Below, in pieces: positions 1 through 64,000 of a stretch of 64,000 bases of DNA. The notes below the pieces were generated by a model. It saw only the letters and a list, made by a program, of their open reading frames with translations, was not told the origin of the DNA and ran no database searches. A program made the translations under genes and the position numbers. This DNA comes from an uncultured Caldisericales bacterium (GTDB lineage Bacteria; Caldisericota; Caldisericia; JAAYUI01), in contig CAYYJO010000002.1 in NCBI GenBank assembly GCA_964472265.1, forward strand, positions 2,002 through 66,001. Direction: 5' to 3'. Positions within the stretch are counted from its first letter, which is position 1. Every line of letters starts with the position of its first letter.

Positions 1-1849
1 CACCCTTGAGCCAATGCAGAGCATGACCATCACGGCAAAGATCAAACCCCCATCAAACGCCAATCCAGGCACCAACGCCCAGCTGAGTCTCAACGTTGGA
101 ACCGGCAAAATCGATACCACAGAGAGCACAGTCTCGCTTGTTAGCATTCCAAAACTCCCGCCAGATTTCAAAATGAACGTACCTGTTTCAAGGATTGACC
201 TTTCGAGACGAACGACTTCGACCATAACAATCCCTGTCCAACAGATCAATGGATTCGACGGTGTCGTGACCCTCACAAACTGCACCCAGAACCCATCAAT
301 CGGCGTAGAAATCTCACCAATCACCGGCATCCCGCCGTTTGATGTTACTGTGACTGTTACAGGCGGACAGGAGCTCACTCTCGGAGACCACAGGATTTGC
401 CTGCTGGCAACCGGTATTGCTTCAACAGGTGAAACCGTAGAACACAAGACAGAAATCCCGGTAAATGTTCTTTATGCAAACATCGTTCTCGGTGCCAATC
501 CCAAAAAGGTTGTAAGTTGCTCTGAGAACCAGTCATGCCACAGCACAAATGTAGAGATAGCCGTGAACACACCGGTTGAAATTTCAGAGTGCAAGTTCAG
601 CGTCAGATACGACCCAACTGTCCTGACAACCTCGCACAGGGCTATCGGCTCATTCCTTGGTTCGAACGCCACTATGGACTTCATCGACAGGGCATCAGAG
701 GGACTGATAACCGTCCACATAAAAGGAAAGCTCTCAAAGGGTGAAGGAATGCTATGCTCCATCATGATGAGGGGTGTAAAGGGAGTAAGCAAGGCCGGAT
801 CACAGATCGAAGTCTGTGACGTTTCCATGTACAACGACAAAGGCCAGCCTGTTCTCACCAACATCGGATGCACTGCCTCAAAAGTCGACATCATCTCACA
901 AATTGCACCGCCAATCCTGAACTGTGATGTGAAAGACGGAGCAGTATTCGATCAGGAATACTACACAATCACAGGCACATGCAAATCAACCGATCCTGAC
1001 TATCACACCAATCTAACCATCAACGGAAGGCCGGTCATTGTAAAATCTGACTGGACATGGGAATACGTCGCCAAACTTCGTGAAGGCATAAACCAGTTCG
1101 TCATCATCGCAAAAGATGAAACAGGTGGTTCAACCGGTCTAAAGTTCACTATTGTCCGCGACAGCACTCCTCCACAAATAGGCATCACAAACATCAAAGA
1201 TAACGGTCACACAAGAAATCCGTTCTTCAACCTCGAAGGCTGGGTCGATGAGAAGGTTGACCTTACAATCAATGATGAACCGGTTGAAATCAATCAGTTC
1301 AAGGAATTCTCAAAACCGCTCAAACTGGTCAAAGGACCGAACAAAATCACACTCAGAGCCACTGACCAGCTTGGGAAAGTCACAGAACTTGTGATAACAA
1401 TCTGGCTTGATTCAAAGACAGAGATAAACCTCTGGCTGAACCAGACCAAATACACAATCGACAGCAAAGCGTTAAGCCTTTCGACGGCGCCGACCTCGAG
1501 TTCGCCACCGCTTCCGAAGGATCTGGCTGGCAACACGTTCATGCCAATTCGAGAAGTGGCTGAGGCATTGGGAGCGACCATCGCATGGGATGCCATCGAA
1601 AAGAAAGTCACAATCACCCAGAATCTTGAGGATAAGACGAAAACAATCGAGCTTTGGATCAACAAAAAAACGGCCAGAATCAATGAAGCCGAAGTCAGAA
1701 TGGACGAAAAGGGCAAGCTCTACCCGGTCATTGTGGCCGGAAAGACGCTTCTTCCGCTGAGGTTCGTTGCAACCGCCCTTGGCGCTTCGGTTGAATATGT
1801 GGCCAAGGAAAAGAAGATCGTCCTGATCTATCCTGTCGACATGAACTAG
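1..1849 (+). CDS. Cell-surface protein (5' partial) with Ig-like repeats and two C-terminal copper-amine-oxidase N-terminal-like (CuAO_N 'stalk') domains
   Basis: The ORF is open to the window edge, with no in-frame stop upstream of the ATG at 14. The C-terminus carries two CuAO_N-like repeats ('FMPIREVAEALGATIAWDAIEKKVTI' and 'LLPLRFVATALGASVEYVAKEKKIVL'). The body is rich in Thr/Val/Ile beta-strand repeats. Confidence 0.6.
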   Translation, partial: TLEPMQSMTITAKIKPPSNANPGTNAQLSLNVGTGKIDTTESTVSLVSIPKLPPDFKMNVPVSRIDLSRRTTSTITIPVQQINGFDGVVTLTNCTQNPSIGVEISPITGIPPFDVTVTVTGGQELTLGDHRICLLATGIASTGETVEHKTEIPVNVLYANIVLGANPKKVVSCSENQSCHSTNVEIAVNTPVEISECKFSVRYDPTVLTTSHRAIGSFLGSNATMDFIDRASEGLITVHIKGKLSKGEGMLCSIMMRGVKGVSKAGSQIEVCDVSMYNDKGQPVLTNIGCTASKVDIISQIAPPILNCDVKDGAVFDQEYYTITGTCKSTDPDYHTNLTINGRPVIVKSDWTWEYVAKLREGINQFVIIAKDETGGSTGLKFTIVRDSTPPQIGITNIKDNGHTRNPFFNLEGWVDEKVDLTINDEPVEINQFKEFSKPLKLVKGPNKITLRATDQLGKVTELVITIWLDSKTEINLWLNQTKYTIDSKALSLSTAPTSSSPPLPKDLAGNTFMPIREVAEALGATIAWDAIEKKVTITQNLEDKTKTIELWINKKTARINEAEVRMDEKGKLYPVIVAGKTLLPLRFVATALGASVEYVAKEKKIVLIYPVDMN

Positions 1850-1851
1850 GA

Positions 1852-2460
1852 ATGGGCTGGCTGCCTTCTCCAAATCAAACCAGATGGCTGGCGGCTGGGC
1901 TTTGTACAGGCCTTGCCGTCGGTCTTGTTGTCGGGATAGCCATTTCAGGCATCAGACCGGCAACAAGGGAGAACTCCATAAACCAATCAAAATCTGCGGC
2001 ACAATCGCTTGGCTGGGATCAACTGGACAGCGTCTACAAATCCTGCCAGGCATTCACAATCTCAAGAAATCCAACACTGTACAAGAACCTTCTGGCTGCA
2101 ATCGGTGACAGGTTCTCAATCCTTGCCAAGACACCAGTCCAACCGAAAGTAGTCGATTTGGAGAAGCCGACAGAAACCAAATCGTCAATAGTGGCCAAGC
2201 CAGTGATTTCATCGGTTGCGCCGACTCCTGCACCATCAAACGGCAAATACCTTGACGGAACCGGAGAAATAGACATCAATTCTGCAACATTGGAGCAAAT
2301 AGACGCCGTTTACCGAATGTCAATAAATACTGCAAAAGACATCTTCAATTACATCAGAACCAAAGGCCCGATCAAAACCTTCGATGAACTGGATTCAATT
2401 TCTGGCGTCGGGACAAAAACCATCGAAAAACTGAGGTCTGCTTTCCACATCAGCCGATGA
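1852..2460 (+). CDS. comEA: Competence protein ComEA (helix-hairpin-helix DNA-binding)
   Basis: N-terminal TM segment followed by a C-terminal tandem HhH motif ('INSATLEQIDAVYRMSINTAKDIFNYIRTKGPIKTFDELDSISGVGTKTIEKL'). It lies directly upstream of comEC, with a 4-nt overlap. Confidence 0.75.
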   Translation: MGWLPSPNQTRWLAAGLCTGLAVGLVVGIAISGIRPATRENSINQSKSAAQSLGWDQLDSVYKSCQAFTISRNPTLYKNLLAAIGDRFSILAKTPVQPKVVDLEKPTETKSSIVAKPVISSVAPTPAPSNGKYLDGTGEIDINSATLEQIDAVYRMSINTAKDIFNYIRTKGPIKTFDELDSISGVGTKTIEKLRSAFHISR

Positions 2461-4787
2461 TGAAGCCTGTTCAGTCAACTGCGATTGCATTTGCTACAGG
2501 TTGTGCGCTTGGGATGATTCTTGGCATTCCACTGATTTACCTCATCCCTTTGCTGTTGGTTTCTGCTTCAATCTGGATTGTTCCAAAGTTTGATCACCTA
2601 CCAAGACATATGCTTTTCTTCCTTATCGCCGGTATGATTCTTGTTTCCTACGCAAGGTCAGGGACCCAGGAATTTCCAGTTTCAGGGTCAAAATATTCAG
2701 TCAAAGGAACAGTGACTTTCGTCAGGGAGTCCAGCCCAAAAAGGTCAGTCTTTGAAATGAAGGTCAAAGAAGCTAACCCATCAGGCCTTCCGCTGACTAT
2801 GGCTCGGTGCTACACCATCCAGAACGACAAACTCAAATCCGGCGATGTTGTCGAATTCACAGCCTACACGAGGACGCCGGCGACAGCAACCAACCCTGGA
2901 GAGTTCGATTTTGCCCAGTATCTGATGACAAATGATGTAGGAGTAATGCTTACATCTTCCGAAATGCCCAGGATAGTAGGCTCGGTAGTGTCACCTTCTG
3001 TTGTTGCTGACAGAGTAAGATCGGCATTCGATTCCGTGTTCGTGGCCAACTTACCACAGAGACAAGCTGATCTTCTTGATAGCATGGTTTTTGGCAGACG
3101 TGAGCTCCCGGATGACATCTCAAGAAATTTTTCAAGAACCGGAACAAGCCACATAGTCGCAGCCTCCGGTTTCAACATTTCAATCGTCACAATCACCATG
3201 CTTTACCTTATGCTCTGGCTTACTGGCAACAAAAAGGCTGCCCTGATCTGCGCCATTGTCATTGCCATCTGTTATGCAATGATCGCCGGATTTTCTCCAT
3301 CGGTTTCTAGGGCGCTTTTGATGGCTGTACTTTCTATCGGCGCCCAACTTTTTAACCGCAGGCACGCAACATCTTCAGGGCTTGCCCTGTCTGTCATCAT
3401 TTTGTTGGCCATAAATCCATTGTGGATCGCTCAGGCCGGTTTTCAGCTCTCATTCCTGTCTACCATGTGCCTGTTCGTAATCGCACCGGTCTTGTTTGAA
3501 CTTGAAAAGAAAAAACCATGGCCGGTCAAGATTCTTACCCTGATTCTGATCACAACAGTCATCCAATTGCTGGCGTTGCCTGTTTTGGCAACCAACTTCC
3601 ACTCAATTTCGCTGGTTTCACCAATTGCTAACCTTATTGTCATTCCTGTTTCAACCATTCTGACGCCTTTGGGACTGCTGGCCTCAGTTTTCGGAGTCAT
3701 CCTGCCACCAATGGGCACTCTGCTATGCCTTATCGCTTATCCGATCCTTATTATTCTGGACAAGGCCATTGAAATCCTTGCACAGCCTTCATGGGCATTG
3801 TTGTCGATTGGAAATGTTTCCGCCTATGCCTGGATTTTCTACTACATCAGCGCAGGTTTTGGGCTGGCTTTGATCACCAAAGCCAAAGCGTTCACTCAGA
3901 GAAACATGAAACTGGTGGCCGTTACAGTTATTGCCGTCTCGATGTCTGTATTGTGTGGAATCGCCTCCTCGGGCTCGTCAAACAACGGCCAGATAACGTT
4001 CCTTGACGTTGGTCACGGCGATGCGATATTCATTCAGACACCTTCAGGAAAAACCGTTCTTATTGACGGCGGAGGAGGCGCCCCCTACCTGCCGTCCGGT
4101 GATACAGGCGCAAGAATTGTCATTCCTTTCCTTAGGTTCATGGGTATCAATCATCTCGACTATATCATCGCCACACATCGCGATCAGGATCACATTGGTG
4201 GGCTTACTGCGGTCATTAATGAATTTCCGGTCGGTGAGATTTTCGATTCAGGCGTTAAATCCGACACCTTCGAAGCAAGGGATTTTGAACTATCCATAAA
4301 AAACAAGCGCATCAAAGCAACAACTCCCAGCCCCGGACAGGAACTCCCGATTGACCCAAAAACAAAAATCATCTTTCTTGGCCCACCAAATCCTTTGAAT
4401 CAAGGTCAAACAAAAGCTGATGTAACAAACAACAACTCAATTGCCTGCATTTTTGAGATGGATGGAGTGAGAATTCTTTTTGGCGCAGACATACAGACTG
4501 AGGCAATGGTTCAGGAAATTGGCCTTGGAAGTCTTATAAAAGCAGACATTGTCAAGATTCCTCATCACGGTGGCTACACACCCGGTTTCCCCAGATGGAT
4601 CGATCAGGTGCAACCCAAACTGCTTGTAAATTCAGATTCAGCAAACGATGGAACCGGCATCGATACAAGGATTGAAGCAAGTATTTTTGAGCGAAACATT
4701 CCGATTGTATCGACGGCCGACATGGGAGCTATCACAATTTCAATCGATAAAGGCGCCTGGACGGTTGAAGGTTTTACCAGAAAATAA
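2457..4787 (+). CDS. comEC: DNA internalisation competence protein ComEC/Rec2 (polytopic membrane plus metallo-beta-lactamase domain)
   Basis: Many TM helices and a C-terminal MBL fold ('FLDVGHGDAIFIQTPSGKTVLIDGGG', 'IATHRDQDHIGGL', 'KIPHHGG'). Confidence 0.85.
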   Translation: MMKPVQSTAIAFATGCALGMILGIPLIYLIPLLLVSASIWIVPKFDHLPRHMLFFLIAGMILVSYARSGTQEFPVSGSKYSVKGTVTFVRESSPKRSVFEMKVKEANPSGLPLTMARCYTIQNDKLKSGDVVEFTAYTRTPATATNPGEFDFAQYLMTNDVGVMLTSSEMPRIVGSVVSPSVVADRVRSAFDSVFVANLPQRQADLLDSMVFGRRELPDDISRNFSRTGTSHIVAASGFNISIVTITMLYLMLWLTGNKKAALICAIVIAICYAMIAGFSPSVSRALLMAVLSIGAQLFNRRHATSSGLALSVIILLAINPLWIAQAGFQLSFLSTMCLFVIAPVLFELEKKKPWPVKILTLILITTVIQLLALPVLATNFHSISLVSPIANLIVIPVSTILTPLGLLASVFGVILPPMGTLLCLIAYPILIILDKAIEILAQPSWALLSIGNVSAYAWIFYYISAGFGLALITKAKAFTQRNMKLVAVTVIAVSMSVLCGIASSGSSNNGQITFLDVGHGDAIFIQTPSGKTVLIDGGGGAPYLPSGDTGARIVIPFLRFMGINHLDYIIATHRDQDHIGGLTAVINEFPVGEIFDSGVKSDTFEARDFELSIKNKRIKATTPSPGQELPIDPKTKIIFLGPPNPLNQGQTKADVTNNNSIACIFEMDGVRILFGADIQTEAMVQEIGLGSLIKADIVKIPHHGGYTPGFPRWIDQVQPKLLVNSDSANDGTGIDTRIEASIFERNIPIVSTADMGAITISIDKGAWTVEGFTRK

Positions 4788-4817
4788 AAAAGACCCCCGA
4801 ATCCGAAGGTCTTTTTA
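4786..4817. terminator. Putative bidirectional intrinsic terminator between convergent comEC and transketolase genes
   Basis: A5-AGACC-cccgaatccgaa-GGTCT-T5: a short stem flanked by A-run and T-run. Weak stem. Confidence 0.4.
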
Positions 4818-4831
4818 TGTCAGCTGAAAGA

Positions 4832-5764
4832 TTATTTTCCCAAAAGTCTCTTTGCAACGGCAAAAATTTCGTCACGGTTGCACTTGAAGTGGGCAAGTAG
4901 CTCTTCCGGTTCGCCGGATTCACCGAAGCGGTCTGCCATGGCCACAAATGCCATTGGCGTTGGCAGCTCTTTCCCAAGCGCCATCGCGACCATCGAGCAG
5001 AGTCCACCGTAAATCTGATGTTCTTCGGCGACCAGCACTTTCCCTGTTTTCTTTGCAGAGGTCAAAAGTGTAGCCGTGTCGAGGGGTTTTACGGTGTGCA
5101 TGTTGATGATTTCGCAATCAACGCCTATTTTTGCAAGTTCTTCCGAGGCTTTCATCGACTCAAAAACCATGACACCGTTTGCTACGATTGTGAGATCTTT
5201 TCCTGATTTGATGATGTTTGCCTTGCCAATTTCGAAAGGAGTTGCGTCATCGGTGATGGTCTGGACAGGAGCTCTCCCAAAACGGATGTAGGCTGGGCCA
5301 GGTCTGTAAGCTGCAGCCATCGTTGCTTTTTTGGTTTCAACGTGGTCGCAGGGAACAAGAACGGTCATGTTCGGAATCGAAGCCATGATTGCAATATCTT
5401 CGAGCGCCTGATGGGTTGCACCGTCCGGGCCAACTGAGATGCCTGCGTGTCCGCCTATATTAACGTTGAGATTGCTGTAGGCAACCATTGTTCTCATCTG
5501 CTCCCAGGCCCTGCCGGTCACAAACACGGAATAACTTGAGGCAAACGGGATTTTTCCGGCAATCGCCAATCCTGCTGCAACACCGATCATATTTTGTTCG
5601 GCAATGCCCATCTCAAAGAACCTGTCAGGAAACTTCTCCTGAAAACGGTTTGAAGAGGTCGATTTTGCTAGGTCTCCATCGAGAGCGACGATCCTTGGGT
5701 CTTTCAAGCCAAGTTCGATGAGACCGTCTGAATATCCGTATCTTGTAGCTTTCGGTTCAGCCAT
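4832..5764 (-). CDS. Transketolase, C-terminal (pyrimidine-binding/TKC) subunit
   Basis: 310 aa with 'GIAEQNMIGVAAGLA' and 'PCD' motifs typical of the C-terminal half of split transketolases. No N-terminal TPP-binding subunit is adjacent. Confidence 0.8.
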   Translation of the reverse strand: MAEPKATRYGYSDGLIELGLKDPRIVALDGDLAKSTSSNRFQEKFPDRFFEMGIAEQNMIGVAAGLAIAGKIPFASSYSVFVTGRAWEQMRTMVAYSNLNVNIGGHAGISVGPDGATHQALEDIAIMASIPNMTVLVPCDHVETKKATMAAAYRPGPAYIRFGRAPVQTITDDATPFEIGKANIIKSGKDLTIVANGVMVFESMKASEELAKIGVDCEIINMHTVKPLDTATLLTSAKKTGKVLVAEEHQIYGGLCSMVAMALGKELPTPMAFVAMADRFGESGEPEELLAHFKCNRDEIFAVAKRLLGK

Positions 5765-5772
5765 TGTTCCTC

Positions 5773-7590
5773 CTAGTCGACCGTTATGGTCTTCGAGACG
5801 TTCCTAGGATAGTCTGGTGAATATCCTTTTTCAACACACAGGTGATAGGCAAACATCTGCATGAAAACTGTGGCAATGACTGGCACGATTGCGTACTGAC
5901 TGTACGGAAGCTCGTAGAATACTGTCGAATTCTGCTGCAGAGCCTCGTGGGGAGGAGCAACGGTTATTGCTGTTCCAAGCCTGCAGGTGACTTCGTTTAT
6001 GTGAGAGAGGGTCATGTGCGAATCCTCGGCAGTGCTCAAGTAGAAAACAGGATAATCCTTTGTCACAATCGCCAGTGGGCCATGCTTGAACTCGACTGAA
6101 TCCATGCCTTCACAGTGGGCGTAGGAGATTTCCTTGACTTTGAGCGCTCCTTCAATGGCCGAAGCATAGGTAATGCCGTGACCAAGGCTGTAGAAATCAG
6201 TATTATCCTTATACTTCCTGGCAAGCTCGTGAGCCTGGCCATCCATTTTTTGAATCGTATCCCTGATTGCTTTCGGGATGAGTGCCAGATCGTCTGGAAG
6301 TGTGCCAGCCCTGCCCTTGAGCTTTGCAACTTCTGTGGCTATTCCAAGGAACAACACCGCCTGATTGGTGAATGTTTTTGTGGCAGCCACAGCAATTTCA
6401 AGGTTTGAAACCAACGGCAGATAGCGCCTTGATCTCATCATGAGCGTTGAGCCGATGACGTTTACAATTCCAAGAACCCTGTTTGCCATGCCCTTTTCGG
6501 TGAGCATGTTCAAAACGTTGATCAAATCTTTTGTTTCACCTGACTGAGAGACAAGCACGAACAAGTCATCAGGTCTCACACCTTCACCAAACTGCTGGAG
6601 GAATGAGCCGGCAACCACGGGGAAAGTGGCGCAACCGGCAAGTTTGTTGAGAAAATAGGAACCCATGACGCAGGCATTGTAGCTTGAGCCGGAACCGACA
6701 AGATAAACATGGTTTGCATCGGCGAGCTCTTCGGCAAACGGAACAAGATCCTCGGAGTTTTTCAGGTAGTCAAGCAGAGCCTGTGCCCTCTCCGGCTGTT
6801 CATCGATTTCCTTTGCCATGAAGAACGGGAACTCACCTTTTGATGCAGTTTCGGCCGACATGCCGGTTTCAATCGGGTCACGGTCGATCTTTTTGCCAGT
6901 CTCAATGCTCCTGATCTCGTATTCCTTTTCGTCAAATTCGACGTACTCGCCGTCATTTAGCGGGATGATTCTCTGTGTTAGGGGAAGGATCGATGGAAGG
7001 TCTGATGAGGTGCAGATGAAGCCGTCGCCAACGCCGAGGTAAAGCGAGCTGCCCATCTTCGTGCAGTACATCTTTTTGCCGGCAAGCGAACAGATTGCGT
7101 AGGCATAGTCGCCTTTCAGGATGTGCCTCGCCTCCCTGATTGCCAGATCCATGTCGCCATGCCTGTTATACTGCTCTTCAACCACGTGCACGACCACTTC
7201 GCCATCGTTTTCACCCCTGAAGATGTGGCCTTTTGCTGTGAGTTCGCGTCTGAGCTGGATTGTGTTGACGATGTTGCCGTTGTGTGCGCCGACAATTCTG
7301 CCTCTCGTGTCGAAGTGTGGCTGGGCGTTTCTCTGAGCCGGAACACCGAAAGTTGCCCAACGGAGCTGAGTTATTCCTCTGTTTCCGACTAGTTCCGTAA
7401 AATTGAGACGCTTGGCAACGTCATCAACCTTGCCGACGTCCTTTCTCAGATCGGCTTCTCCGTTTTTGGTGATGGCAACGGCGCCAACCGAGTCATAGCC
7501 ACGATAGATCAGGCTTCTGGCAGCGTTTGTCAGTACCTGCCCCATCTCTTTCTTGTCGTCAGCGTAAACAACACCGAATATTCCACACAT
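5773..7590 (-). CDS. glmS: Glutamine--fructose-6-phosphate aminotransferase (isomerising)
   Basis: N-terminal 'MCGIFGVV' Ntn-glutaminase nucleophile and two SIS domains, 605 aa. Confidence 0.9.
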   Translation of the reverse strand: MCGIFGVVYADDKKEMGQVLTNAARSLIYRGYDSVGAVAITKNGEADLRKDVGKVDDVAKRLNFTELVGNRGITQLRWATFGVPAQRNAQPHFDTRGRIVGAHNGNIVNTIQLRRELTAKGHIFRGENDGEVVVHVVEEQYNRHGDMDLAIREARHILKGDYAYAICSLAGKKMYCTKMGSSLYLGVGDGFICTSSDLPSILPLTQRIIPLNDGEYVEFDEKEYEIRSIETGKKIDRDPIETGMSAETASKGEFPFFMAKEIDEQPERAQALLDYLKNSEDLVPFAEELADANHVYLVGSGSSYNACVMGSYFLNKLAGCATFPVVAGSFLQQFGEGVRPDDLFVLVSQSGETKDLINVLNMLTEKGMANRVLGIVNVIGSTLMMRSRRYLPLVSNLEIAVAATKTFTNQAVLFLGIATEVAKLKGRAGTLPDDLALIPKAIRDTIQKMDGQAHELARKYKDNTDFYSLGHGITYASAIEGALKVKEISYAHCEGMDSVEFKHGPLAIVTKDYPVFYLSTAEDSHMTLSHINEVTCRLGTAITVAPPHEALQQNSTVFYELPYSQYAIVPVIATVFMQMFAYHLCVEKGYSPDYPRNVSKTITVD

Positions 7591-7593
7591 GTC

Positions 7594-8202
7594 TCACTCC
7601 TTGTCGATTGAAGTTCTGCCCCTGATTGCCTCAGAGAGCGTGACGGTGTCAGCGAATTCAATTTCTGTTCCAATTGGGATGCCTGAGGCTATCCTGGTTA
7701 TGACGCATCCTGAACCTTCAAGTTCACGTCTTATGTACATGGCCGTTATGTTGCCTTCGTGTGTGAGGTTTGTGGCAAGGATCACTTCCCGGATTCCATC
7801 GCCTTTCACCCTTTTGATGAGCGCAGCAATGTTGAGTTTTTCTGGCCCAATTCCCTGTGCCAGTCTGATTGTTCCACCGAGAACGTGGTATACGCCCCTG
7901 AAAGTGCCAGCCTTTTCAATGGCAAGCAAGTCTCTTGCCTCTTCAACAACCATAATCAAGGCGTGATCGCGCTTGGCATCGATGCAGACCCCGCACTCAC
8001 CACCATCACTTAGGTTGTGGCAGACAGGGCATCGTTTGACTTTTTCGTGAAGAGTCGCTATTGCATTTGCTATTTCCTGAGCCTCGGACGGTTCCATGTT
8101 CAGGATGAAAAGTGAAAGCCTTTCAGCTGACTTTGGGCCGATTCCAGGCAGTTTGTAGAGGTTGTCGACAAGTTCCTGGAAAGCCCTGACAGGGTAGCTC
8201 AT
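7594..8202 (-). CDS. recR: Recombination protein RecR
   Basis: 'LPGIGPKSAERL' HhH motif, C4 zinc finger 'CPVCHNLSDGGECGVC' and a Toprim domain. It sits in the conserved dnaX-ybaB-recR order. Confidence 0.9.
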   Translation of the reverse strand: MSYPVRAFQELVDNLYKLPGIGPKSAERLSLFILNMEPSEAQEIANAIATLHEKVKRCPVCHNLSDGGECGVCIDAKRDHALIMVVEEARDLLAIEKAGTFRGVYHVLGGTIRLAQGIGPEKLNIAALIKRVKGDGIREVILATNLTHEGNITAMYIRRELEGSGCVITRIASGIPIGTEIEFADTVTLSEAIRGRTSIDKE

Positions 8203-8489
8203 TGGTTGAGCAGTTCCATCGTCTTTCTTGCTGCTTCGTTTCTTGAGTCTGCCTGTGCGCTTGATATTGCCTGCAGGATGAGTTTTGAGAGGTCGTCGGG
8301 TTTAAGTCTTATGGCCTCATCATTGAGCTTCATTCCGATGACTTCCAGCTTGCCATTGGCAACCACTGTCACTGTTGCGTCACCTTTTTTCATTTCCTTC
8401 TCGAACTTCATAGCCGAGAGTTCTTTCTCAAGTTTTTGCTGTTGGGCTCTGAGTTTGTTTGCGTCCTTGAGCATGTCCATGAATCCCAT
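8199..8489 (-). CDS. ybaB: Nucleoid-associated protein YbaB/EbfC
   Basis: 96 aa with an 'MGFMDMLKDANKLRAQQQKLEKEL' start, placed between dnaX and recR. Confidence 0.8.
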   Translation of the reverse strand: MGFMDMLKDANKLRAQQQKLEKELSAMKFEKEMKKGDATVTVVANGKLEVIGMKLNDEAIRLKPDDLSKLILQAISSAQADSRNEAARKTMELLNQ

Positions 8490-10078
8490 CAGTTCACCTC
8501 TGCCTTTCCGCCGAACAGGTTGAATGCCTGCTTCACCTGTTCATCTTCCAATATGTCTTTTGCTTCAATTTTTTGCAATTTGACGACAATCTGCATCTCC
8601 GAACCATAAACTTTTTGTGCAATTGTCTTTAGTTTGAGTATGTTTGCCGGTTCTGTGAGCCTTGCTTTTTCAAATTCTGCGTCCGAGGGGAATGTGAGCG
8701 ATATTGTGCCGGATTCCTCAGTCAAGCCTATGAGTCTTGAAAGGAATGCAAAGAGAATTACGTCGGATTCTTTGGCTGCCGATTTGAATCTTTCCACAGG
8801 ATTTCCGTCAGTTGATGGTGCAGCAACAACGGTCTCGGGCTGCTGGGTTTGTGGCTCCGTCGGCTTTTGTTCATCGATTGGCTGGGTTTTGGGGGGTTCT
8901 GGTTGTGGCGGAGGTGGAGCTGCTGGTTTGGGTTGAGATTCAGATTTTGATTTTGCTACATGTGCTTCGGAGACTGGCCTTGCAGGTTCGCCTGAAATCA
9001 AATCCAGCACTGCCATTTCAAGTGAAGCCAGAGCCGAGAAGGCATACTTCATCTGAGAGACAAGCTCCCTGAATTTGACCTCTATCCACCTTAATTTGTC
9101 AAAATTAAAAGATTTAGCTTCCTGCTCAATCAAAGCGACATCGATGGCGTAATCGGAGGCCAGATCAGACTTTGTCATGCCAATGGCGGCGAGCATGAGA
9201 ATATGGAATCTGGAAAGCAGGTCTTTCGCCATTTGCTCAGGCTCCCTGCCATCACGGTAAGCGTTCCTGATCAATTCTATCGTTTGTTTGGACTGATTGC
9301 CGGCGATGCCCATTACAAGGCTATGGACAAGTCGTTCACCGGTCAGGCCAAGCATGGCTGCAACATTTTCATTGTAAATTGCACCTTCAGTAAACGAAGC
9401 AATCTGGTCGAGCATCGACTCGGCGTCCCTGAGTGAACCGTTGCTCTCGATTGCAATCATTCTCAGGGCTTCGTCTGTTATGTTTATGTTTTCGGCATCG
9501 GAAATCTTGCGAAGAAGCTGTACCTGACTGTCTGTTGGGATGCGCTTGAGGTCAAACCTCATACAACGACTCAGGATGGTAACGGGAATTTTGTGAGGTT
9601 CGGTGGTGGCGAGCAGAAAAATAACGTGTGGAGGCGGTTCTTCGAGGGTCTTCAGCAGTGCGTTGAAAGCTTCGTCAGTGAGCATGTGAACTTCATCGAT
9701 GATGTAGACTTTGTATCGGGACATTGCTGGCGCAAACTTCACTTTTTCGCGAAGCTCACGAATGTCGTCCACTCCCCTGTTTGAGGCTGCGTCAATCTCT
9801 ATGACGTCCAGACTAGTGCCGTCCTTGATTGCCACACAGCTTGCACAAACCTGGCAAGGATTTGGCGTTATTCCTTCCTTGCAGTTGACCGATTTTGCAA
9901 GGATTCTGGCAAACGAGGTTTTTCCGGTTCCCCTCGGCCCGCAGAAAAGGTAGGCATGGGAAATCTTTTGTGCTTTGAGCGCGTTTTTGAGCGTTCTTAC
10001 AACAAAATCCTGCCCGATGATCTGGTCGAGATCCTGTGAGCGCCACTTTCTGTATAACGAAACGTAGTTTTCAGACAC
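8489..10078 (-). CDS. dnaX: DNA polymerase III subunits gamma/tau
   Basis: Walker A 'GPRGTGKTS', 'LYRKWRSQ' N-terminus and a zinc module 'CQVCASC'. The longest ORF starts at a GTG at 10144. The conserved N-terminus ('SENYVSLYRKWR') fits better with the in-frame GTG at 10078, which is reported here. Confidence 0.8.
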   Translation of the reverse strand: MSENYVSLYRKWRSQDLDQIIGQDFVVRTLKNALKAQKISHAYLFCGPRGTGKTSFARILAKSVNCKEGITPNPCQVCASCVAIKDGTSLDVIEIDAASNRGVDDIRELREKVKFAPAMSRYKVYIIDEVHMLTDEAFNALLKTLEEPPPHVIFLLATTEPHKIPVTILSRCMRFDLKRIPTDSQVQLLRKISDAENINITDEALRMIAIESNGSLRDAESMLDQIASFTEGAIYNENVAAMLGLTGERLVHSLVMGIAGNQSKQTIELIRNAYRDGREPEQMAKDLLSRFHILMLAAIGMTKSDLASDYAIDVALIEQEAKSFNFDKLRWIEVKFRELVSQMKYAFSALASLEMAVLDLISGEPARPVSEAHVAKSKSESQPKPAAPPPPQPEPPKTQPIDEQKPTEPQTQQPETVVAAPSTDGNPVERFKSAAKESDVILFAFLSRLIGLTEESGTISLTFPSDAEFEKARLTEPANILKLKTIAQKVYGSEMQIVVKLQKIEAKDILEDEQVKQAFNLFGGKAEVN

Positions 10079-10174
10079 AGCATAAAAGTATAGATGGTAA
10101 GGGTTGGAAGTCAACAAATCATCACAGTAAGGACATTTCAACACATTGTTGACTTCGATGTGTGGTTTGGGGCG

Positions 10175-10203
10175 TTGACAATAAAATAACGGTCAGTTAT
10201 GAT
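10175..10203 (+). promoter_or_regulatory. Sigma-70-like promoter (TTGACA-17nt-TATGAT) for the downstream lipoprotein gene
   Basis: Perfect -35 TTGACA (10175-10180), a 17-nt spacer and -10 TATGAT (10198-10203). An RBS 'AAGGGTGG' follows, ahead of the ATG at 10236. Confidence 0.45.
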
Positions 10204-10235
10204 TTTTATATCAAATCTTTAAAGGGTGGCAACAA

Positions 10236-11678
10236 ATGCATAAGCTTACTTTCATTCTGGCAATAATGGTTATGCTTTCAGGGTGCATCATCCCTCCTCG
10301 TTCAGGCAAATGGGAGTGCTTGTCAGGGACAAAGACTGAATATCTGGTTCCGTCAAACTCAAACATTCACTACAGCAAACAATGGACTTACGGCAATTGG
10401 AAGCCCGTCTCAATCGTCGGGGATCTCGAAGCCTCAAAGCAGCTCCAGAACTGCAAGATAAATGACAGACAAGTAAAAAGAACTGCCGGATCATGGATTT
10501 ATGCAAGTGACCCAAAATTCTCCTGGAACAATCCGCCAATTTTTAAATCCGAAACTCCAAAACCAGCTCCAGGCTCAACCATCCCCCCGGAACCACCAGA
10601 TGCAATCTACCCATCCATTTACAGACATTTCTTCAATGCCGACGAGATTTCTTCCGGTACACTCTACGTAAGCGTTGTCGGTTCAGTGGATGTTTATATG
10701 GATCCACCAGTTGGGACGGCACTGATCAATAATCCAAAGATAATGTCAAAATGCTATCTTGGCCGATCAAACTCACTCAATCAGATGGCGATTGCTTTAG
10801 AAAAAATCTACCCTGGAACGCACTGCCTATACTTTGTCCACAAGGCAAACAACAACATCACTTTCTTCGGTCTAAAATACAATCTCGAACTTGCCGAAAC
10901 CGTCTCCCAGACCAGCGACTGCCTTTGGCCAATCATGTCGGGTGGGTCACATTATACTGTCAGCAATGGCTCAACTGAGTTTCTGGAAACGGAAAATGAC
11001 TGGAACAACAAAAACGACAAGAGATACCCGAAAGGTATGACACCTGCAGGAACACCCTTTGGTGGTGAGTGGATTTACGGAGTGTGGTCGCCTGTTTCGA
11101 TCATTCCATGGACGGCTGCAGACAATTATTGGGGTGGTGCCGTTGGCGGGAAACCCTGGTTAAAACAGATGGATCAAGGAGCTTGCTGGATTACCCACAA
11201 ACCTCATTTCATTCCAGGTGACCCAACCTGGGGTCGTGAAATCACATGGACGAACGTCCCAACAGGTTATACAAGCATATACAGACACACCTTCTCGGTG
11301 GACAAGGAGTCATCGGCAAATCTTTACATCTTCACAAACGACATAGTCGACGTCTATTTCGATCCGGTTGAACCCGAACCTGCACGGTGGATTTCAAACA
11401 CGCTTATCGAGTGGCAGGGACCAAGCCCTCTCCCAATGAATCACCCATGGCAAGATCAGCCCTCATACTACTATGTCGGGAGAGCCGACAAACAAACGCG
11501 AGGCATGAAGATAGATCTATCAAACCTCATAACGCCTGGCACTCATACGCTTTATTTCGTGCACAGGAACTCATCCGAACTCAAACCGCTGCCATCAAAA
11601 GATTATTATGGTCTACTGTTCACACTTTACATGGAATCAGATTCTGACTATCCAGGCACCGTAAAACCAAGAAAATAA
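10236..11678 (+). CDS. Hypothetical Trp-rich lipoprotein with an internal tandem duplication of a ~200-aa domain
   Basis: Signal peptide plus lipobox 'LSGC'. The two halves share motifs: 'WTYGNWKPVSIVGD' and 'WIYGVWSPVSII'; 'SIYRHFFNADEISSGTLYV..VDVYMDP' and 'SIYRHTFSVDKESSANLYI..VDVYFDP'; 'PGTHCLYFVHK' and 'PGTHTLYFVHR'. No known catalytic motif. Confidence 0.6.
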   Translation: MHKLTFILAIMVMLSGCIIPPRSGKWECLSGTKTEYLVPSNSNIHYSKQWTYGNWKPVSIVGDLEASKQLQNCKINDRQVKRTAGSWIYASDPKFSWNNPPIFKSETPKPAPGSTIPPEPPDAIYPSIYRHFFNADEISSGTLYVSVVGSVDVYMDPPVGTALINNPKIMSKCYLGRSNSLNQMAIALEKIYPGTHCLYFVHKANNNITFFGLKYNLELAETVSQTSDCLWPIMSGGSHYTVSNGSTEFLETENDWNNKNDKRYPKGMTPAGTPFGGEWIYGVWSPVSIIPWTAADNYWGGAVGGKPWLKQMDQGACWITHKPHFIPGDPTWGREITWTNVPTGYTSIYRHTFSVDKESSANLYIFTNDIVDVYFDPVEPEPARWISNTLIEWQGPSPLPMNHPWQDQPSYYYVGRADKQTRGMKIDLSNLITPGTHTLYFVHRNSSELKPLPSKDYYGLLFTLYMESDSDYPGTVKPRK

Positions 11679-11762
11679 AAACAACCGGACTTTATAACTT
11701 GCATTCAAGCCTGGAATGTGGCAAAATTCTCCTAATGTTTACATTTCCGGAGGTTTGAGAGC

Positions 11763-13682
11763 ATGAACAAGTATTACGTAACGACGCCAATATACTACAT
11801 CAACGATGACCCGCACATCGGCCACGTCTACACCACCATGGCTGCAGACATCATCGCACGATACAGAAAGAGCTTGGGCGCAGAAGTCATGTTTCTCACC
11901 GGAACAGATGAAAACGCTGTAAAAATTGACCGTGTTGCCAAACAGAAAGGCATGTCCACTCAAGATTTCGTTGATCAGCTTGCAACCAAGTGGAAAGCAT
12001 ACTTCAAGGATTTTGGCCTCGAATTCAACGATTTCATCAGGACAACCGAAGACAGGCACAAGAAAACCGTCGTAGCCATGATCAAGCAACTGTACGATCA
12101 GGGCGATATCTACAAGGGGAAATACGAAGGATGGTACTGCGTTCCTTGCGAAACCTACTTCCTCGAACAGGATTTGAAGGACGGCAACTGCCCGGACTGT
12201 GGCAGACCCGTTGAAAGAATCTCTGAAGAAAACTACTTCTTCGCCCTCTCAAAGTACAAAGAAAAACTCCTCAAATACTACGATGAACACCCGGACTTTG
12301 TGCTCCCGAAATCACGTTACAACGAGATTTACTCAATCCTCAAGGGCGACCTGAGGGACAAGTCATTCACAAGAACCGGGATGGAGTGGGGCATCAAGGT
12401 TCCATTCGATCCTGACCACGTTGTGTACGTCTGGGCCGATGCACTTTGCAATTATCTGACAGCCGTGGGTTACATGGACGACAAGGAAAAGTTCAACAAA
12501 TTTTGGCCAGCAGACGTTCATCTCATAGGAAAAGACATCATCATTTTTCACTGCATCATCTGGCCGGCGATGCTCATGGCTCTTGGTCTCCCACTCCCAA
12601 AGCACATCTTCGCTCACGGCTGGTGGACATCCGAAGGCAAGAAGATGAGCAAATCAATCGGAAATTTTGTGGTTCCTCACCTTGAAGTCGAGAGAATCAT
12701 CCAGTCAACCGGCACATCGAAAGCTCTTGCGCAGGACGCATTCAGGTATTTCCTGTTCAGGGAGCTGCCGTTTGGAGAAGATGGCGACTACTCGAAAACC
12801 AACTTTGAAACCCGCTTCAACGCTGACCTTGCAAACGATCTTGGCAACCTGCTCAACCGATCTTTGAAGATGCTTCAGAAAAACTTCGGTGGAAAGGTGC
12901 CTGAAGGCAAAACGCTGCCTGACCTTGAAGCCAAATTCAATGAGACGTTGTCACTGTTCCGTGAGAAATTTGAAAATTTCCAGTTCTCGCAGGCTCTTGA
13001 AGTACTCTGGGGCTACGTCAATGCGCTCAACACAAGCATCGAAGTCAATAAACCATGGGAACTTGTAAAACAGGGCAAAACTGAGGAACTGGCTAATCTT
13101 CACTACTCGCTCATCGACGGAATCGCCCTCATCTCGGGACTCCTCTACCCGTTCATGCCAAACACCGCTTGTGAGTTGGCAAAGGCAACCGGCCTTGCCA
13201 ACCCGCCATCCATTGACGGACTAAAAAACGGACTTCTGAGACCAGGCACCAAGACTCATGAAACTCCGGTCATGTTCCCAAGAATTGAGAAGAAAGTTCA
13301 AAAAGAGGAGATCAAACCGGCACCGGTTCAGTCAGTTCAGCAACCACATCCCGCAGATGAGTTGATCCCAATTGAGGAGTTCCAAAAATTCAAATTCAGG
13401 ATTGGCAAGGTTTTGACGGCAGAAAAAGTGAAAGACGCCGACAAGCTTTTGAAGCTCACAGTCGACATCGGTACCGAAACCAGAACCGTTGTGGCCGGCA
13501 TCGCCATGTGGTATCAGCCTGAAGACCTGATCGGCAAACTGATTGTGGTTGTGGCAAACCTCAAACCAGCCAAACTTCGCGGCATCATGTCCGAGGGAAT
13601 GCTCATGGCTGCAACCGGTTCCGAGTATGTAGCAATACTTTCACCAGAAAAGCCGGTTGAGCCAGGATCAATTGTCAAATAA
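11763..13682 (+). CDS. metG: Methionine--tRNA ligase with C-terminal EMAPII/Trbp111-like tRNA-binding domain
   Basis: 'HIGH'-type motif 'PHIGHVYT', zinc knuckle 'CVPCETYF..CPDCG', KMSKS 'KMSKS', and a C-terminal 'KFRIGKVLTAEKVKDADKLLKLTVDIG' tRNA-binding domain. Confidence 0.9.
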   Translation: MNKYYVTTPIYYINDDPHIGHVYTTMAADIIARYRKSLGAEVMFLTGTDENAVKIDRVAKQKGMSTQDFVDQLATKWKAYFKDFGLEFNDFIRTTEDRHKKTVVAMIKQLYDQGDIYKGKYEGWYCVPCETYFLEQDLKDGNCPDCGRPVERISEENYFFALSKYKEKLLKYYDEHPDFVLPKSRYNEIYSILKGDLRDKSFTRTGMEWGIKVPFDPDHVVYVWADALCNYLTAVGYMDDKEKFNKFWPADVHLIGKDIIIFHCIIWPAMLMALGLPLPKHIFAHGWWTSEGKKMSKSIGNFVVPHLEVERIIQSTGTSKALAQDAFRYFLFRELPFGEDGDYSKTNFETRFNADLANDLGNLLNRSLKMLQKNFGGKVPEGKTLPDLEAKFNETLSLFREKFENFQFSQALEVLWGYVNALNTSIEVNKPWELVKQGKTEELANLHYSLIDGIALISGLLYPFMPNTACELAKATGLANPPSIDGLKNGLLRPGTKTHETPVMFPRIEKKVQKEEIKPAPVQSVQQPHPADELIPIEEFQKFKFRIGKVLTAEKVKDADKLLKLTVDIGTETRTVVAGIAMWYQPEDLIGKLIVVVANLKPAKLRGIMSEGMLMAATGSEYVAILSPEKPVEPGSIVK

Positions 13683-14446
13683 TGCAAATGTTTGACACAC
13701 ATGCGCATCTCGATCTTGTTGACTACAAAGATGAGAGACCGCTTGTAATAAAACGTTCGTTTGAGCAAGGCATCTGCGGAATTGTCAATGTCGGGTTTGA
13801 TCTTGCTTCGTCTATCAGGTCAATCGAGCTGGCAAGAAACAATGAATTTATCTGGGCTACAGTTGGCATCCACCCTCATGAGGCAAAAACCTGGAACAAC
13901 GACATGGCCGACAAAATAAGGTCTCTTGCCAAAGAAAACAAAGTAGTGGCAATAGGTGAGATCGGGCTTGACTACTACAGGAACCTGTCCGAACCAAGCC
14001 AGCAGATGAAAGCATTTGAAGATCAGCTGGAGTTGGCCAAGGAACTGGACATGCCAATTGTCATTCACAATCGTGATGCTTCCGGCGATGTAGTTCGGAC
14101 GCTTCAGAAACACAAACCAAAAAACGTTCTCCTGCATTGCTTTTCAGCCGATACAATGGTTGCAAGGTGGATTTTTGACCAGGGGTACATGGTTTCTTTC
14201 GGCGGTAGCATAACTTATCCAAGAAACGAATGGGTTTGGGAAGTGGTTCGCATGGCACCTGAAGACAGTTACGTTCTCGAAACCGACTGCCCCTATCTTT
14301 CTCCGGTTCCGCTAAGAGGCAAAAGAAATGAACCGGCATACATCAGACATACGCTTGTAAAAGTTTCTAATCTAAGAGATAAGCTTCCAGAAGAAATAGC
14401 AGTTACAACAACTGCAAACGCGAAGAGATTTTTCAGGATTGCCTGA
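13682..14446 (+). CDS. tatD: TatD family metal-dependent DNase
   Basis: 'MFDTHAHLD' start and 254 aa. The conserved metG-tatD linkage is present, with the start overlapping the metG stop (ATAATG). Confidence 0.85.
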   Translation: MQMFDTHAHLDLVDYKDERPLVIKRSFEQGICGIVNVGFDLASSIRSIELARNNEFIWATVGIHPHEAKTWNNDMADKIRSLAKENKVVAIGEIGLDYYRNLSEPSQQMKAFEDQLELAKELDMPIVIHNRDASGDVVRTLQKHKPKNVLLHCFSADTMVARWIFDQGYMVSFGGSITYPRNEWVWEVVRMAPEDSYVLETDCPYLSPVPLRGKRNEPAYIRHTLVKVSNLRDKLPEEIAVTTTANAKRFFRIA

Positions 14447-16438
14447 TCAATCGCCAGGAATCGTTATTTCAATATTTGGTGTGTTTGGTTTGTATTCGAT
14501 CAATGCACCGAAAACCCAGGCCATGAAATCGATTGGCACACATGTCCTGCTTTCCTTGATTGTTGCAGGATAGAACATGCTCTGGATGGATGGTTTTCCA
14601 TCGCCCAGCTGAATGACGCAGGCTGATTTGCCAATGCTAAAGGTGACTTTGACCTTGCGTTTTTCGTATTCAAGCGTGGTCTTTTTGGTCGCCGAGTCCC
14701 AGGAAACCGAGCAACCGAATGCATCCTCAACAAATCTTACCGGAACCATCGTTACAATTGCCGGAGGAGGCGATTTCCACGGCGCAACCGCAAGTGTGAT
14801 CGGGGCTCCGCTTAGGAATGCTGTTTTGGAACCAACGGTCATAGTTACATAAGTGCTGGGATTTCTTATAATGTTCACACTCACATTGACGTTTGCATTG
14901 CCACCATTTGTATTGATCCTGAGAATGGCATTGTAAGTGTTCGCCTGCTGATTTTTTGCATCGAATGTTACAGTAATTTCCTTGAATTCACCACTGTTGA
15001 GCGTGAATTTACCGGGATCAACCGTTATCCAAGATCTTGATGAAAGAATTTCAACATCAAGCTTTCCGCCACCCTTGTTTTGAATGTCGAATGTCTTTGT
15101 TGTGGTTTTATTAACCGGGAGAGATGTGACGACAATTTCACTAATCTCAAGTCCAAGTTCGGGGGCTGAATCGCCGTTTGCCAGCGAATAAATGAAGCCG
15201 TCATCGGCACCGATGTATACGTTGTTTAGCGCAATGGCAGGTGACGATCTGATTGGATTATCAATGATTTTTGCAGAAAGGGTGGCGCCTGTTGAAAGTC
15301 TTACCACCATCATCTTGCCTTCAGTTGTTGTGAAATAGACGTAATCGCCACCGATTGACGGGGTTGAAACAATGTTCTTTTTTACGTTTGTCGACCAGAC
15401 AAAATCGCCTTTTGCCTCGGTGATGCAGTAAAGTGTTTTTTCTGCGGCGAAGACGATGTTTCCTCTGGCGATTGCTGGCGAAGATTCAATTTTTTTATCG
15501 CCAACATCATATTTCCAAATTGTTGAGCCATCCCTGTCGCTTAGGGCATAGACTGAACCGCTCTCGGTTGTCACAACAACTTTTCCAGCTGAATAAGCGG
15601 GGGAGGAATTGATGGCGCCGTTTAGTTTAACTTGCCATTTGACCGTCGGTTTTTCGCTCTGCTGAACAATGCCCTTGTTTTTGTCATACGGCGGCTTCAT
15701 TTCGATGCAATAGAAGTTTTTTGAGGAGCTCCCGAAGTACAGGCAGTTGCCGTAGAAAGCAGGACTGCTCCTTATAACTCCATCAGTTCCGAGATCGGGA
15801 AGTCTCCATCTGATTGCCGGATCTCTATTTTTCAAATCGAAGCCATAAAGATAGCCATTGCTTGCGCCAACAACTACGATCTGGAAGGTTTCTGAAATTA
15901 CTGGCGAAGTGGTTACCGATGCCGATTGGATCGCAAGGTTGTACCTATGGACAAGCCTGCCAGAATCAGCGTTAAGCACCAAGAGGTTTTGACCCCAGGG
16001 CATATAGATTTTGCCATCAACCGTTGGCGAGATGGTCAGCTTTGCCTTGGGAAAATCAATTGCTCCGTTTGGCCAGGGCTTCTCTCCATTCTCGGTGTAG
16101 TCTGCCAGCCAATTCGACTGGTTTTCAGGGAATTTCCACTGAATCGTGCCGTCTGATGCGTCCAGAGAGTAAAGAACGCCTTTACCTTCGCCTTCAGTGG
16201 CCACAAAGCAATCAGTGCCGTAGATGACAGGTGAAGCCGATATTTCTGATTTGAGGTTCTGCTTCCAGTTGACCTTCATGACAGGGGGCTCAACAAATTG
16301 GTTTGTGGCCGAGGTTCTCATGTAATTGCCCTTAAATGTAAACCAATCGTTGCCAGCGCCCTTTGCAGGCACAGCAAGACTAGTCAACAATGCAATCGCT
16401 AGGGCAATCTCAATCCTCAAGCGGTTGGACCCAGCCAT
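14447..16438 (-). CDS. Secreted PQQ-like beta-propeller repeat protein with Ig-like region and C-terminal CuAO_N-like domain
   Basis: Signal peptide followed by repeated 'LYSLDASDGTIQWKF'-type PQQ/BamB-like blades. The C-terminus reads 'TMTVGSKTAFLSGAPITLAVAPW...MVPVRFVEDAFGCSVSWDSATKKTTL', a CuAO_N-like domain. Confidence 0.65.
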   Translation of the reverse strand: MAGSNRLRIEIALAIALLTSLAVPAKGAGNDWFTFKGNYMRTSATNQFVEPPVMKVNWKQNLKSEISASPVIYGTDCFVATEGEGKGVLYSLDASDGTIQWKFPENQSNWLADYTENGEKPWPNGAIDFPKAKLTISPTVDGKIYMPWGQNLLVLNADSGRLVHRYNLAIQSASVTTSPVISETFQIVVVGASNGYLYGFDLKNRDPAIRWRLPDLGTDGVIRSSPAFYGNCLYFGSSSKNFYCIEMKPPYDKNKGIVQQSEKPTVKWQVKLNGAINSSPAYSAGKVVVTTESGSVYALSDRDGSTIWKYDVGDKKIESSPAIARGNIVFAAEKTLYCITEAKGDFVWSTNVKKNIVSTPSIGGDYVYFTTTEGKMMVVRLSTGATLSAKIIDNPIRSSPAIALNNVYIGADDGFIYSLANGDSAPELGLEISEIVVTSLPVNKTTTKTFDIQNKGGGKLDVEILSSRSWITVDPGKFTLNSGEFKEITVTFDAKNQQANTYNAILRINTNGGNANVNVSVNIIRNPSTYVTMTVGSKTAFLSGAPITLAVAPWKSPPPAIVTMVPVRFVEDAFGCSVSWDSATKKTTLEYEKRKVKVTFSIGKSACVIQLGDGKPSIQSMFYPATIKESRTCVPIDFMAWVFGALIEYKPNTPNIEITIPGD

Positions 16439-17306
16439 TCTCTAAACAAACCTCCGATAGTGTCTGTACGGCCAAATCATACTCTTCCGGCGTAATTCTT
16501 CTGTCCAGACCAACAATTTGGCTGGCATGGTGTGCCGGAAAGTACTGGCTCATTAGAGAAATATACACATCTTTGATATTTTTTGCAATCCATTCAAGAA
16601 CATCGCTTGAACCCGACCTGTTTTCCGGCAACACAAGATGTCTGATCAGAAGGCCTTTTCTTGCGATGCCATCAACAATCTCCAATTGCCCCACCTGACG
16701 ATGCATCTCGAGGACGGCAAGCCTGTTGTTTTCAACATAATTTGGCACACCCGAATTTATTTTCGCCATCTCGTCGTCGCCATACTTCATGTCTGGCATG
16801 TAAATCTGTATTACGCCTTCAAGTAGCCTTAAGACCTCGATTTTTTCGTAGCCTGAGTCGTTAAAGAGAATAGGAATCGTTAACCCGTTTGCTCTGGCGA
16901 TGTTGATGGCATGGGCAATTTGTGGGATATAATGGGTGGGTGTTACAAGATTTATGTTATGGCACTTGCGTTTCTCAAGATTTAACATAATTTTAGCCAA
17001 ATCGGGCACGTCCACCTCATAGCCGTTGTCCAACTGTGAGATCTGGAAATTCTGACAAAATTTGCACGACATTGTACAATGTGAAAAAAATATAGTCCCG
17101 GAGCCGTTTATTCCAGATATCGGAGGTTCTTCGCCATGATGTGGCCCGTTTGAGTTTATCTTGACAGTAGCCCCTGCCCTGCAGTAGCCTTTTTCTCCAT
17201 TCAATCTGTCGGCATGGCACTCTCTGGGGCACAGTCTGCATGGCGACATCATGTCATAGAGCTTTTTGATATTGTCATCCATTTCAGGAATTATCAATTC
17301 TTCCAC
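16410..17306 (-). CDS. Radical SAM protein, PflX-like (putative activating enzyme family, COG1313-like)
   Basis: N-terminal 'CRLCPRECHADRLNGEKGYC' Cys cluster plus the canonical radical-SAM 'CTMSCKFCQN' (CxxxCxxC). Its 3' end overlaps the start of the beta-propeller gene by 29 nt. Confidence 0.75.
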   Translation of the reverse strand: MEELIIPEMDDNIKKLYDMMSPCRLCPRECHADRLNGEKGYCRAGATVKINSNGPHHGEEPPISGINGSGTIFFSHCTMSCKFCQNFQISQLDNGYEVDVPDLAKIMLNLEKRKCHNINLVTPTHYIPQIAHAINIARANGLTIPILFNDSGYEKIEVLRLLEGVIQIYMPDMKYGDDEMAKINSGVPNYVENNRLAVLEMHRQVGQLEIVDGIARKGLLIRHLVLPENRSGSSDVLEWIAKNIKDVYISLMSQYFPAHHASQIVGLDRRITPEEYDLAVQTLSEVCLENGWVQPLED

Positions 17307-17404
17307 GCCTCAATCATAATCAATGGGCGAACCGCAGGCAAGGAAGACAAGGTTGAACCGGAACTGGCCGTTCCAAGTATTAGAGTAAACCCAGGAGGTT
17401 CAAA

Positions 17405-19942
17405 ATGAGAAAAAACATAACCTTCATGATAGCGATAGCGATGCTTCTTACCATTGCACCAATCCATTTTGTCACTCAAACCAGCCAGACGGCATCGGCC
17501 ATGACAGCTGCCACACTCATAGTGACAACCGATCCAGCCGTCTTGACTGCAGGTGTGGTCTCGGAGCTGGCCGGCGATGATCCATTCACGGTCAAGGTGA
17601 CAGATGCTGACGGAAACCCTGTTGACCTCACACTCGGTGGAACCGTGAAAGATGTAGATGTCTGGAACAATCTTTTCAAGGACCCTCACCCCGAAATTCT
17701 ACCGCAATACTATTGGGTCAGAACTGACCTTCACAATGACGATGCAACCGACATTTGCAACAAACGTCTTTTCCCGTCACTTCAGAACCCGATTTCAATC
17801 GATTTCACCCAGGCAAGGGAAGGCATATACAGATTCAAAGGTTTTGTGGCAAACGATGTTGGTGAATTCAAACTCACTGTCTATACTCCAGACCGCAGGC
17901 AGGCAGGCGTTACAACCGTAAAGGTTTCTGCGCCTATCATTGACTACGCAATCTACAACACAGAAGACCCGGAGAAGAGAGTTTTCCACACTCCTGGCGA
18001 TCCTGACTTCATAATGACTGCAGCTGACAACAGAGTCTATCACATCACAACCACTCTCAAGACCGCGGATGGAAAGCTCATTCGTGGATTGGCAACCGGC
18101 GTTCAGACTTGCGACAGCTACACTTCAACAAGACTCACTGTGGCAACAACCATGCTTGGAAACTTCGGCTTCAACCGACCAACTTACGTTGTCGACCAGG
18201 ACTGGGTGACAGGTTCAAACATCTCGTTTGTTGCTGACTGGGGCGAAAGGTACTGGATACAGATCGGCATTGACTACAACAATGATGGCCAGGTCTCACT
18301 AAGCAGCAAGGAAATCTTCGACATCGGCGGCTTCTCGGTAAAGCGCTGGGATGGTTCAATTTGGAACAACACCAACTACCAGACCTTCTACAACACCACC
18401 TGCACGATGTTTGACGATGGAACTTTTGCCAACTACTACCACTTTGACTTCACAGACAAGGAAACCGGATGGGGCATGGGTTGCATCTACAACTCACCAT
18501 ACTCTGGATGTTTCCTGTTCCCTGATCTCAACGATGACGGAATCCTAAACTACAACGACTCTCTCAAGCTCAACAACATGGGGCAGACAGAGTTTTATAT
18601 CTTTGCAAACGATGTGTGCGGAATTACCTGCCTTCTTGGCATCAACCCTTATGGCAATCATGATGTTGCCGGAAGAGCACCAATTGGTGAAAAAGACCCC
18701 CAGGATGTCAGGAAACGCTGGAATGGCGATGGAACCTACAAGCTTGACTTCGATGCATTCGTCTCCTTCTCCACTTCATCTTCTACCACACAGTCATCGG
18801 CAGGCATAAAGGCTACAGTAAACTTTGCACCTGAATTCCTCGAAGTTGGGAAACCGGCTTCGTGCGAAGTAACCGTTGTCACAAAGGACACCGGCAAGCC
18901 GATCGACAAGGCAAAGGTTACTCTTGAAGGTGCGGGCGTGCTTCTAAACGAAAAGACCGACACAAACGGCAAGGCCTATTTCAACTTCATCCCTCAAAAA
19001 GAAGGAGCCATCAAGATAACAATCGATGGCGGGGAGAATTTTGGCAAGGAAACAAAGGAAGTACAGGTGAGAAAAGACTTGATTCCACCAACGCTCACCA
19101 TCGACAACACCCCGCTTCTGACCAAGTATACCCTCGTCAGGATCAGCGGAACCACCGAACCAAACGCAACTGTAAAGGTCAATGACAAACCGGCAATCGT
19201 AACAGACAAGGGTGTCTGGTCGGTAGATGTGGTACTAAAAGAAGGCGAAAACGTAATCAATATCGTGGCAACCGATCCATCTGGAAATCCCACCTCTAAA
19301 ACCTTCACGATCACTGTGGACACAACCCCACCGGCAATCACGTTCGAGCACATCGACAATCTCGTGAACGCAACATCCCTGACCGTCAAAGGTTCAGTCT
19401 CTGAGCCGTGTCAGGTGACAATAGGTGACAAAACCATCAAAACATCGGGCACCTTCTCACTTGAGATTCAAACAGGCTTCGGACCCGGCAAGGTTTCTGC
19501 AACAGCAACCGACGAGGCCGGAAACGAATCATCGGCATCTGCAAGCTGGATCAACTACAGAAGGCGCACAATCCAGATGACTGTAGGTTCAAAAGCGATG
19601 TTGATAGACGGATCAGCCCACGAGCTCGACGTTGAGCCGTTTGTAACCCAGAACACCCTCGTTGTCCCCTTGAGAGCCGTCTCGGAGGCACTCGGAGCGA
19701 CCGTCAACTACGACGCAAAAACAAGATCAATCGACATCCTCCTTGACGACAAACAGGTAATCATGCAGATCAACCTCAAGGTTATGATCGTCAACGGTGA
19801 AAAGGTCAATCTCGCCGTCGCCCCGCTGATAAAAAACGGCCGAACCTTCATCCCTTTCAGGGCAATTGCTGAGGCGTTCGGATGTGACGTCAAGTGGGCA
19901 TCGGAAACAAAAGAAGTTGTGATCACCAGGCTTTGGTACTAG
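17405..19942 (+). CDS. Large secreted surface protein with Ig-like/big domains and two C-terminal CuAO_N-like domains
   Basis: Signal peptide, an 'AGGAGG' RBS, and an 845-aa Thr/Asp/Gly-rich beta-rich body. The C-terminus reads 'MTVGSKAMLIDGSAHELD...LVVPLRAVSEALGATVNYDAKTRSIDI' and '...NGRTFIPFRAIAEAFGCDVKWASETKEVVI'. Confidence 0.65.
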   Translation: MRKNITFMIAIAMLLTIAPIHFVTQTSQTASAMTAATLIVTTDPAVLTAGVVSELAGDDPFTVKVTDADGNPVDLTLGGTVKDVDVWNNLFKDPHPEILPQYYWVRTDLHNDDATDICNKRLFPSLQNPISIDFTQAREGIYRFKGFVANDVGEFKLTVYTPDRRQAGVTTVKVSAPIIDYAIYNTEDPEKRVFHTPGDPDFIMTAADNRVYHITTTLKTADGKLIRGLATGVQTCDSYTSTRLTVATTMLGNFGFNRPTYVVDQDWVTGSNISFVADWGERYWIQIGIDYNNDGQVSLSSKEIFDIGGFSVKRWDGSIWNNTNYQTFYNTTCTMFDDGTFANYYHFDFTDKETGWGMGCIYNSPYSGCFLFPDLNDDGILNYNDSLKLNNMGQTEFYIFANDVCGITCLLGINPYGNHDVAGRAPIGEKDPQDVRKRWNGDGTYKLDFDAFVSFSTSSSTTQSSAGIKATVNFAPEFLEVGKPASCEVTVVTKDTGKPIDKAKVTLEGAGVLLNEKTDTNGKAYFNFIPQKEGAIKITIDGGENFGKETKEVQVRKDLIPPTLTIDNTPLLTKYTLVRISGTTEPNATVKVNDKPAIVTDKGVWSVDVVLKEGENVINIVATDPSGNPTSKTFTITVDTTPPAITFEHIDNLVNATSLTVKGSVSEPCQVTIGDKTIKTSGTFSLEIQTGFGPGKVSATATDEAGNESSASASWINYRRRTIQMTVGSKAMLIDGSAHELDVEPFVTQNTLVVPLRAVSEALGATVNYDAKTRSIDILLDDKQVIMQINLKVMIVNGEKVNLAVAPLIKNGRTFIPFRAIAEAFGCDVKWASETKEVVITRLWY

Positions 19943-19964
19943 TCCTCCTTAAGCCTTGATCAGC

Positions 19965-19997
19965 AAAGCCCGGCGTCTTTGCCGGGCTTTTTCTTTT
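19965..19997 (+). terminator. Rho-independent terminator after the surface-protein gene
   Basis: AAAGCCCGGC-gtcttt-GCCGGGCTTT followed by TTCTTTT. Confidence 0.7.
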
Positions 19998-20058
19998 GCA
20001 GGCCTTTGTGCTTTTGTCAATTGACTAACAGGCACCAATAGATAAAATCATTAACAAT

Positions 20059-20433
20059 ATGACACAACCGGCAATTGGCGCAATCAGACAGATAGTTGAC
20101 CAGATGACCAGAAGCAACCCAGACATCATCGGCTGCACACTGGTTTCAGACGACGGGCTCCCTGTCTATGGCGTTATTCCTGATTATGTAGAAGAAGACT
20201 CCGTTGCAGCAATGTCTGCAACGCTTTATGCCCTTGGTGAAAGGGTCATAGATGATCTGATAAAAGGAAACCTTGAACAGGTCTACATTAAAGGGGACAA
20301 AGGGTATGTGATAATATCTTCAGTTGCTCCGCTTGGAACACTCGCCGTTCTTGCAAAATCAACGGCGAAACTGGGCTATGTCCTTATGGTTCTAAGACAG
20401 GTTATTTCAGACCTGGTTCAAACCGCTCGTTGA
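20059..20433 (+). CDS. Roadblock/LC7 (MglB-like) domain protein
   Basis: 124-aa alpha/beta protein with the 'IIGCTLVSDDGLPVYGV' roadblock signature. No adjacent small GTPase. Confidence 0.6.
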   Translation: MTQPAIGAIRQIVDQMTRSNPDIIGCTLVSDDGLPVYGVIPDYVEEDSVAAMSATLYALGERVIDDLIKGNLEQVYIKGDKGYVIISSVAPLGTLAVLAKSTAKLGYVLMVLRQVISDLVQTAR

Positions 20434-21231
20434 CCAGTCCTTGATATAGTTAAAATCAATTCCAACCGTTCTCGAACTCAGCTTGCAAACCGGTGGCATG
20501 ACACGCTTGAAGTGCGATTTCATGACCATTTTCCTGACACGCCTGATCTCTTCGACAGTAAAATCCTGACTTTCAAGACCCTTATCGTCCAGTTCTCCTT
20601 CAACCATTGAGTAAAGCATCATGTCCAGCTTTTCGTAAGTGATGCCCATTTCGCCTTCATCGGTCTGACCAGCCCAGAGGTCGGCAGTCGGAGGTTTTGC
20701 GATGATTTCCTCAGGAACACCGATATGTCTTGCCAAAGCCCTGACCTGGGTTTTGTAAAGGTCGCCGATTGGATAGCACCCGGCAGCCATGTCGCCCCAC
20801 CAGGTTGTGTAGCCGACAAGGATTTCTGATTTGTTTGATGTGCCAAGAACGATTGACTTTGTTGCCTGCGACTGGTCGAAAACAACGCACATCCTCAGTC
20901 TTGCAAGAAGGTTTCCGAGCCTTAGCTTATCAACTTCTTCGGGGTAGCCTTCAGCCATTTTTGTTATCTCGATATGTTTGGTTGGAATCGAGAATTTGTC
21001 GGCAACAAGCTTTGCGTGGGAGAGTGATTCCGGGCTTGAAAGCCTGTAGGGGAGCATGAGGCCAAGAACCTTTTCGCTGCCGAGAACCCTTGCTGCCAAT
21101 CCAGCGACAACGGCAGAATCGAGACCGCCGGAGAGACCAAGCACAACACCGGAAAACCCAGAGGCCTCAATGGTATGGGCGATGAATCCACCAATGACCT
21201 TCTCAGCCTTGACCAGATCAATCTCAAGCAT
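20407..21231 (-). CDS. nadE: NH3-dependent NAD+ synthetase (synthetase domain only)
   Basis: PP-loop 'LGLSGGLDSAVVAGLA', ~275 aa. The longest ORF extends to 21276. The Met at 21231 ('MLEIDLVKAEKVIGGFI') matches NadE N-termini and gives an ~8-nt overlap with the upstream CN-hydrolase stop. Confidence 0.8.
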   Translation of the reverse strand: MLEIDLVKAEKVIGGFIAHTIEASGFSGVVLGLSGGLDSAVVAGLAARVLGSEKVLGLMLPYRLSSPESLSHAKLVADKFSIPTKHIEITKMAEGYPEEVDKLRLGNLLARLRMCVVFDQSQATKSIVLGTSNKSEILVGYTTWWGDMAAGCYPIGDLYKTQVRALARHIGVPEEIIAKPPTADLWAGQTDEGEMGITYEKLDMMLYSMVEGELDDKGLESQDFTVEEIRRVRKMVMKSHFKRVMPPVCKLSSRTVGIDFNYIKDWSTSGLNQV

Positions 21232-22048
21232 CTTCCAGCTCCTTTTTAACAAGATCAGTCCTGCGCTCTCTGACAAGCGACATTTTCATTCTTGCTTTGG
21301 CTACATCCTTGAGGTCAATATCAACAAAACCCAAAGCCTCATCGAGTTCCGGCAACTCAAGAATTGTTGAGCCATTGGGTGCACAAACTCTTGAATTTCC
21401 AATGAACGATACGCCATCTTCAATGCCAACCATGTTGCAGCTTACAAAAAACACCTGGTTGCAAAAGGCAGAGTTGGCAACAGTTCGTTCAAGCGAGTTG
21501 GATATCTTGAAACCATCCTTTGAGAGGTTTCTGGCAGGAATGGCCGAGGAAGCGATTATTATTTTTGCTCCCTGAACCGAATAAACAAAGGACAATTCAG
21601 GGTGCCAGATGTCACGGCAAACAAGCAATCCAATCTTCCCAAATGGCGAGTCAAACGATTTCAGACTGTCACCCTTGCCAAAATATCTGAGTTCATCAAA
21701 CATTCCGTGTGTTGGCAGGTTGGTTTTGTCGTAGTGGGCGAGGATTTTGCCATCGTGGAAAAACACGCTTGAAATCTTTGGAATTCCATCCTCAGCGAGC
21801 CTTGGGAATGATGACACAACTGCTATCTTTTTTGAAATTTCCCTTATCGGATCAAGCAGCGGAGATTCCAGTTCAATCGAAAGCGGGAGCGCCAAATCCT
21901 GGAGCGTGTATCCAGTGAGAAAAAGTTCTGGAAAGACAATTATTTGTGCCTTGTTATCGATTGCCTTTTGAGCAAAGTCCAATGTTTTGGAAATGTTAGC
22001 CTTTACGTCGGCAAATTTTGGAGAAAGCTGGGCGAGTGCAATTCTAGT
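21224..22048 (-). CDS. Carbon-nitrogen hydrolase (nitrilase superfamily), probable glutaminase partner of NadE
   Basis: 'RIALAQLSP' start, E-K-C triad context ('FPELFLTGY', 'GLLVCRDIWHPE'). Probable GTG start at 22048, giving a 4-nt overlap with the queT stop. Confidence 0.75.
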   Translation of the reverse strand, partial: TRIALAQLSPKFADVKANISKTLDFAQKAIDNKAQIIVFPELFLTGYTLQDLALPLSIELESPLLDPIREISKKIAVVSSFPRLAEDGIPKISSVFFHDGKILAHYDKTNLPTHGMFDELRYFGKGDSLKSFDSPFGKIGLLVCRDIWHPELSFVYSVQGAKIIIASSAIPARNLSKDGFKISNSLERTVANSAFCNQVFFVSCNMVGIEDGVSFIGNSRVCAPNGSTILELPELDEALGFVDIDLKDVAKARMKMSLVRERRTDLVKKELEDA

Positions 22049-22583
22049 CACGTTCGAGCAACCCCCTTTTGTTGAGTGCGTAGGCAAAAGGAAGACCAAG
22101 AATTGCAAGCACGCCTAACTCACCAAGGGCTACATAGCCACCGGTTGCAAGGAAAGCCGTAAGCTGGAACCCTTCGAAAACCTCCGAGAAAGCCCCTATT
22201 CCTGTCGGAATCTGAACCGCTCCGATGAGAACAGGGAGATAGAAGCCTACAATCAAGCCATTGATGATGATAGGTGGAATCGCACCCAGCCAAATTTTTT
22301 TTGTTCTGCCAAGCCACCATGTCAAAAGTGCAGCGATCAGGGTTGCAAGCGTCCCAAAAACGATGTCTACAATACCAAGCCCCCAGAGAATGTTTGAAAC
22401 CAGACAACCGATTGTTACGCCAAAAATGGCTTCTGGCCAGAAGAATGGCAAAATAGTCAACACTTCGGCAATCCTGAACTGAATGGCTCCGAAAGAAATA
22501 AATGGTACTGCTGCAACCAAACCGATGTAGGCTGCAGCAATAACAGCGCCTCTGGCAATTCTGACAACTCCACTGGTCTTCAT
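22044..22583 (-). CDS. queT: QueT-family membrane protein (putative queuosine-precursor transporter / ECF S-component-like)
   Basis: ~180-aa polytopic protein with 'GAIQFRIAEVLTILPFF' and 'IVDIVFGTLATLIAALLTW' motifs resembling QueT. Assigned from memory of the family, no search run. Confidence 0.5.
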   Translation of the reverse strand: MKTSGVVRIARGAVIAAAYIGLVAAVPFISFGAIQFRIAEVLTILPFFWPEAIFGVTIGCLVSNILWGLGIVDIVFGTLATLIAALLTWWLGRTKKIWLGAIPPIIINGLIVGFYLPVLIGAVQIPTGIGAFSEVFEGFQLTAFLATGGYVALGELGVLAILGLPFAYALNKRGLLERD

Positions 22584-23098
22584 CGTTTCCTCATAAGATA
22601 CAAACCTGTAACTGCAATCGTTTTTGCATCCCTTATTCTATCACAATTGATCGCTTCGACAAATTCGTCAAAAGTCATGAGGAAGGCTTCGGTGTCCTCG
22701 TCATCGTCTGGATTTGGATCACCCTTCACAAGCTGTGTTGCAAGGAAAAAATGGTACATCTCCGAACTGATTCCGGGAGAGGCGAAAGCATGACCCATGT
22801 ACTCAAGTTTTCCAGCTTTGTAGCCTGTCTCTTCCTCAAGTTCACGAAACGCTGTAGACTCAATCGCCTCAAGTGGTTCCGATTTACCGGCCGGAACCTC
22901 AACAAGAACGTCGTTTGCAGGAGACCTGTATTGCCTGACAAGCACAACCTCGTTGCTGTCTGTGATGGCCAGAACTACGACCGCTTCAAAGTTTGTCTCG
23001 ATGTACTGTCTTTCAACGACGCTGTCAAGCCTTATCTGATCTATGACAACATCAAAGAGCTTTCCGTGCCAGACTCTCTTCGAAGACACCTTCTCCAT
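22580..23098 (-). CDS. Nudix hydrolase (ADP-ribose pyrophosphatase-like)
   Basis: Nudix box 'GKSEPLEAIESTAFRELEEETGY'. Confidence 0.75.
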   Translation of the reverse strand: MEKVSSKRVWHGKLFDVVIDQIRLDSVVERQYIETNFEAVVVLAITDSNEVVLVRQYRSPANDVLVEVPAGKSEPLEAIESTAFRELEEETGYKAGKLEYMGHAFASPGISSEMYHFFLATQLVKGDPNPDDDEDTEAFLMTFDEFVEAINCDRIRDAKTIAVTGLYLMRKR

Positions 23099-23100
23099 GA

Positions 23101-24762
23101 TCAGAAACTGAGCACCGAGACTGTGATGATCGGATTTGAGTGCTTGTTGTCAAACAAATAGTCGCTCACTTTATCGCGAATTGACTTTTTAAGCTGATCC
23201 TGTGTTCCCTTGTTTGATTTCCATGTCTTCACGGCATTTGTAACTACGTTTTTTATCTCGTCTACAAAGCCATTGCTGTCGCGCATGAAGATGAATCCCT
23301 GGCTTGCAATCTCAGGTCCGGCGATCACTTCACGGCTAAGCATGGACACACCAAGTGTTATCGACATGAACCCGTCACGGCTGAGCTTTGTACGCTCCTT
23401 GAGAACCGAAGTGCCGATGTCACCAACCGATGCGCCGTCGATGTAGACAGAGCTTGCAGGGACTTTTTTGGCTATCTTGCCTTTTGCGCTTGTGATCTGA
23501 ATCTGGTCACCATTTTCGCACAGGAAGACATTTTCCTTGGCTATTCCAAGTTCCTGGGCAATCTGTGAATGGAACCAGAGGTGTTTGAACTCGCCGTGTA
23601 CAGGAATGAAAAATTTTGGTCTTGTGAGGGCAAGCAGAATCTTCATCTCTTCCTGCGAACCGTGCCCAGAAACATGGATTCCGTCAATTCGTCTGTATAG
23701 GACTGTTGCTCCAAGTTTGAGCAAACTGGAGACTATTTTTGAAACAAGCGTTTCATTGCCTGGAATCGGGTCAGCGGAAAGGATGACCGTATCATTTTTG
23801 ATGATCCTGATTTTTGGGTGTGTTGCGCTGGCAATCTTTGACATGCCCGACATTGGTTCGCCCTGAGAGCCGGTAGTAACCACCACAACTTTGTTAGCCG
23901 GGAGTTTGTCGGCCTGTTCAGGAGTGACAACGATGGCATCGTTCATCTTGAAATAGCCAAGCCTTTTTGCGACCCTGATGGTTTCGATGATACTCTTGCC
24001 GTCGATGAGTAGTTTTCTGCCGTACTTCTCGGTCACTTCGGCGATCTGCTGGAGCCTGTGGAGATTTGTGGCAAACGTTGCAACGATGACTCTTCCGGGT
24101 GATGTCTGGAACAGCTTGTCAAATGTTTTTCCAACCGTTGATTCGGAGCCGGTGTAGCCTTCCTCGTCGGCGTTTGTTGAGTCGGAGAGCAGGCATAGCA
24201 CGCCCTTGAGTCCGAGTTCTCCAAATCGCTGGAGGTCTATTGCGTGGTTGTCAATCGGGTTCAGGTCGATCTTGAAATCGCCTGAATGGACGACCACTCC
24301 TTGCGGGAAGTGCATTGCGATTGCTCCGCCCTCCGGTATCGAGTGGTTCACTCTGATGTACTCAAACTTCACATTCGCAATGTGGAAGCTTTTTCCAAAC
24401 TCGATCTTCCTGTAGTCAACCGGTCGCACTGACCCTGGAATAAACTCATCGGCAATGCCGATTGTCAGCTCTGAGCCATAAACCGGCGCCTTCACCTTCT
24501 CCAAAACATACCTGAGTCCGCCGATGTGGTCGGCGTGACCGTGTGTGAGAAAGATTGCCTTCACCTTTGAAGCTATCTGGCTGATATAGGTGAGGTCTGG
24601 AATGACTTTGTCAATGCCGGGCAGATCAGAGTCCGGGAATTTGAAGCCTGCGTCAATGATGATCGCACTGCTGTCCCATTCAATGACAGTCATGTTCTTG
24701 CCGATCTCTCCCAGTCCTCCTAGAGGAGTAATGGTTATCGGCGTTTCTTGGGTTTTTCGCAT
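23101..24762 (-). CDS. rnj: Ribonuclease J (MBL/beta-CASP RNase)
   Basis: 'LTHGHADHIGG' MBL motif, beta-CASP region, 553 aa. Confidence 0.85.
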   Translation of the reverse strand: MRKTQETPITITPLGGLGEIGKNMTVIEWDSSAIIIDAGFKFPDSDLPGIDKVIPDLTYISQIASKVKAIFLTHGHADHIGGLRYVLEKVKAPVYGSELTIGIADEFIPGSVRPVDYRKIEFGKSFHIANVKFEYIRVNHSIPEGGAIAMHFPQGVVVHSGDFKIDLNPIDNHAIDLQRFGELGLKGVLCLLSDSTNADEEGYTGSESTVGKTFDKLFQTSPGRVIVATFATNLHRLQQIAEVTEKYGRKLLIDGKSIIETIRVAKRLGYFKMNDAIVVTPEQADKLPANKVVVVTTGSQGEPMSGMSKIASATHPKIRIIKNDTVILSADPIPGNETLVSKIVSSLLKLGATVLYRRIDGIHVSGHGSQEEMKILLALTRPKFFIPVHGEFKHLWFHSQIAQELGIAKENVFLCENGDQIQITSAKGKIAKKVPASSVYIDGASVGDIGTSVLKERTKLSRDGFMSITLGVSMLSREVIAGPEIASQGFIFMRDSNGFVDEIKNVVTNAVKTWKSNKGTQDQLKKSIRDKVSDYLFDNKHSNPIITVSVLSF

Positions 24763-24766
24763 TTTT

Positions 24767-25339
24767 TTATCCTATTTCGGCGACGAGCGCCTTGAGTTGC
24801 CTGAAATCATTCTTCATGGCTTCCAGCAGTTCCGGCGAACGCTTGTGAAGGTAGGCAGCCGGATGGTATGTTGGGAAAAACCTAATTCCATCCTTAACTT
24901 CCAGCCTTCCATGAACAGCGGTCATTGAAACCTGCCTGCCAAGAAGAGTGTTTGTTGAAGGCGCACCGAGACAGACTATCACCTTCGGCCGGATCATTGC
25001 AATCTGTGCATCGAGATAAGGCTTGCACGTCTTTATCTCGTCCGGTTGTGGCGTTCTGTTTTGCGGTGGCCTGCATTTTACTATGTTTGTTATAAAAACG
25101 GTCGGCCTTGAAAGGCCGATCATTGCCATGAGTTTGTCGAGGAGTTGTCCGGCTGCACCAACAAAGGGTTCGCCTTTTTCATCCTCGTTTGCTCCAGGGC
25201 CTTCACCGACAAACATGATGTTTGTATGTGGTGAGCCGACGCCTGGAACTGCATTTGTTCTGGTCACTGAGAGAGGGCATTTTTTACAGGAGCGGATTTC
25301 GCTTGAAATGGTTTCAAGAATCTGCTCCAGTTCACTCAC
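24767..25339 (-). CDS. Uracil-DNA glycosylase, family 4
   Basis: 'CKKCPLS' Fe-S cysteines and the 'FVGEGPGANEDEKGEPFVGAAGQLL' family-4 motif. Confidence 0.8.
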   Translation of the reverse strand: MSELEQILETISSEIRSCKKCPLSVTRTNAVPGVGSPHTNIMFVGEGPGANEDEKGEPFVGAAGQLLDKLMAMIGLSRPTVFITNIVKCRPPQNRTPQPDEIKTCKPYLDAQIAMIRPKVIVCLGAPSTNTLLGRQVSMTAVHGRLEVKDGIRFFPTYHPAAYLHKRSPELLEAMKNDFRQLKALVAEIG

Positions 25340-26555
25340 AGTGGTAACCCTCCAGATCGTTTAAATTCTTGCCGACCAGCGAAACGGCGTAGTCTTCAGG
25401 AATTTCACGTGCCAGATAGTCGTTCATCTGCGACAGGGCAAGTTTTTCAATCCTACCAAGCGTGATGTTCATATCAGGAACCTGGCCAAGAAGCAATCCA
25501 AGCCTGCCACATCTGTCCATTCTTGAGGAGTTGCTCTCAAGGCTGAGCATGGTTGAGCCTTTTATCATGCGCTTTGCCCTGTCCAGCTCCTCAGTTGTGA
25601 TGCCGTTTTTTCTGAAAGCCTGGATTTCCTGCCTGATGATGTCATGGCTTCTTCTGAAGTTTGAAACCTGTGTTCCACCATAGACGCCGATGAGACCACC
25701 AGAGGAGTTGACTGAAGTCATGGTCGAAATGTTGTAGACAAGGCCTTCTTTTTCCCGCAGTCTCTGGAACAGCCTTGAACTGACCGAACCGGCAAGAATG
25801 ACGTTGAGTACGAGCGATTCCGCTATTGTGTCATCCTGAAGCGATGGGCCAGGCCAGAGGTAGGTGAAGTAAACCTGTTCCGAATCACGATCCATGCAGA
25901 GTTTTCTAGGTGAAAACTCTGGTTTTGGCTGAGAGATTCTTGGAACTCCCGAAAGTGGTTCAACCATGAAGCCGTAACTTTCGACAAGTTTTGCCAGCTC
26001 ATTTTCGGTTATTCTGCCACTGGCAGCGATGATAGTTTCATCACTGAGATAATGACTTTTCCAGTATTTCCTTACATTTTCCGGTGAGACGGTCTGGATA
26101 ACTTCCTCAGAACCGAGAACCGATCTTGCCAGAGGATTCTCGCCCCAGGCTGCCTGGAAAGCCCTGACACCCGCGATTTCGTCAGGACTGTCCATGTATT
26201 CGGCGATTTCGGAGAGGATCACTCCCCTTTCGAGTTCAATTGAGTCGTCATCAAGGTTTGGATTGAAAGCGATGTCAACAATGAGGTCAACAGCAGTCTT
26301 TATGTCGTCAGCCAGAAGCTTTGCAAAGATCGAGGTGTACTCAACCGATGTATAGGCATTCAAGTCTCCGCCTGTTGCATCCATTTCAATGGCGATGTCA
26401 TGGGCTGTCCGCCTCGGCGTGCCTTTGAAAACAAGATGTTCCAGGAAATGGGACAAACCAAACTGACTGCTGTCCTCCGTTATTGCGCCAACAGGGAGGA
26501 ACAAGCCACAAGCCACCGAACTTGCGCCCGGTATTGTGTCAACTGTCAACCTCAC
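25332..26555 (-). CDS. M16 family zinc peptidase (pitrilysin-like, MlpA/YmxG-like)
   Basis: Inverted zinc motif 'HFLEHLVFKG'. It sits in the conserved position downstream of pnp. Confidence 0.8.
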   Translation of the reverse strand: MRLTVDTIPGASSVACGLFLPVGAITEDSSQFGLSHFLEHLVFKGTPRRTAHDIAIEMDATGGDLNAYTSVEYTSIFAKLLADDIKTAVDLIVDIAFNPNLDDDSIELERGVILSEIAEYMDSPDEIAGVRAFQAAWGENPLARSVLGSEEVIQTVSPENVRKYWKSHYLSDETIIAASGRITENELAKLVESYGFMVEPLSGVPRISQPKPEFSPRKLCMDRDSEQVYFTYLWPGPSLQDDTIAESLVLNVILAGSVSSRLFQRLREKEGLVYNISTMTSVNSSGGLIGVYGGTQVSNFRRSHDIIRQEIQAFRKNGITTEELDRAKRMIKGSTMLSLESNSSRMDRCGRLGLLLGQVPDMNITLGRIEKLALSQMNDYLAREIPEDYAVSLVGKNLNDLEGYHCE

Positions 26556-26565
26556 TTGGTTTTTC

Positions 26566-28698
26566 TTATCCTTTTGGCGGTCTGCTTGAATCGATGAGAC
26601 CTTTGCGAGTGAGTGAGATTCTGCCTGTTTCGTCGATTTTCTTGACCTTGACCATTATTTCCTGGCCGATTTTCAGTTCGTCTTCGACCTTTGCAACACG
26701 GTGGTCAGCCATTTCCGAAATATGGAGAAGGCCTTCCTTGCCACCCTTGCCAATGTCAACGAATGCACCGAAATCTCTCATGCTGGTTACTCTGCCAAGA
26801 TAGATTTTCCCAACCTGTGCATCCTCGGTGATTTCGAGGATTGCATCCCTGGCCTTGTTGCCGTGTTCCACTGTCGGTGCCGTAATGAAGACTCTGCCGT
26901 CCTGTTCGATGTCGATCTTGCAGCCTGTGTCTTCAACGATTTTTTTGATCACTTTTCCACCCGGGCCAATGATTTCCCTGATCTTTTCGGTGTCAATGAC
27001 AACCGTGATGACCCTTGGTGCATTTGGTGAAAGCTCTGGCCTTGGTTCCGGGATAACTTGTTTCATCTGGCCAAGGATGTTGAGTCTTGCTTCTTTTGCC
27101 TGAGCGAGAGCTTTTTTCACGATTTCCATCGACAAACCCTTGATCTTGATGTCCATCTGGAGACCGGTGATGCCCTTTTCAGTGCCGGCAACCTTGAAAT
27201 CCATGTCACCCATTGCGTCTTCAACACCCTGGATGTCGGTCAGAATCTGGAACTGGTCGTCTTTTGTTATGAGTCCCATTGCAATGCCTGCAGCCGGTGC
27301 CTTGATTGGTACGCCTGCATCCATGAGGGCAAGCGAAGAGCCACAAACTGAAGCCATTGATGAGGAGCCGTTGCTTTCAAGCACTTCCGAGAAGACCTGG
27401 ATTGAATATGGGAAGTCCTCTTCGCCTGGAACAAGCTTCTGGAGCGATCTTTCAGCAAGGAAACCGTGACCGATGTCACGTCTGCTCGGGCCTCTCTGTG
27501 GCCTGCATTCACCGACGCTGAAGGGTGGGAAATTGTAATAATGCATGTAATGCTTTACTTCTTCCTCGTAGAGACCTTCGACCAGCTGGCCTTCATCCTT
27601 TGCGCCAAGAACGGCAACTGACAAAACCATTGTCTGTCCGCGTGAGAACAGGCCTGAGCCGTGCGTCTGCGGTAGAGTGCCGACTTCCATGTTGATCGGT
27701 CGGATTTCAGTTGTTTTCCTGCCATCGGGTCTGAGACCCTTTACAACGATCCTGTCCCTTATGAACTCTTTGATTACTTTATCAAAGCATTCACCGAACT
27801 GGCCAATCAATTCAGGCCATTTCTCGGCAACGACCTTCTTGAGTTCAGCTGCAAAATCGTCTGTTGCGTTTTCACGCTGACCCTTGTTGGGGTTGAAAAG
27901 AAGATCATCGCCCTTTGAGAAGACTTCGTCATGTACAAACTGCTTGAGTTCAGGATTGATGTCAATCGGTGGGACTGCGATCTTTTCCTTGTTGATTTTC
28001 GCTGCAAGCTCCTTCTGAGCCTGGATTACGTCTGCCATTGACTTTTTGGCAAGCTCCATTGCTCCAAGGATGATCTCTTCTGAAACTTCATTGGCGCCCG
28101 ATTCAACCATCATGATTGAATTTTCGGTACCGGCAATGATGATTTCGAGATCAAGATTTTCGAGTTCGGAAGTCGATGGATTAACGATGTATCCGCCATC
28201 CTTGTAACCGATTCTGACTGCGGCAATTGGGCCATCAAAAGGGATTTCCGAGACTGTGAGTGCGCAGGATGCCCCGATGATTCCGAGGAGATCAGATGCG
28301 TGCTCCATGTCTGATGAGAGTGTGTTGACTATGATCTGAACTTCTCGCCTCATGTGCTTTGGGAAAAGCGGACGAAGTGGTCTGTCGATCATTCTCGAAC
28401 GAAGAATTTCCTGCTCCGATGGTCTACCGCCACGCTTGAAAAAACCACCAGGGATTTTTCCTGCAGCGTAAAGTTTTTCTGTGTAGTCGACCGTGAGCGG
28501 GAAGAAGTCAATGTTCTCTTTTTCAGATTTTGCTATTACAGCTGTTGCAAGAACGATTGTTCCGCCCATCTGCACAAGGCAGGAGCCGGATGCCTGCTGG
28601 GCAACCTTTCCAACCGTAATTTTGATGTCTTCGTCGGCAATCTTTGCCGTTGCGATGTGACAATCCCTGTTCAGCTGTTTTGTGAGTTCGATTTCCAT
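26566..28698 (-). CDS. pnp: Polyribonucleotide nucleotidyltransferase (PNPase)
   Basis: 710 aa with two RNase PH domains, a KH domain ('KIREIIGPGGKVIKKI') and a C-terminal S1 domain. Follows rpsO. Confidence 0.9.
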   Translation of the reverse strand: MEIELTKQLNRDCHIATAKIADEDIKITVGKVAQQASGSCLVQMGGTIVLATAVIAKSEKENIDFFPLTVDYTEKLYAAGKIPGGFFKRGGRPSEQEILRSRMIDRPLRPLFPKHMRREVQIIVNTLSSDMEHASDLLGIIGASCALTVSEIPFDGPIAAVRIGYKDGGYIVNPSTSELENLDLEIIIAGTENSIMMVESGANEVSEEIILGAMELAKKSMADVIQAQKELAAKINKEKIAVPPIDINPELKQFVHDEVFSKGDDLLFNPNKGQRENATDDFAAELKKVVAEKWPELIGQFGECFDKVIKEFIRDRIVVKGLRPDGRKTTEIRPINMEVGTLPQTHGSGLFSRGQTMVLSVAVLGAKDEGQLVEGLYEEEVKHYMHYYNFPPFSVGECRPQRGPSRRDIGHGFLAERSLQKLVPGEEDFPYSIQVFSEVLESNGSSSMASVCGSSLALMDAGVPIKAPAAGIAMGLITKDDQFQILTDIQGVEDAMGDMDFKVAGTEKGITGLQMDIKIKGLSMEIVKKALAQAKEARLNILGQMKQVIPEPRPELSPNAPRVITVVIDTEKIREIIGPGGKVIKKIVEDTGCKIDIEQDGRVFITAPTVEHGNKARDAILEITEDAQVGKIYLGRVTSMRDFGAFVDIGKGGKEGLLHISEMADHRVAKVEDELKIGQEIMVKVKKIDETGRISLTRKGLIDSSRPPKG

Positions 28699-28964
28699 TA
28701 CTTGCGCAGACCCAGTGATTCAATCAATTTGATATATCTCTTCTCGTCAACACCACGAAGATATGCAAGCATTCTGTGGCGCTCGCCGACGAGTCTTAGA
28801 AGACCAAGCCTGCTGATGAAATCGTGTTTGTTTTCAAGCAGATGTTTGGAGAGACTGTTGATTCTCTCGGTCAAAAGGGCAATCTGTACTTCCGGTGAGC
28901 CTGTGTCACCTGGATGAGTTTTGTACTTTTCAATGATTTCCCGCTTTCTGTCGTTAGTAAGCAT
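28698..28964 (-). CDS. rpsO: 30S ribosomal protein S15
   Basis: 88 aa with '[40 protein letters not shown]' and an upstream AGGAGG RBS. Confidence 0.9.
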
Positions 28965-29067
28965 GTTTCCTCCTGTGTTTTCCTAAAGCCTAGCCACCGT
29001 CGCGGAGTCGAATGACAAAGCCTTGGTCGATTAATGTTAACACCTTTGAAATCCCATGCGATAAAAC

Positions 29068-29096
29068 TTGACTTAAGCCGGAATGATTGATAATCT
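29068..29096 (+). promoter_or_regulatory. Candidate sigma-70-like promoter (TTGACT-17-TAATCT) for the HAD-mnmA unit
   Basis: -35 TTGACT (29068-29073), 17-nt spacer, -10 TAATCT (29091-29096). The -10 ends 7 nt before the GTG at 29103 and ~22 nt before the ATG at 29118. Confidence 0.35.
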
Positions 29097-29102
29097 GAAT
29101 GC

Positions 29103-29831
29103 GTGGGAACGCTGAAAATGCCAGTGAAGGCAGTTTTATTTGACTTCTGGAACACGCTTGTCTACGACATGCCTGAACTCGAATCCAAACGCGGTTCCGA
29201 AAGGTGTGAAAGAATATTCAAACTTCTCCAGGGCAGCGGAGTGGAGACAAGCCTTGCCCAGGTGATGTTCGCTTACAATGGAGCTGGCAAGATTATAGCA
29301 GACAGGGCAAAGTCCAACAAAGCAATAACAATTCGTGAACAGGTAAGGGTAATGCTTGAAATATTGCGAATCAATCCACTTGATATAAACATCGACATGC
29401 TTGATGATGCCTACAGCCGACCGTTAACAACCGTACTCAGTCCGGTGGTAGCCGGCGCTCAACCATTGATCGAGAGACTATCAAGAAAATACAGACTCGG
29501 CCTTATCAGCAACACAGAACGAACATCTGGCCACTATCTCCAGATAGCCTATCAGGAGATTTTGAAACGATTCTCTTTCTGTTTTTTTTCGGATGAAAGA
29601 CGCATCAGAAAACCTGATCGGGAAGTATTCATGATAACGGCAACAGAACTGGGCGTGGACCCCTCGGAGTGCGTCATGATAGGCGATTCAATCGAAAATG
29701 ACTGTAAACCAGCAATCGATTGCGGAATGAAAGCCATTCACTTTTCAGACCCAGCAACCGGAAAACACGATTATTTCTACCCACAAATCAAGAGTCTCAC
29801 AGAAATTCCGAGGGCTCTGGAAAAGGTTTAA
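29103..29831 (+). CDS. HAD-superfamily hydrolase (subfamily IA-like)
   Basis: Motif I 'AVLFDFWNTLV' (DxxNTL variant) and motif IV 'MIGDSIEND'. Start is either the GTG at 29103 or the ATG at 29118. Confidence 0.65.
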   Translation: MGTLKMPVKAVLFDFWNTLVYDMPELESKRGSERCERIFKLLQGSGVETSLAQVMFAYNGAGKIIADRAKSNKAITIREQVRVMLEILRINPLDINIDMLDDAYSRPLTTVLSPVVAGAQPLIERLSRKYRLGLISNTERTSGHYLQIAYQEILKRFSFCFFSDERRIRKPDREVFMITATELGVDPSECVMIGDSIENDCKPAIDCGMKAIHFSDPATGKHDYFYPQIKSLTEIPRALEKV

Positions 29832-30800
29832 ATGAAAAAGGCGCTTGTCGGAATGTCAGGGGGCGTTGATTCAACCGTTGCCGTACTGATGCTAAAAGAT
29901 CGAGGTTTTGAGGTTCATGGTGGAACACTCCCAATATGCGGTAGGTCAATTGCCAACCCAATAGAGATCATCTGCAACCAAATCGGGATTCCTTACCACT
30001 TTATTGAAATCGGTTCGCTGTTTGGAGACAGGGTGATTGATTACGTCAAACAGTCCTTACGTGAAAACCTGACCCCAAATCCGTGCGTTTTGTGTAACAT
30101 GCATGTCAAATTCCCCGGACTTTGGAAATTCGCAAAATCGGAGGGGTTTGACGCTATTTCGACTGGTCACTACGCAAACACAGGCCAGTTCAAGGGTCAT
30201 ACGGTTCCAGTCAAAGGCAAGGACGAAAAAAAAGACCAGAGCTATGTTTTGTGCAGGGTACCAGAAGAAATACTTGAAACGACAATATTCCCGCTTGGCA
30301 ACATGACACGTCGCGAAACAGAAGAAATGGGGCAAGGCTTGCCAGTTCTGCCACCAAGTCAGGATGCATGCTTTGTTTCCGGCAAGAATTCGGACTGGAT
30401 TTCAAAGATGGTCGGTTTTGGAGAACCTGGTGAAATATACGACACACAGGGCAATAAATTAGGTAAACACATAGGTTTGAGAGCTTACACCATCGGACAG
30501 CGTGAAGGCATCAAACTAAACAATGGCCCGTGGTATGTTGTCAAAAAAGACTGGCAGGAAAATACCCTTGTCGTTGGACACAAGGATTCGGTGATGGTCA
30601 CAGAATTTGATGTTACAGACTTGAAACTCATTCCAGAAGATGATCTCTCGGTTGTCGTCAGATACCACTCGAAAGCAATTTCTTGCACAATAAAAGATAA
30701 CAAAGTAATCTTGACAGAGACAGCCTTTGCACCGACCCCAGGACAGTTTGCCGTTTTTTATGCAGGTGACTACGTAGCCGGTTCAGCTGTAATTGCCTAA
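29832..30800 (+). CDS. mnmA: tRNA-specific 2-thiouridylase MnmA
   Basis: PP-loop 'VGMSGGVDSTVA' and catalytic Cys 'CVLCN'. 322 aa, which is slightly short for MnmA. Confidence 0.8.
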   Translation: MKKALVGMSGGVDSTVAVLMLKDRGFEVHGGTLPICGRSIANPIEIICNQIGIPYHFIEIGSLFGDRVIDYVKQSLRENLTPNPCVLCNMHVKFPGLWKFAKSEGFDAISTGHYANTGQFKGHTVPVKGKDEKKDQSYVLCRVPEEILETTIFPLGNMTRRETEEMGQGLPVLPPSQDACFVSGKNSDWISKMVGFGEPGEIYDTQGNKLGKHIGLRAYTIGQREGIKLNNGPWYVVKKDWQENTLVVGHKDSVMVTEFDVTDLKLIPEDDLSVVVRYHSKAISCTIKDNKVILTETAFAPTPGQFAVFYAGDYVAGSAVIA

Positions 30801-30817
30801 CTTGTTAACAAATAAAA

Positions 30818-30858
30818 AACCACACGGCGACTTCGTTAGAAGTCCACCGTGTGGCCTA
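30818..30858. terminator. Intrinsic terminator between convergent mnmA and the S8 peptidase gene
   Basis: Long hairpin CCACACGG-c-GACTTC-gtta-GAAGTC-ca-CCGTGTGG. On the minus-strand reading it is followed by a T-run ('GTTTTTTATTT'). Confidence 0.6.
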
Positions 30859-30887
30859 TGAATGTCACATTTTTGCTTGAACAAAGC

Positions 30888-32270
30888 TCACGGGGTCGGT
30901 GACCACCTTACCGCTGTCGAGGCATCGAGCAAGCCATTGCCGAAATAATTGTCAAAGCCTTTGGTGCCAAGATCCCTAGCAGTAGACAGGAGAGCCTTCG
31001 TTACCTGATCCCTCGTGTATGTCGGGTGGAGTGACCAAACCAGTGCAGCAGCGCCGGCCACATGAGGAGCAGCCATTGATGTGCCAGAGAAAGACTGGAA
31101 CGAGAAACTGGAGACATTCTGATAGCCTGCCAGTGTTTGCTGGACAATGTACTGTCCTGGGGCAACGATGTCCAGAGCTGATCCGTAGTTTGAGAAGCTG
31201 CATCTGTTTCCGTTGAAGTCAATTGCACCAACAGCGATGCATTCTGTGCTGTATGCTGCAGGATATGAGAGTGATGAACCATTGTTGCCTGCCGCACAGA
31301 CAATGACAACACCTTTGCCGTAAGCGTACTTTATGGCATTGTACATCGTTGAGTCGCTACCGCTCGAACCAAGGCTCATATTGATGACTTTTGCGCCCTT
31401 GTCAGCTGCCCAATAAATTCCGTTGGCAACCGATGCCGATGAGCCGCTTCCGTTTGCGCTGAGAACCTTGATCGGCAGAATCGTTGCTTTGTAGGCGATT
31501 CCGGCACAACCGAAAGGAATTGCAGAGTTTGTTGACTGTGCAATTGTTCCGCAGACGTGGGTGCCGTGATAGTGATCGTCGTTGGCATGGCTTGTACTTG
31601 GCGAGACCGTGAAGTCTTTTGCGTTTGCCGTATCGAAGGAGGTTTCTGCAAGATCGGTGGCTTTCTTGTAAGTGACTGTAGTCGTTCCCTTCTTTGTTGT
31701 GTAATCTTCGTAGGCAACTCCGGTATCAAGGATTGCAACCTTGACACCCTCACCTGGATATCTGCCTGCGGTTGCGCCTGTCGGTTTGAACAAATCCCAG
31801 GCCAATTCTGCTTTTATACCATAGAGTGAAGCTGCTGAAATGTAGTTTGAAGCCTGTCCTTTGAACATTTTCCCTGTTGCAAAGAAGTTCCATTGAGTAG
31901 TCGCATAGTTGGTGTCATTGGGTACAAAGCTTGACTCAAAAACATGGTTTGGTTCTGCGTAGCTGACACCTTCCTCTTTGCTGACCTTGTCCATCAAATC
32001 TTCCAGAGTGTTATCACCACTGAACTCTACCACTTCGAAACTGCCCATGTATCCTCTCTCAAGAGGGGCAAGGCTATACTTTTGCAAGATAACAGGTGAA
32101 TAAGTTTCCATGTCAGCGTCACTGTTGTAGCCAATAACCAATTGGTTCGGTACAACATCATTCTCAAGAGCAACGGCTCGATTAACCTTTGGGCCAGCGT
32201 TTGACGGCGTGAACCCGATAATCGAGACGGCAACAAAAAGAATTGTTAAATACAGACAAAATTTTTTCAT
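30888..32270 (-). CDS. Secreted subtilisin-like serine peptidase (S8 family) with propeptide
   Basis: Signal peptide and the D/H/S catalytic triad ('VAILDTGV', 'HGTHVCGTIA', 'GTSMAAPHVAGAAAL'). Confidence 0.85.
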   Translation of the reverse strand: MKKFCLYLTILFVAVSIIGFTPSNAGPKVNRAVALENDVVPNQLVIGYNSDADMETYSPVILQKYSLAPLERGYMGSFEVVEFSGDNTLEDLMDKVSKEEGVSYAEPNHVFESSFVPNDTNYATTQWNFFATGKMFKGQASNYISAASLYGIKAELAWDLFKPTGATAGRYPGEGVKVAILDTGVAYEDYTTKKGTTTVTYKKATDLAETSFDTANAKDFTVSPSTSHANDDHYHGTHVCGTIAQSTNSAIPFGCAGIAYKATILPIKVLSANGSGSSASVANGIYWAADKGAKVINMSLGSSGSDSTMYNAIKYAYGKGVVIVCAAGNNGSSLSYPAAYSTECIAVGAIDFNGNRCSFSNYGSALDIVAPGQYIVQQTLAGYQNVSSFSFQSFSGTSMAAPHVAGAAALVWSLHPTYTRDQVTKALLSTARDLGTKGFDNYFGNGLLDASTAVRWSPTP

Positions 32271-32531
32271 TGCAGACTCCTTTCGTGCAATATTTTTTAT
32301 GGATCTGTATTACTGTTTTTCGTTTTCATGTCAATAGCTAACCATTTAAATCCAAATTCATATTTTTATAATTGTAAATCGGTTATCTGTTTTGATTACA
32401 GTATTTATTGATAATTTGTAAATTAGAATAGTTAATATAAATTTAGGCTTTTGAATCAGTTGCAATAAATTTGTTATTTCAATTGAGAGCGTTGATTATC
32501 GTATGTAATGTCCAAGAAACAGCCTTTATTG
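32271..32531. promoter_or_regulatory. 260-bp strongly AT-rich (~25% GC) intergenic region upstream of the S8 peptidase gene
   Basis: A sharp GC drop relative to the ~50% GC of neighbouring genes. Contains the repeated element 'TAATTGTAAAT' / 'TAATTTGTAAAT'. No ORF. Confidence 0.4.
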
Positions 32532-33641
32532 CTAGAACGATTCGTCAATGTAGCAATCGACGCCCATATCTGCAACGATTATTCGATTGGCCTGAAATTT
32601 TATCTTCCTGAAAAAACGTGGATTATGGAAATCATGAAAGAAGATCTCGTAATCCTTGTTCTGTTTACCTGTTATTGGATCAATTTTTATCAACAACTGA
32701 GTCCCTGGACAGGGGCAGACCACGTTAAAAACTGAATTTTCGGAGATTAATGGCGTGTCTCCGAGTTTACTCAAAGACCATTGAAAAATCCAGTTTTCGC
32801 AGCCAAAGGCATCAAGCTTGTGGCTCCACTCACTGACTTTTGATGCGATGCACAACAGATTTCTTGAGATTCCTAGCTCGACGATTTCAGTGTTGTACTC
32901 CATCGAGAAAATCTCCTTGCCTGTGTTTGCATCGAGGCAAATCGCCCTTGTGGAAGGATCATTTTCAGTTGGTCTTGTGGAGAGCATTGCAATACCTTTT
33001 TGTATCCCGTAACACCACATTCCCGAATCAGGTATTTTGTAATCCCATAGAGAAATCCCAGTGTGCGGGTCGATAAGGGAAAGGGAATCCATCTTGATCA
33101 GCACGCATCCGGCATAGATTCTCCCAAGGATATAGGAAGATTCAAATTTTGACAGCATTCTACCGGTTTTATGCTCGAACACCATGACGCCTTTGTCAAC
33201 ATTAACAACAAGAAGATTATCTTTTACTTCGACCCAGACCCAGTTTGCTTTGATCGGGTCAGTGAATTCGTAATTCCAAATCTGCCTGAGGCTCAAATCT
33301 GTACAAACCAGGGTATAATGTGATTCTGATTCATTCGTAACATAAAAAAACCTGTCATCGCAAGCTTGAATTGAATCTGGCAAAACGTTTGGCTCCATCG
33401 ATAACAGCTCAGTATCCAGTTGCTCACCCGAACAATATCCGAATTTTCCAAGCTTCAGCGTTTCTTTGGTTTGATCCCTGTAAACGACAATAACGGTGTT
33501 GGATGTATAATGAACGCTGGAAGCTAAATAATCAGTTTTGTAATTGTTGTGCCAGAGCGTTTTCAAACCGGTAGCGTTTGCAGGTGATACCAATGATAAC
33601 AAACTTGCCATGCACATCACGCCCGAAATCAGCTTCTTCAC
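32532..33641 (-). CDS. Hypothetical secreted protein, possible PQQ/beta-propeller-like fold
   Basis: Signal peptide 'MKKLISGVMCMASLLSLVSPANA' and 'ICLDANTGKEIFSMEY' / 'LIDPHTGISLWDYKIP' PQQ-like blade motifs. GC is lower than in flanking genes. Confidence 0.5.
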   Translation of the reverse strand: MKKLISGVMCMASLLSLVSPANATGLKTLWHNNYKTDYLASSVHYTSNTVIVVYRDQTKETLKLGKFGYCSGEQLDTELLSMEPNVLPDSIQACDDRFFYVTNESESHYTLVCTDLSLRQIWNYEFTDPIKANWVWVEVKDNLLVVNVDKGVMVFEHKTGRMLSKFESSYILGRIYAGCVLIKMDSLSLIDPHTGISLWDYKIPDSGMWCYGIQKGIAMLSTRPTENDPSTRAICLDANTGKEIFSMEYNTEIVELGISRNLLCIASKVSEWSHKLDAFGCENWIFQWSLSKLGDTPLISENSVFNVVCPCPGTQLLIKIDPITGKQNKDYEIFFHDFHNPRFFRKIKFQANRIIVADMGVDCYIDESF

Positions 33642-33682
33642 ATATCAACCATTACAGCAAAATGGTTTAAATATCAATAGAA

Positions 33683-34387
33683 TCAGTCGATGTAATTGAT
33701 TGGCCCATAGATGTCAGCTTCGTCTTTAAACCTGGTGTTCCCACCATGAAGGTTTGTTATCGGCCCCATTATGTCGCCTTCAATCTCCAGATCGCCACCG
33801 TCGTTTGTGATTGATCCGTAGACATCGCCTTTAACTGTGACTCTCGAGCCTCGCTTCATTGTCAGGGGGCCATAGACGTCGCCATTTATCGTCACTTTGA
33901 CCGACTCGGCAACCATACAGCTGAGGTAAAGGTCCTTCAGGATTTTGTCCTCTTTGACGACCAGACTTCCGCTAATATGCTGTCCAAAAGGTTGCTGATG
34001 ATTGTTCATAGCGAAACCGCCAGCCATATCTGCTGGAAATATCCTTTTGACTTCATCGGCTTTTTTTACAACTTCAAGGTCTTTCCCCCAGGTCACTTTT
34101 TCCATTGTCGCCGGATTGAATTCAACGACTTCACCATCAGCCCATACAACCACAAGATTCCCGGCAACTTCGATTGAGTCATCATCAACCAGCTCAGAAG
34201 GCAGCACCGCCTTCATCAAGGGCTTGTCTTTTTTGAAATGTCCAACGATTGCCATCACTTCAGGATCAAAGATCAGTGGATCGATCATTGCAACTACTTT
34301 GCCATCAACGGATTCCATTACATCTGGGTCGACCAGCTCTCTCTCCAAAACGAACATCTGCGATTTATAATTGTGCCTGTAGCTCAT
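33683..34387 (-). CDS. Hypothetical protein with C-terminal bactofilin-like beta-helical repeats
   Basis: The C-terminal ~75 aa carry an ~18-residue periodicity of 'GDVYGPL', 'GDVYGSI', 'GDIMGPI' and 'ADIYGPI'. The N-terminal 150 aa are uncharacterised. Its start overlaps the stop of the upstream RHH gene (ATGA). Confidence 0.45.
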   Translation of the reverse strand: MSYRHNYKSQMFVLERELVDPDVMESVDGKVVAMIDPLIFDPEVMAIVGHFKKDKPLMKAVLPSELVDDDSIEVAGNLVVVWADGEVVEFNPATMEKVTWGKDLEVVKKADEVKRIFPADMAGGFAMNNHQQPFGQHISGSLVVKEDKILKDLYLSCMVAESVKVTINGDVYGPLTMKRGSRVTVKGDVYGSITNDGGDLEIEGDIMGPITNLHGGNTRFKDEADIYGPINYID

Positions 34388-34557
34388 TCTTCCTCCCTTT
34401 TGGGGATTTCTCCGTGTTCATCTTCATAGCGCCTGATGTAGTCAAGGATTGCCTGCTCTGTTATTTTTGTGATCGGCTTCCTGCTCCACCATGCAAGATT
34501 GCGGAGTTTCTCAAGTGTCTCCGGTTCTACCAGCGTTGAAAAGACTTGTTTGGCCAT
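34384..34557 (-). CDS. Ribbon-helix-helix (CopG/Arc family) small DNA-binding protein
   Basis: 'MAKQVFSTLVEPETLEKLRNLAWWSRKPITKITEQAILDYIRRY' has the strand-helix-helix pattern of RHH proteins. The longer ORF reaching 34632 would begin inside the predicted -10 element and run into the glnA terminator, so the ATG at 34557 is preferred. Confidence 0.5.
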   Translation of the reverse strand: MAKQVFSTLVEPETLEKLRNLAWWSRKPITKITEQAILDYIRRYEDEHGEIPKREEE

Positions 34558-34564
34558 GTCATAA

Positions 34565-34592
34565 AGCATAGCAAGAATATCTTTATAGTCAA
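34565..34592 (-). promoter_or_regulatory. Promoter (TTGACT-16-TATGCT) giving a leaderless or near-leaderless mRNA for the RHH gene
   Basis: On the minus strand: -35 TTGACT (34587-34592) and -10 TATGCT (34565-34570). The ATG at 34555-34557 lies 7 nt downstream of the -10, so the transcription start is at or adjacent to the A of the start codon. Confidence 0.4.
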
Positions 34593-34612
34593 GAGTATAA
34601 AGAGCAACTTGA

Positions 34613-34646
34613 TAACAAAAAAGGGGATGCACATGGCATCCCCTTT
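34613..34646 (-). terminator. Rho-independent terminator downstream of glnA
   Basis: GGGGATGC-acatg-GCATCCCC (8-bp GC-rich stem, 34623-34643). On the minus strand it is followed by a T-run (complement of the A-run at 34614-34622). Confidence 0.7.
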
Positions 34647-34663
34647 GAAAAAGCTTGTTTGAA

Positions 34664-36076
34664 TCAGAGATAGTCGTACATCTCGAATTCGACTGGGTGA
34701 GGCTGGCGTTCCATCTTTACTGAGTCGGCAGTCTTTGACCTGATGAACATGTCGAGCTGATCTTTTGTGAATACATCGGCTTCGAGAAGGAAATCCCTGT
34801 CTTTCCTGAGTTCATCTAGAGCTTCCTTGAGGGTTGCCGGTACTGATGTTTTTGGCTCCCATCCTTCTGGCATCTTCTCAAGTGGGCCGTATTCGCCTTC
34901 AGGATTGAGATTCTTCTTGATTCCGTCGAGTCCAGCCATGAGGATTGCGGCGATTCCAAGGTATGGGTTCGCTGTTGCGTCCATAACCCTGTACTCGAAA
35001 CGTTTTTCGTTTGGTTCGGTTGCATAGGCCGGAATTCTGACGGCTGCGTTTCTGTTTGCCATGCCGTAGCAGACATTGCATGGCGCTTCATGTCCTCTGA
35101 CGAGTCTCTTGTAGGAGTTTGTTGATGGGTTCGTAATTGCGGCTAGCGCCGGTGCGTGTTTGAGGATACCGGCAAGGAAGCTGAGAGCAATTTTTGAAAG
35201 TCCCATATAACCAGACGGGTCTGAGAACGGGTATTCAGACTTGCCACCGGTGAGCATGTGGTGAACATGGAGTCCTGAACCAGCTTCGCCATATATTGGT
35301 TTTGGCATGAATGAGGCGTGCATTCCATAGTCTGCTGCAACGTTTCTGACGATGTACTTGCCCCAGGTGATCGAGTCTGCTGCCTGCAACGCCGGCATGA
35401 GATTGAACTCAATTTCCTGCTGGCTTGGGCCTGCAACTTCGTGGTGATGGTACTTTACCTTAAATCCAAGCTCCTGGAGTGCGAGAACTGCATCAACCCT
35501 CTGCTGATAGGTTGTGTCCTTGGGTGGAACAACATGATAACCGGACTTGTAGGCAATTCTTGTGGCGCACGAGTAATCCATTTCAGGATCGCCCCAATAG
35601 CCTTCGTCTGAGATGATTTCAGTCATCAGCGCATGTGGTTCAGTTCTCAGCCTGATGTCGTCAAAAATGAAATACTCGAGCTCAGGGCCAAAAAGGGCTT
35701 CCTGGGCAATACCCATGTCCTGCATGAGTTTGAGAGCTTTCTTCAAAACATTTCTTGGGTCTCCGTCAAATGGATGGATTTCAACTCCAGCTTCCCAGAC
35801 TTCACACATAAAGGTTGCAGTCGGGTCTTCAAAGCAGGGGTCAAGCTGGACAGATTCGCCGATAATCGGCCTTGCAATGAAATCAGACTTCTTGGTTTCG
35901 GCAAAACCAAAGTTTGATCCATCAAAACCAAAACCAAACTCAAGCTTTTTCTCGGTGAGGTTGGCAGTCGGGATTGTTACATGGTGGAGCCTGCCGTTTG
36001 CATCCACAATCTTGAAATCCACCATCTCACAATCAAGGTTCCTTATCTGGTCAAGGGCATTTTTGAATTTATCCAC
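34664..36076 (-). CDS. glnA: Glutamine synthetase (type I family)
   Basis: 470 aa with GS beta-grasp and catalytic-domain motifs ('GSNFGFAE', 'HHHEVAGPSQQEIEF', 'SGLHVHH'). Confidence 0.85.
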   Translation of the reverse strand: MDKFKNALDQIRNLDCEMVDFKIVDANGRLHHVTIPTANLTEKKLEFGFGFDGSNFGFAETKKSDFIARPIIGESVQLDPCFEDPTATFMCEVWEAGVEIHPFDGDPRNVLKKALKLMQDMGIAQEALFGPELEYFIFDDIRLRTEPHALMTEIISDEGYWGDPEMDYSCATRIAYKSGYHVVPPKDTTYQQRVDAVLALQELGFKVKYHHHEVAGPSQQEIEFNLMPALQAADSITWGKYIVRNVAADYGMHASFMPKPIYGEAGSGLHVHHMLTGGKSEYPFSDPSGYMGLSKIALSFLAGILKHAPALAAITNPSTNSYKRLVRGHEAPCNVCYGMANRNAAVRIPAYATEPNEKRFEYRVMDATANPYLGIAAILMAGLDGIKKNLNPEGEYGPLEKMPEGWEPKTSVPATLKEALDELRKDRDFLLEADVFTKDQLDMFIRSKTADSVKMERQPHPVEFEMYDYL

Positions 36077-36671
36077 GTTTTACCTCCTCGGCAAGTCTGT
36101 ATCCAAGCTCAAGCGCCTTCTGGTTGCTGGCCTTGAATTCCTTTTTGAATGATTCGTGAACGATCTCTTCGATCGAGGCTCTGGTTACAACTTCAGTCAA
36201 TCCGACTACAACACCAAGGCTTACAATGTTGATGGCGATGCCCGTACCCAGTTCAGCGATGATCTCTCTCCACATCGGAACACCAAAGTAAAACGGCCCC
36301 CTGTCAGATGGTTCCATGTCAGGAAGCAAGATTGAGTCAAAGACAACAAGACCGTTTGGAACCACATCATGGCTGAATTTTGTGATGCCGTCGGGGGTCA
36401 GGGCGAGGAGGAAATCCGGGGCAACAAGTTTCGGGTAGAAAATGTCTCCGTCCTTGATTACGATTTCGGCTTTTGTTGCCGATCCCCTGGCCTCAGCGCC
36501 GTAAACCTGGGACTGAAGAGCGTTATGACCCTCCCTGATTCCGGCTTTTGCCAAAATAACCGAGGCAGTGATGAGTCCATGTCCGCCTGAGCCAGAAAGC
36601 CTGAAGTTTTCGGCTTTCCTGCCACCAAACATCTTGCCGTGAAGGGCGTTCCATGAAGGATTCGGGTTCAT
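36069..36671 (-). CDS. 2-oxoacid:ferredoxin oxidoreductase, gamma subunit
   Basis: ~200 aa POR/KOR gamma-type protein ('GSGGHGLITASVILAKAG'). Met at 36671 is preferred over the longer ORF start at 36704. Confidence 0.75.
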   Translation of the reverse strand: MNPNPSWNALHGKMFGGRKAENFRLSGSGGHGLITASVILAKAGIREGHNALQSQVYGAEARGSATKAEIVIKDGDIFYPKLVAPDFLLALTPDGITKFSHDVVPNGLVVFDSILLPDMEPSDRGPFYFGVPMWREIIAELGTGIAINIVSLGVVVGLTEVVTRASIEEIVHESFKKEFKASNQKALELGYRLAEEVKRG

Positions 36672-37492
36672 AGTCCTGCCTCCTTCTTTGTGGCGATGAT
36701 GCACGAGGTGTAATTCTCGATAAAGGTTGGCCTCGGCTCGTTTTTGATTATTCCTCTTGCATATTTGCCGTGTTTCTGCTCAGGAGTCATGTTGTCGAAT
36801 TTTGATTTTGGTACGAGAACAGATTGCTGAAGTTCTATCAGATCATAAGGGGTTTTGAATCTGTTGACCCTGCCGTAATAGGTTGGGCACTGAGTGAAGA
36901 TGTCCATTGCCGAGAAACCTCGATGCTCAAGGGCATCCTTCATGATTGAAACCATCTCCTTGAAATAGGCAGTTCCGGTTCTTGCAACAAATGGAGCTCC
37001 AGCGCCGATGAGCAGGTCAACAATGTTGAACGGGTCTTCTACGTGGCCACATGGGGATGTTGCCGAAATTGATCCATACGGAGTTGTGGGACTGTACTGA
37101 CCGCCTGTCATGCCGTAGGTGTAGTTGTTGACGATGAAAACATGAATGTCCTGGTTTCGTCTTGCTGCGTGGATGATGTGGTTGCCACCGATTGAGGTTG
37201 CATCACCATCACCGGTCATGACAATGACCTTTAGGTTTGGATTGGCAAGCTTTGCACCAAGTGCAAACGGAATTGCCCTGCCGTGAAGTGTGTGGAGTGA
37301 GTCAAAGATTGTGTAAGTTGCAATTCTTGAGGAACAACCGATTCCGCCAACAATGAGAATCTGGGTTGGATCCCAGTGCAACTCATCGATTGCCGCAAAC
37401 AATCCGTGCATGACCGTTCCATTGCCGCATCCCGGACAGAAAACGTGGGGGAGCTTGTCTCTCTTCATGTAACGAAGCATGTCTTCTCTCAT
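36668..37492 (-). CDS. 2-oxoacid:ferredoxin oxidoreductase, beta (TPP-binding) subunit
   Basis: 'CPGCGNG' cysteine motif and TPP-binding 'GDGD'. Met at 37492 preferred. Confidence 0.8.
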   Translation of the reverse strand: MREDMLRYMKRDKLPHVFCPGCGNGTVMHGLFAAIDELHWDPTQILIVGGIGCSSRIATYTIFDSLHTLHGRAIPFALGAKLANPNLKVIVMTGDGDATSIGGNHIIHAARRNQDIHVFIVNNYTYGMTGGQYSPTTPYGSISATSPCGHVEDPFNIVDLLIGAGAPFVARTGTAYFKEMVSIMKDALEHRGFSAMDIFTQCPTYYGRVNRFKTPYDLIELQQSVLVPKSKFDNMTPEQKHGKYARGIIKNEPRPTFIENYTSCIIATKKEAGL

Positions 37493-38610
37493 ACGCCCTC
37501 CGCCACTTTGCGAAGCTGTTCCGGCGTGATCAACTCTCCATCCCATCTATTGAGCGGAATGATGTTTTTTGTCGGGCCAAACAGCCTCTGGATTTCACGA
37601 ACCATCATGCCCATGTTGAGTTCCGGCACAATGATGTTTTTTGCCTTTTCGAGCTTTTGTTTGATGAGCTTGTCGTGGAATGGCCAGAGCGTGACCAGTC
37701 TCAGATAGCCCCAGTTCGGGTTCTTTGCATCGCCCATAACCTGGAGCACTGTCCTGTGTGTGCAGCCATAGCTGAAGAAGACTGTTTCGGCATTGTTTAG
37801 GTTGTACTCGTCAATCTCAGCCACATCGTCAATATAGTTTTCGATCTTGTCAATTATTCTCTTGTTGAAGCGATTAGCGACATCTGCGGCTGTGTTCTGG
37901 AAACCTGATTCATCGTGGTAAAGTGCGGTGACTACAGTTCTGAAGCCAGTGCCGAACCTTGCCATGTGGGGGATAAGCTTCTCATCGGCCTCATAGGTTT
38001 TGTATCTTGTCGGATCAGTCGGTTCAGCCCTGTTGACGATTGGAATGTTTGCATGAATGTCGATATCGACCCTTTCCCTCATGTGGGCGATTGTTTCGTC
38101 GGTGAGGAAAACAACAGGAGTCCTAAAACGTTCTGCGAGATTAAACGCCTTGATCGCCAGAAAATATGACTCTTTGACTGATGACGGGCACACGACAATT
38201 GACGGGTGATCGCCATGGGTTCCCCATCTTGCCTGATAAACATCGGCCTGGGTTGTCTTGGTCGGAAGACCGGTTGACGGGCCACCACGCATAACATCTA
38301 CAATAACAATTGGTGCTTCAACCATCTGGCCATATCCAAGACCTTCCTGCATGAGCGAGAATCCTGGACCAGATGTTGCCGTCATGACCTTTGCGCCAGC
38401 CAGCGACGCACCAATGAGTGCACAGACCGAGGCGATTTCGTCCTCCATCTGGATGTAGATGCCGCCGTTTTGCGGAAGCATGTAAGACATCTGCTCTGCC
38501 ACTTCAGTGGAAGGCGTGATTGGGTAGCCTGCAAAGAAAGAGCAACCGGCTATGATTGCGGCATTTGCAACAGCCTGTGACCCTTGCCAAAGATAAGACT
38601 CAGCTGGCAT
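37489..38610 (-). CDS. 2-oxoacid:ferredoxin oxidoreductase, alpha subunit
   Basis: 373 aa POR/KOR alpha-type protein ('GYPITPSTEV', 'GGPSTGLPTKTTQAD'). Confidence 0.8.
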   Translation of the reverse strand: MPAESYLWQGSQAVANAAIIAGCSFFAGYPITPSTEVAEQMSYMLPQNGGIYIQMEDEIASVCALIGASLAGAKVMTATSGPGFSLMQEGLGYGQMVEAPIVIVDVMRGGPSTGLPTKTTQADVYQARWGTHGDHPSIVVCPSSVKESYFLAIKAFNLAERFRTPVVFLTDETIAHMRERVDIDIHANIPIVNRAEPTDPTRYKTYEADEKLIPHMARFGTGFRTVVTALYHDESGFQNTAADVANRFNKRIIDKIENYIDDVAEIDEYNLNNAETVFFSYGCTHRTVLQVMGDAKNPNWGYLRLVTLWPFHDKLIKQKLEKAKNIIVPELNMGMMVREIQRLFGPTKNIIPLNRWDGELITPEQLRKVAEGV

Positions 38611-38803
38611 CTTCTACCACCTCCAACGCAAAATCAGGACAAATCCAGTAACACTGCTGGCACCCAATGCACCTTGTGTCATCATCGACGACAACCTGTC
38701 CACGTTCGTTGATTTTGTAGACAGCCTTTGGGCACACCTTGAGACACAGCTGGCAGGATTTGCAGTACTCTCTAAAATGCTTTACCTTGAATTTTTTCGC
38801 CAT
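38600..38803 (-). CDS. 2-oxoacid:ferredoxin oxidoreductase, delta subunit (2x[4Fe-4S] ferredoxin)
   Basis: Two CxxCxxCxxxCP motifs ('CKSCQLCLKVCP', 'CIGCQQCYWICP'). Start at Met 38803 ('MAKKFKV') avoids an overlap with glyS. Confidence 0.7.
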   Translation of the reverse strand: MAKKFKVKHFREYCKSCQLCLKVCPKAVYKINERGQVVVDDDTRCIGCQQCYWICPDFALEVVEDAS

Positions 38804-38811
38804 CTCAACCC

Positions 38812-40842
38812 CTATATCGCAATTTCGACAAAATCGGCCACTCTCCTGATTGTGGAGAGGAGCCATGAAAGGAAATTTTTTCTGTTGGTGCGTATCTTTT
38901 CGTCATCCGCATTGACCATGACCGAGTTGAAGTAGCTTTCTGCTGGATCGGTCAGGCTTGAGATGATTTCTAGCTCGTCTTTGGATGTTTTTGCTGACTT
39001 GAGTTTTTCGGCAGCAGATTTCGCTTCTGAGGCAAATGTTTTCTCAATTTCCTCGACAAAGAGTTCGTCTTTGAAATCTGATGTTTTCCAGTCTTTGAGA
39101 ATGTTGTTGAGACGCTTCGTTGTTGCAACGATACCGGCAAATTTAGGATCAGAGTATTTTTCCTGGATTGCCTGGATGCGTTCCTGAATAACCTTTACGT
39201 CAGAAAGTCCGCGCGAGAGAGAGGCTCTGATTGCATCGTACCTGAAGCCTTTGGATTTGAGAAGGTTTTCGAGCCTTGCCTTGAGGAAATCCAGACCTTC
39301 CTCGACTGCCTTCGGATTTCTCTTGAACGAGACTGATTCGCAGGTTTCGAGAAGCTTTGTCAGGTCTGTCGAAATTTCGCCTTCGAGCAGAATTCTGAGC
39401 AGGCCAAAAGCAAAACGCCTGACTCCAAGGGGATCAGCCGATGACTTGGGGAGGTTGCCCGATGAAACAAGGTTCATGAATGAGTCGGCTTTATCGATTA
39501 AAGATACCGCCTGACCAAGCTTTGTTGTTGGGATTTCGTCTGATTCGCCTGCTGGCCTGTACTGCTGGGCAATTGCACCCGCAACCTCTGCATTTTCACC
39601 ATCGAGGCTAGCGTAAAGGCCACCAATTTGACCCTGGAGATCGTCATGCTCCCTTACAACAGAGGTGGCAAGGTCGGCTTTTGAAAGCTCAAGCGCTCGA
39701 ATAAGGGATTTTTTGTCCGCATCAAGGTTTGATTCTTCAGCAATTTTGACCATTCTCGCGGTTTTGTCAGCGAGTGTTCCAAGGTTTTTCATGAAGGCAA
39801 TGCCAGAAAGCCTTGCTGCAAAATCTGTTAGCTTGTGCTTCCTGTCTTCTGCAAAGAAGAACTTTGCATCGGAAAGCCTGCCCATCAAGACTTTTAGCTC
39901 ACCCGCCATTGCAAGCGCAACCACATCCTGGGTTCCGTTGACGACTAGCCCAAACCTGTTTGAGAGCTTGCCATCCTTTTCAAAAGGTATGAAACGAAGG
40001 TCAGAGACCAAGACCGATCTTAAAACCAGGTCTGGCGTTGAATCAATGTACTCCTGAGGAAACTCGCCGGTAACCACAAGCGGTCTTTCAACAATTCCTG
40101 CAAGCTCTTCCAGGAGTGAGTCGATTTTCACGGCCTTTAATCCGATTGAATCGGCTTGTGAAATTGCCTGACTGAAGATGTAATCTTTTCTTTCGTCGTA
40201 GTTGCCGGTTACGCCAATTTTTTTCAGTGTTTCGAGATATTCTTGTGCAGACTTTATTTCAACAGCTTCGGTTTTTTTTGATCTTGGGGTTCTTGTGAAC
40301 CGGTCAGCTTTTGCCGATGCGATTTGGCAATCGACAACCTTGTCATCGAGAAGGGCGACAATCCATCGGATCGGTCTGACCCAAGCAATGCCCGTTTCGT
40401 CCCATCTCATCGAGTGCGGGTGAGGAAACGAGAGGACGATTTTGGGCAAGTCGCTTGCCATGATGTCTGAAAGTTTTTTCCCTTCAATCTTGACAATGGC
40501 ACTTGCGTATTCAGTACCACCAATATTTGAGAACTGTACTTCCTCGGGTTTGATGTTTACCTTTTGGGCGAAACCGAGCAGGGCTTTTGTTGGCTGTCCG
40601 TCCTGAAAGCAAAGGTTTTTTGGTGGGCCTTTTTCCTGTTTTTCTGATGAAGGGCCTTCGGTTTCGATTAATTCGAAATACAAACCGAGTCTTCTTGGAG
40701 TGGCCACCGTTTTTGGCTCATCAAACTTTATGCCTGAATCTGACAAAGCTTTGCAAAATCCTAACTTCAAATGATCAATAGCCGGCAGGATCAACCTTGC
40801 CGGCATTTCTTCACAGCCAATCTCGATTGCAAGCTTATTCAT
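38812..40842 (-). CDS. glyS: Glycine--tRNA ligase beta subunit
   Basis: 676 aa, follows glyQ with an 8-nt overlap. GlyS-type N-terminus 'MNKLAIEIGCEEMPARL'. Confidence 0.85.
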   Translation of the reverse strand: MNKLAIEIGCEEMPARLILPAIDHLKLGFCKALSDSGIKFDEPKTVATPRRLGLYFELIETEGPSSEKQEKGPPKNLCFQDGQPTKALLGFAQKVNIKPEEVQFSNIGGTEYASAIVKIEGKKLSDIMASDLPKIVLSFPHPHSMRWDETGIAWVRPIRWIVALLDDKVVDCQIASAKADRFTRTPRSKKTEAVEIKSAQEYLETLKKIGVTGNYDERKDYIFSQAISQADSIGLKAVKIDSLLEELAGIVERPLVVTGEFPQEYIDSTPDLVLRSVLVSDLRFIPFEKDGKLSNRFGLVVNGTQDVVALAMAGELKVLMGRLSDAKFFFAEDRKHKLTDFAARLSGIAFMKNLGTLADKTARMVKIAEESNLDADKKSLIRALELSKADLATSVVREHDDLQGQIGGLYASLDGENAEVAGAIAQQYRPAGESDEIPTTKLGQAVSLIDKADSFMNLVSSGNLPKSSADPLGVRRFAFGLLRILLEGEISTDLTKLLETCESVSFKRNPKAVEEGLDFLKARLENLLKSKGFRYDAIRASLSRGLSDVKVIQERIQAIQEKYSDPKFAGIVATTKRLNNILKDWKTSDFKDELFVEEIEKTFASEAKSAAEKLKSAKTSKDELEIISSLTDPAESYFNSVMVNADDEKIRTNRKNFLSWLLSTIRRVADFVEIAI

Positions 40843-41680
40843 ACTGTACTTCCTGGTACACTGCAGCGCACTTCCTTGTAAGGTCGCGCACTCTTGCTAT
40901 CATGCCAGCCCTTTCCGACACTGACAAGGCTCCCCTTGCGTCCAGAAGGTTAAATTCATGTGAGCACTTCAAGGCGTACTCGTATGCCGGAATGGCAAGT
41001 TTTACCTCTATTGCTCGATTGCTTTCCTTTTCATAGTCGTCCATCATGCGTTTGAGAACGCTAATATCGGCAAACTCGAAACCCCACTTGCAAAGTTCAT
41101 ATTCTGCTCGTTTTCTGAGGTCTCCGTATGTGTTTTCAGGATTCCATTTGAGATTGAAGCCGTTTTCAATGCCTTCAGAGTACATGCAAAGGCGCTCGAT
41201 TCCAAAGGTGAGTTCAACCGATGGCGGATTCAACGTCACTCCGCCGCACTGCTGGAAGTATGTGAACTGGCTGACTTCCTGACCATCCATCCAGACTTCC
41301 CAGCCAACACCGGCAGCGCCGAGGGTCGGGCTTTCCCAGTTGTCCTCAATGAAGCGCATGTCGTGCTTTTCATAATCAATACCAAGCACCTTGAGACCTT
41401 CAAGATAGATGTCCTGAATGTTGGCAGGAGCAGGCTTCATTATCACCTGAAACTGGTAATGGATGTAGTACCTGTAAGGGCTGTCACCATAACGTCCGTC
41501 TGCCGGCCTCCTTGAAGGCTGGACATAGGCAGCTTTCCATGGCTTTGGGCCAAGAACTGCGAAAAAAGTGTAAGGGTGCATGGTTCCAGCGCCAACTTCC
41601 ATGTCCAGTGGTTCACCGATGAGGCACCCCTGTTTCCTGAAATAGTCCTTGAGTGAAAAAATTGCGTCCTGAATCGTCAT
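40835..41680 (-). CDS. glyQ: Glycine--tRNA ligase alpha subunit
   Basis: 281 aa with a 'MTIQDAIFSLKDYFRKQGCLIGEPLD' start, a highly conserved GlyQ type. Confidence 0.9.
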   Translation of the reverse strand: MTIQDAIFSLKDYFRKQGCLIGEPLDMEVGAGTMHPYTFFAVLGPKPWKAAYVQPSRRPADGRYGDSPYRYYIHYQFQVIMKPAPANIQDIYLEGLKVLGIDYEKHDMRFIEDNWESPTLGAAGVGWEVWMDGQEVSQFTYFQQCGGVTLNPPSVELTFGIERLCMYSEGIENGFNLKWNPENTYGDLRKRAEYELCKWGFEFADISVLKRMMDDYEKESNRAIEVKLAIPAYEYALKCSHEFNLLDARGALSVSERAGMIARVRDLTRKCAAVYQEVQYE

Positions 41681-42066
41681 TTCATAAATTCCTTGATAAT
41701 GTCCTTTACACCGATTATGCCTACAAGAATCCCGTCTTTTGTAACTGGAATCTGTTTGATGTTTGTTGCTGCAAAGATTGCCTGAGCCTGAGACAAGAGA
41801 GATTCTGGTGTGAGCGAGATTGGGTTCTTTGTCATCACCTCGATGACCTTAAGCTGGAGAATGTCTGAAGGATCGTGCTCAGGATTGAAAAAGTCAGTTT
41901 TTTTTATTATGTCGTTTTCTGTAATTATTCCAACAACACGATGATCCTTGTCGACGACAGGCAGACCGTTTATTCTACGTTTTATCATAAGGTCGGCAGC
42001 CTGGGACAGCGTTGCTTCCCTGTAGACAAAAATCACTTCATCGTTCATCGCTTCAACGATTTTCAT
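41677..42066 (-). CDS. CBS-domain pair protein
   Basis: 129 aa with two CBS motifs ('GLPVVDKDHRVVGIITENDI', 'IPVTKDGILVGIIGVKDI'). Confidence 0.7.
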   Translation of the reverse strand: MKIVEAMNDEVIFVYREATLSQAADLMIKRRINGLPVVDKDHRVVGIITENDIIKKTDFFNPEHDPSDILQLKVIEVMTKNPISLTPESLLSQAQAIFAATNIKQIPVTKDGILVGIIGVKDIIKEFMK

Positions 42067-43412
42067 CCGACCTCCTTTTTAATGCTGGCAAAACCGGCGC
42101 AGATTCCGCAGGTTATCCAGAACGTGATGTTGAGCGGAGTAATGTCCCACAGGTTTTCAAACATCAGGTGCACCATGAATGCAACCATTCCACCAATCAG
42201 TCCGGCGATGAGGAACCGATCCTGCTCCAGGGCAGCTTTCAAGCCCTTGAAGGCCTCCCTGATTGAAGAAAGGAGAATGAAGGCAAACGAAACGATGCCC
42301 ACAAACCCGTAGTTGGACAGAATCAAAAGATAGTTGTTGTCAACATAAAGTCCACCAAATGCCTGGATGCCGTATGCAACAGCACCGCCAAAACCACCGG
42401 CGCCAATGCCAAAGACAGGGAATCTGGAGAAGATGTTCAAGGCTGTGCCCCACCTGAATGAACGGCCATAGATCGAATCTCTCCAGGCATAATCCTCAGA
42501 GAATATCGATTCAAAGCGCATCCTTAAATCAGGCAGAATAAGAATTGCAGCGGCGACCGCGCCCATGAGCACGACAATCCACCACCGCCTTGCAGACGAA
42601 ACAGCAAAGACGATCAGTCCAAGAGAAAGTCCGACCCATGCTGCACGGTTCAGGGTTGCATAGAGTCCGTAGGCAATAATGAGAAAGCAGATGCCCCAGA
42701 AAATCTTTTTCCAGGCATTGCCGACCTTGAATGTCATGCCAATTGATGCCGGCAAAATCAATGCCAGCAAACCGGCTGTTGCGTTTGGACTGCCAAGGAA
42801 GCTCGTCGCTCTTGTAAAATTTACGTCCGAAGCAGCATCAAGCCAGCCACGGGGAGTGAATACACCGGCTGAACGCTGGATTACAGCGTATCCGGCTACA
42901 ACGGTTGCACAGATGATGAGCATCGACGCAAGATGAGTGAGAGTTTTTCTGTCGAAACCGGCGTTGATGATAACAAAGAAAATTATCGCACCCTGAAGGA
43001 CTGACCTTATGGCCGTGATTATGTGGCCATAGGGGAGGTTTGCTAGCAGACCCGAAATGCAGGCGATCACGAAGAAAGTGATTGCAGCCCACCAAACGAG
43101 GGTTACCCTGAAGTCGTCACGCTTTTCCCTCGCCAACTTCCAGATGAGCGCCACAACGATCAAAGCGTACAAGGCATCGTCCCAGAGCGAGCCGATTGCT
43201 CCCTGAGACCTTAGGAGACCGTCAATGACCGAGGCGTAACAGAGAATGCCGACGCCTACCTCAATCTTCGAAAAAACAACGATAATGAGCGTGATGACGC
43301 CAACCAGCGCAGCAATCCAGAGGGTTTTGGCAAACACAGCCAGAACCGCAAGAATGATGCCGGTTACAACCAACACAAGCGTCATGAAGGTCTTATTGGT
43401 CGAGTTCATCAA
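42063..43412 (-). CDS. O-antigen ligase (Wzy_C) family polytopic membrane protein
   Basis: ~12 TM segments and the Wzy_C-like loop motif 'VDNNYLLILSNYGFVGIV'. Confidence 0.65.
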   Translation of the reverse strand: MMNSTNKTFMTLVLVVTGIILAVLAVFAKTLWIAALVGVITLIIVVFSKIEVGVGILCYASVIDGLLRSQGAIGSLWDDALYALIVVALIWKLAREKRDDFRVTLVWWAAITFFVIACISGLLANLPYGHIITAIRSVLQGAIIFFVIINAGFDRKTLTHLASMLIICATVVAGYAVIQRSAGVFTPRGWLDAASDVNFTRATSFLGSPNATAGLLALILPASIGMTFKVGNAWKKIFWGICFLIIAYGLYATLNRAAWVGLSLGLIVFAVSSARRWWIVVLMGAVAAAILILPDLRMRFESIFSEDYAWRDSIYGRSFRWGTALNIFSRFPVFGIGAGGFGGAVAYGIQAFGGLYVDNNYLLILSNYGFVGIVSFAFILLSSIREAFKGLKAALEQDRFLIAGLIGGMVAFMVHLMFENLWDITPLNITFWITCGICAGFASIKKEVG

Positions 43413-43932
43413 ACACCTTCAGCAGTCTGCTGGTTTTAATCAGCTCAGTCAGTTTAACGCTAGTCAGAACAAGAAGGATTGAGAGCAAAAACCCCACAAT
43501 CGAGAAGACAAGAATGAAGTTGGAGCTGCCGGCGAAAAGATTTCTCAGGGTTCCGTAGAACGGGAAGAAAGCGCAACCGATCCAGCCGATGCCTCCAAGG
43601 AAGTTGTCTTCGAAGTAATGTTTTATCGCCAGCCCGGTTTTTGTAATGAAAGAGGATTTTAATGCTTCGCTTTCAACAAAATTTTTCCTCACAAAACCGA
43701 GAAACGATGACCAGCACTTTTGGATTTCAACAGCAAAATAGCTTGGTTTTTGGGTCAGCCTCTTGCTGAAAGGTTCGTCGCCTGTCAGCCACGCAACAAA
43801 AACAGAACCTGAGACCACCCTGTCCCAGAAACGCAAAAATACGTCGACAGCCTTCCTGGTTTTGGAGTTATGCCAGGAGGCGCCGAACCTTGAGAAAAAA
43901 TCAAGGATTTTGCTTGACTGGAGCAGGTTCAT
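43393..43932 (-). CDS. Hypothetical membrane-associated protein
   Basis: 179 aa with a C-terminal hydrophobic segment and no recognised motif. Translationally coupled between the LCP and O-antigen-ligase genes. Confidence 0.4.
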   Translation of the reverse strand: MNLLQSSKILDFFSRFGASWHNSKTRKAVDVFLRFWDRVVSGSVFVAWLTGDEPFSKRLTQKPSYFAVEIQKCWSSFLGFVRKNFVESEALKSSFITKTGLAIKHYFEDNFLGGIGWIGCAFFPFYGTLRNLFAGSSNFILVFSIVGFLLSILLVLTSVKLTELIKTSRLLKVFDELDQ

Positions 43933-44929
43933 CTATCAGGAACTCCTTGCTTTGGGCTTTGATTTTGTCCAGATACGGAATCATGACACTAAGATTGAAG
44001 TTAGGGTCGTCGGTGGGCATTGAACCATCTTCGCCCCACCAGGTCAGAACTACAAGATTCTGGTTTGTTGTGCCTTTCATTATGTCCTGGAACTTGAGCA
44101 ACAATCTGATGCCACTTTGAACATTCAGGTTCGTTTCCACGTTTCTCTGGATGATTTTGATTATCTGGCCAAATTTTCCAAGATTCTTAAACTGAAGCAG
44201 CTCTTTCATGATGGCCTGTATGAATTTTGCCTGTCTGGCAACGCGTCCTGCCGGCTTACCTTCAAGGTCAATCTGCCAATCAGCATCGGTTTGCTCTGGA
44301 TGGGTGTCTGATTTACGGAACCTGACGTACTCAAGAGCTTTCTGGCCATTGAGATGCTGGAAACCTTTTTTCAGATGGATGTGGTTCCCGTCAATGTCGT
44401 CATAGTCCATGTCCTTGTCAACATCGATGTCCACTCCTCCAAGCACATCAACAATCTCGGCAAAACCCCTGAAATTGGTTTTCATGTAGCAGTGGATTTT
44501 CACATCAGTGAGCCATTCGATTGTTTCAATCAGCCTTTGTGTGCCACAGTCGGAACAGAAGTCTGGATTGTTTATGGCGTTGATTTTTGTTGCATAACCA
44601 AGCCATGGTGGCGTTATCCATGTGTCTCTGGCAATCGAGAGCAGATAAACCTTTTTGTTTACGGGGTTGAACGAGATGATCATCATGGTGTCTGATCTGG
44701 CATGGTCGGCTAGATATGGGGCATCGACACCGATGAGAAGCATGTTTATACGTTTGGAAAAATCAAGCTCTTCTCCTTTTACATTTGATCCTGCAAATTT
44801 CATGTTGTAAACGGAGGAAACGATCGAATAGACAAAATTTGCGGCAAGAAAGCCTGCAACCATAATGACTGCAAGAATGATCAGGATGGCTATTCTGGCT
44901 GCCCCGCCTGACCGTCTCTTCGGTCTCAC
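43901..44929 (-). CDS. LytR-CpsA-Psr (LCP) family glycopolymer phosphotransferase
   Basis: N-terminal TM anchor followed by the LCP core ('RSDTMMIISFNPVNKKVYLLSIARDTWI'). Confidence 0.75.
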   Translation of the reverse strand: MRPKRRSGGAARIAILIILAVIMVAGFLAANFVYSIVSSVYNMKFAGSNVKGEELDFSKRINMLLIGVDAPYLADHARSDTMMIISFNPVNKKVYLLSIARDTWITPPWLGYATKINAINNPDFCSDCGTQRLIETIEWLTDVKIHCYMKTNFRGFAEIVDVLGGVDIDVDKDMDYDDIDGNHIHLKKGFQHLNGQKALEYVRFRKSDTHPEQTDADWQIDLEGKPAGRVARQAKFIQAIMKELLQFKNLGKFGQIIKIIQRNVETNLNVQSGIRLLLKFQDIMKGTTNQNLVVLTWWGEDGSMPTDDPNFNLSVMIPYLDKIKAQSKEFLIDEPAPVKQNP

Positions 44930-46476
44930 GAGACCCCCTTGTGACGTAAAACTGCTACTATCTCGTTAAGCTCATTGCGGTCGATAATCCACATTATCAC
45001 AAGATAAACCACGATACCAAGAACGATTGAAAACCCTACCTGGACTATCCTTCCGAGGTTGGAGGCACTGTCAACAAGCCTGAGAAGCCTTTGCGATGTG
45101 AAGTAGGCGACGAAGCCCATGATAATCGAGGCAATTGTAGATTTCAGTATTGATATCAGCAAGCTTGTAATGCCAAAACCGCCAATCTTTTTCCTGATGA
45201 CGAAAATCATTAGCGACATTGAAACGAAAGCTGCGGCAGCAGCGCCGACTGCCAATCCAGGAAGTTTGAACCTTACAAGATAAATGTCAAATACTGCCAA
45301 AAGCCCGACGTGGACAAGTGGGATCCACACAGGCGTTTTTGTGTCGCCAAGTGAATAAAAAACTTTCACCAGCAGCGTTTCAAACGCCCACGGGAGCATG
45401 GCTATACTGTAGAAGGCGAGCGGCGCCACCGTCCTTATCGTGTCGAGCATCTGGAATTCACCGCGCTGGAACAGAAGGATGATGATGGGTTCAGCGAGTA
45501 CAAGCATTCCGATTGATGCCGGAATGAGTATGAAACTGAACAGTCTCAATGACCACAAAATATTGTATTTCAAAGCCTCAGGCCGGTTTTTTGCAACAGA
45601 TTCAGCAAACAACTGGAAGACGACGGAGGATATTGCCAAAACAAAGATTGACAGGGGTAACTGGCTCACCTGCCAAGCGTTGTCGATTGCAGCCAGCGAT
45701 CCTTGACCAGTGCCGGATGCGAACCATCTTTCAATGAACGGTGCGATATAGTTGATGCCTGATCCAAGGAGAACCGGTATCGCAAGGCTTCCGATTCCGA
45801 GAAGCTCCGGGTTTCGAAGTTCAAAGTTGATCTGGAGCTTGACGCCTTTTACAAACAGGTTCGGAATCATAAGCAGAAGCTGGAGGAGAGCGCCGATTGT
45901 GATGCCCCAGGCGATTGAGTAAATTGATGGAACGGTGAGGATGAAAACGACCGGTGTTGCAGTGAAGACAAGGTTTCCGATTGCCGGGCTGGTAAATCTC
46001 TGGAACGACTGGTGAACGCCGGCAATGAGGGCTGACCATGCCATAAGCATCAATGATGGGAGCATGATGTAGAACATCTTTACCGATTCACCAAGGGTTT
46101 GGGTGTCGGTCACAGAATACTGGCTGAGAACTCTTCCGAGAATTGGTCCGGCAAAGAAGTAGCAAAGAATGATTATTACGCCAAAAATGGCTGTGACGAC
46201 AACGAAAAGGACGCCAATTAGTTTGTTGAGGTCTTCTTTCCTCTGTTCAACAATATACCTTGTGATTATGGGAATGAAGACAGCCGACAAAACCTGGCCG
46301 ACAAGGAACAGGGCGAGTGTGAGTGGAATTTTCGACGCAAGCTTGTATGCGTCGTTGAGCATGCCCTGGCCCACCGACTTGTTGATGACCATTTCCCGGA
46401 CAAATCCGAAAACCCTGGCGATAGCCAGGATTATGGTCACCATGCCGATGTCGCGAAGGACCTTTTTTGTGCTCAT
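44926..46476 (-). CDS. murJ: Lipid II flippase MurJ/MviN family
   Basis: 516 aa, 14-TM MOP-superfamily architecture, 'VLRDIGMVTIILAIARVFGFVREMV' N-terminus. Confidence 0.8.
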   Translation of the reverse strand: MSTKKVLRDIGMVTIILAIARVFGFVREMVINKSVGQGMLNDAYKLASKIPLTLALFLVGQVLSAVFIPIITRYIVEQRKEDLNKLIGVLFVVVTAIFGVIIILCYFFAGPILGRVLSQYSVTDTQTLGESVKMFYIMLPSLMLMAWSALIAGVHQSFQRFTSPAIGNLVFTATPVVFILTVPSIYSIAWGITIGALLQLLLMIPNLFVKGVKLQINFELRNPELLGIGSLAIPVLLGSGINYIAPFIERWFASGTGQGSLAAIDNAWQVSQLPLSIFVLAISSVVFQLFAESVAKNRPEALKYNILWSLRLFSFILIPASIGMLVLAEPIIILLFQRGEFQMLDTIRTVAPLAFYSIAMLPWAFETLLVKVFYSLGDTKTPVWIPLVHVGLLAVFDIYLVRFKLPGLAVGAAAAAFVSMSLMIFVIRKKIGGFGITSLLISILKSTIASIIMGFVAYFTSQRLLRLVDSASNLGRIVQVGFSIVLGIVVYLVIMWIIDRNELNEIVAVLRHKGVS

Positions 46477-47324
46477 CTGGCCACCTTTTTGATGGATACG
46501 CAGAGGGCTTTCATGTGTGATCCGCCGACACCCTCACCGTCTTCGATGGTTCCGCAGAATTCGACAAGATCACCTATCTTTGGTTGAGTCTGAATCTCAA
46601 TTTTCTCTGGGGTTGCTGGATTGGTTGGTGTTTTTGGCGCCTCGGCTGTGGTCTTTTCCTCAGCAAGGTTTTCGAGAGCAGCCTTTTCCTGGTCATAGGG
46701 CATAGCTGCAACCCATATTTTGCCATCGCCATCCTTGCCATAGAACTTGCCAAGATTGGGGATCACGTCAACAACTGTAAGATTCACACACTCGGGAATT
46801 TTCGCTTCAGAGATCGAGGTTGCCTTGCCTTCTGCAGTTTTTACCGAAGTGTATCTGATAGTTTTGAAGGTGCCTTCAGTTGCAAACTCATACTCAAGTC
46901 TTGAGCCGATTAGTAGGTTGTTTGTGTTGTACTTGATTCTCTGGCCGACAGGAGTATTGACCAAAACGGTGATGACAAGGTCTTTGAGTTTTGGCTGGAT
47001 TGTGGTTTCAATTTTGCCCTCACGGTTTTGAACGAAAACTTCCGAGTCCACAAGATATGGCCTTGGTTCGATGACAGTTCCTATAACCGCCCCAGAACGC
47101 TCGATGAGATCGTCACCGATTCTGATGGCATCGACCATTTCGGGATGGACATCCTCAGCTCGTAAAACCACCACATATTTTTCATAGTCGGTGTGGATGA
47201 AGTATCTGCTCAAAACCTTGTAACCACCAAAGGCAAGTCCGGCAATGAGAACGATAATGACCAGAAGATCGATGATATTGAGTTTTCCAAACAGTTTGCC
47301 CTTTTCATCAAGTATAACCATCAC
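46473..47324 (-). CDS. Hypothetical membrane-anchored protein (possibly DUF4330-like)
   Basis: 'KGKLFGKLNIIDLLVIIVLIAGLAFGGY' N-terminal anchor. Family assignment is from memory only. Confidence 0.45.
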   Translation of the reverse strand: MMVILDEKGKLFGKLNIIDLLVIIVLIAGLAFGGYKVLSRYFIHTDYEKYVVVLRAEDVHPEMVDAIRIGDDLIERSGAVIGTVIEPRPYLVDSEVFVQNREGKIETTIQPKLKDLVITVLVNTPVGQRIKYNTNNLLIGSRLEYEFATEGTFKTIRYTSVKTAEGKATSISEAKIPECVNLTVVDVIPNLGKFYGKDGDGKIWVAAMPYDQEKAALENLAEEKTTAEAPKTPTNPATPEKIEIQTQPKIGDLVEFCGTIEDGEGVGGSHMKALCVSIKKVAR

Positions 47325-49699
47325 TTCACCCTTTCAGCAGTCAACCGACCGTCCTTGGCGTCTATCCTCACCGTATCACCCTTGTTCAGTTTTCCTGACA
47401 GGATGAGATCGGCAAGCCTGTTTTCGACCTCCGTCACGATAACACGCTTGAGAGGCCTTGCACCAAATTCAACTGAATACCCCATTTGCCCGAGCAAATC
47501 AAGTGTGGATTCGGTAATTTCCAAGGTTATGCTTCTGTCTTTCAGGCGGTTTGCGACACGCTTTATCTGGATTCCAACAATCTGTCTTATCTGCTGCTGT
47601 GTGAGGGGTTTGAAGATGATGATTGAATCGAGTCTGTTTACAAATTCAGGCCTGAATGCAGACTTCACGGCACTCATGTAGATTTCATTCATCTTTTCAT
47701 CGTCCATGCCTGGCTCAACCATGCCGGCGCCAAGGTTTGAGGTCATGATGATGATCGTGTTTTTGAAATCAACTGTTCTGCCCTGACCGTCAGTGACCCT
47801 GCCATCGTCAAGCATTTGCAGGAAAACATTGAATACGTCAGGATGTGCCTTCTCAACTTCGTCAAAGAGCAAAACCTGGTATGGCCTGCGTCTTACCGCT
47901 TCGGTCAGCTGTCCGCCTTCTTCAAAGCCAACATAGCCTGGTGGTGCGCCAATGAGTCTTGCAACCGTGTGCTTTTCCATGTACTCGGACATGTCAAACC
48001 TTGCAATGGCCGATTCATCATCAAACAGCAAGTCGGCAAGCGATTTGGCAAGCTCGGTTTTCCCTACACCGGTTGGTCCAAGGAACAGGAATGAACCAAT
48101 TGGTTTGTTGGGGTCTGAAAGTCCGGCACGCGATCTTCGGATGGCTTGAGAAACAGCTGTAACTGCCTCATCTTGGCCGATGACCCTTTCGTGAAGTCTT
48201 GCCTCAAGCTCCAGAAGTTTCTTCTGTTCTGATTCAGTCAGCGATGAAACCGGAATGCCTGTCCATCTTGAAACGGTTTTTGCAATGCTTTCAGCGTCGA
48301 CCACCTCGGAAATCTTCACTTTCCTGAGCCAGTCTTCCCTCGCCTGGTCGAACTGCGCTTTGGCTTTGTCAAATTCCTGTGCGTATTGCATCGCTTTCAG
48401 GTTATCGCCAAGCTTTGATGCTGCTTCACCCTCGCGTTTCAATCTCTCGGTTTCGTTTTTAAAACTTGCAACCTCGGGTGGCATCGACTCCATCGCAACC
48501 CTGATTCTGGCCGCCGTTTCATCAACAAGATCAATGGCTTTGTCTGGAAGAAAACGGTTTGTTATGTATCGCGAGGACAGTTCTGCAGCAGCCTTCAAGG
48601 CTTCGTCGGTGATTTTCACGTCGTGGTGTGCTTCGTATCTATCCCTCAAACCTCTGAGAATTTCGATTGTATCGGCAACCGACGGTTCAGGAACGTTGAC
48701 CGGAGCAAATCTCCGTTCGAGTGCCGGGTCTTTTTCGATGTGTTTGGTATATTCATCAGTTGTTGTGGCTCCGATGCAGTGCAATTCGCCTCTTGCAAGC
48801 GCAGGCTTGAGCAGGTTCGAAGCGTCCATTGCACCTTCAGCTGCGCCAGCACCTATAACCGTATGGAGTTCATCGATGAAAAGAATGATTTTCCCTTCAG
48901 CTTTTCGGATTTCATCCATCACCGATTTCAGCCGTTCCTCAAACTCGCCTCTAAACTTGGTTCCTGCGATCAAAGCTCCCATGTCAAGTGAAAGTATTGT
49001 TTTCCCACGCATCGAATCAGGTACGTTCCCATCAACAATCTTTTGGGCTATCCCTTCAACGATTGCGGTTTTACCGACTCCAGCCTCGCCGATCAGAACC
49101 GGATTGTTCTTTGTTCTTCGGGATAGAACCTCAAGGCTTCTCTCGATTTCAAGCTTTCTTCCTATGACTGGATCGAGTTTGCCCTTCTTGGCAAGTTCTG
49201 TAAGGTCTCTTGTGTATTTTGCAAGTGCGCTTTGATTGGATTTTGCACCATCTGTTGTGTTCCCTCTGATTGCGGCAAGCGCCTGAAGAATCTTCTCCTT
49301 GTCCAAACCGCTTGAGAGCAGAATTCTTCCAACTTCCCTCGTGTCCGATGTCAAAGCAATGAGCAGGTGTTCGGGGGCTACAAAATTGTCTCCCAGTGAG
49401 TCTGCTTCAGCTTCTGCCCGTTCCAGCACGGATTTTGCCCTCGGTGAGATGTATATCTGTCCTGAGTGCTGGGATTGTTTTGCAGTCTTGGCCAACACTT
49501 TCTGGACTTCATCAAGCACCGGCTTCCAGGCTATTCCCAAGTTGCCAAATATTTCCCTGGCCACACCATCCTTTTCAAGAAGTGACACCAGAAGATGTTC
49601 GCAATCCAGCTCAAAATCACCGTACCTGCCCATTACCTGCTGGGCATCACTGAGCACATCCCTCAGAGAATCCGTGTATTTATCGAAATTCATCGCCAC
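47321..49699 (-). CDS. clpB: Clp/Hsp100 AAA+ chaperone (ClpB-like; two AAA+ modules, N-domain, no ClpP-docking loop seen)
   Basis: Two Walker A sites ('GEAGVGKT', 'GPTGVGKT') and a short coiled-coil middle region. No (I/V)GF loop between sensor-1 and the 'RPEF' motif of the second AAA+ module, which fits ClpB over ClpC/ClpA. Confidence 0.75.
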   Translation of the reverse strand: MAMNFDKYTDSLRDVLSDAQQVMGRYGDFELDCEHLLVSLLEKDGVAREIFGNLGIAWKPVLDEVQKVLAKTAKQSQHSGQIYISPRAKSVLERAEAEADSLGDNFVAPEHLLIALTSDTREVGRILLSSGLDKEKILQALAAIRGNTTDGAKSNQSALAKYTRDLTELAKKGKLDPVIGRKLEIERSLEVLSRRTKNNPVLIGEAGVGKTAIVEGIAQKIVDGNVPDSMRGKTILSLDMGALIAGTKFRGEFEERLKSVMDEIRKAEGKIILFIDELHTVIGAGAAEGAMDASNLLKPALARGELHCIGATTTDEYTKHIEKDPALERRFAPVNVPEPSVADTIEILRGLRDRYEAHHDVKITDEALKAAAELSSRYITNRFLPDKAIDLVDETAARIRVAMESMPPEVASFKNETERLKREGEAASKLGDNLKAMQYAQEFDKAKAQFDQAREDWLRKVKISEVVDAESIAKTVSRWTGIPVSSLTESEQKKLLELEARLHERVIGQDEAVTAVSQAIRRSRAGLSDPNKPIGSFLFLGPTGVGKTELAKSLADLLFDDESAIARFDMSEYMEKHTVARLIGAPPGYVGFEEGGQLTEAVRRRPYQVLLFDEVEKAHPDVFNVFLQMLDDGRVTDGQGRTVDFKNTIIIMTSNLGAGMVEPGMDDEKMNEIYMSAVKSAFRPEFVNRLDSIIIFKPLTQQQIRQIVGIQIKRVANRLKDRSITLEITESTLDLLGQMGYSVEFGARPLKRVIVTEVENRLADLILSGKLNKGDTVRIDAKDGRLTAERVK

Positions 49700-49887
49700 A
49701 CCTCTCGGATGACAGTAACTTTTGTTTGAACAATTCTTATCTTGATTGATTTACGTTTTAAAAGAAGGAGGTGATACCAGCATTCGACACAGTTCGATAC
49801 ATGATCTTCAATCAAAACCGAGAGATCATGAGGTATCCCACCATCAAGGTAATCAGGCAGCAAAGCAAGGACATCATTACACTTCAT
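49690..49887 (-). CDS. Small zf-HC2 (anti-sigma-factor-like zinc finger) protein
   Basis: 65 aa with 'CNDVLALLPDYLDGGIPHDLSVLIEDHVSNCVEC', matching the C-x(n)-H-x3-C-x2-C zf-HC2 pattern. Overlaps the clpB start by 10 nt. Confidence 0.4.
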   Translation of the reverse strand: MKCNDVLALLPDYLDGGIPHDLSVLIEDHVSNCVECWYHLLLLKRKSIKIRIVQTKVTVIREVWR

Positions 49888-50335
49888 ACAGTTTTGACTC
49901 CTCGTATGTTAGTTTGTTGGCTTTAGCTCTTGATCTTCTGATCGGTTTTGGACGCTGGATGTGAGATGGATTTGTTTTCCTGGCAACCAGGTTTACTGGT
50001 CTTGGCCTTATGAAAACCTGAACGAGCAGACCGAGAGCAAGTGCAAAGAAAAACGCCCTGAGGATGTCGAAATACACAAACACACCCCAGACGGCACCTT
50101 TCTTGATGAATGCATCGACAAGACCCCAGGCAACGCCAACGAATATGCCAGCAAATCCGAGAAGCCCTGCAAACCTTTGACCACAGGCACCAAGCAATCC
50201 AGGAATGAAACCTACAACAGCAAAACCACCAACAATCCATCCATCGACCACTGTTTTCAAAAACAGTGTCATGATGTAGGCCACTCCGGCACAAAAACCT
50301 GCGCAGACCAGCCCGAGAGCCAGCCAGGCAAGCAT
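49877..50335 (-). CDS. Hypothetical small polytopic membrane protein
   Basis: Four or five predicted TM helices and a basic C-terminal tail. Start chosen at the Met that avoids overlap with thrS. Confidence 0.4.
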   Translation of the reverse strand: MLAWLALGLVCAGFCAGVAYIMTLFLKTVVDGWIVGGFAVVGFIPGLLGACGQRFAGLLGFAGIFVGVAWGLVDAFIKKGAVWGVFVYFDILRAFFFALALGLLVQVFIRPRPVNLVARKTNPSHIQRPKPIRRSRAKANKLTYEESKLYEV

Positions 50336-50339
50336 GAGC

Positions 50340-52250
50340 CTATTCAATGGTTTTTTCTTCAATCTCTTTGCAGATCCTTTCAAGGAGTTCCGCCTTCTTC
50401 ATCACGCCAAGGTCACCCTTGCCATGTCTTCTGACTGAGACTGTTCCGGCTTCAGCTTCTTTGGCTCCAACCACGACAGCGTAAGGAATTTTCTTGAGTT
50501 CTGAATTCCTGATCTTTGCGTTCATGCGCTCCGAGCCAGTATCGACTTCAACTCTGACGCCCTTTTCTTCAAACTCTTTTTTTATTTGGTGACAATAGTC
50601 TAGCACACCGTCAACAATTGGAATGACCGACACCTGCTGCGGAGCCAGCCAGACCGGGAATGCACCGCCGTAATGCTCGATGAGGCAACCCATGAAGCGC
50701 TCAAGCGAACCGAGAAGCGCCCTGTGGACAACGTACGGTTCGTGCTCCTTGCCGTCTTCGCCGGTATATTTGAGGCCAAACCTAGCCGGCATGTTGAAAT
50801 CAAACTGGCAGGTTGTGCACTGCCACGGCCTGTCGAAAGCGTCGACTATCTTGATGTCTATTTTCGGGCCATAGAAAGCTCCACCGCCTTCATCGATCTT
50901 GTATGCAAGACCCATCTGCTTGAGGGCAACCGCAAGCGTTTCTTCGGCGACATTCCATCTTTCAACGTCACCGACGAACTTTTCCGGGTTTCTGGTGGAG
51001 AGATAAACATCATATTTTTTGAAGCCGAAGGTTTTGAGCAAATGTATTGCGAATTCGACAACGTTTGTGACCTCTGACTGGAGCTGTTCAGGTGTGCAGT
51101 AGATGTGTGCATCATCCTGTGTAAAACCCCTGACGCGGAGAAGACCATGGAGTACACCGGATTTTTCGAATCTGTAAACCGTACCAAGCTCGGCCGTTCT
51201 GTATGGAAGATCGCGGTATGACCTTATTTTTTGCTGATAGTTCATCATGTGGAACGGACAGTTCATCGGTCTGACGTAATAATCAACGTTTTCGAGCTCC
51301 ATCTTTGGGTACATGCCATCCTTGTAGAAACCAAGGTGACCTGATGTCTGCCAGAGTTGTGCCTTTCCGATATGCGGGGTGTAGATAATTTTGTAGCCAC
51401 GTTTTCTGTGTTCTGCACGCCAGAAGTCCTCGATTATTTCTCGAACCTGCGCGCCGTTTGGCATCCAGATGGCCAGTCCACCGCCAACAGTCTCTTCGAT
51501 TGTGAACAGTTCAAGCTCCTTGCCAAGCAGTCTGTGGTCGCGCTTTGCCAGCTCCTCGAGCTTTTTGAGGTGAGCCTCAAGTGATTCCCTTGAGTTGAAG
51601 GCTGTGCCATAAATCCTTGTGAGCATCTGCCTTTTTTCATCACCACGCCAGTACGCACCGGCAATGCTCATGAGTTTGAAATTGCCAAGATATTTTGACG
51701 ATGGAACATGAGGCCCCCTGCAAAGATCGATGAAATCGCCAAGTTCATAGAAAGAAACGGTGTCATCCTTAATCTCCTCAAGGATCTCAACCTTGAACAA
51801 GTCACCTCTTTCCCTGAAATAGTTGATGGCTTCTATCCTGTTCCAGTCTTTGCGGACAAACTTCAAGTCATCTTTCACAATTTTTTTCATCTCCGCTTCA
51901 ATCTTTGCAAGGTCTTCCTCAAGAAGCTGGCATGGAAGCATGAGGTCGTAGTAAAAACCATCCTTGATTGACGGGCCAATGGCAAACTTTGTACCCGGAT
52001 ACAGATGAAGGATCGCACAGGCCATCAAATGTGAGGTCGAGTGGAGGAGAATGTCCTGTCCTTCAGGAGTGTCCGATGTTATGGGTGTAAATGTAGTGTC
52101 GGTTGTCAGCTTTGTTGACATATCAATCTGTCTGTCACCCACTTTCACGGCAACGACATCCTTTGTGGACATCTCAAGGGCTTTCAGCGCCTGAAAGACA
52201 TTTGATCCTGATTCCAACTCGACTGATTTTTCACCGACAGTAACTTTCAT
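50340..52250 (-). CDS. thrS: Threonine--tRNA ligase
   Basis: 636 aa with a TGS N-domain, editing domain, class II core motifs and an anticodon-binding domain. Confidence 0.9.
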   Translation of the reverse strand: MKVTVGEKSVELESGSNVFQALKALEMSTKDVVAVKVGDRQIDMSTKLTTDTTFTPITSDTPEGQDILLHSTSHLMACAILHLYPGTKFAIGPSIKDGFYYDLMLPCQLLEEDLAKIEAEMKKIVKDDLKFVRKDWNRIEAINYFRERGDLFKVEILEEIKDDTVSFYELGDFIDLCRGPHVPSSKYLGNFKLMSIAGAYWRGDEKRQMLTRIYGTAFNSRESLEAHLKKLEELAKRDHRLLGKELELFTIEETVGGGLAIWMPNGAQVREIIEDFWRAEHRKRGYKIIYTPHIGKAQLWQTSGHLGFYKDGMYPKMELENVDYYVRPMNCPFHMMNYQQKIRSYRDLPYRTAELGTVYRFEKSGVLHGLLRVRGFTQDDAHIYCTPEQLQSEVTNVVEFAIHLLKTFGFKKYDVYLSTRNPEKFVGDVERWNVAEETLAVALKQMGLAYKIDEGGGAFYGPKIDIKIVDAFDRPWQCTTCQFDFNMPARFGLKYTGEDGKEHEPYVVHRALLGSLERFMGCLIEHYGGAFPVWLAPQQVSVIPIVDGVLDYCHQIKKEFEEKGVRVEVDTGSERMNAKIRNSELKKIPYAVVVGAKEAEAGTVSVRRHGKGDLGVMKKAELLERICKEIEEKTIE

Positions 52251-52259
52251 TGTTCCTCC

Positions 52260-52913
52260 TTACAAAATTTTTGAGCCGTTTATGTTTAGCTCGAACTCAC
52301 AGCCAAGGAAAATGGCTGAAGACCTCATTGCAATCATTCTTCCTGCAAAGATTTCAAGATAGTCTGCAACACAGGCAATCTTTTCATCCAGAACAAGCCT
52401 GAGGCTGATCTTCCTGTATTCGATGGCGACGATACTCTCCGTCACGGCAAAGTTTACACGATCATGGATATCTTTTTCAACATCCGCAGATTTCCTTATC
52501 CTCGACCTTCTCACGTCAGCCTTGTCGGCCATGATGACAACGGCAGTAGTTACATTGGTTATCACCGGTTGTTCCTCGTCATGGTTTGCAATGGCTGAAA
52601 GGATTTTGGCCAGCTCTGCAGGTTCGACGCCATATCTCATCAGGATTGGCACAACAATTGCCGCACCGACCTGACCATGCATCTGTCTACCTGTGAGGTT
52701 GCCGATGTCATGGAGATAGGCTGCAATTGTTGCAATGTTGGTTTCCTTCTTGGCCAGACCCAGTCCGTTGCATATTTTGAGGGCATAGTCGGCAACCGTT
52801 GCAGCATGGGTCAAACCATGTTCGGTTATTCCAAGTTTCTCGGTCGTGTAGTCAGATTCCTTGAGCAGTTCGATAATAAAAGGGTCATTGGTCACATTGG
52901 ACAGCGTCATCAT
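52260..52913 (-). CDS. HD (HDIG) domain metal-dependent phosphohydrolase
   Basis: 'THAATVADYAL' His and 'YLHDIGNL' HD motif. Start at the Met (52913) that limits overlap with tgt. Confidence 0.65.
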   Translation of the reverse strand: MMTLSNVTNDPFIIELLKESDYTTEKLGITEHGLTHAATVADYALKICNGLGLAKKETNIATIAAYLHDIGNLTGRQMHGQVGAAIVVPILMRYGVEPAELAKILSAIANHDEEQPVITNVTTAVVIMADKADVRRSRIRKSADVEKDIHDRVNFAVTESIVAIEYRKISLRLVLDEKIACVADYLEIFAGRMIAMRSSAIFLGCEFELNINGSKIL

Positions 52914-54015
52914 TTTGGCTAATCCTCCATTCAAGCCACTTCTCCTTGTAGGAGCCAAACGTTCCGTCAAAAATTGCCTGCCTTGCGCCGTCAACCACTG
53001 TTTTAAGAAAGTGGATGTTGTGGATGGTTGCAAGCGTTGCGGCAAGCATCTCGTGAGATTTGAAAAGATGCCTCAGGTATGCCTTTGAATAATTTCTGCA
53101 CGTGTAGCATGAACATTTTTCATCGATTGGAGAAAAGTCAGAAGCCCATTTTGAGCGGGTGATGTTTATTGCGCCATCGTCGGTCATCACAGCGCCGTTT
53201 CTTCCAAGTCTTGTGGGCAGGACGCAGTCAAACATATCGATTCCTTCGGCAATTCCCTGAATGATACCGGCCGGGTCGCCAACACCCATGAGGTAACGGG
53301 GCTTGTTTTGTGGCAGCCTTGGTACCACAACTTCAAGGATTTCGCCTGCAACGTCCAGCGGTTCGCCCACAGAGAGCGATCCAACGGCAAATCCATCAAA
53401 ATCCATTGCCGTCAGAACGTCGGCTGACCAGGCACGATCGGCCAGATCAAAACCTCCCTGCACAATGGCAAACATCAGCTGATCCGGTCTCGTTCTGGCC
53501 TCAAGCGAACGCTTAGCCCACCTGTGCGTGATTTCGGTGAAGTGTTTGGCACGCTTCTGATCCATCGGATATTTGGTGCAGATGTCGAGAACCATGATGA
53601 TGTCGGCACCAAGCTGCTCCTGAATTGAAACGGCAAGCTCCGGGCTTAGAAAATGTTTGGAACCGTCGAGGTAAGATTTGAATTCGACACCCTCTTCTGT
53701 TATCTCACGCAAGGAAGACTGGCTCATAACCTGGAATCCACCTGAATCGGTCAGGATTGAGTGCGGCCAGTTCATGAATTTGTGAAGTCCACCGGCATTC
53801 TGGACAATTTCCGCTCCAGGCTGAAGCATTAGGTGGTATGTGTTGCCAAGGATCAGCCTGAAACCAATATCAGAGACCTGTTCAGGCGTGAGGGATTTGA
53901 CGGTTGCCTGGGTTCCAACCGGCATGAAAACAGGTGTTTCTATTGTACCGTGAGCGGTTTTCAGAAGTCCGGCACGGGCTTTGCCTGATTTTGCCTGAAG
54001 TTCATAACAGCTCAT
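52885..54015 (-). CDS. tgt: Queuine tRNA-ribosyltransferase (bacterial TGT)
   Basis: 376 aa with catalytic Asp motifs and a zinc site 'CSCYTCRNYSKAYLRHL'. Confidence 0.9.
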   Translation of the reverse strand: MSCYELQAKSGKARAGLLKTAHGTIETPVFMPVGTQATVKSLTPEQVSDIGFRLILGNTYHLMLQPGAEIVQNAGGLHKFMNWPHSILTDSGGFQVMSQSSLREITEEGVEFKSYLDGSKHFLSPELAVSIQEQLGADIIMVLDICTKYPMDQKRAKHFTEITHRWAKRSLEARTRPDQLMFAIVQGGFDLADRAWSADVLTAMDFDGFAVGSLSVGEPLDVAGEILEVVVPRLPQNKPRYLMGVGDPAGIIQGIAEGIDMFDCVLPTRLGRNGAVMTDDGAINITRSKWASDFSPIDEKCSCYTCRNYSKAYLRHLFKSHEMLAATLATIHNIHFLKTVVDGARQAIFDGTFGSYKEKWLEWRISQNDDAVQCDQ

Positions 54016-55256
54016 CTACCGGCAAGCCTCTCATCAATGTTTTTATAAACCTGTTCGAGTGGAATGCCAATTCTTGCAACATTTGAATCAAAAGCTGCTT
54101 TTGCTACAGCTTTTGCCACGGCCGTTGCAACTCCTGCCCTGAACGGCTCGACGATAATATTTCCAGGATTCAGTTCGTTTTCAGGAAGGAGGTCAGCGAT
54201 TGCCTTTGCTGCTGCAGTCTTCATTTCTTCATTGATGTGCCTTGCCCTTGAGTCCAGTGCGCCCCTCATGATGCCGGGGAATGCGAGAAGGTTGTTGATC
54301 TGGTTTGGCAAATCCGATCGACCTGTGCCAACGATTGCAGCTCCACCAGCAATTGCCTCTGCCGGCTCGATATCGGGGTCAGGATTTGAGAGCGGGAAAC
54401 AGATCGGGTTCTTGTTCATCTTCGCAATATCGTCCCTGTTTATCAGACCCGGACACGCCGCACCGATGAAAACATCGGCTCCAACAAGGGCTTCTCCGAG
54501 AGTTCCCTTGAAGTTGTCCTTGTTTGTAATCTTCACAAGTTCGTCCATGTAAGCCATCCAGTGGGTTCCGCGTCCAGCGTAGACAGCGCCACCCCTGTCA
54601 CACATCACAATATTTCCGGCGCCTGCAGCAACAAGCAGTTTCGCAATTGCCGATCCTGCAGCCCCGGCTCCTGAAATGACGATCTTGAGATTGCCAATTT
54701 TTCTGTTTTGCAGCTTGAGTGCGTTTTCAAGCGCAGCCAAAACAACAACGGCTGTTCCGTGCTGGTCGTCATGAAAAACCGGAATGTCAAGTTCTTTCTT
54801 CAGGGCAGCCTCGATTTCAAAGCAGTTGGGAATCTGGATGTCTTCGAGGTTTATTCCGCCAAAGATTGGTTCACAGGCTTTCATCGTTTTTATGAATTCC
54901 TCGTTTGAGCGAGAATTAAGGCACAGAGGAAATGCGTCGACATCACCATATTCCTTGAAGAGTGCGCATTTGCCTTCCATAACCGGAATTGATGCCTCGG
55001 CTCCAATGTTTCCAAGTCCGAGCACCCTGCTTCCGTCTGTTGCGACAGCTATCGTGTTGCCCTTGATGGTGTAATCGTAAACTGATTTTGTGTCCTTCGA
55101 TATCTCTCTGCAAGGCTGAGCGACACCGGGAGTGTACCATACCGAGAGGGCGTGTCTTGACCTCAAGTCCGCTTTCACCCTTGTCTCGATTTTACCGTGG
55201 TGCTTCCTGTGAAGCTCCAGCGCCTCGATGTCATATTTTCCGAGCTGTCTTTCCAT
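54012..55256 (-). CDS. NAD(P)-dependent malic enzyme (short bacterial form)
   Basis: 'VWYTPGVAQPC' and Rossmann 'GAGAAGSAIAKLL'. Met at 55256 ('MERQLGKYDIEAL') preferred over the longer ORF start at 55424. Confidence 0.8.
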   Translation of the reverse strand: MERQLGKYDIEALELHRKHHGKIETRVKADLRSRHALSVWYTPGVAQPCREISKDTKSVYDYTIKGNTIAVATDGSRVLGLGNIGAEASIPVMEGKCALFKEYGDVDAFPLCLNSRSNEEFIKTMKACEPIFGGINLEDIQIPNCFEIEAALKKELDIPVFHDDQHGTAVVVLAALENALKLQNRKIGNLKIVISGAGAAGSAIAKLLVAAGAGNIVMCDRGGAVYAGRGTHWMAYMDELVKITNKDNFKGTLGEALVGADVFIGAACPGLINRDDIAKMNKNPICFPLSNPDPDIEPAEAIAGGAAIVGTGRSDLPNQINNLLAFPGIMRGALDSRARHINEEMKTAAAKAIADLLPENELNPGNIIVEPFRAGVATAVAKAVAKAAFDSNVARIGIPLEQVYKNIDERLAGR

Positions 55257-55436
55257 TGTTGGCCTCTCTGTTCGAACCATTCTACCGTTATTGGCAACCC
55301 TTGCAAACAAACAATTGGAAAAGCTGCACAGCCAATTTTCTCTTAACTTGACAACAAACACAACGCTTGCTAATCTTGAAAGCAAGTGATGGTCGAGGCC
55401 ATCCGCCTGTCGGTGGAAATCCACAGGTCAAATCTG

Positions 55437-56027
55437 ATGCGGTACGCATTAACCTTGGAGGTTAATATCGAAAAGAGATTGAGAATCAATAAGGAGATTC
55501 GCGCACGCGAGGTCAGGCTTATTGATGACGAAGGCCAGCAGGTCGGAGTCGTGGACATCAGGAAAGCCCTGGAAATGGCGGTTCTCGCCGGCACAGACCT
55601 TGTTGAAATCTCCCCGACCAGCAACCCACCGGTTTGCAAGCTTTTGGATTACGGCAAATACCGGTACGAACTTGAAAAGAAGGCTAAAGAAAATAAACGC
55701 AAGCAGGCTCAGACCGAACTGAAGGAAATGCAGTTCAGGCTGAGGGTTGACATCGGCGATTACCAGACAAAGCTTGGCCATGTCAAACGTTTCCTGTTGG
55801 CAGGCGACAAGGCGAAGGTCGTCATCCGCTTCCGCGGAAGAGAGATGCAGCACAAGGATCAGGGATTTGAACTGCTCCAGAAGATTGCATCAGACGTTTC
55901 AAACCTTGGAACCATAGAACAGCAGCCAAAACTTGAGGGCAGGAACATGGTCATGATTCTTAGCCCGACAAAGCAAAAGGAGATCAGCAATGCCAAAACT
56001 AAAGACGAAAACAAGGAGCTCAGTTAA
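55437..56027 (+). CDS. infC: Translation initiation factor IF-3
   Basis: 'INKEIRAREVRLIDDEGQQVGVV' N-domain and a C-domain. The true start may be a non-AUG codon: an in-frame ATC at 55467 is preceded by GGAGG. The 3' end overlaps rpmI by 38 nt. Confidence 0.7.
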   Translation: MRYALTLEVNIEKRLRINKEIRAREVRLIDDEGQQVGVVDIRKALEMAVLAGTDLVEISPTSNPPVCKLLDYGKYRYELEKKAKENKRKQAQTELKEMQFRLRVDIGDYQTKLGHVKRFLLAGDKAKVVIRFRGREMQHKDQGFELLQKIASDVSNLGTIEQQPKLEGRNMVMILSPTKQKEISNAKTKDENKELS

Positions 56028-56247
56028 AAAACGCTTCAGGATCACCGGTTCCGGCAAGATCCGCTGTCAGGGTGCAGGCGCATCCCACATCAGAGGCAGA
56101 AAGACCAAGAAGTACCTGAAGGAAAAGATGAGACTCCAGGAAGTTGACAAAACCAACGTCTCAATGCTCCGTTGCCTTCTTCCAAACGGCATCAAGGGCA
56201 GGAAGATCAGGGTTGGCAAGCAGGAGATGAAGGAGGAGCAGGCATGA
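55990..56247 (+). CDS. rpmI: 50S ribosomal protein L35 (with ~20-aa C-terminal extension)
   Basis: 'MPKLKTKTRSSVKKRFRITGSGKI' start, conserved infC-rpmI-rplT order. Confidence 0.75.
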   Translation: MPKLKTKTRSSVKKRFRITGSGKIRCQGAGASHIRGRKTKKYLKEKMRLQEVDKTNVSMLRCLLPNGIKGRKIRVGKQEMKEEQA

Positions 56248-56594
56248 GGATTAAAACCGGTGTCATCTCAATCAAGAAAAGAAGGAAAATATTAAAGAGA
56301 GCCTCGGGCTTCTTCGGTGCAGCCCACAGGAGATACAAGGTGGCCAAAGAACAGGTAATGCACGCCATGCGTTACGAGTTCGTGCACAGAAGGCAGAGAA
56401 GAAGAGACTTCAGAAGACTCTGGATCTCAAGAATCAATGCAGCGGCAAGACTCAACGGCATCACCTACAGCAGGCTCATTGACGGTCTCACAAAGGCCGG
56501 CGCAGATGTTGACAGGAAGATCCTCGCAAAGATCGCAATCGAAGACAACGCAGCATTTGCAAAATATGTAGAACTGGCAAAGGCAAATCTCTAA
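56244..56594 (+). CDS. rplT: 50S ribosomal protein L20
   Basis: 'MRIKTGVISIKKRRKILKRASGFFGA' start. Start at Met 56244 overlaps the rpmI stop (ATGA). Confidence 0.85.
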   Translation: MRIKTGVISIKKRRKILKRASGFFGAAHRRYKVAKEQVMHAMRYEFVHRRQRRRDFRRLWISRINAAARLNGITYSRLIDGLTKAGADVDRKILAKIAIEDNAAFAKYVELAKANL

Positions 56595-56600
56595 TATCCA

Positions 56601-57917
56601 ATGCCAAGACTTTTTGGTACTGACGGCGTCCGGGGTGAATATGGAACAACGCTCACCCCGGAGCTTGTTTTAAAGATAGCCGACTCTGCCGCCCGTTTTT
56701 TTGACAGGGCAGAAAAGGTTCTGCTCATCGGCAGGGACACAAGAATATCCGGTCCAGAGATTGAAAGTCTGCTAGCCAAAGGATTCGTTGGCAACGGTTG
56801 GAAAGTAATCAATGCAGGAATAATTCCGACTCCGGGACTTGCAAGGCTTTGCCGTGAAACCGGTTATTACGGTGCCGTTATTTCAGCCTCCCACAACCCA
56901 ATCCACGACAATGGCATTAAATTTTTCTCACCCAAAGGCATCAAACTTCTCGATGAAGAGGAAGATGCAATTGAATCCATGCTCCGCAACGATCCTAACG
57001 GTCATGATGCCGTTCACGGTTCACACCAGACCGATGAGATGTGGAGAAAATATGCTTCAGAGCTAATTGGTGATGTCTGTGTAAATCTATCTGGCAAAAA
57101 AATCGTTTTAGACTGCGCTTTTGGTGCTACCTGCTTTTCAGCACCATATGTATTCAAAAATCTCGGCGCAGAAGTAATTTCAATGGGCGATGCCCCCGAC
57201 GGAAACCTTATCAATGTCAAGTGCGGTTCAACCGACCCTGAGAAGATGTGCAACCTTGTCAGGGAAAATGGAGCCTGGATGGGCTTTGCTTTCGACGGTG
57301 ACGGTGATCGCTGCATGGCTTGCGACCACGAAGGCAATCTTGTAGACGGTGACAAAATGATGGGGATCATCGCAACTCACTTCAAGGGAAAACGCCTGCC
57401 AAACAACATCATCATCACAACCGTCATGACAAACATGGGCCTTGAAGAATACCTTGAAAACCACGGAATCAAAATGGGCAGAGCCCAGGTCGGCGACCGC
57501 TACGTTTATCAGATGATGCTTGAAACCGGCGCAAACCTCGGTGGTGAGCAGTCCGGGCACGTCATAATCTCAGATCGCGTCACAACAGGCGATGGAACCC
57601 TGACAGCGCTGACACTTGCCGAATCACTCATTGGCCTTGGGAAAACCCTCAAGGAAGCCTCAGAAGAAATACCGACATACCCACAAATCCTGATCAACGT
57701 GAAGGTCAGGAACAAAGAAGAGGTGCTAAACTCAGGCATCGTTGAGGAACTCACACAAAAAGCCAGCAAAGAGCTTGAAGGTCATGGCAGAATCCTCATC
57801 AGACCGTCAGGCACTGAACCAAAAATCAGGGTAATGGTTGAAGCGTCCAGCCAAAAGCTTTGCGAAACTGTCGTTAACGAGTCTGCAAACCAGATAAAAT
57901 CAAGATTCGGAATATAA
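56601..57917 (+). CDS. glmM: Phosphoglucosamine mutase
   Basis: 'MPRLFGTDGVRG' start and active-site 'SASHNP'. 438 aa. Confidence 0.9.
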   Translation: MPRLFGTDGVRGEYGTTLTPELVLKIADSAARFFDRAEKVLLIGRDTRISGPEIESLLAKGFVGNGWKVINAGIIPTPGLARLCRETGYYGAVISASHNPIHDNGIKFFSPKGIKLLDEEEDAIESMLRNDPNGHDAVHGSHQTDEMWRKYASELIGDVCVNLSGKKIVLDCAFGATCFSAPYVFKNLGAEVISMGDAPDGNLINVKCGSTDPEKMCNLVRENGAWMGFAFDGDGDRCMACDHEGNLVDGDKMMGIIATHFKGKRLPNNIIITTVMTNMGLEEYLENHGIKMGRAQVGDRYVYQMMLETGANLGGEQSGHVIISDRVTTGDGTLTALTLAESLIGLGKTLKEASEEIPTYPQILINVKVRNKEEVLNSGIVEELTQKASKELEGHGRILIRPSGTEPKIRVMVEASSQKLCETVVNESANQIKSRFGI

Positions 57918-57945
57918 AAAATCACGAGTTGAATCTTGTGTCAAA

Positions 57946-58191
57946 GTGATCATGAATACAGACAGCAAACTTTCATGCATGGCCTTCAAGGCTGAAGAAC
58001 AGTCACTTGGCTGGACATCAAGCCAAACAGGATTTGAACTGCTCATGAGTGTGCTTGAAAAAGCCATGGCATGGATAGCGGAAGATGGAATCGATGCAAA
58101 ATCTGTTAGTCATGACATAACCAAATATTCAAGCGCCGGCATCGTCGTGCTTCAAGCCACTGTCGTAGTTTTCTATAAAGAGCAACTCTGA
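57946..58191 (+). CDS. Hypothetical small protein (81 aa)
   Basis: The only sizeable ORF in the 318-bp glmM to lipoprotein gap. No motif. May be non-coding. Confidence 0.25.
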   Translation: MIMNTDSKLSCMAFKAEEQSLGWTSSQTGFELLMSVLEKAMAWIAEDGIDAKSVSHDITKYSSAGIVVLQATVVVFYKEQL

Positions 58192-58235
58192 AAATTCCGT
58201 CCTTGAATTCTCAACCATAGCGGTAAAATCGTCTT

Positions 58236-59978
58236 ATGGGAAATATTTGGGTAGTTCTTGTCGGTTTCATATTTTTGGTTTCATGTTCAAAAACAATTGA
58301 CAACCACAATATTTCAATGACCTACTACCAAGATGGCCAAAAGAAAATTCTAAGCTTGAATCCAGACGATGAATTCATTGAAGAAACAGAAGTCAATGTA
58401 GAAAAGGTTTTGTTAGACAAGCTTGGGAGATGGACACCAACAAGGCCTGACAAGGTGCTGTATGAGGACGCTGACGGGAGGCAGCTTGTTGAGGATGGTC
58501 AAACCGGCAAAACTGTCTGGAAAAGTTATGACATGCAAGGTAAAGTGACAGTCACTGATTTTTACGCATCGATGAATGACGCTTCAATGAGAAATTCAAT
58601 TGAAGACCAAAAATTTCCGATCCAATACCAGGATTTCGGGGAGTTTGAACAAGACAAATCTGATTATGTTCAAGAAAAAACGCCTGAACGGTATGAGCTG
58701 AAGATAACAGGCGAAGGATTGCCCCCAATTCCTGAAAGAATCAGGAAACAATACGCAACAGACCATCCATTCTTCATCAATTTCGAATCGCTTGACGAAG
58801 GCTGGCAGAAATACAAGTCTCTGACAACAAACAAGATTCTGACCTATGGTCGGGAAATTCAGGAGGCATTTTCATCCGACTGGAAGAAAATCGAACTGGC
58901 CTATCTGAAATACAACGCCAAGGAAGAAATGCTTTATAGATATGACAAGGTTGATGTCGAGCCAAACAGCTACTGGGTCGACAGGAAAGTTGGAAAGCTG
59001 ACCACCCACATTTATGAGGCTAAACCGTGCAAAGAAGTGCCTGTTCTGAGATCAGACCATTTCAAAGAGGACGTAAAAAAATACGTTGAGAAAACACTCG
59101 AGCCAGTCTGGTACTGGACAGACTACACCGACCTGACGCTGATGACTGACAGATCAGTGATTGAATCTGCAAGGATCACAATGATTCCTATGTCAGAAAA
59201 AGTATGGATAATTCTCGTTGCATCCAGCTACGGCAAATCAGATCGCATTAGAGTTTTCTGGACATTCTCGGTTGTTCAGTTCGACAGCCCAAAGCCTGTT
59301 CTGAGAACCTGGGGGCAGGAAACCTTTGCCGACACCTTCACCAACGGAACCCAGGGTTTTACAAAAAACCACAACTGGGCTGATCCTGAAAAAGACATCG
59401 AGCTGTACGGCGTTGGCGACGTGAATCTCGATGGCTTCAAGGACTTCATCTTCAGATTCAACGGATGGGGGTGTGCAACAGAAGATTCTCACGCAATCAT
59501 GATCATAACGCTTACCGACAAGGGATTTGCCGAGATTGCCTCGGATCATTACCTGTACAACTTCTTTGGCTTTGACGGCAACAAGCCTCTGTTTGAGTTT
59601 CAATATTTTGGTAATGGGCAGCTCTACTCCACCTATCACAACGAATCGTTGGCCTCAACAAGATGGAATAGACACATTCTCAAGGTCGTCGAACCCAGAA
59701 AAGATGGAAATCTGTACATGGTTTCGTACAGATACAACAGGGACATCGAAGACAAGCTCAGTGAAATCACGCAAAAGAACGTTTTGTATCTTTCTCTGGG
59801 AGGGTACGAGGTTATTGGTCAAACAAGACGTGCCCAGGAAGCATTCCTTCAGACAACTTCATACTCAACCGATGAGCAGAAAGAAATTGTCAAGGTTCTG
59901 CTTGCAAAGAAGAAGCCGATGTTTGTCGAGAAATACGAAGATCTGCTTCCAGAGCTAAAAAGCCACGACCGTTACTGA
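58236..59978 (+). CDS. Hypothetical lipoprotein (580 aa) with one FG-GAP/VCBS-like Ca-binding loop
   Basis: Lipobox 'FLVSC'. 'YGVGDVNLDGFKDFIF' matches the FG-GAP 'DxNxDGxxD' loop. Otherwise no recognisable domain. Confidence 0.55.
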   Translation: MGNIWVVLVGFIFLVSCSKTIDNHNISMTYYQDGQKKILSLNPDDEFIEETEVNVEKVLLDKLGRWTPTRPDKVLYEDADGRQLVEDGQTGKTVWKSYDMQGKVTVTDFYASMNDASMRNSIEDQKFPIQYQDFGEFEQDKSDYVQEKTPERYELKITGEGLPPIPERIRKQYATDHPFFINFESLDEGWQKYKSLTTNKILTYGREIQEAFSSDWKKIELAYLKYNAKEEMLYRYDKVDVEPNSYWVDRKVGKLTTHIYEAKPCKEVPVLRSDHFKEDVKKYVEKTLEPVWYWTDYTDLTLMTDRSVIESARITMIPMSEKVWIILVASSYGKSDRIRVFWTFSVVQFDSPKPVLRTWGQETFADTFTNGTQGFTKNHNWADPEKDIELYGVGDVNLDGFKDFIFRFNGWGCATEDSHAIMIITLTDKGFAEIASDHYLYNFFGFDGNKPLFEFQYFGNGQLYSTYHNESLASTRWNRHILKVVEPRKDGNLYMVSYRYNRDIEDKLSEITQKNVLYLSLGGYEVIGQTRRAQEAFLQTTSYSTDEQKEIVKVLLAKKKPMFVEKYEDLLPELKSHDRY

Positions 59979-60020
59979 CGGCTTGTTGATTGGAAACAAA
60001 ATCCGGCTATATTTTTCCTC

Positions 60021-63000
60021 ATGTTCGTACACCTTCACAATCATTCGGAATACTCGCTGCTTGACGGCGCCATAAAGCTTTACGAGATGGCTGCCAGGGC
60101 TGCGAAGCTGAACATGCCGGCAATCGCCCTCACAGATCACGGCAACATGTACGGAGCCGTCGAATTCTACAAGGCGTGCAAGAAGAACAAGGTCAAGCCG
60201 ATCATTGGCTGCGAAGCCTACGTGGTGCCTAAAGGAATCAAAAACCAGACTTCTTCAGAGGAGAATTTCCACCTCATCCTTCTGGCAGAAAACATCACAG
60301 GCTACCACAACCTTCTGTCGATCGTGACCGAAGCCCACACAAAAGGTTTCTACTACAAGCCAAGAGTCGATCTCGACATCCTGCAGAAGTACAACGAAGG
60401 CATAATCTGCGCCACAGCCTGCATCGGAGGAGAAGTACCACAGTATTTGCTCAGGGGCGACACGCACGGTGCAAAAGCGGCGCTTGGCAGGTACAATGAA
60501 ATCTTCAAGGGCAGGCTCTACGTCGAGCTCCAGGATCACAAGATGAAGGAAGAGATAATGGTTCTTCCCCAACTTATTCAGCTGGCCAAGGATTTCGATC
60601 TGCCCGTCATCTGCACGCAGGACGCCCACTATCTCTCGCACGAAGACCATGAAGCGCACGACATCCTTTTGTGTGTCCAGACGCTCTCAAAACAGGAAGA
60701 CCCTGTCAGGTTCAGATTTCCAAACGATGAATTCTATCTCAAGACGCCTCAGCAGATGCAGGAGCTTTTTGGATGGGTTCCAGAAGCGGTCACAAACACC
60801 CTTGAAATCGCCGAAAGATGCAATGTCGACATCGAGCTTGGAAAACCACATCCACCAAAATTTACAGACATAGCCTCCGATGACCCCAAAGAGCATATGG
60901 CTGTTCTGACTGAGTTGGTCAACAAAGGTCTTGCCTTCAGGTTTGGTTGCGCCATCACCCAGGAAATACGCGACAGGATAGACTATGAGCTTAAAGTCAT
61001 TGAACAGACCGGCTTCATCGATTACTTCCTCGTCATCTGGGACTTCATAAAGTACGCCAAAGACAACGGAATTTCGGTTGGCCCAGGAAGGGGATCAGGT
61101 GCAGCCTCGCTTGTTTCATACTGCCTCAACATCACCGACGTAAACCCGATTGAGTATGGTTTGTTCTTTGAAAGGTTCCTCAACCCCGAAAGAATCTCAC
61201 CTCCCGACCTCGACATCGACTTTGACGACACCAGACGTGGAGAAGTCATCAGATACGTCACCCAAAAGTACGGTGAGGACTCAGTCGCCCAGGTTGCAAC
61301 GTTTGGCCGAATGGAAGCCAGAGCCGTTCTCAGAGACGTTGGGCGAGCACTCAGCTTCTCATACGGTGAGATGGACAAAATCGCAAAACTTGTTCCGTTT
61401 GGCTCTGATTTGAACGACGCACTGGAAAACGTGCCTCAGCTTAGAGAATTGGCCAACTCAGACCTTCAGCACAAAAAGCTCTTTGAAAACGCAAAGAAAC
61501 TCGAAAGCCTTGTCAGAAACGTTGGCGTCCACGCAGCTGGCGTTGTAATTGCCGACAAACCTCTTCAAAGCTATGTCCCCCTGCAACTCGACAAGGACGG
61601 CAAAAGGGTTGTCCAATTCGAGAAAAACGCCATCGAAGAACTCGGTTTGCTCAAGATGGACTTCCTTGGTCTGCGCAACCTTTCAGTCATTGAGAGGGCT
61701 GTGAAGATCATCGATGAACGCCATCACGTCCAGCTGGACATGGCCAAGCTCCCACTCGACGATCCTGAAGTCTACAGGCTTTTACAGGAGGGTGACACAA
61801 CTGGTGTTTTCCAGCTCGAGTCTTCAGGCATGAGACGATACCTCAAGGAACTCAAACCCAACGTCATTTCCGACATCATCGCCATGGTTGCCCTCTACAG
61901 GCCTGGCCCGATGGAATACATCCCCAAATTTATCGGTGGCAAAAACGGAACAATTCCAGTCTCATACCTTGATCCATGCCTAGAAAGCTCGCTGAAGGAC
62001 ACGTATGGTGTGGCCGTTTATCAGGAACAGGTCATGCAGATGGCAAGGGACTTCGCAGGATTCACGCTGGGACAGGCTGATATCCTCAGAAAGGCTGTCG
62101 GAAAAAAGATCGCCGAACTTCTGGCCGAACAGAAGAAAATTTTCATTGAGAGATCGGTGGCAAACGGCAAGAACGCAAAGCTGGCCGAGGAAGTCTTCAA
62201 ATTCATCGAGCCTTTCGCCGGTTACGGCTTCAACAGAGCACACGCCACCTGTTACGGATTCATTTCCTACCGAACCGCCTATCTCAAGGCACATTATAAG
62301 CTCGAATATTACACATCAATCTTGACTTCATATATCGGAAATGAAGACAAGATCAAGGAAATGTACGAGGAGTGCAGACGAACAAACCTGCCAATCCTTC
62401 CACCAGACATCAATTCTTCAGCATCTGATTTTACAATAGAAGACAATTCCATAAGGTATGCGCTTTCAGCGCTCAAAAATGTCGGTGATGCAGCAGTTTC
62501 GTTGATAATTGTTGAAAGAAACAAAAAGAAGTTTGCATCGTTCGAGGATTTCCAGGATCGCGTCGATTCAACAAAGGTAAACAAAAAAGTGGTTGAAAGC
62601 CTCATAAAAGCGGGAGCATTTGACAGCCTTGATCCAGACAGGGGAGACCTCCTTGAGCGGCAAAACAGCGAAAACGGCGGATTCAGCCTCTTCGGAGCAA
62701 TTGAGGAGAAGAAGCCTTCAAAATATTCAAAGGACCAGATTCTCTCCATGGAAAAGGAGATCCTCGGATTCTACATGTCCGACCACCCGATGAGGCCTTA
62801 CGAGAAACTCATTGCCAGAGAGGATCACACGCCAATTGCCGAGCTGGTCGATGTTGAAGAGGATTCACCGGTAAAAGTCATTGGCATAATCACATCGGTT
62901 GCCAAAACAAAATCCAAAAAAGGTGCTCCCATTGCAAACATCACCCTTGAAGACCTGACCGGAATCATAAAGATCACTGCGTTTGGCGAGGCTTATGATT

Positions 63001-63377
63001 CACTGAGCCAGCATCTGGATTCAGACGAAATCATGATGATTTCAGGAAGGCTCGAAAAAGGCGATGGCTCACCAAGAATCATCGCAAGCAAAATGGAGAA
63101 GACGATATCACGCGACGACCTGACAATCAGCCAAGAGGACAGCAAGTTCAACCTTAACGTCCTGCTTCATCTTGAAACCCAATCACACCTGATGGCATCA
63201 ATAAAAGTCATCCTCCAAAACAACAAGGGCGACAATCCGGTAATACTGCATCTGGAGAAGAATGGGCAAAGGGTGAAACTCACTGCAGAACGTGACAACT
63301 GGGTTTCATCAAGCCAGGACACCGTCAAGCGAATCAGGGAACTGGTCGGAGCAAACAAGGTCTGGCTCACAAGATAA
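60021..63377 (+). CDS. dnaE: DNA polymerase III alpha subunit
   Basis: PHP domain start 'MFVHLHNHSEYSLLDGA', 1118 aa, pol-IIIα palm/fingers and an OB-fold C-terminus. No intein. Confidence 0.9.
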   Translation: MFVHLHNHSEYSLLDGAIKLYEMAARAAKLNMPAIALTDHGNMYGAVEFYKACKKNKVKPIIGCEAYVVPKGIKNQTSSEENFHLILLAENITGYHNLLSIVTEAHTKGFYYKPRVDLDILQKYNEGIICATACIGGEVPQYLLRGDTHGAKAALGRYNEIFKGRLYVELQDHKMKEEIMVLPQLIQLAKDFDLPVICTQDAHYLSHEDHEAHDILLCVQTLSKQEDPVRFRFPNDEFYLKTPQQMQELFGWVPEAVTNTLEIAERCNVDIELGKPHPPKFTDIASDDPKEHMAVLTELVNKGLAFRFGCAITQEIRDRIDYELKVIEQTGFIDYFLVIWDFIKYAKDNGISVGPGRGSGAASLVSYCLNITDVNPIEYGLFFERFLNPERISPPDLDIDFDDTRRGEVIRYVTQKYGEDSVAQVATFGRMEARAVLRDVGRALSFSYGEMDKIAKLVPFGSDLNDALENVPQLRELANSDLQHKKLFENAKKLESLVRNVGVHAAGVVIADKPLQSYVPLQLDKDGKRVVQFEKNAIEELGLLKMDFLGLRNLSVIERAVKIIDERHHVQLDMAKLPLDDPEVYRLLQEGDTTGVFQLESSGMRRYLKELKPNVISDIIAMVALYRPGPMEYIPKFIGGKNGTIPVSYLDPCLESSLKDTYGVAVYQEQVMQMARDFAGFTLGQADILRKAVGKKIAELLAEQKKIFIERSVANGKNAKLAEEVFKFIEPFAGYGFNRAHATCYGFISYRTAYLKAHYKLEYYTSILTSYIGNEDKIKEMYEECRRTNLPILPPDINSSASDFTIEDNSIRYALSALKNVGDAAVSLIIVERNKKKFASFEDFQDRVDSTKVNKKVVESLIKAGAFDSLDPDRGDLLERQNSENGGFSLFGAIEEKKPSKYSKDQILSMEKEILGFYMSDHPMRPYEKLIAREDHTPIAELVDVEEDSPVKVIGIITSVAKTKSKKGAPIANITLEDLTGIIKITAFGEAYDSLSQHLDSDEIMMISGRLEKGDGSPRIIASKMEKTISRDDLTISQEDSKFNLNVLLHLETQSHLMASIKVILQNNKGDNPVILHLEKNGQRVKLTAERDNWVSSSQDTVKRIRELVGANKVWLTR

Positions 63378-63390
63378 ACGGAGGTGGATT

Positions 63391-64000
63391 CATGAAAAAA
63401 TACGCAATTCTGACCGGTGGCGGAGACTGCCCTGGACTTAATCCCGCAATCTACGGAGCTGCAAAAACCGCTCTCAAGGCCGGGCACAAAGTGCTTGGAA
63501 TTGTGGATGGCTGGAAAGGCATGATCAACTCCGAGGCTATCGAGCTTGATGAAAAAACAATCCACGGCATCAGCGCACAGGGCGGAACCATCCTTGGAAC
63601 ATCAAGAACCAACCCCTTCAAACGCGAAGGTGGCGCAGAAGCTGTAAAAGCCACATTCTCAAAGCTTGGCATTGACGGCCTTGTCGCAGCAGGCGGTGAG
63701 GACACACTCGGTGTTGCCTCAAAACTCTTCGATCTGGGCTTGCCAGTTGTTGGCGTACCCAAAACAATGGACAACGATTTGTCAGGAACCGACTACACCT
63801 TTGGTTTCTTCTCGGCAGCCGAAATCGGTATGGATGCAGCCATGAGGCTCCACGACACAGCAAAATCGCACCACCGCGTGCTTGTCCTCGAAGTCATGGG
63901 CAGACACGCCGGCTGGGTGGCTCTATACTCAGGCATTGGCGCGTTTGCAGACTACACAATGCTTCCAGAACGCAAAGTGAACGTTGATGAACTGATCACA
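63391..64000 (+). CDS. pfk: 6-phosphofructokinase (3' partial; PPi-dependent signature)
   Basis: A GGAGGTGG RBS followed by 'MKKYAILTGGGDCPGLNPAIYG'. 'GGEDT' (Asp at the E. coli Gly104 position) and 'PKTMDND' (Lys at the Gly124 position). Open to the window end. Confidence 0.8.

Follow-up and report, generated by a model that had tools for sequence, protein, structure and literature searches.

Introduction

PA14 domains (PF07691) occur in the anthrax protective antigen, in GH3 beta-glucosidases, in the Flo and Epa adhesins of yeasts and in bacterial autolysins, and are generally held to be carbohydrate-binding. Similar sandwiches are found in the N-terminal sugar-binding domain of GH2 enzymes (PF02837) and throughout the galactose-binding-domain-like superfamily, which includes CBM6, CBM35, CBM36 and CBM61, discoidin-type lectins and the ligand-binding domain of ephrin receptors. 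In Bacteroidota, SGBP-B-type lipoproteins are lipid-anchored, non-catalytic surface proteins made of several beta-sandwich domains, and SGBPs diverge strongly between strains. Caldisericota are abundant in anaerobic digesters and almost uncultured, and we know of no experimental work on their envelope proteins.

Here we analyze a predicted lipoprotein gene of an uncultured Caldisericales bacterium, located between dnaX and metG in a 64-kb stretch of DNA that was examined at its full length (the window). The two repeats of this protein are predicted beta-sandwiches of a size similar to PA14. They appear to match in register the PA14 core W-G..P..(F/Y)S.I(F/Y)R..F......L.(V/I)...ND.V.VY.D(G/P), followed by a strand containing G-T-H, and like PA14 domains they stand in tandem in a predicted extracytoplasmic protein. 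However, PA14 domains are about 140 amino acids long whereas the repeats comprise about 200-230, with added N-terminal strands, helices and long variable loops. Unlike PA14 proteins, the lipoprotein carries no catalytic or adhesin partner, such that the repeats are the entire mature protein; it is also predicted to be lipid-anchored, and in most family members each repeat is followed by Cys-rich CxC motifs.

Resemblance to the GH2 domain and to the galactose-binding-domain-like superfamily is structural, at 10-17% identity with no signal at the sequence level. In contrast to GH2 enzymes, the lipoprotein lacks a TIM-barrel catalytic domain, and its repeats stand alone in tandem, borne by a predicted lipid anchor. 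The protein would be comparable to SGBP-B-type lipoproteins in being lipid-anchored, non-catalytic and built from several beta-sandwiches, and SGBP-B (7kwb) is among the Foldseek matches, although weakly (TM < 0.2). Unlike SGBP-B it has no polysaccharide-utilisation locus, SusC/D or glycosidase neighbors, and its host probably has no outer membrane. Our best reading is that the lipid-anchored tandem sequence family is new, while the lectin-like or CBM-like kind of surface protein to which it would belong is known.

The gene, its promoter and its neighbors

The 91-nt gap between dnaX and the lipoprotein gene contains a sigma-70-like promoter about 26 nt upstream of the ribosome binding site and ATG (Table 1). 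An earlier note on this DNA had called the promoter textbook, and indeed it agrees with 11 of 12 consensus positions; no other site on the two strands of the 64-kb window reaches 11/12. Shuffling the window 100 times gave a mean of 1.1 such matches, so the agreement with the consensus alone is not above chance and is not significant by itself. The prediction that the gene has its own promoter is credible because of the position of this site in the dnaX gap and because of its conservation in all eight syntenic loci (L006, L007 and L017-L022), each of which retains a TTGAC[AT]-16/17-TA[TC]nnn pair 5′ of the orthologue. L007 keeps the pair although its intergenic DNA is otherwise unalignable.

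The divergent promoter-like site facing dnaX is conserved likewise across the syntenic loci. Its position points to the GTG near 10078, and not 10144, as the true start of dnaX, giving a protein of 528 aa. The dnaX genes of relatives are called at 528 aa, matching this start.

Table 1. Positions of features of the lipoprotein gene and its surroundings in the window
Feature	Position	Strand	Remarks
Divergent dnaX promoter-like site	10087..10114	-	TTGACT-16-TATACT
Replaceable cassette	10093..11738	.	No DNA similarity to L007; takes in the two -35 elements, the lipoprotein gene and the greater part of the spacer 3′ of it
Sigma-70-like promoter	10175..10203	+	-35 TTGACA 10175-10180, 17-nt spacer, -10 TATGAT 10198-10203; putative activity
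Ribosome binding site AAGGGTGG	10222..10229	+	6 nt 5′ of ATG, as read from the sequence
Lipoprotein open reading frame	10236..11678	+	480 aa
Type II (lipoprotein) signal peptide, MHKLTFILAIMVMLSG followed by C	10236..10286	+	Codon of the predicted lipidated Cys17 at 10284-10286
Repeat 1, residues about 28-221	10317..10898	+	Predicted galactose-binding-domain-like / PA14-like beta-sandwich
Inter-repeat connector, residues about 222-240	10899..10955	+	C...CxC in homologues; only Cys229 in the window protein
Repeat 2, residues about 241-468	10956..11639	+	Predicted to fold like repeat 1; residues 380-410 form a long loop of low confidence
C-terminal tail and stop codon	11640..11678	+	CCKEExCxC of homologues aligned with YMESDSDYPG here

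The spacer between the stop codon and metG, which lies 84 nt downstream, carries no terminator-like site and no significant hairpin (z = -1.2). A search with Rfam gave zero matches in the 64-kb window, and no riboswitch was found between the lipoprotein gene and metG. Because a terminator or hairpin is absent before metG, the lipoprotein-gene promoter may also drive metG-tatD. The high independent expression suggested in the earlier note is therefore not borne out by the spacer, and consensus matches, which do not exceed those of shuffled windows, are no basis for judging either that expression or the description of the genome as promoter-poor.

Gene order in the window is comEA-comEC, then transketolase, glmS, recR, ybaB and dnaX on the minus strand, the lipoprotein gene, and metG and tatD, with surface proteins bearing Cu_amine_oxidN1 domains encoded 3′ of metG-tatD. 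The adjacent genes are housekeeping genes; no glycoside hydrolase, transporter or polysaccharide-utilisation gene is present beside the lipoprotein gene, and no paralogue of the lipoprotein is encoded in the 64-kb window. The Cu_amine_oxidN1 domain forms the end of at least three large window proteins.

A predicted lipid anchor

The signal peptide has a positively charged n-region (M-H-K), the h-region LTFILAIMVM and the lipobox L-S-G-C17, which satisfies the pattern [LVI][ASTVI][GAS]C. This lipobox had been pointed out before, and its Cys17 proves to be invariant in all 14 aligned homologues. The lipoprotein models LPAM_1 and NF038104 (lipoprotein family) match residues 1-19 weakly.

In the order known for lipoprotein biogenesis, the precursor would be exported by Sec, Lgt would transfer diacylglyceryl to Cys17, LspA (signal peptidase II) would cleave, and the mature lipoprotein would be tethered to the cytoplasmic membrane, in its outer leaflet. 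Caldiserica lack LPS genes (PMC5007114) and are counted among the lineages in which the outer membrane was lost but SLH/CsaB was kept (bioRxiv 10.1101/2021.05.31.446380). Because Caldiserica are treated as having lost this membrane, the lipoprotein would face the wall or the cell surface. We infer both the lipidation and the surface location from sequence.

A tandem duplication with conserved blocks

The mature protein had been described as two repeats of ~200 aa, and alignment of the protein with itself bears this out. Residues about 46-219 and 275-466 are 29% identical (BLASTP E = 2e-15), and profile-profile comparison of 14 N-terminal with 14 C-terminal halves gives 99.8% probability (E = 4.7e-30) over 173 columns. 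The two ~200-aa halves are homologous and represent a genuine tandem duplication. All three motif blocks quoted in the earlier note are found in both halves: QWTYGNWKPVSI in one and EWIYGVWSPVSI in the other, SIYRHFF...VDVYMDP and SIYRHTF...VDVYFDP, and PGTHCLYFVH and PGTHTLYFVH. The protein is also Trp-rich, as had been noted, with 18 Trp residues (3.8%), and Tyr makes up a further 5.8%. Richness in Trp and Tyr is typical of sugar-binding surfaces.

Across 20 domain copies the invariant residues are W, W, Y-R, D...D-P, G, G-H, Y and H, the last ones forming a G-x-H-x-x-Y-x-x-H pattern. The family alignment has 70 invariant columns, and the reading frame is intact across three clades that diverge to as little as 32% identity. 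Most homologues carry SDCGW...CxC ahead of repeat 2 and LCCKEExCxC at the C-terminal end, motifs for which metal binding and disulfide formation are possibilities. Nearly all of these motifs have been lost from the window protein, which contains seven Cys residues, compared to 11-15 in homologues.

A predicted fold of a known class, without a sequence family

No recognisable family had been seen for this protein, and at the sequence level none was found. Searches with Pfam, NCBIfam, PHROGs and PADLOC matched the window protein at its signal peptide only, and Pfam applied to all 14 family members revealed nothing further. Searching the PDB by sequence, whether the query was the single protein or the 20-copy domain profile, gave zero matches at E ≤ 10. 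Only at the level of the predicted fold does the protein match characterized families.

AlphaFold2 models consist of beta-sandwiches both for the whole protein (pLDDT 72.2, pTM 0.77) and for repeat 2 alone, modeled from the 20-copy alignment (pLDDT 72.8, pTM 0.77); built on 14-20 sequences, these models are of moderate confidence. Structural matches to the model include dozens of accessory domains of GH2, GH78 and GH35 enzymes, followed by CBM6, CBM35, CBM36, CBM61, a fungal lectin and PA14-containing proteins (3abz, 5a3l, 7pjj). With the latter group come the ligand-binding domains of ephrin receptors and carbohydrate-binding modules from phage tails, and the top-scoring and most common matches are carbohydrate-binding domains. 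When the two-domain model was compared to the PDB with Foldseek, the tandem-sandwich matches were weak, heterogeneous and uninformative (TM < 0.25). From these models, the predicted fold class of the repeats is the galactose-binding-domain-like jelly roll.

A possible link at the sequence level comes from P0017, an autolysin-like protein of 4xPA14-SH3-glucosaminidase architecture that is the one significant non-family match of the exhaustive phmmer search to look genuine (E 4.9e-5 for the whole library, with each of four near-identical repeats contributing only 5-15 bits to the sum). All four PA14 repeats of P0017 align in register with the central motif, along the segment 'dptWGreitwtnvPtg-ytsIYRhtFsvDkessanLyiftNDivdVYfDp'. 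Using hhalign, the 20-copy domain profile aligns with a four-sequence profile of these repeats at 88.6% probability over 52 columns. The PA14 sequence link thus consists of four near-identical repeats of one protein, and none of the 14 family members matches Pfam PA14 (PF07691; gathering score 24 bits) even at E ≤ 10. Another phmmer match, the 955-aa protein P0016 (E 1.7e-18), is probably spurious as a relative: it has eight-fold internal repeats and no coherent Pfam domain, and the match is confined to residues 395-443, a low-confidence loop.

The residues that are invariant among the 20 copies fall in the segment aligned with P0017 and in the beta-strand blocks that follow it. Because the PA14 repeats of P0017 align in register with the central motif, the SIYRHxF...VDVYxDP and GTHxLYFVH blocks are most likely the hallmark core strands of PA14-type sandwiches and not a new catalytic or binding motif, and the invariant residues are most simply read as fold determinants. 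Of the suggestion that this is a novel envelope domain, the novelty of the sequence family stands while that of the fold does not. Formal PA14 membership fails at the Pfam match, and our best reading is accordingly a family that is new by sequence and whose fold belongs to a known class. More generally, a gene without a sequence family can have a known fold, and the lipoprotein reveals no new kind of molecular system.

A small family confined to one lineage

A word-indexed search of 5.8 billion clusters recovered 14 proteins, and an exhaustive phmmer search of 1.84 billion representatives recovered five family representatives and two other matches. Large-database searching with the 20-copy domain profile for single-domain or out-of-phylum relatives yielded the same family alone. 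A search of contigs with the single protein found no loci, while an alignment-based contig search found 11, ten of them titled Caldisericales, Caldisericia or Caldisericota and one 'uncultured bacterium'. Except for this last locus, all of the ~15 relatives that are named or lie on titled genome contigs belong to Caldisericales/Caldisericia metagenome bins, several of which come from sludge digesters; this provides the taxonomic distribution that had been recommended as a check. Full-length members are without exception two-repeat lipoproteins of 480-540 aa, with one copy per locus. The family is tiny and lineage-restricted.

Two other products of the window are without a family match, a second lipoprotein (58236-59978) and a secreted protein (32532-33641), each encoded in a lower-GC stretch.

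Allele replacement between dnaX and metG

The arrangement in which this gene lies between dnaX and metG was found in five other species or strains. The most informative comparison is that of the window with locus L007 (CAZXEH010000006.1). At the DNA level (blastn) the two are 91.5% identical over 2336-10092 and 89% over 11739-19634, and the flanking DNA overall is 89-92% identical. Between these blocks, 10093-11738 is unalignable apart from 112 bp at 70%. This cassette reaches from the dnaX -10 element at its left edge to a point 24 nt before the metG start codon at its right edge.

Between the window and L007, identity of the flanking proteins is 95-99% (dS 0.11-0.60 and dN 0.004-0.02 for the eight genes at ≥95%; comEC and the PQQ beta-propeller gene diverge more), whereas the lipoproteins are 42% identical, with dN of 0.52 and saturated synonymous sites (pS 0.83). 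Because of this saturation, the two alleles must be far older than the genomes that carry them. In the gene tree the L007 allele lies outside the clade formed by the window and the more distant species, in conflict with the relationships of the flanks. A chimeric assembly is ruled out, as the identical allele and flanks recur in an independent JGI assembly. The difference is an allele replacement by recombination and not merely fast protein evolution.

The composition of the alleles points to the recipient. The L007 allele has a GC content of 38.9% and a GC3 of 32.9% in a locus of 46.9% GC, while all other alleles match their own loci. Since only this allele departs from its locus, the L007 lineage is the recipient of a foreign, lower-GC allele, which indicates that L007 carries a horizontally replaced allele.

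A milder trend of the same kind is evident between L006 and L022, where the gene is 86% identical (pS 0.80) and the flanks are 96-99% identical (dS 0.7-1.1). The allele of L017-L019, which is 88% identical, contains a 1-nt deletion outside any homopolymer that is identical in three sequencing runs and splits the gene into ORFs of 267 and 213 aa. In two other clades, represented by P0011 and P0007, the gene diverges about like its neighbors (64-67% compared to 50-84%, and 94% compared to 92-97%), and turnover is for this reason lineage-specific rather than family-wide. A conserved neighborhood was considered as a clue to function and rejected, since the three clades have three different contexts. 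An aldehyde dehydrogenase adjoins the gene in two of the three clades, on opposite sides and at only about 28% identity.

Proposed function and alternatives

The reading that we somewhat favor is that two packed lectin-like sandwiches form a bivalent glycan-binding surface protein, with glycan binding deduced from the modeled fold. Each of the two ~200-aa modules would be a very divergent galactose-binding-domain-like / PA14-like sandwich, packed against the other in a defined arrangement, and the lipoprotein would act non-catalytically by binding glycans bivalently at the surface. Exposure at the surface, for example to phages, could lead to exchange of whole alleles by recombination, and to occasional inactivation, in the lineage with the dnaX-metG arrangement, although this selective cause of the turnover is itself conjectural. 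A bolder version seems doubtful, in which the protein founds a Caldisericales-specific lectin-like family that serves as the main exposed surface for recognition (such as a phage receptor or an adhesin for partners or substrates) and the dnaX-metG site is a dedicated hotspot where promoter-plus-gene cassettes pass whole from one species to another.

It is also conceivable, if unlikely, that the lectin-like modules organise the wall: they would bind the secondary wall glycopolymer or the peptidoglycan of the cell itself, and so tie the membrane to the wall or put wall enzymes in place. On this view, exchanges of alleles would follow differences in wall-glycan chemistry between strains and not outside pressure. 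An apparently single-copy gene that is stably syntenic within each of three clades, among housekeeping genes, would fit such a role, as would its ordinary evolutionary rate in two clades. The gene of the P0011 clade belongs to a series of genes read in one direction, among them Glycos_transf_4, Epimerase_2 and an EPSP_synthase-family gene, which are wall-precursor or wall-polymer families, and the single remote sequence relative is a wall hydrolase with PA14 repeats, SH3 and glucosaminidase domains. However, neighborhoods differ between clades and give no consistent functional linkage, and the frameshifted allele, identical in three datasets, suggests that the gene is dispensable. Wall-binding domains of known type (SLH, LysM, SH3, Cu_amine_oxidN1) are absent from the lipoprotein, although neighboring surface proteins carry Cu_amine_oxidN1. 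A jelly roll can also bind proteins or peptides, as in ephrin receptors, CUB domains and the ColG collagen-binding domains, and cell-cell contact in filaments or adhesion to a syntrophic partner would be possible roles. The lack of adjacent carbohydrate-active genes would agree with binding of this kind, which we consider quite unlikely given that the highest and most numerous structural matches are carbohydrate-binding domains, that the sole sequence-level link is to PA14, and that the content of Trp and Tyr is that of a sugar-binding surface.

Two further possibilities are less likely still. An enzyme of a new type, in which the invariant Arg, Asp, His and Tyr of each repeat form a catalytic or metal site, might be imagined from the invariance of Y-R, D...D-P and G-x-H-x-x-Y-x-x-H in 20 of 20 domain copies and from CxC motifs of homologues that could bind metal. 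Yet these residues are part of predicted beta-strands and correspond in the alignment to positions that are structural hallmarks of PA14 (FS..F / DDG...DG), and the i/i+4 and i/i+6 spacings along the strands would place their side chains 13-20 Å apart, judging from strand geometry. They are kept equally in both repeats, as fold determinants would be, and the window protein can dispense with the CxC motifs; together these points make an enzyme improbable. Least probable is that the ORF is decaying or has no function and that its promoter in reality belongs to metG-tatD; in favor of this one could cite the missing terminator before metG, the one frameshifted allele and the loss of Cys motifs from the window allele. 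Against decay stand the full-length conservation of the ORF across the three clades with its 70 invariant columns, a dN/dS of about 0.09-0.11 where measurable, and an intact ribosome binding site and lipobox.

For a single order, the gene provides a putative marker of the cell surface that is conserved and apparently single-copy, with glycan binding as its predicted activity and a documented whole-allele replacement between genomes about 91% identical in flanking DNA. With these properties it could be of use for typing strains in digester metagenomes and for studies of phage receptors or adhesion.

Elsewhere in the window, two other genes were compared with L007. A surface gene for a PQQ beta-propeller protein (14447-16438) has a dS of 1.35, compared to about 0.3-0.5 for its neighbors, and comEC (2457-4787) is 92% identical with a dS of 0.60.

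Variation in the lipoprotein family

Most members of the lipoprotein family carry conserved cysteine motifs after each repeat (columns ~325–340 and ~605–620 of alignment A1, homologues P0001–P0014): in the homologues, repeat 1 is followed by SDCGW...CxC, and the C-terminus bears LCCKEExCxC. These motifs are mostly lost from the window lipoprotein, which has 7 cysteines versus 11–15.

In an allele of the window gene at three further loci (L017, L018 and L019), one nucleotide is missing at position 738 of the gene, which is thereby split into overlapping ORFs of 267 and 213 aa. The gene sequence of this allele is 100% identical across three sequencing runs (SRR29400112, ERR14947319 and SRR34774206).

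Genomic features discussed in the text
Feature	Position	Strand	Remarks
Frameshifted allele	L017 769–2210		88% identity to window gene
Frameshifted allele	L018 218–1659		88% identity to window gene
Frameshifted allele	L019 173–1614		88% identity to window gene
Large predicted surface protein	window 14–1849	+	C-terminal Cu_amine_oxidN1
comEC-like competence gene	window 2457–4787	+	
Large predicted surface protein; PQQ/BamB-like beta-propeller, 663 aa	window 14447–16438	-	Ig-like domain; C-terminal Cu_amine_oxidN1
Large predicted surface protein	window 17405–19942	+	C-terminal Cu_amine_oxidN1
Two adjacent ORFs, 369 aa (signal peptide) and 234 aa	window 32532–34387	-	Beside subtilase gene
Predicted lipoprotein, 580-aa ORF	window 58236–59978	+	Lipobox MGNIWVVLVGFIFLVS-C

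Other divergent and surface-protein genes

When compared with the locus of the closest relative (L007), the PQQ/BamB-like gene shows a dS of 1.35 and 90% protein identity, whereas its neighbours show dS values of 0.3–0.5 and identities of 96–98%. Recombination may have acted here too, making this the second such case among the surface-protein genes. The comEC-like gene is also markedly more diverged from L007 (92% identity, dS 0.60) than are its neighbours (99%, dS ~0.3), and its identity to locus L006 is only 57%, compared to ~90% for the neighbouring genes.

The three large predicted surface proteins tabulated above each have a copper-amine-oxidase N-terminal-like (Cu_amine_oxidN1) domain at the C-terminus, and two of them also contain Glucodextran_B/Ig domains. 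Homologous loci in other Caldisericales likewise encode this C-terminal domain, and it may serve as a cell-surface anchoring module in this lineage.

Pfam gave no match for the 580-aa ORF, which lies in a lower-GC stretch (43.6%) and is predicted from its lipobox to be another uncharacterised lipoprotein. Likewise, neither the 369-aa nor the 234-aa ORF matched Pfam, and the part holding them is the GC minimum of the window (40.9%).

Start site of dnaX

Mechanical ORF calling places the dnaX start at GTG 10144 (minus strand; region 10076–10144), while dnaX in relatives is annotated as 528 aa. A conserved promoter-like site, TTGACT-16-TATACT (10114..10087), falls within the N-terminal extension of the mechanical ORF. 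Translation probably begins at the GTG near 10078 instead. This codon lies within a few nucleotides of the predicted transcript start, so the dnaX mRNA would be nearly leaderless.
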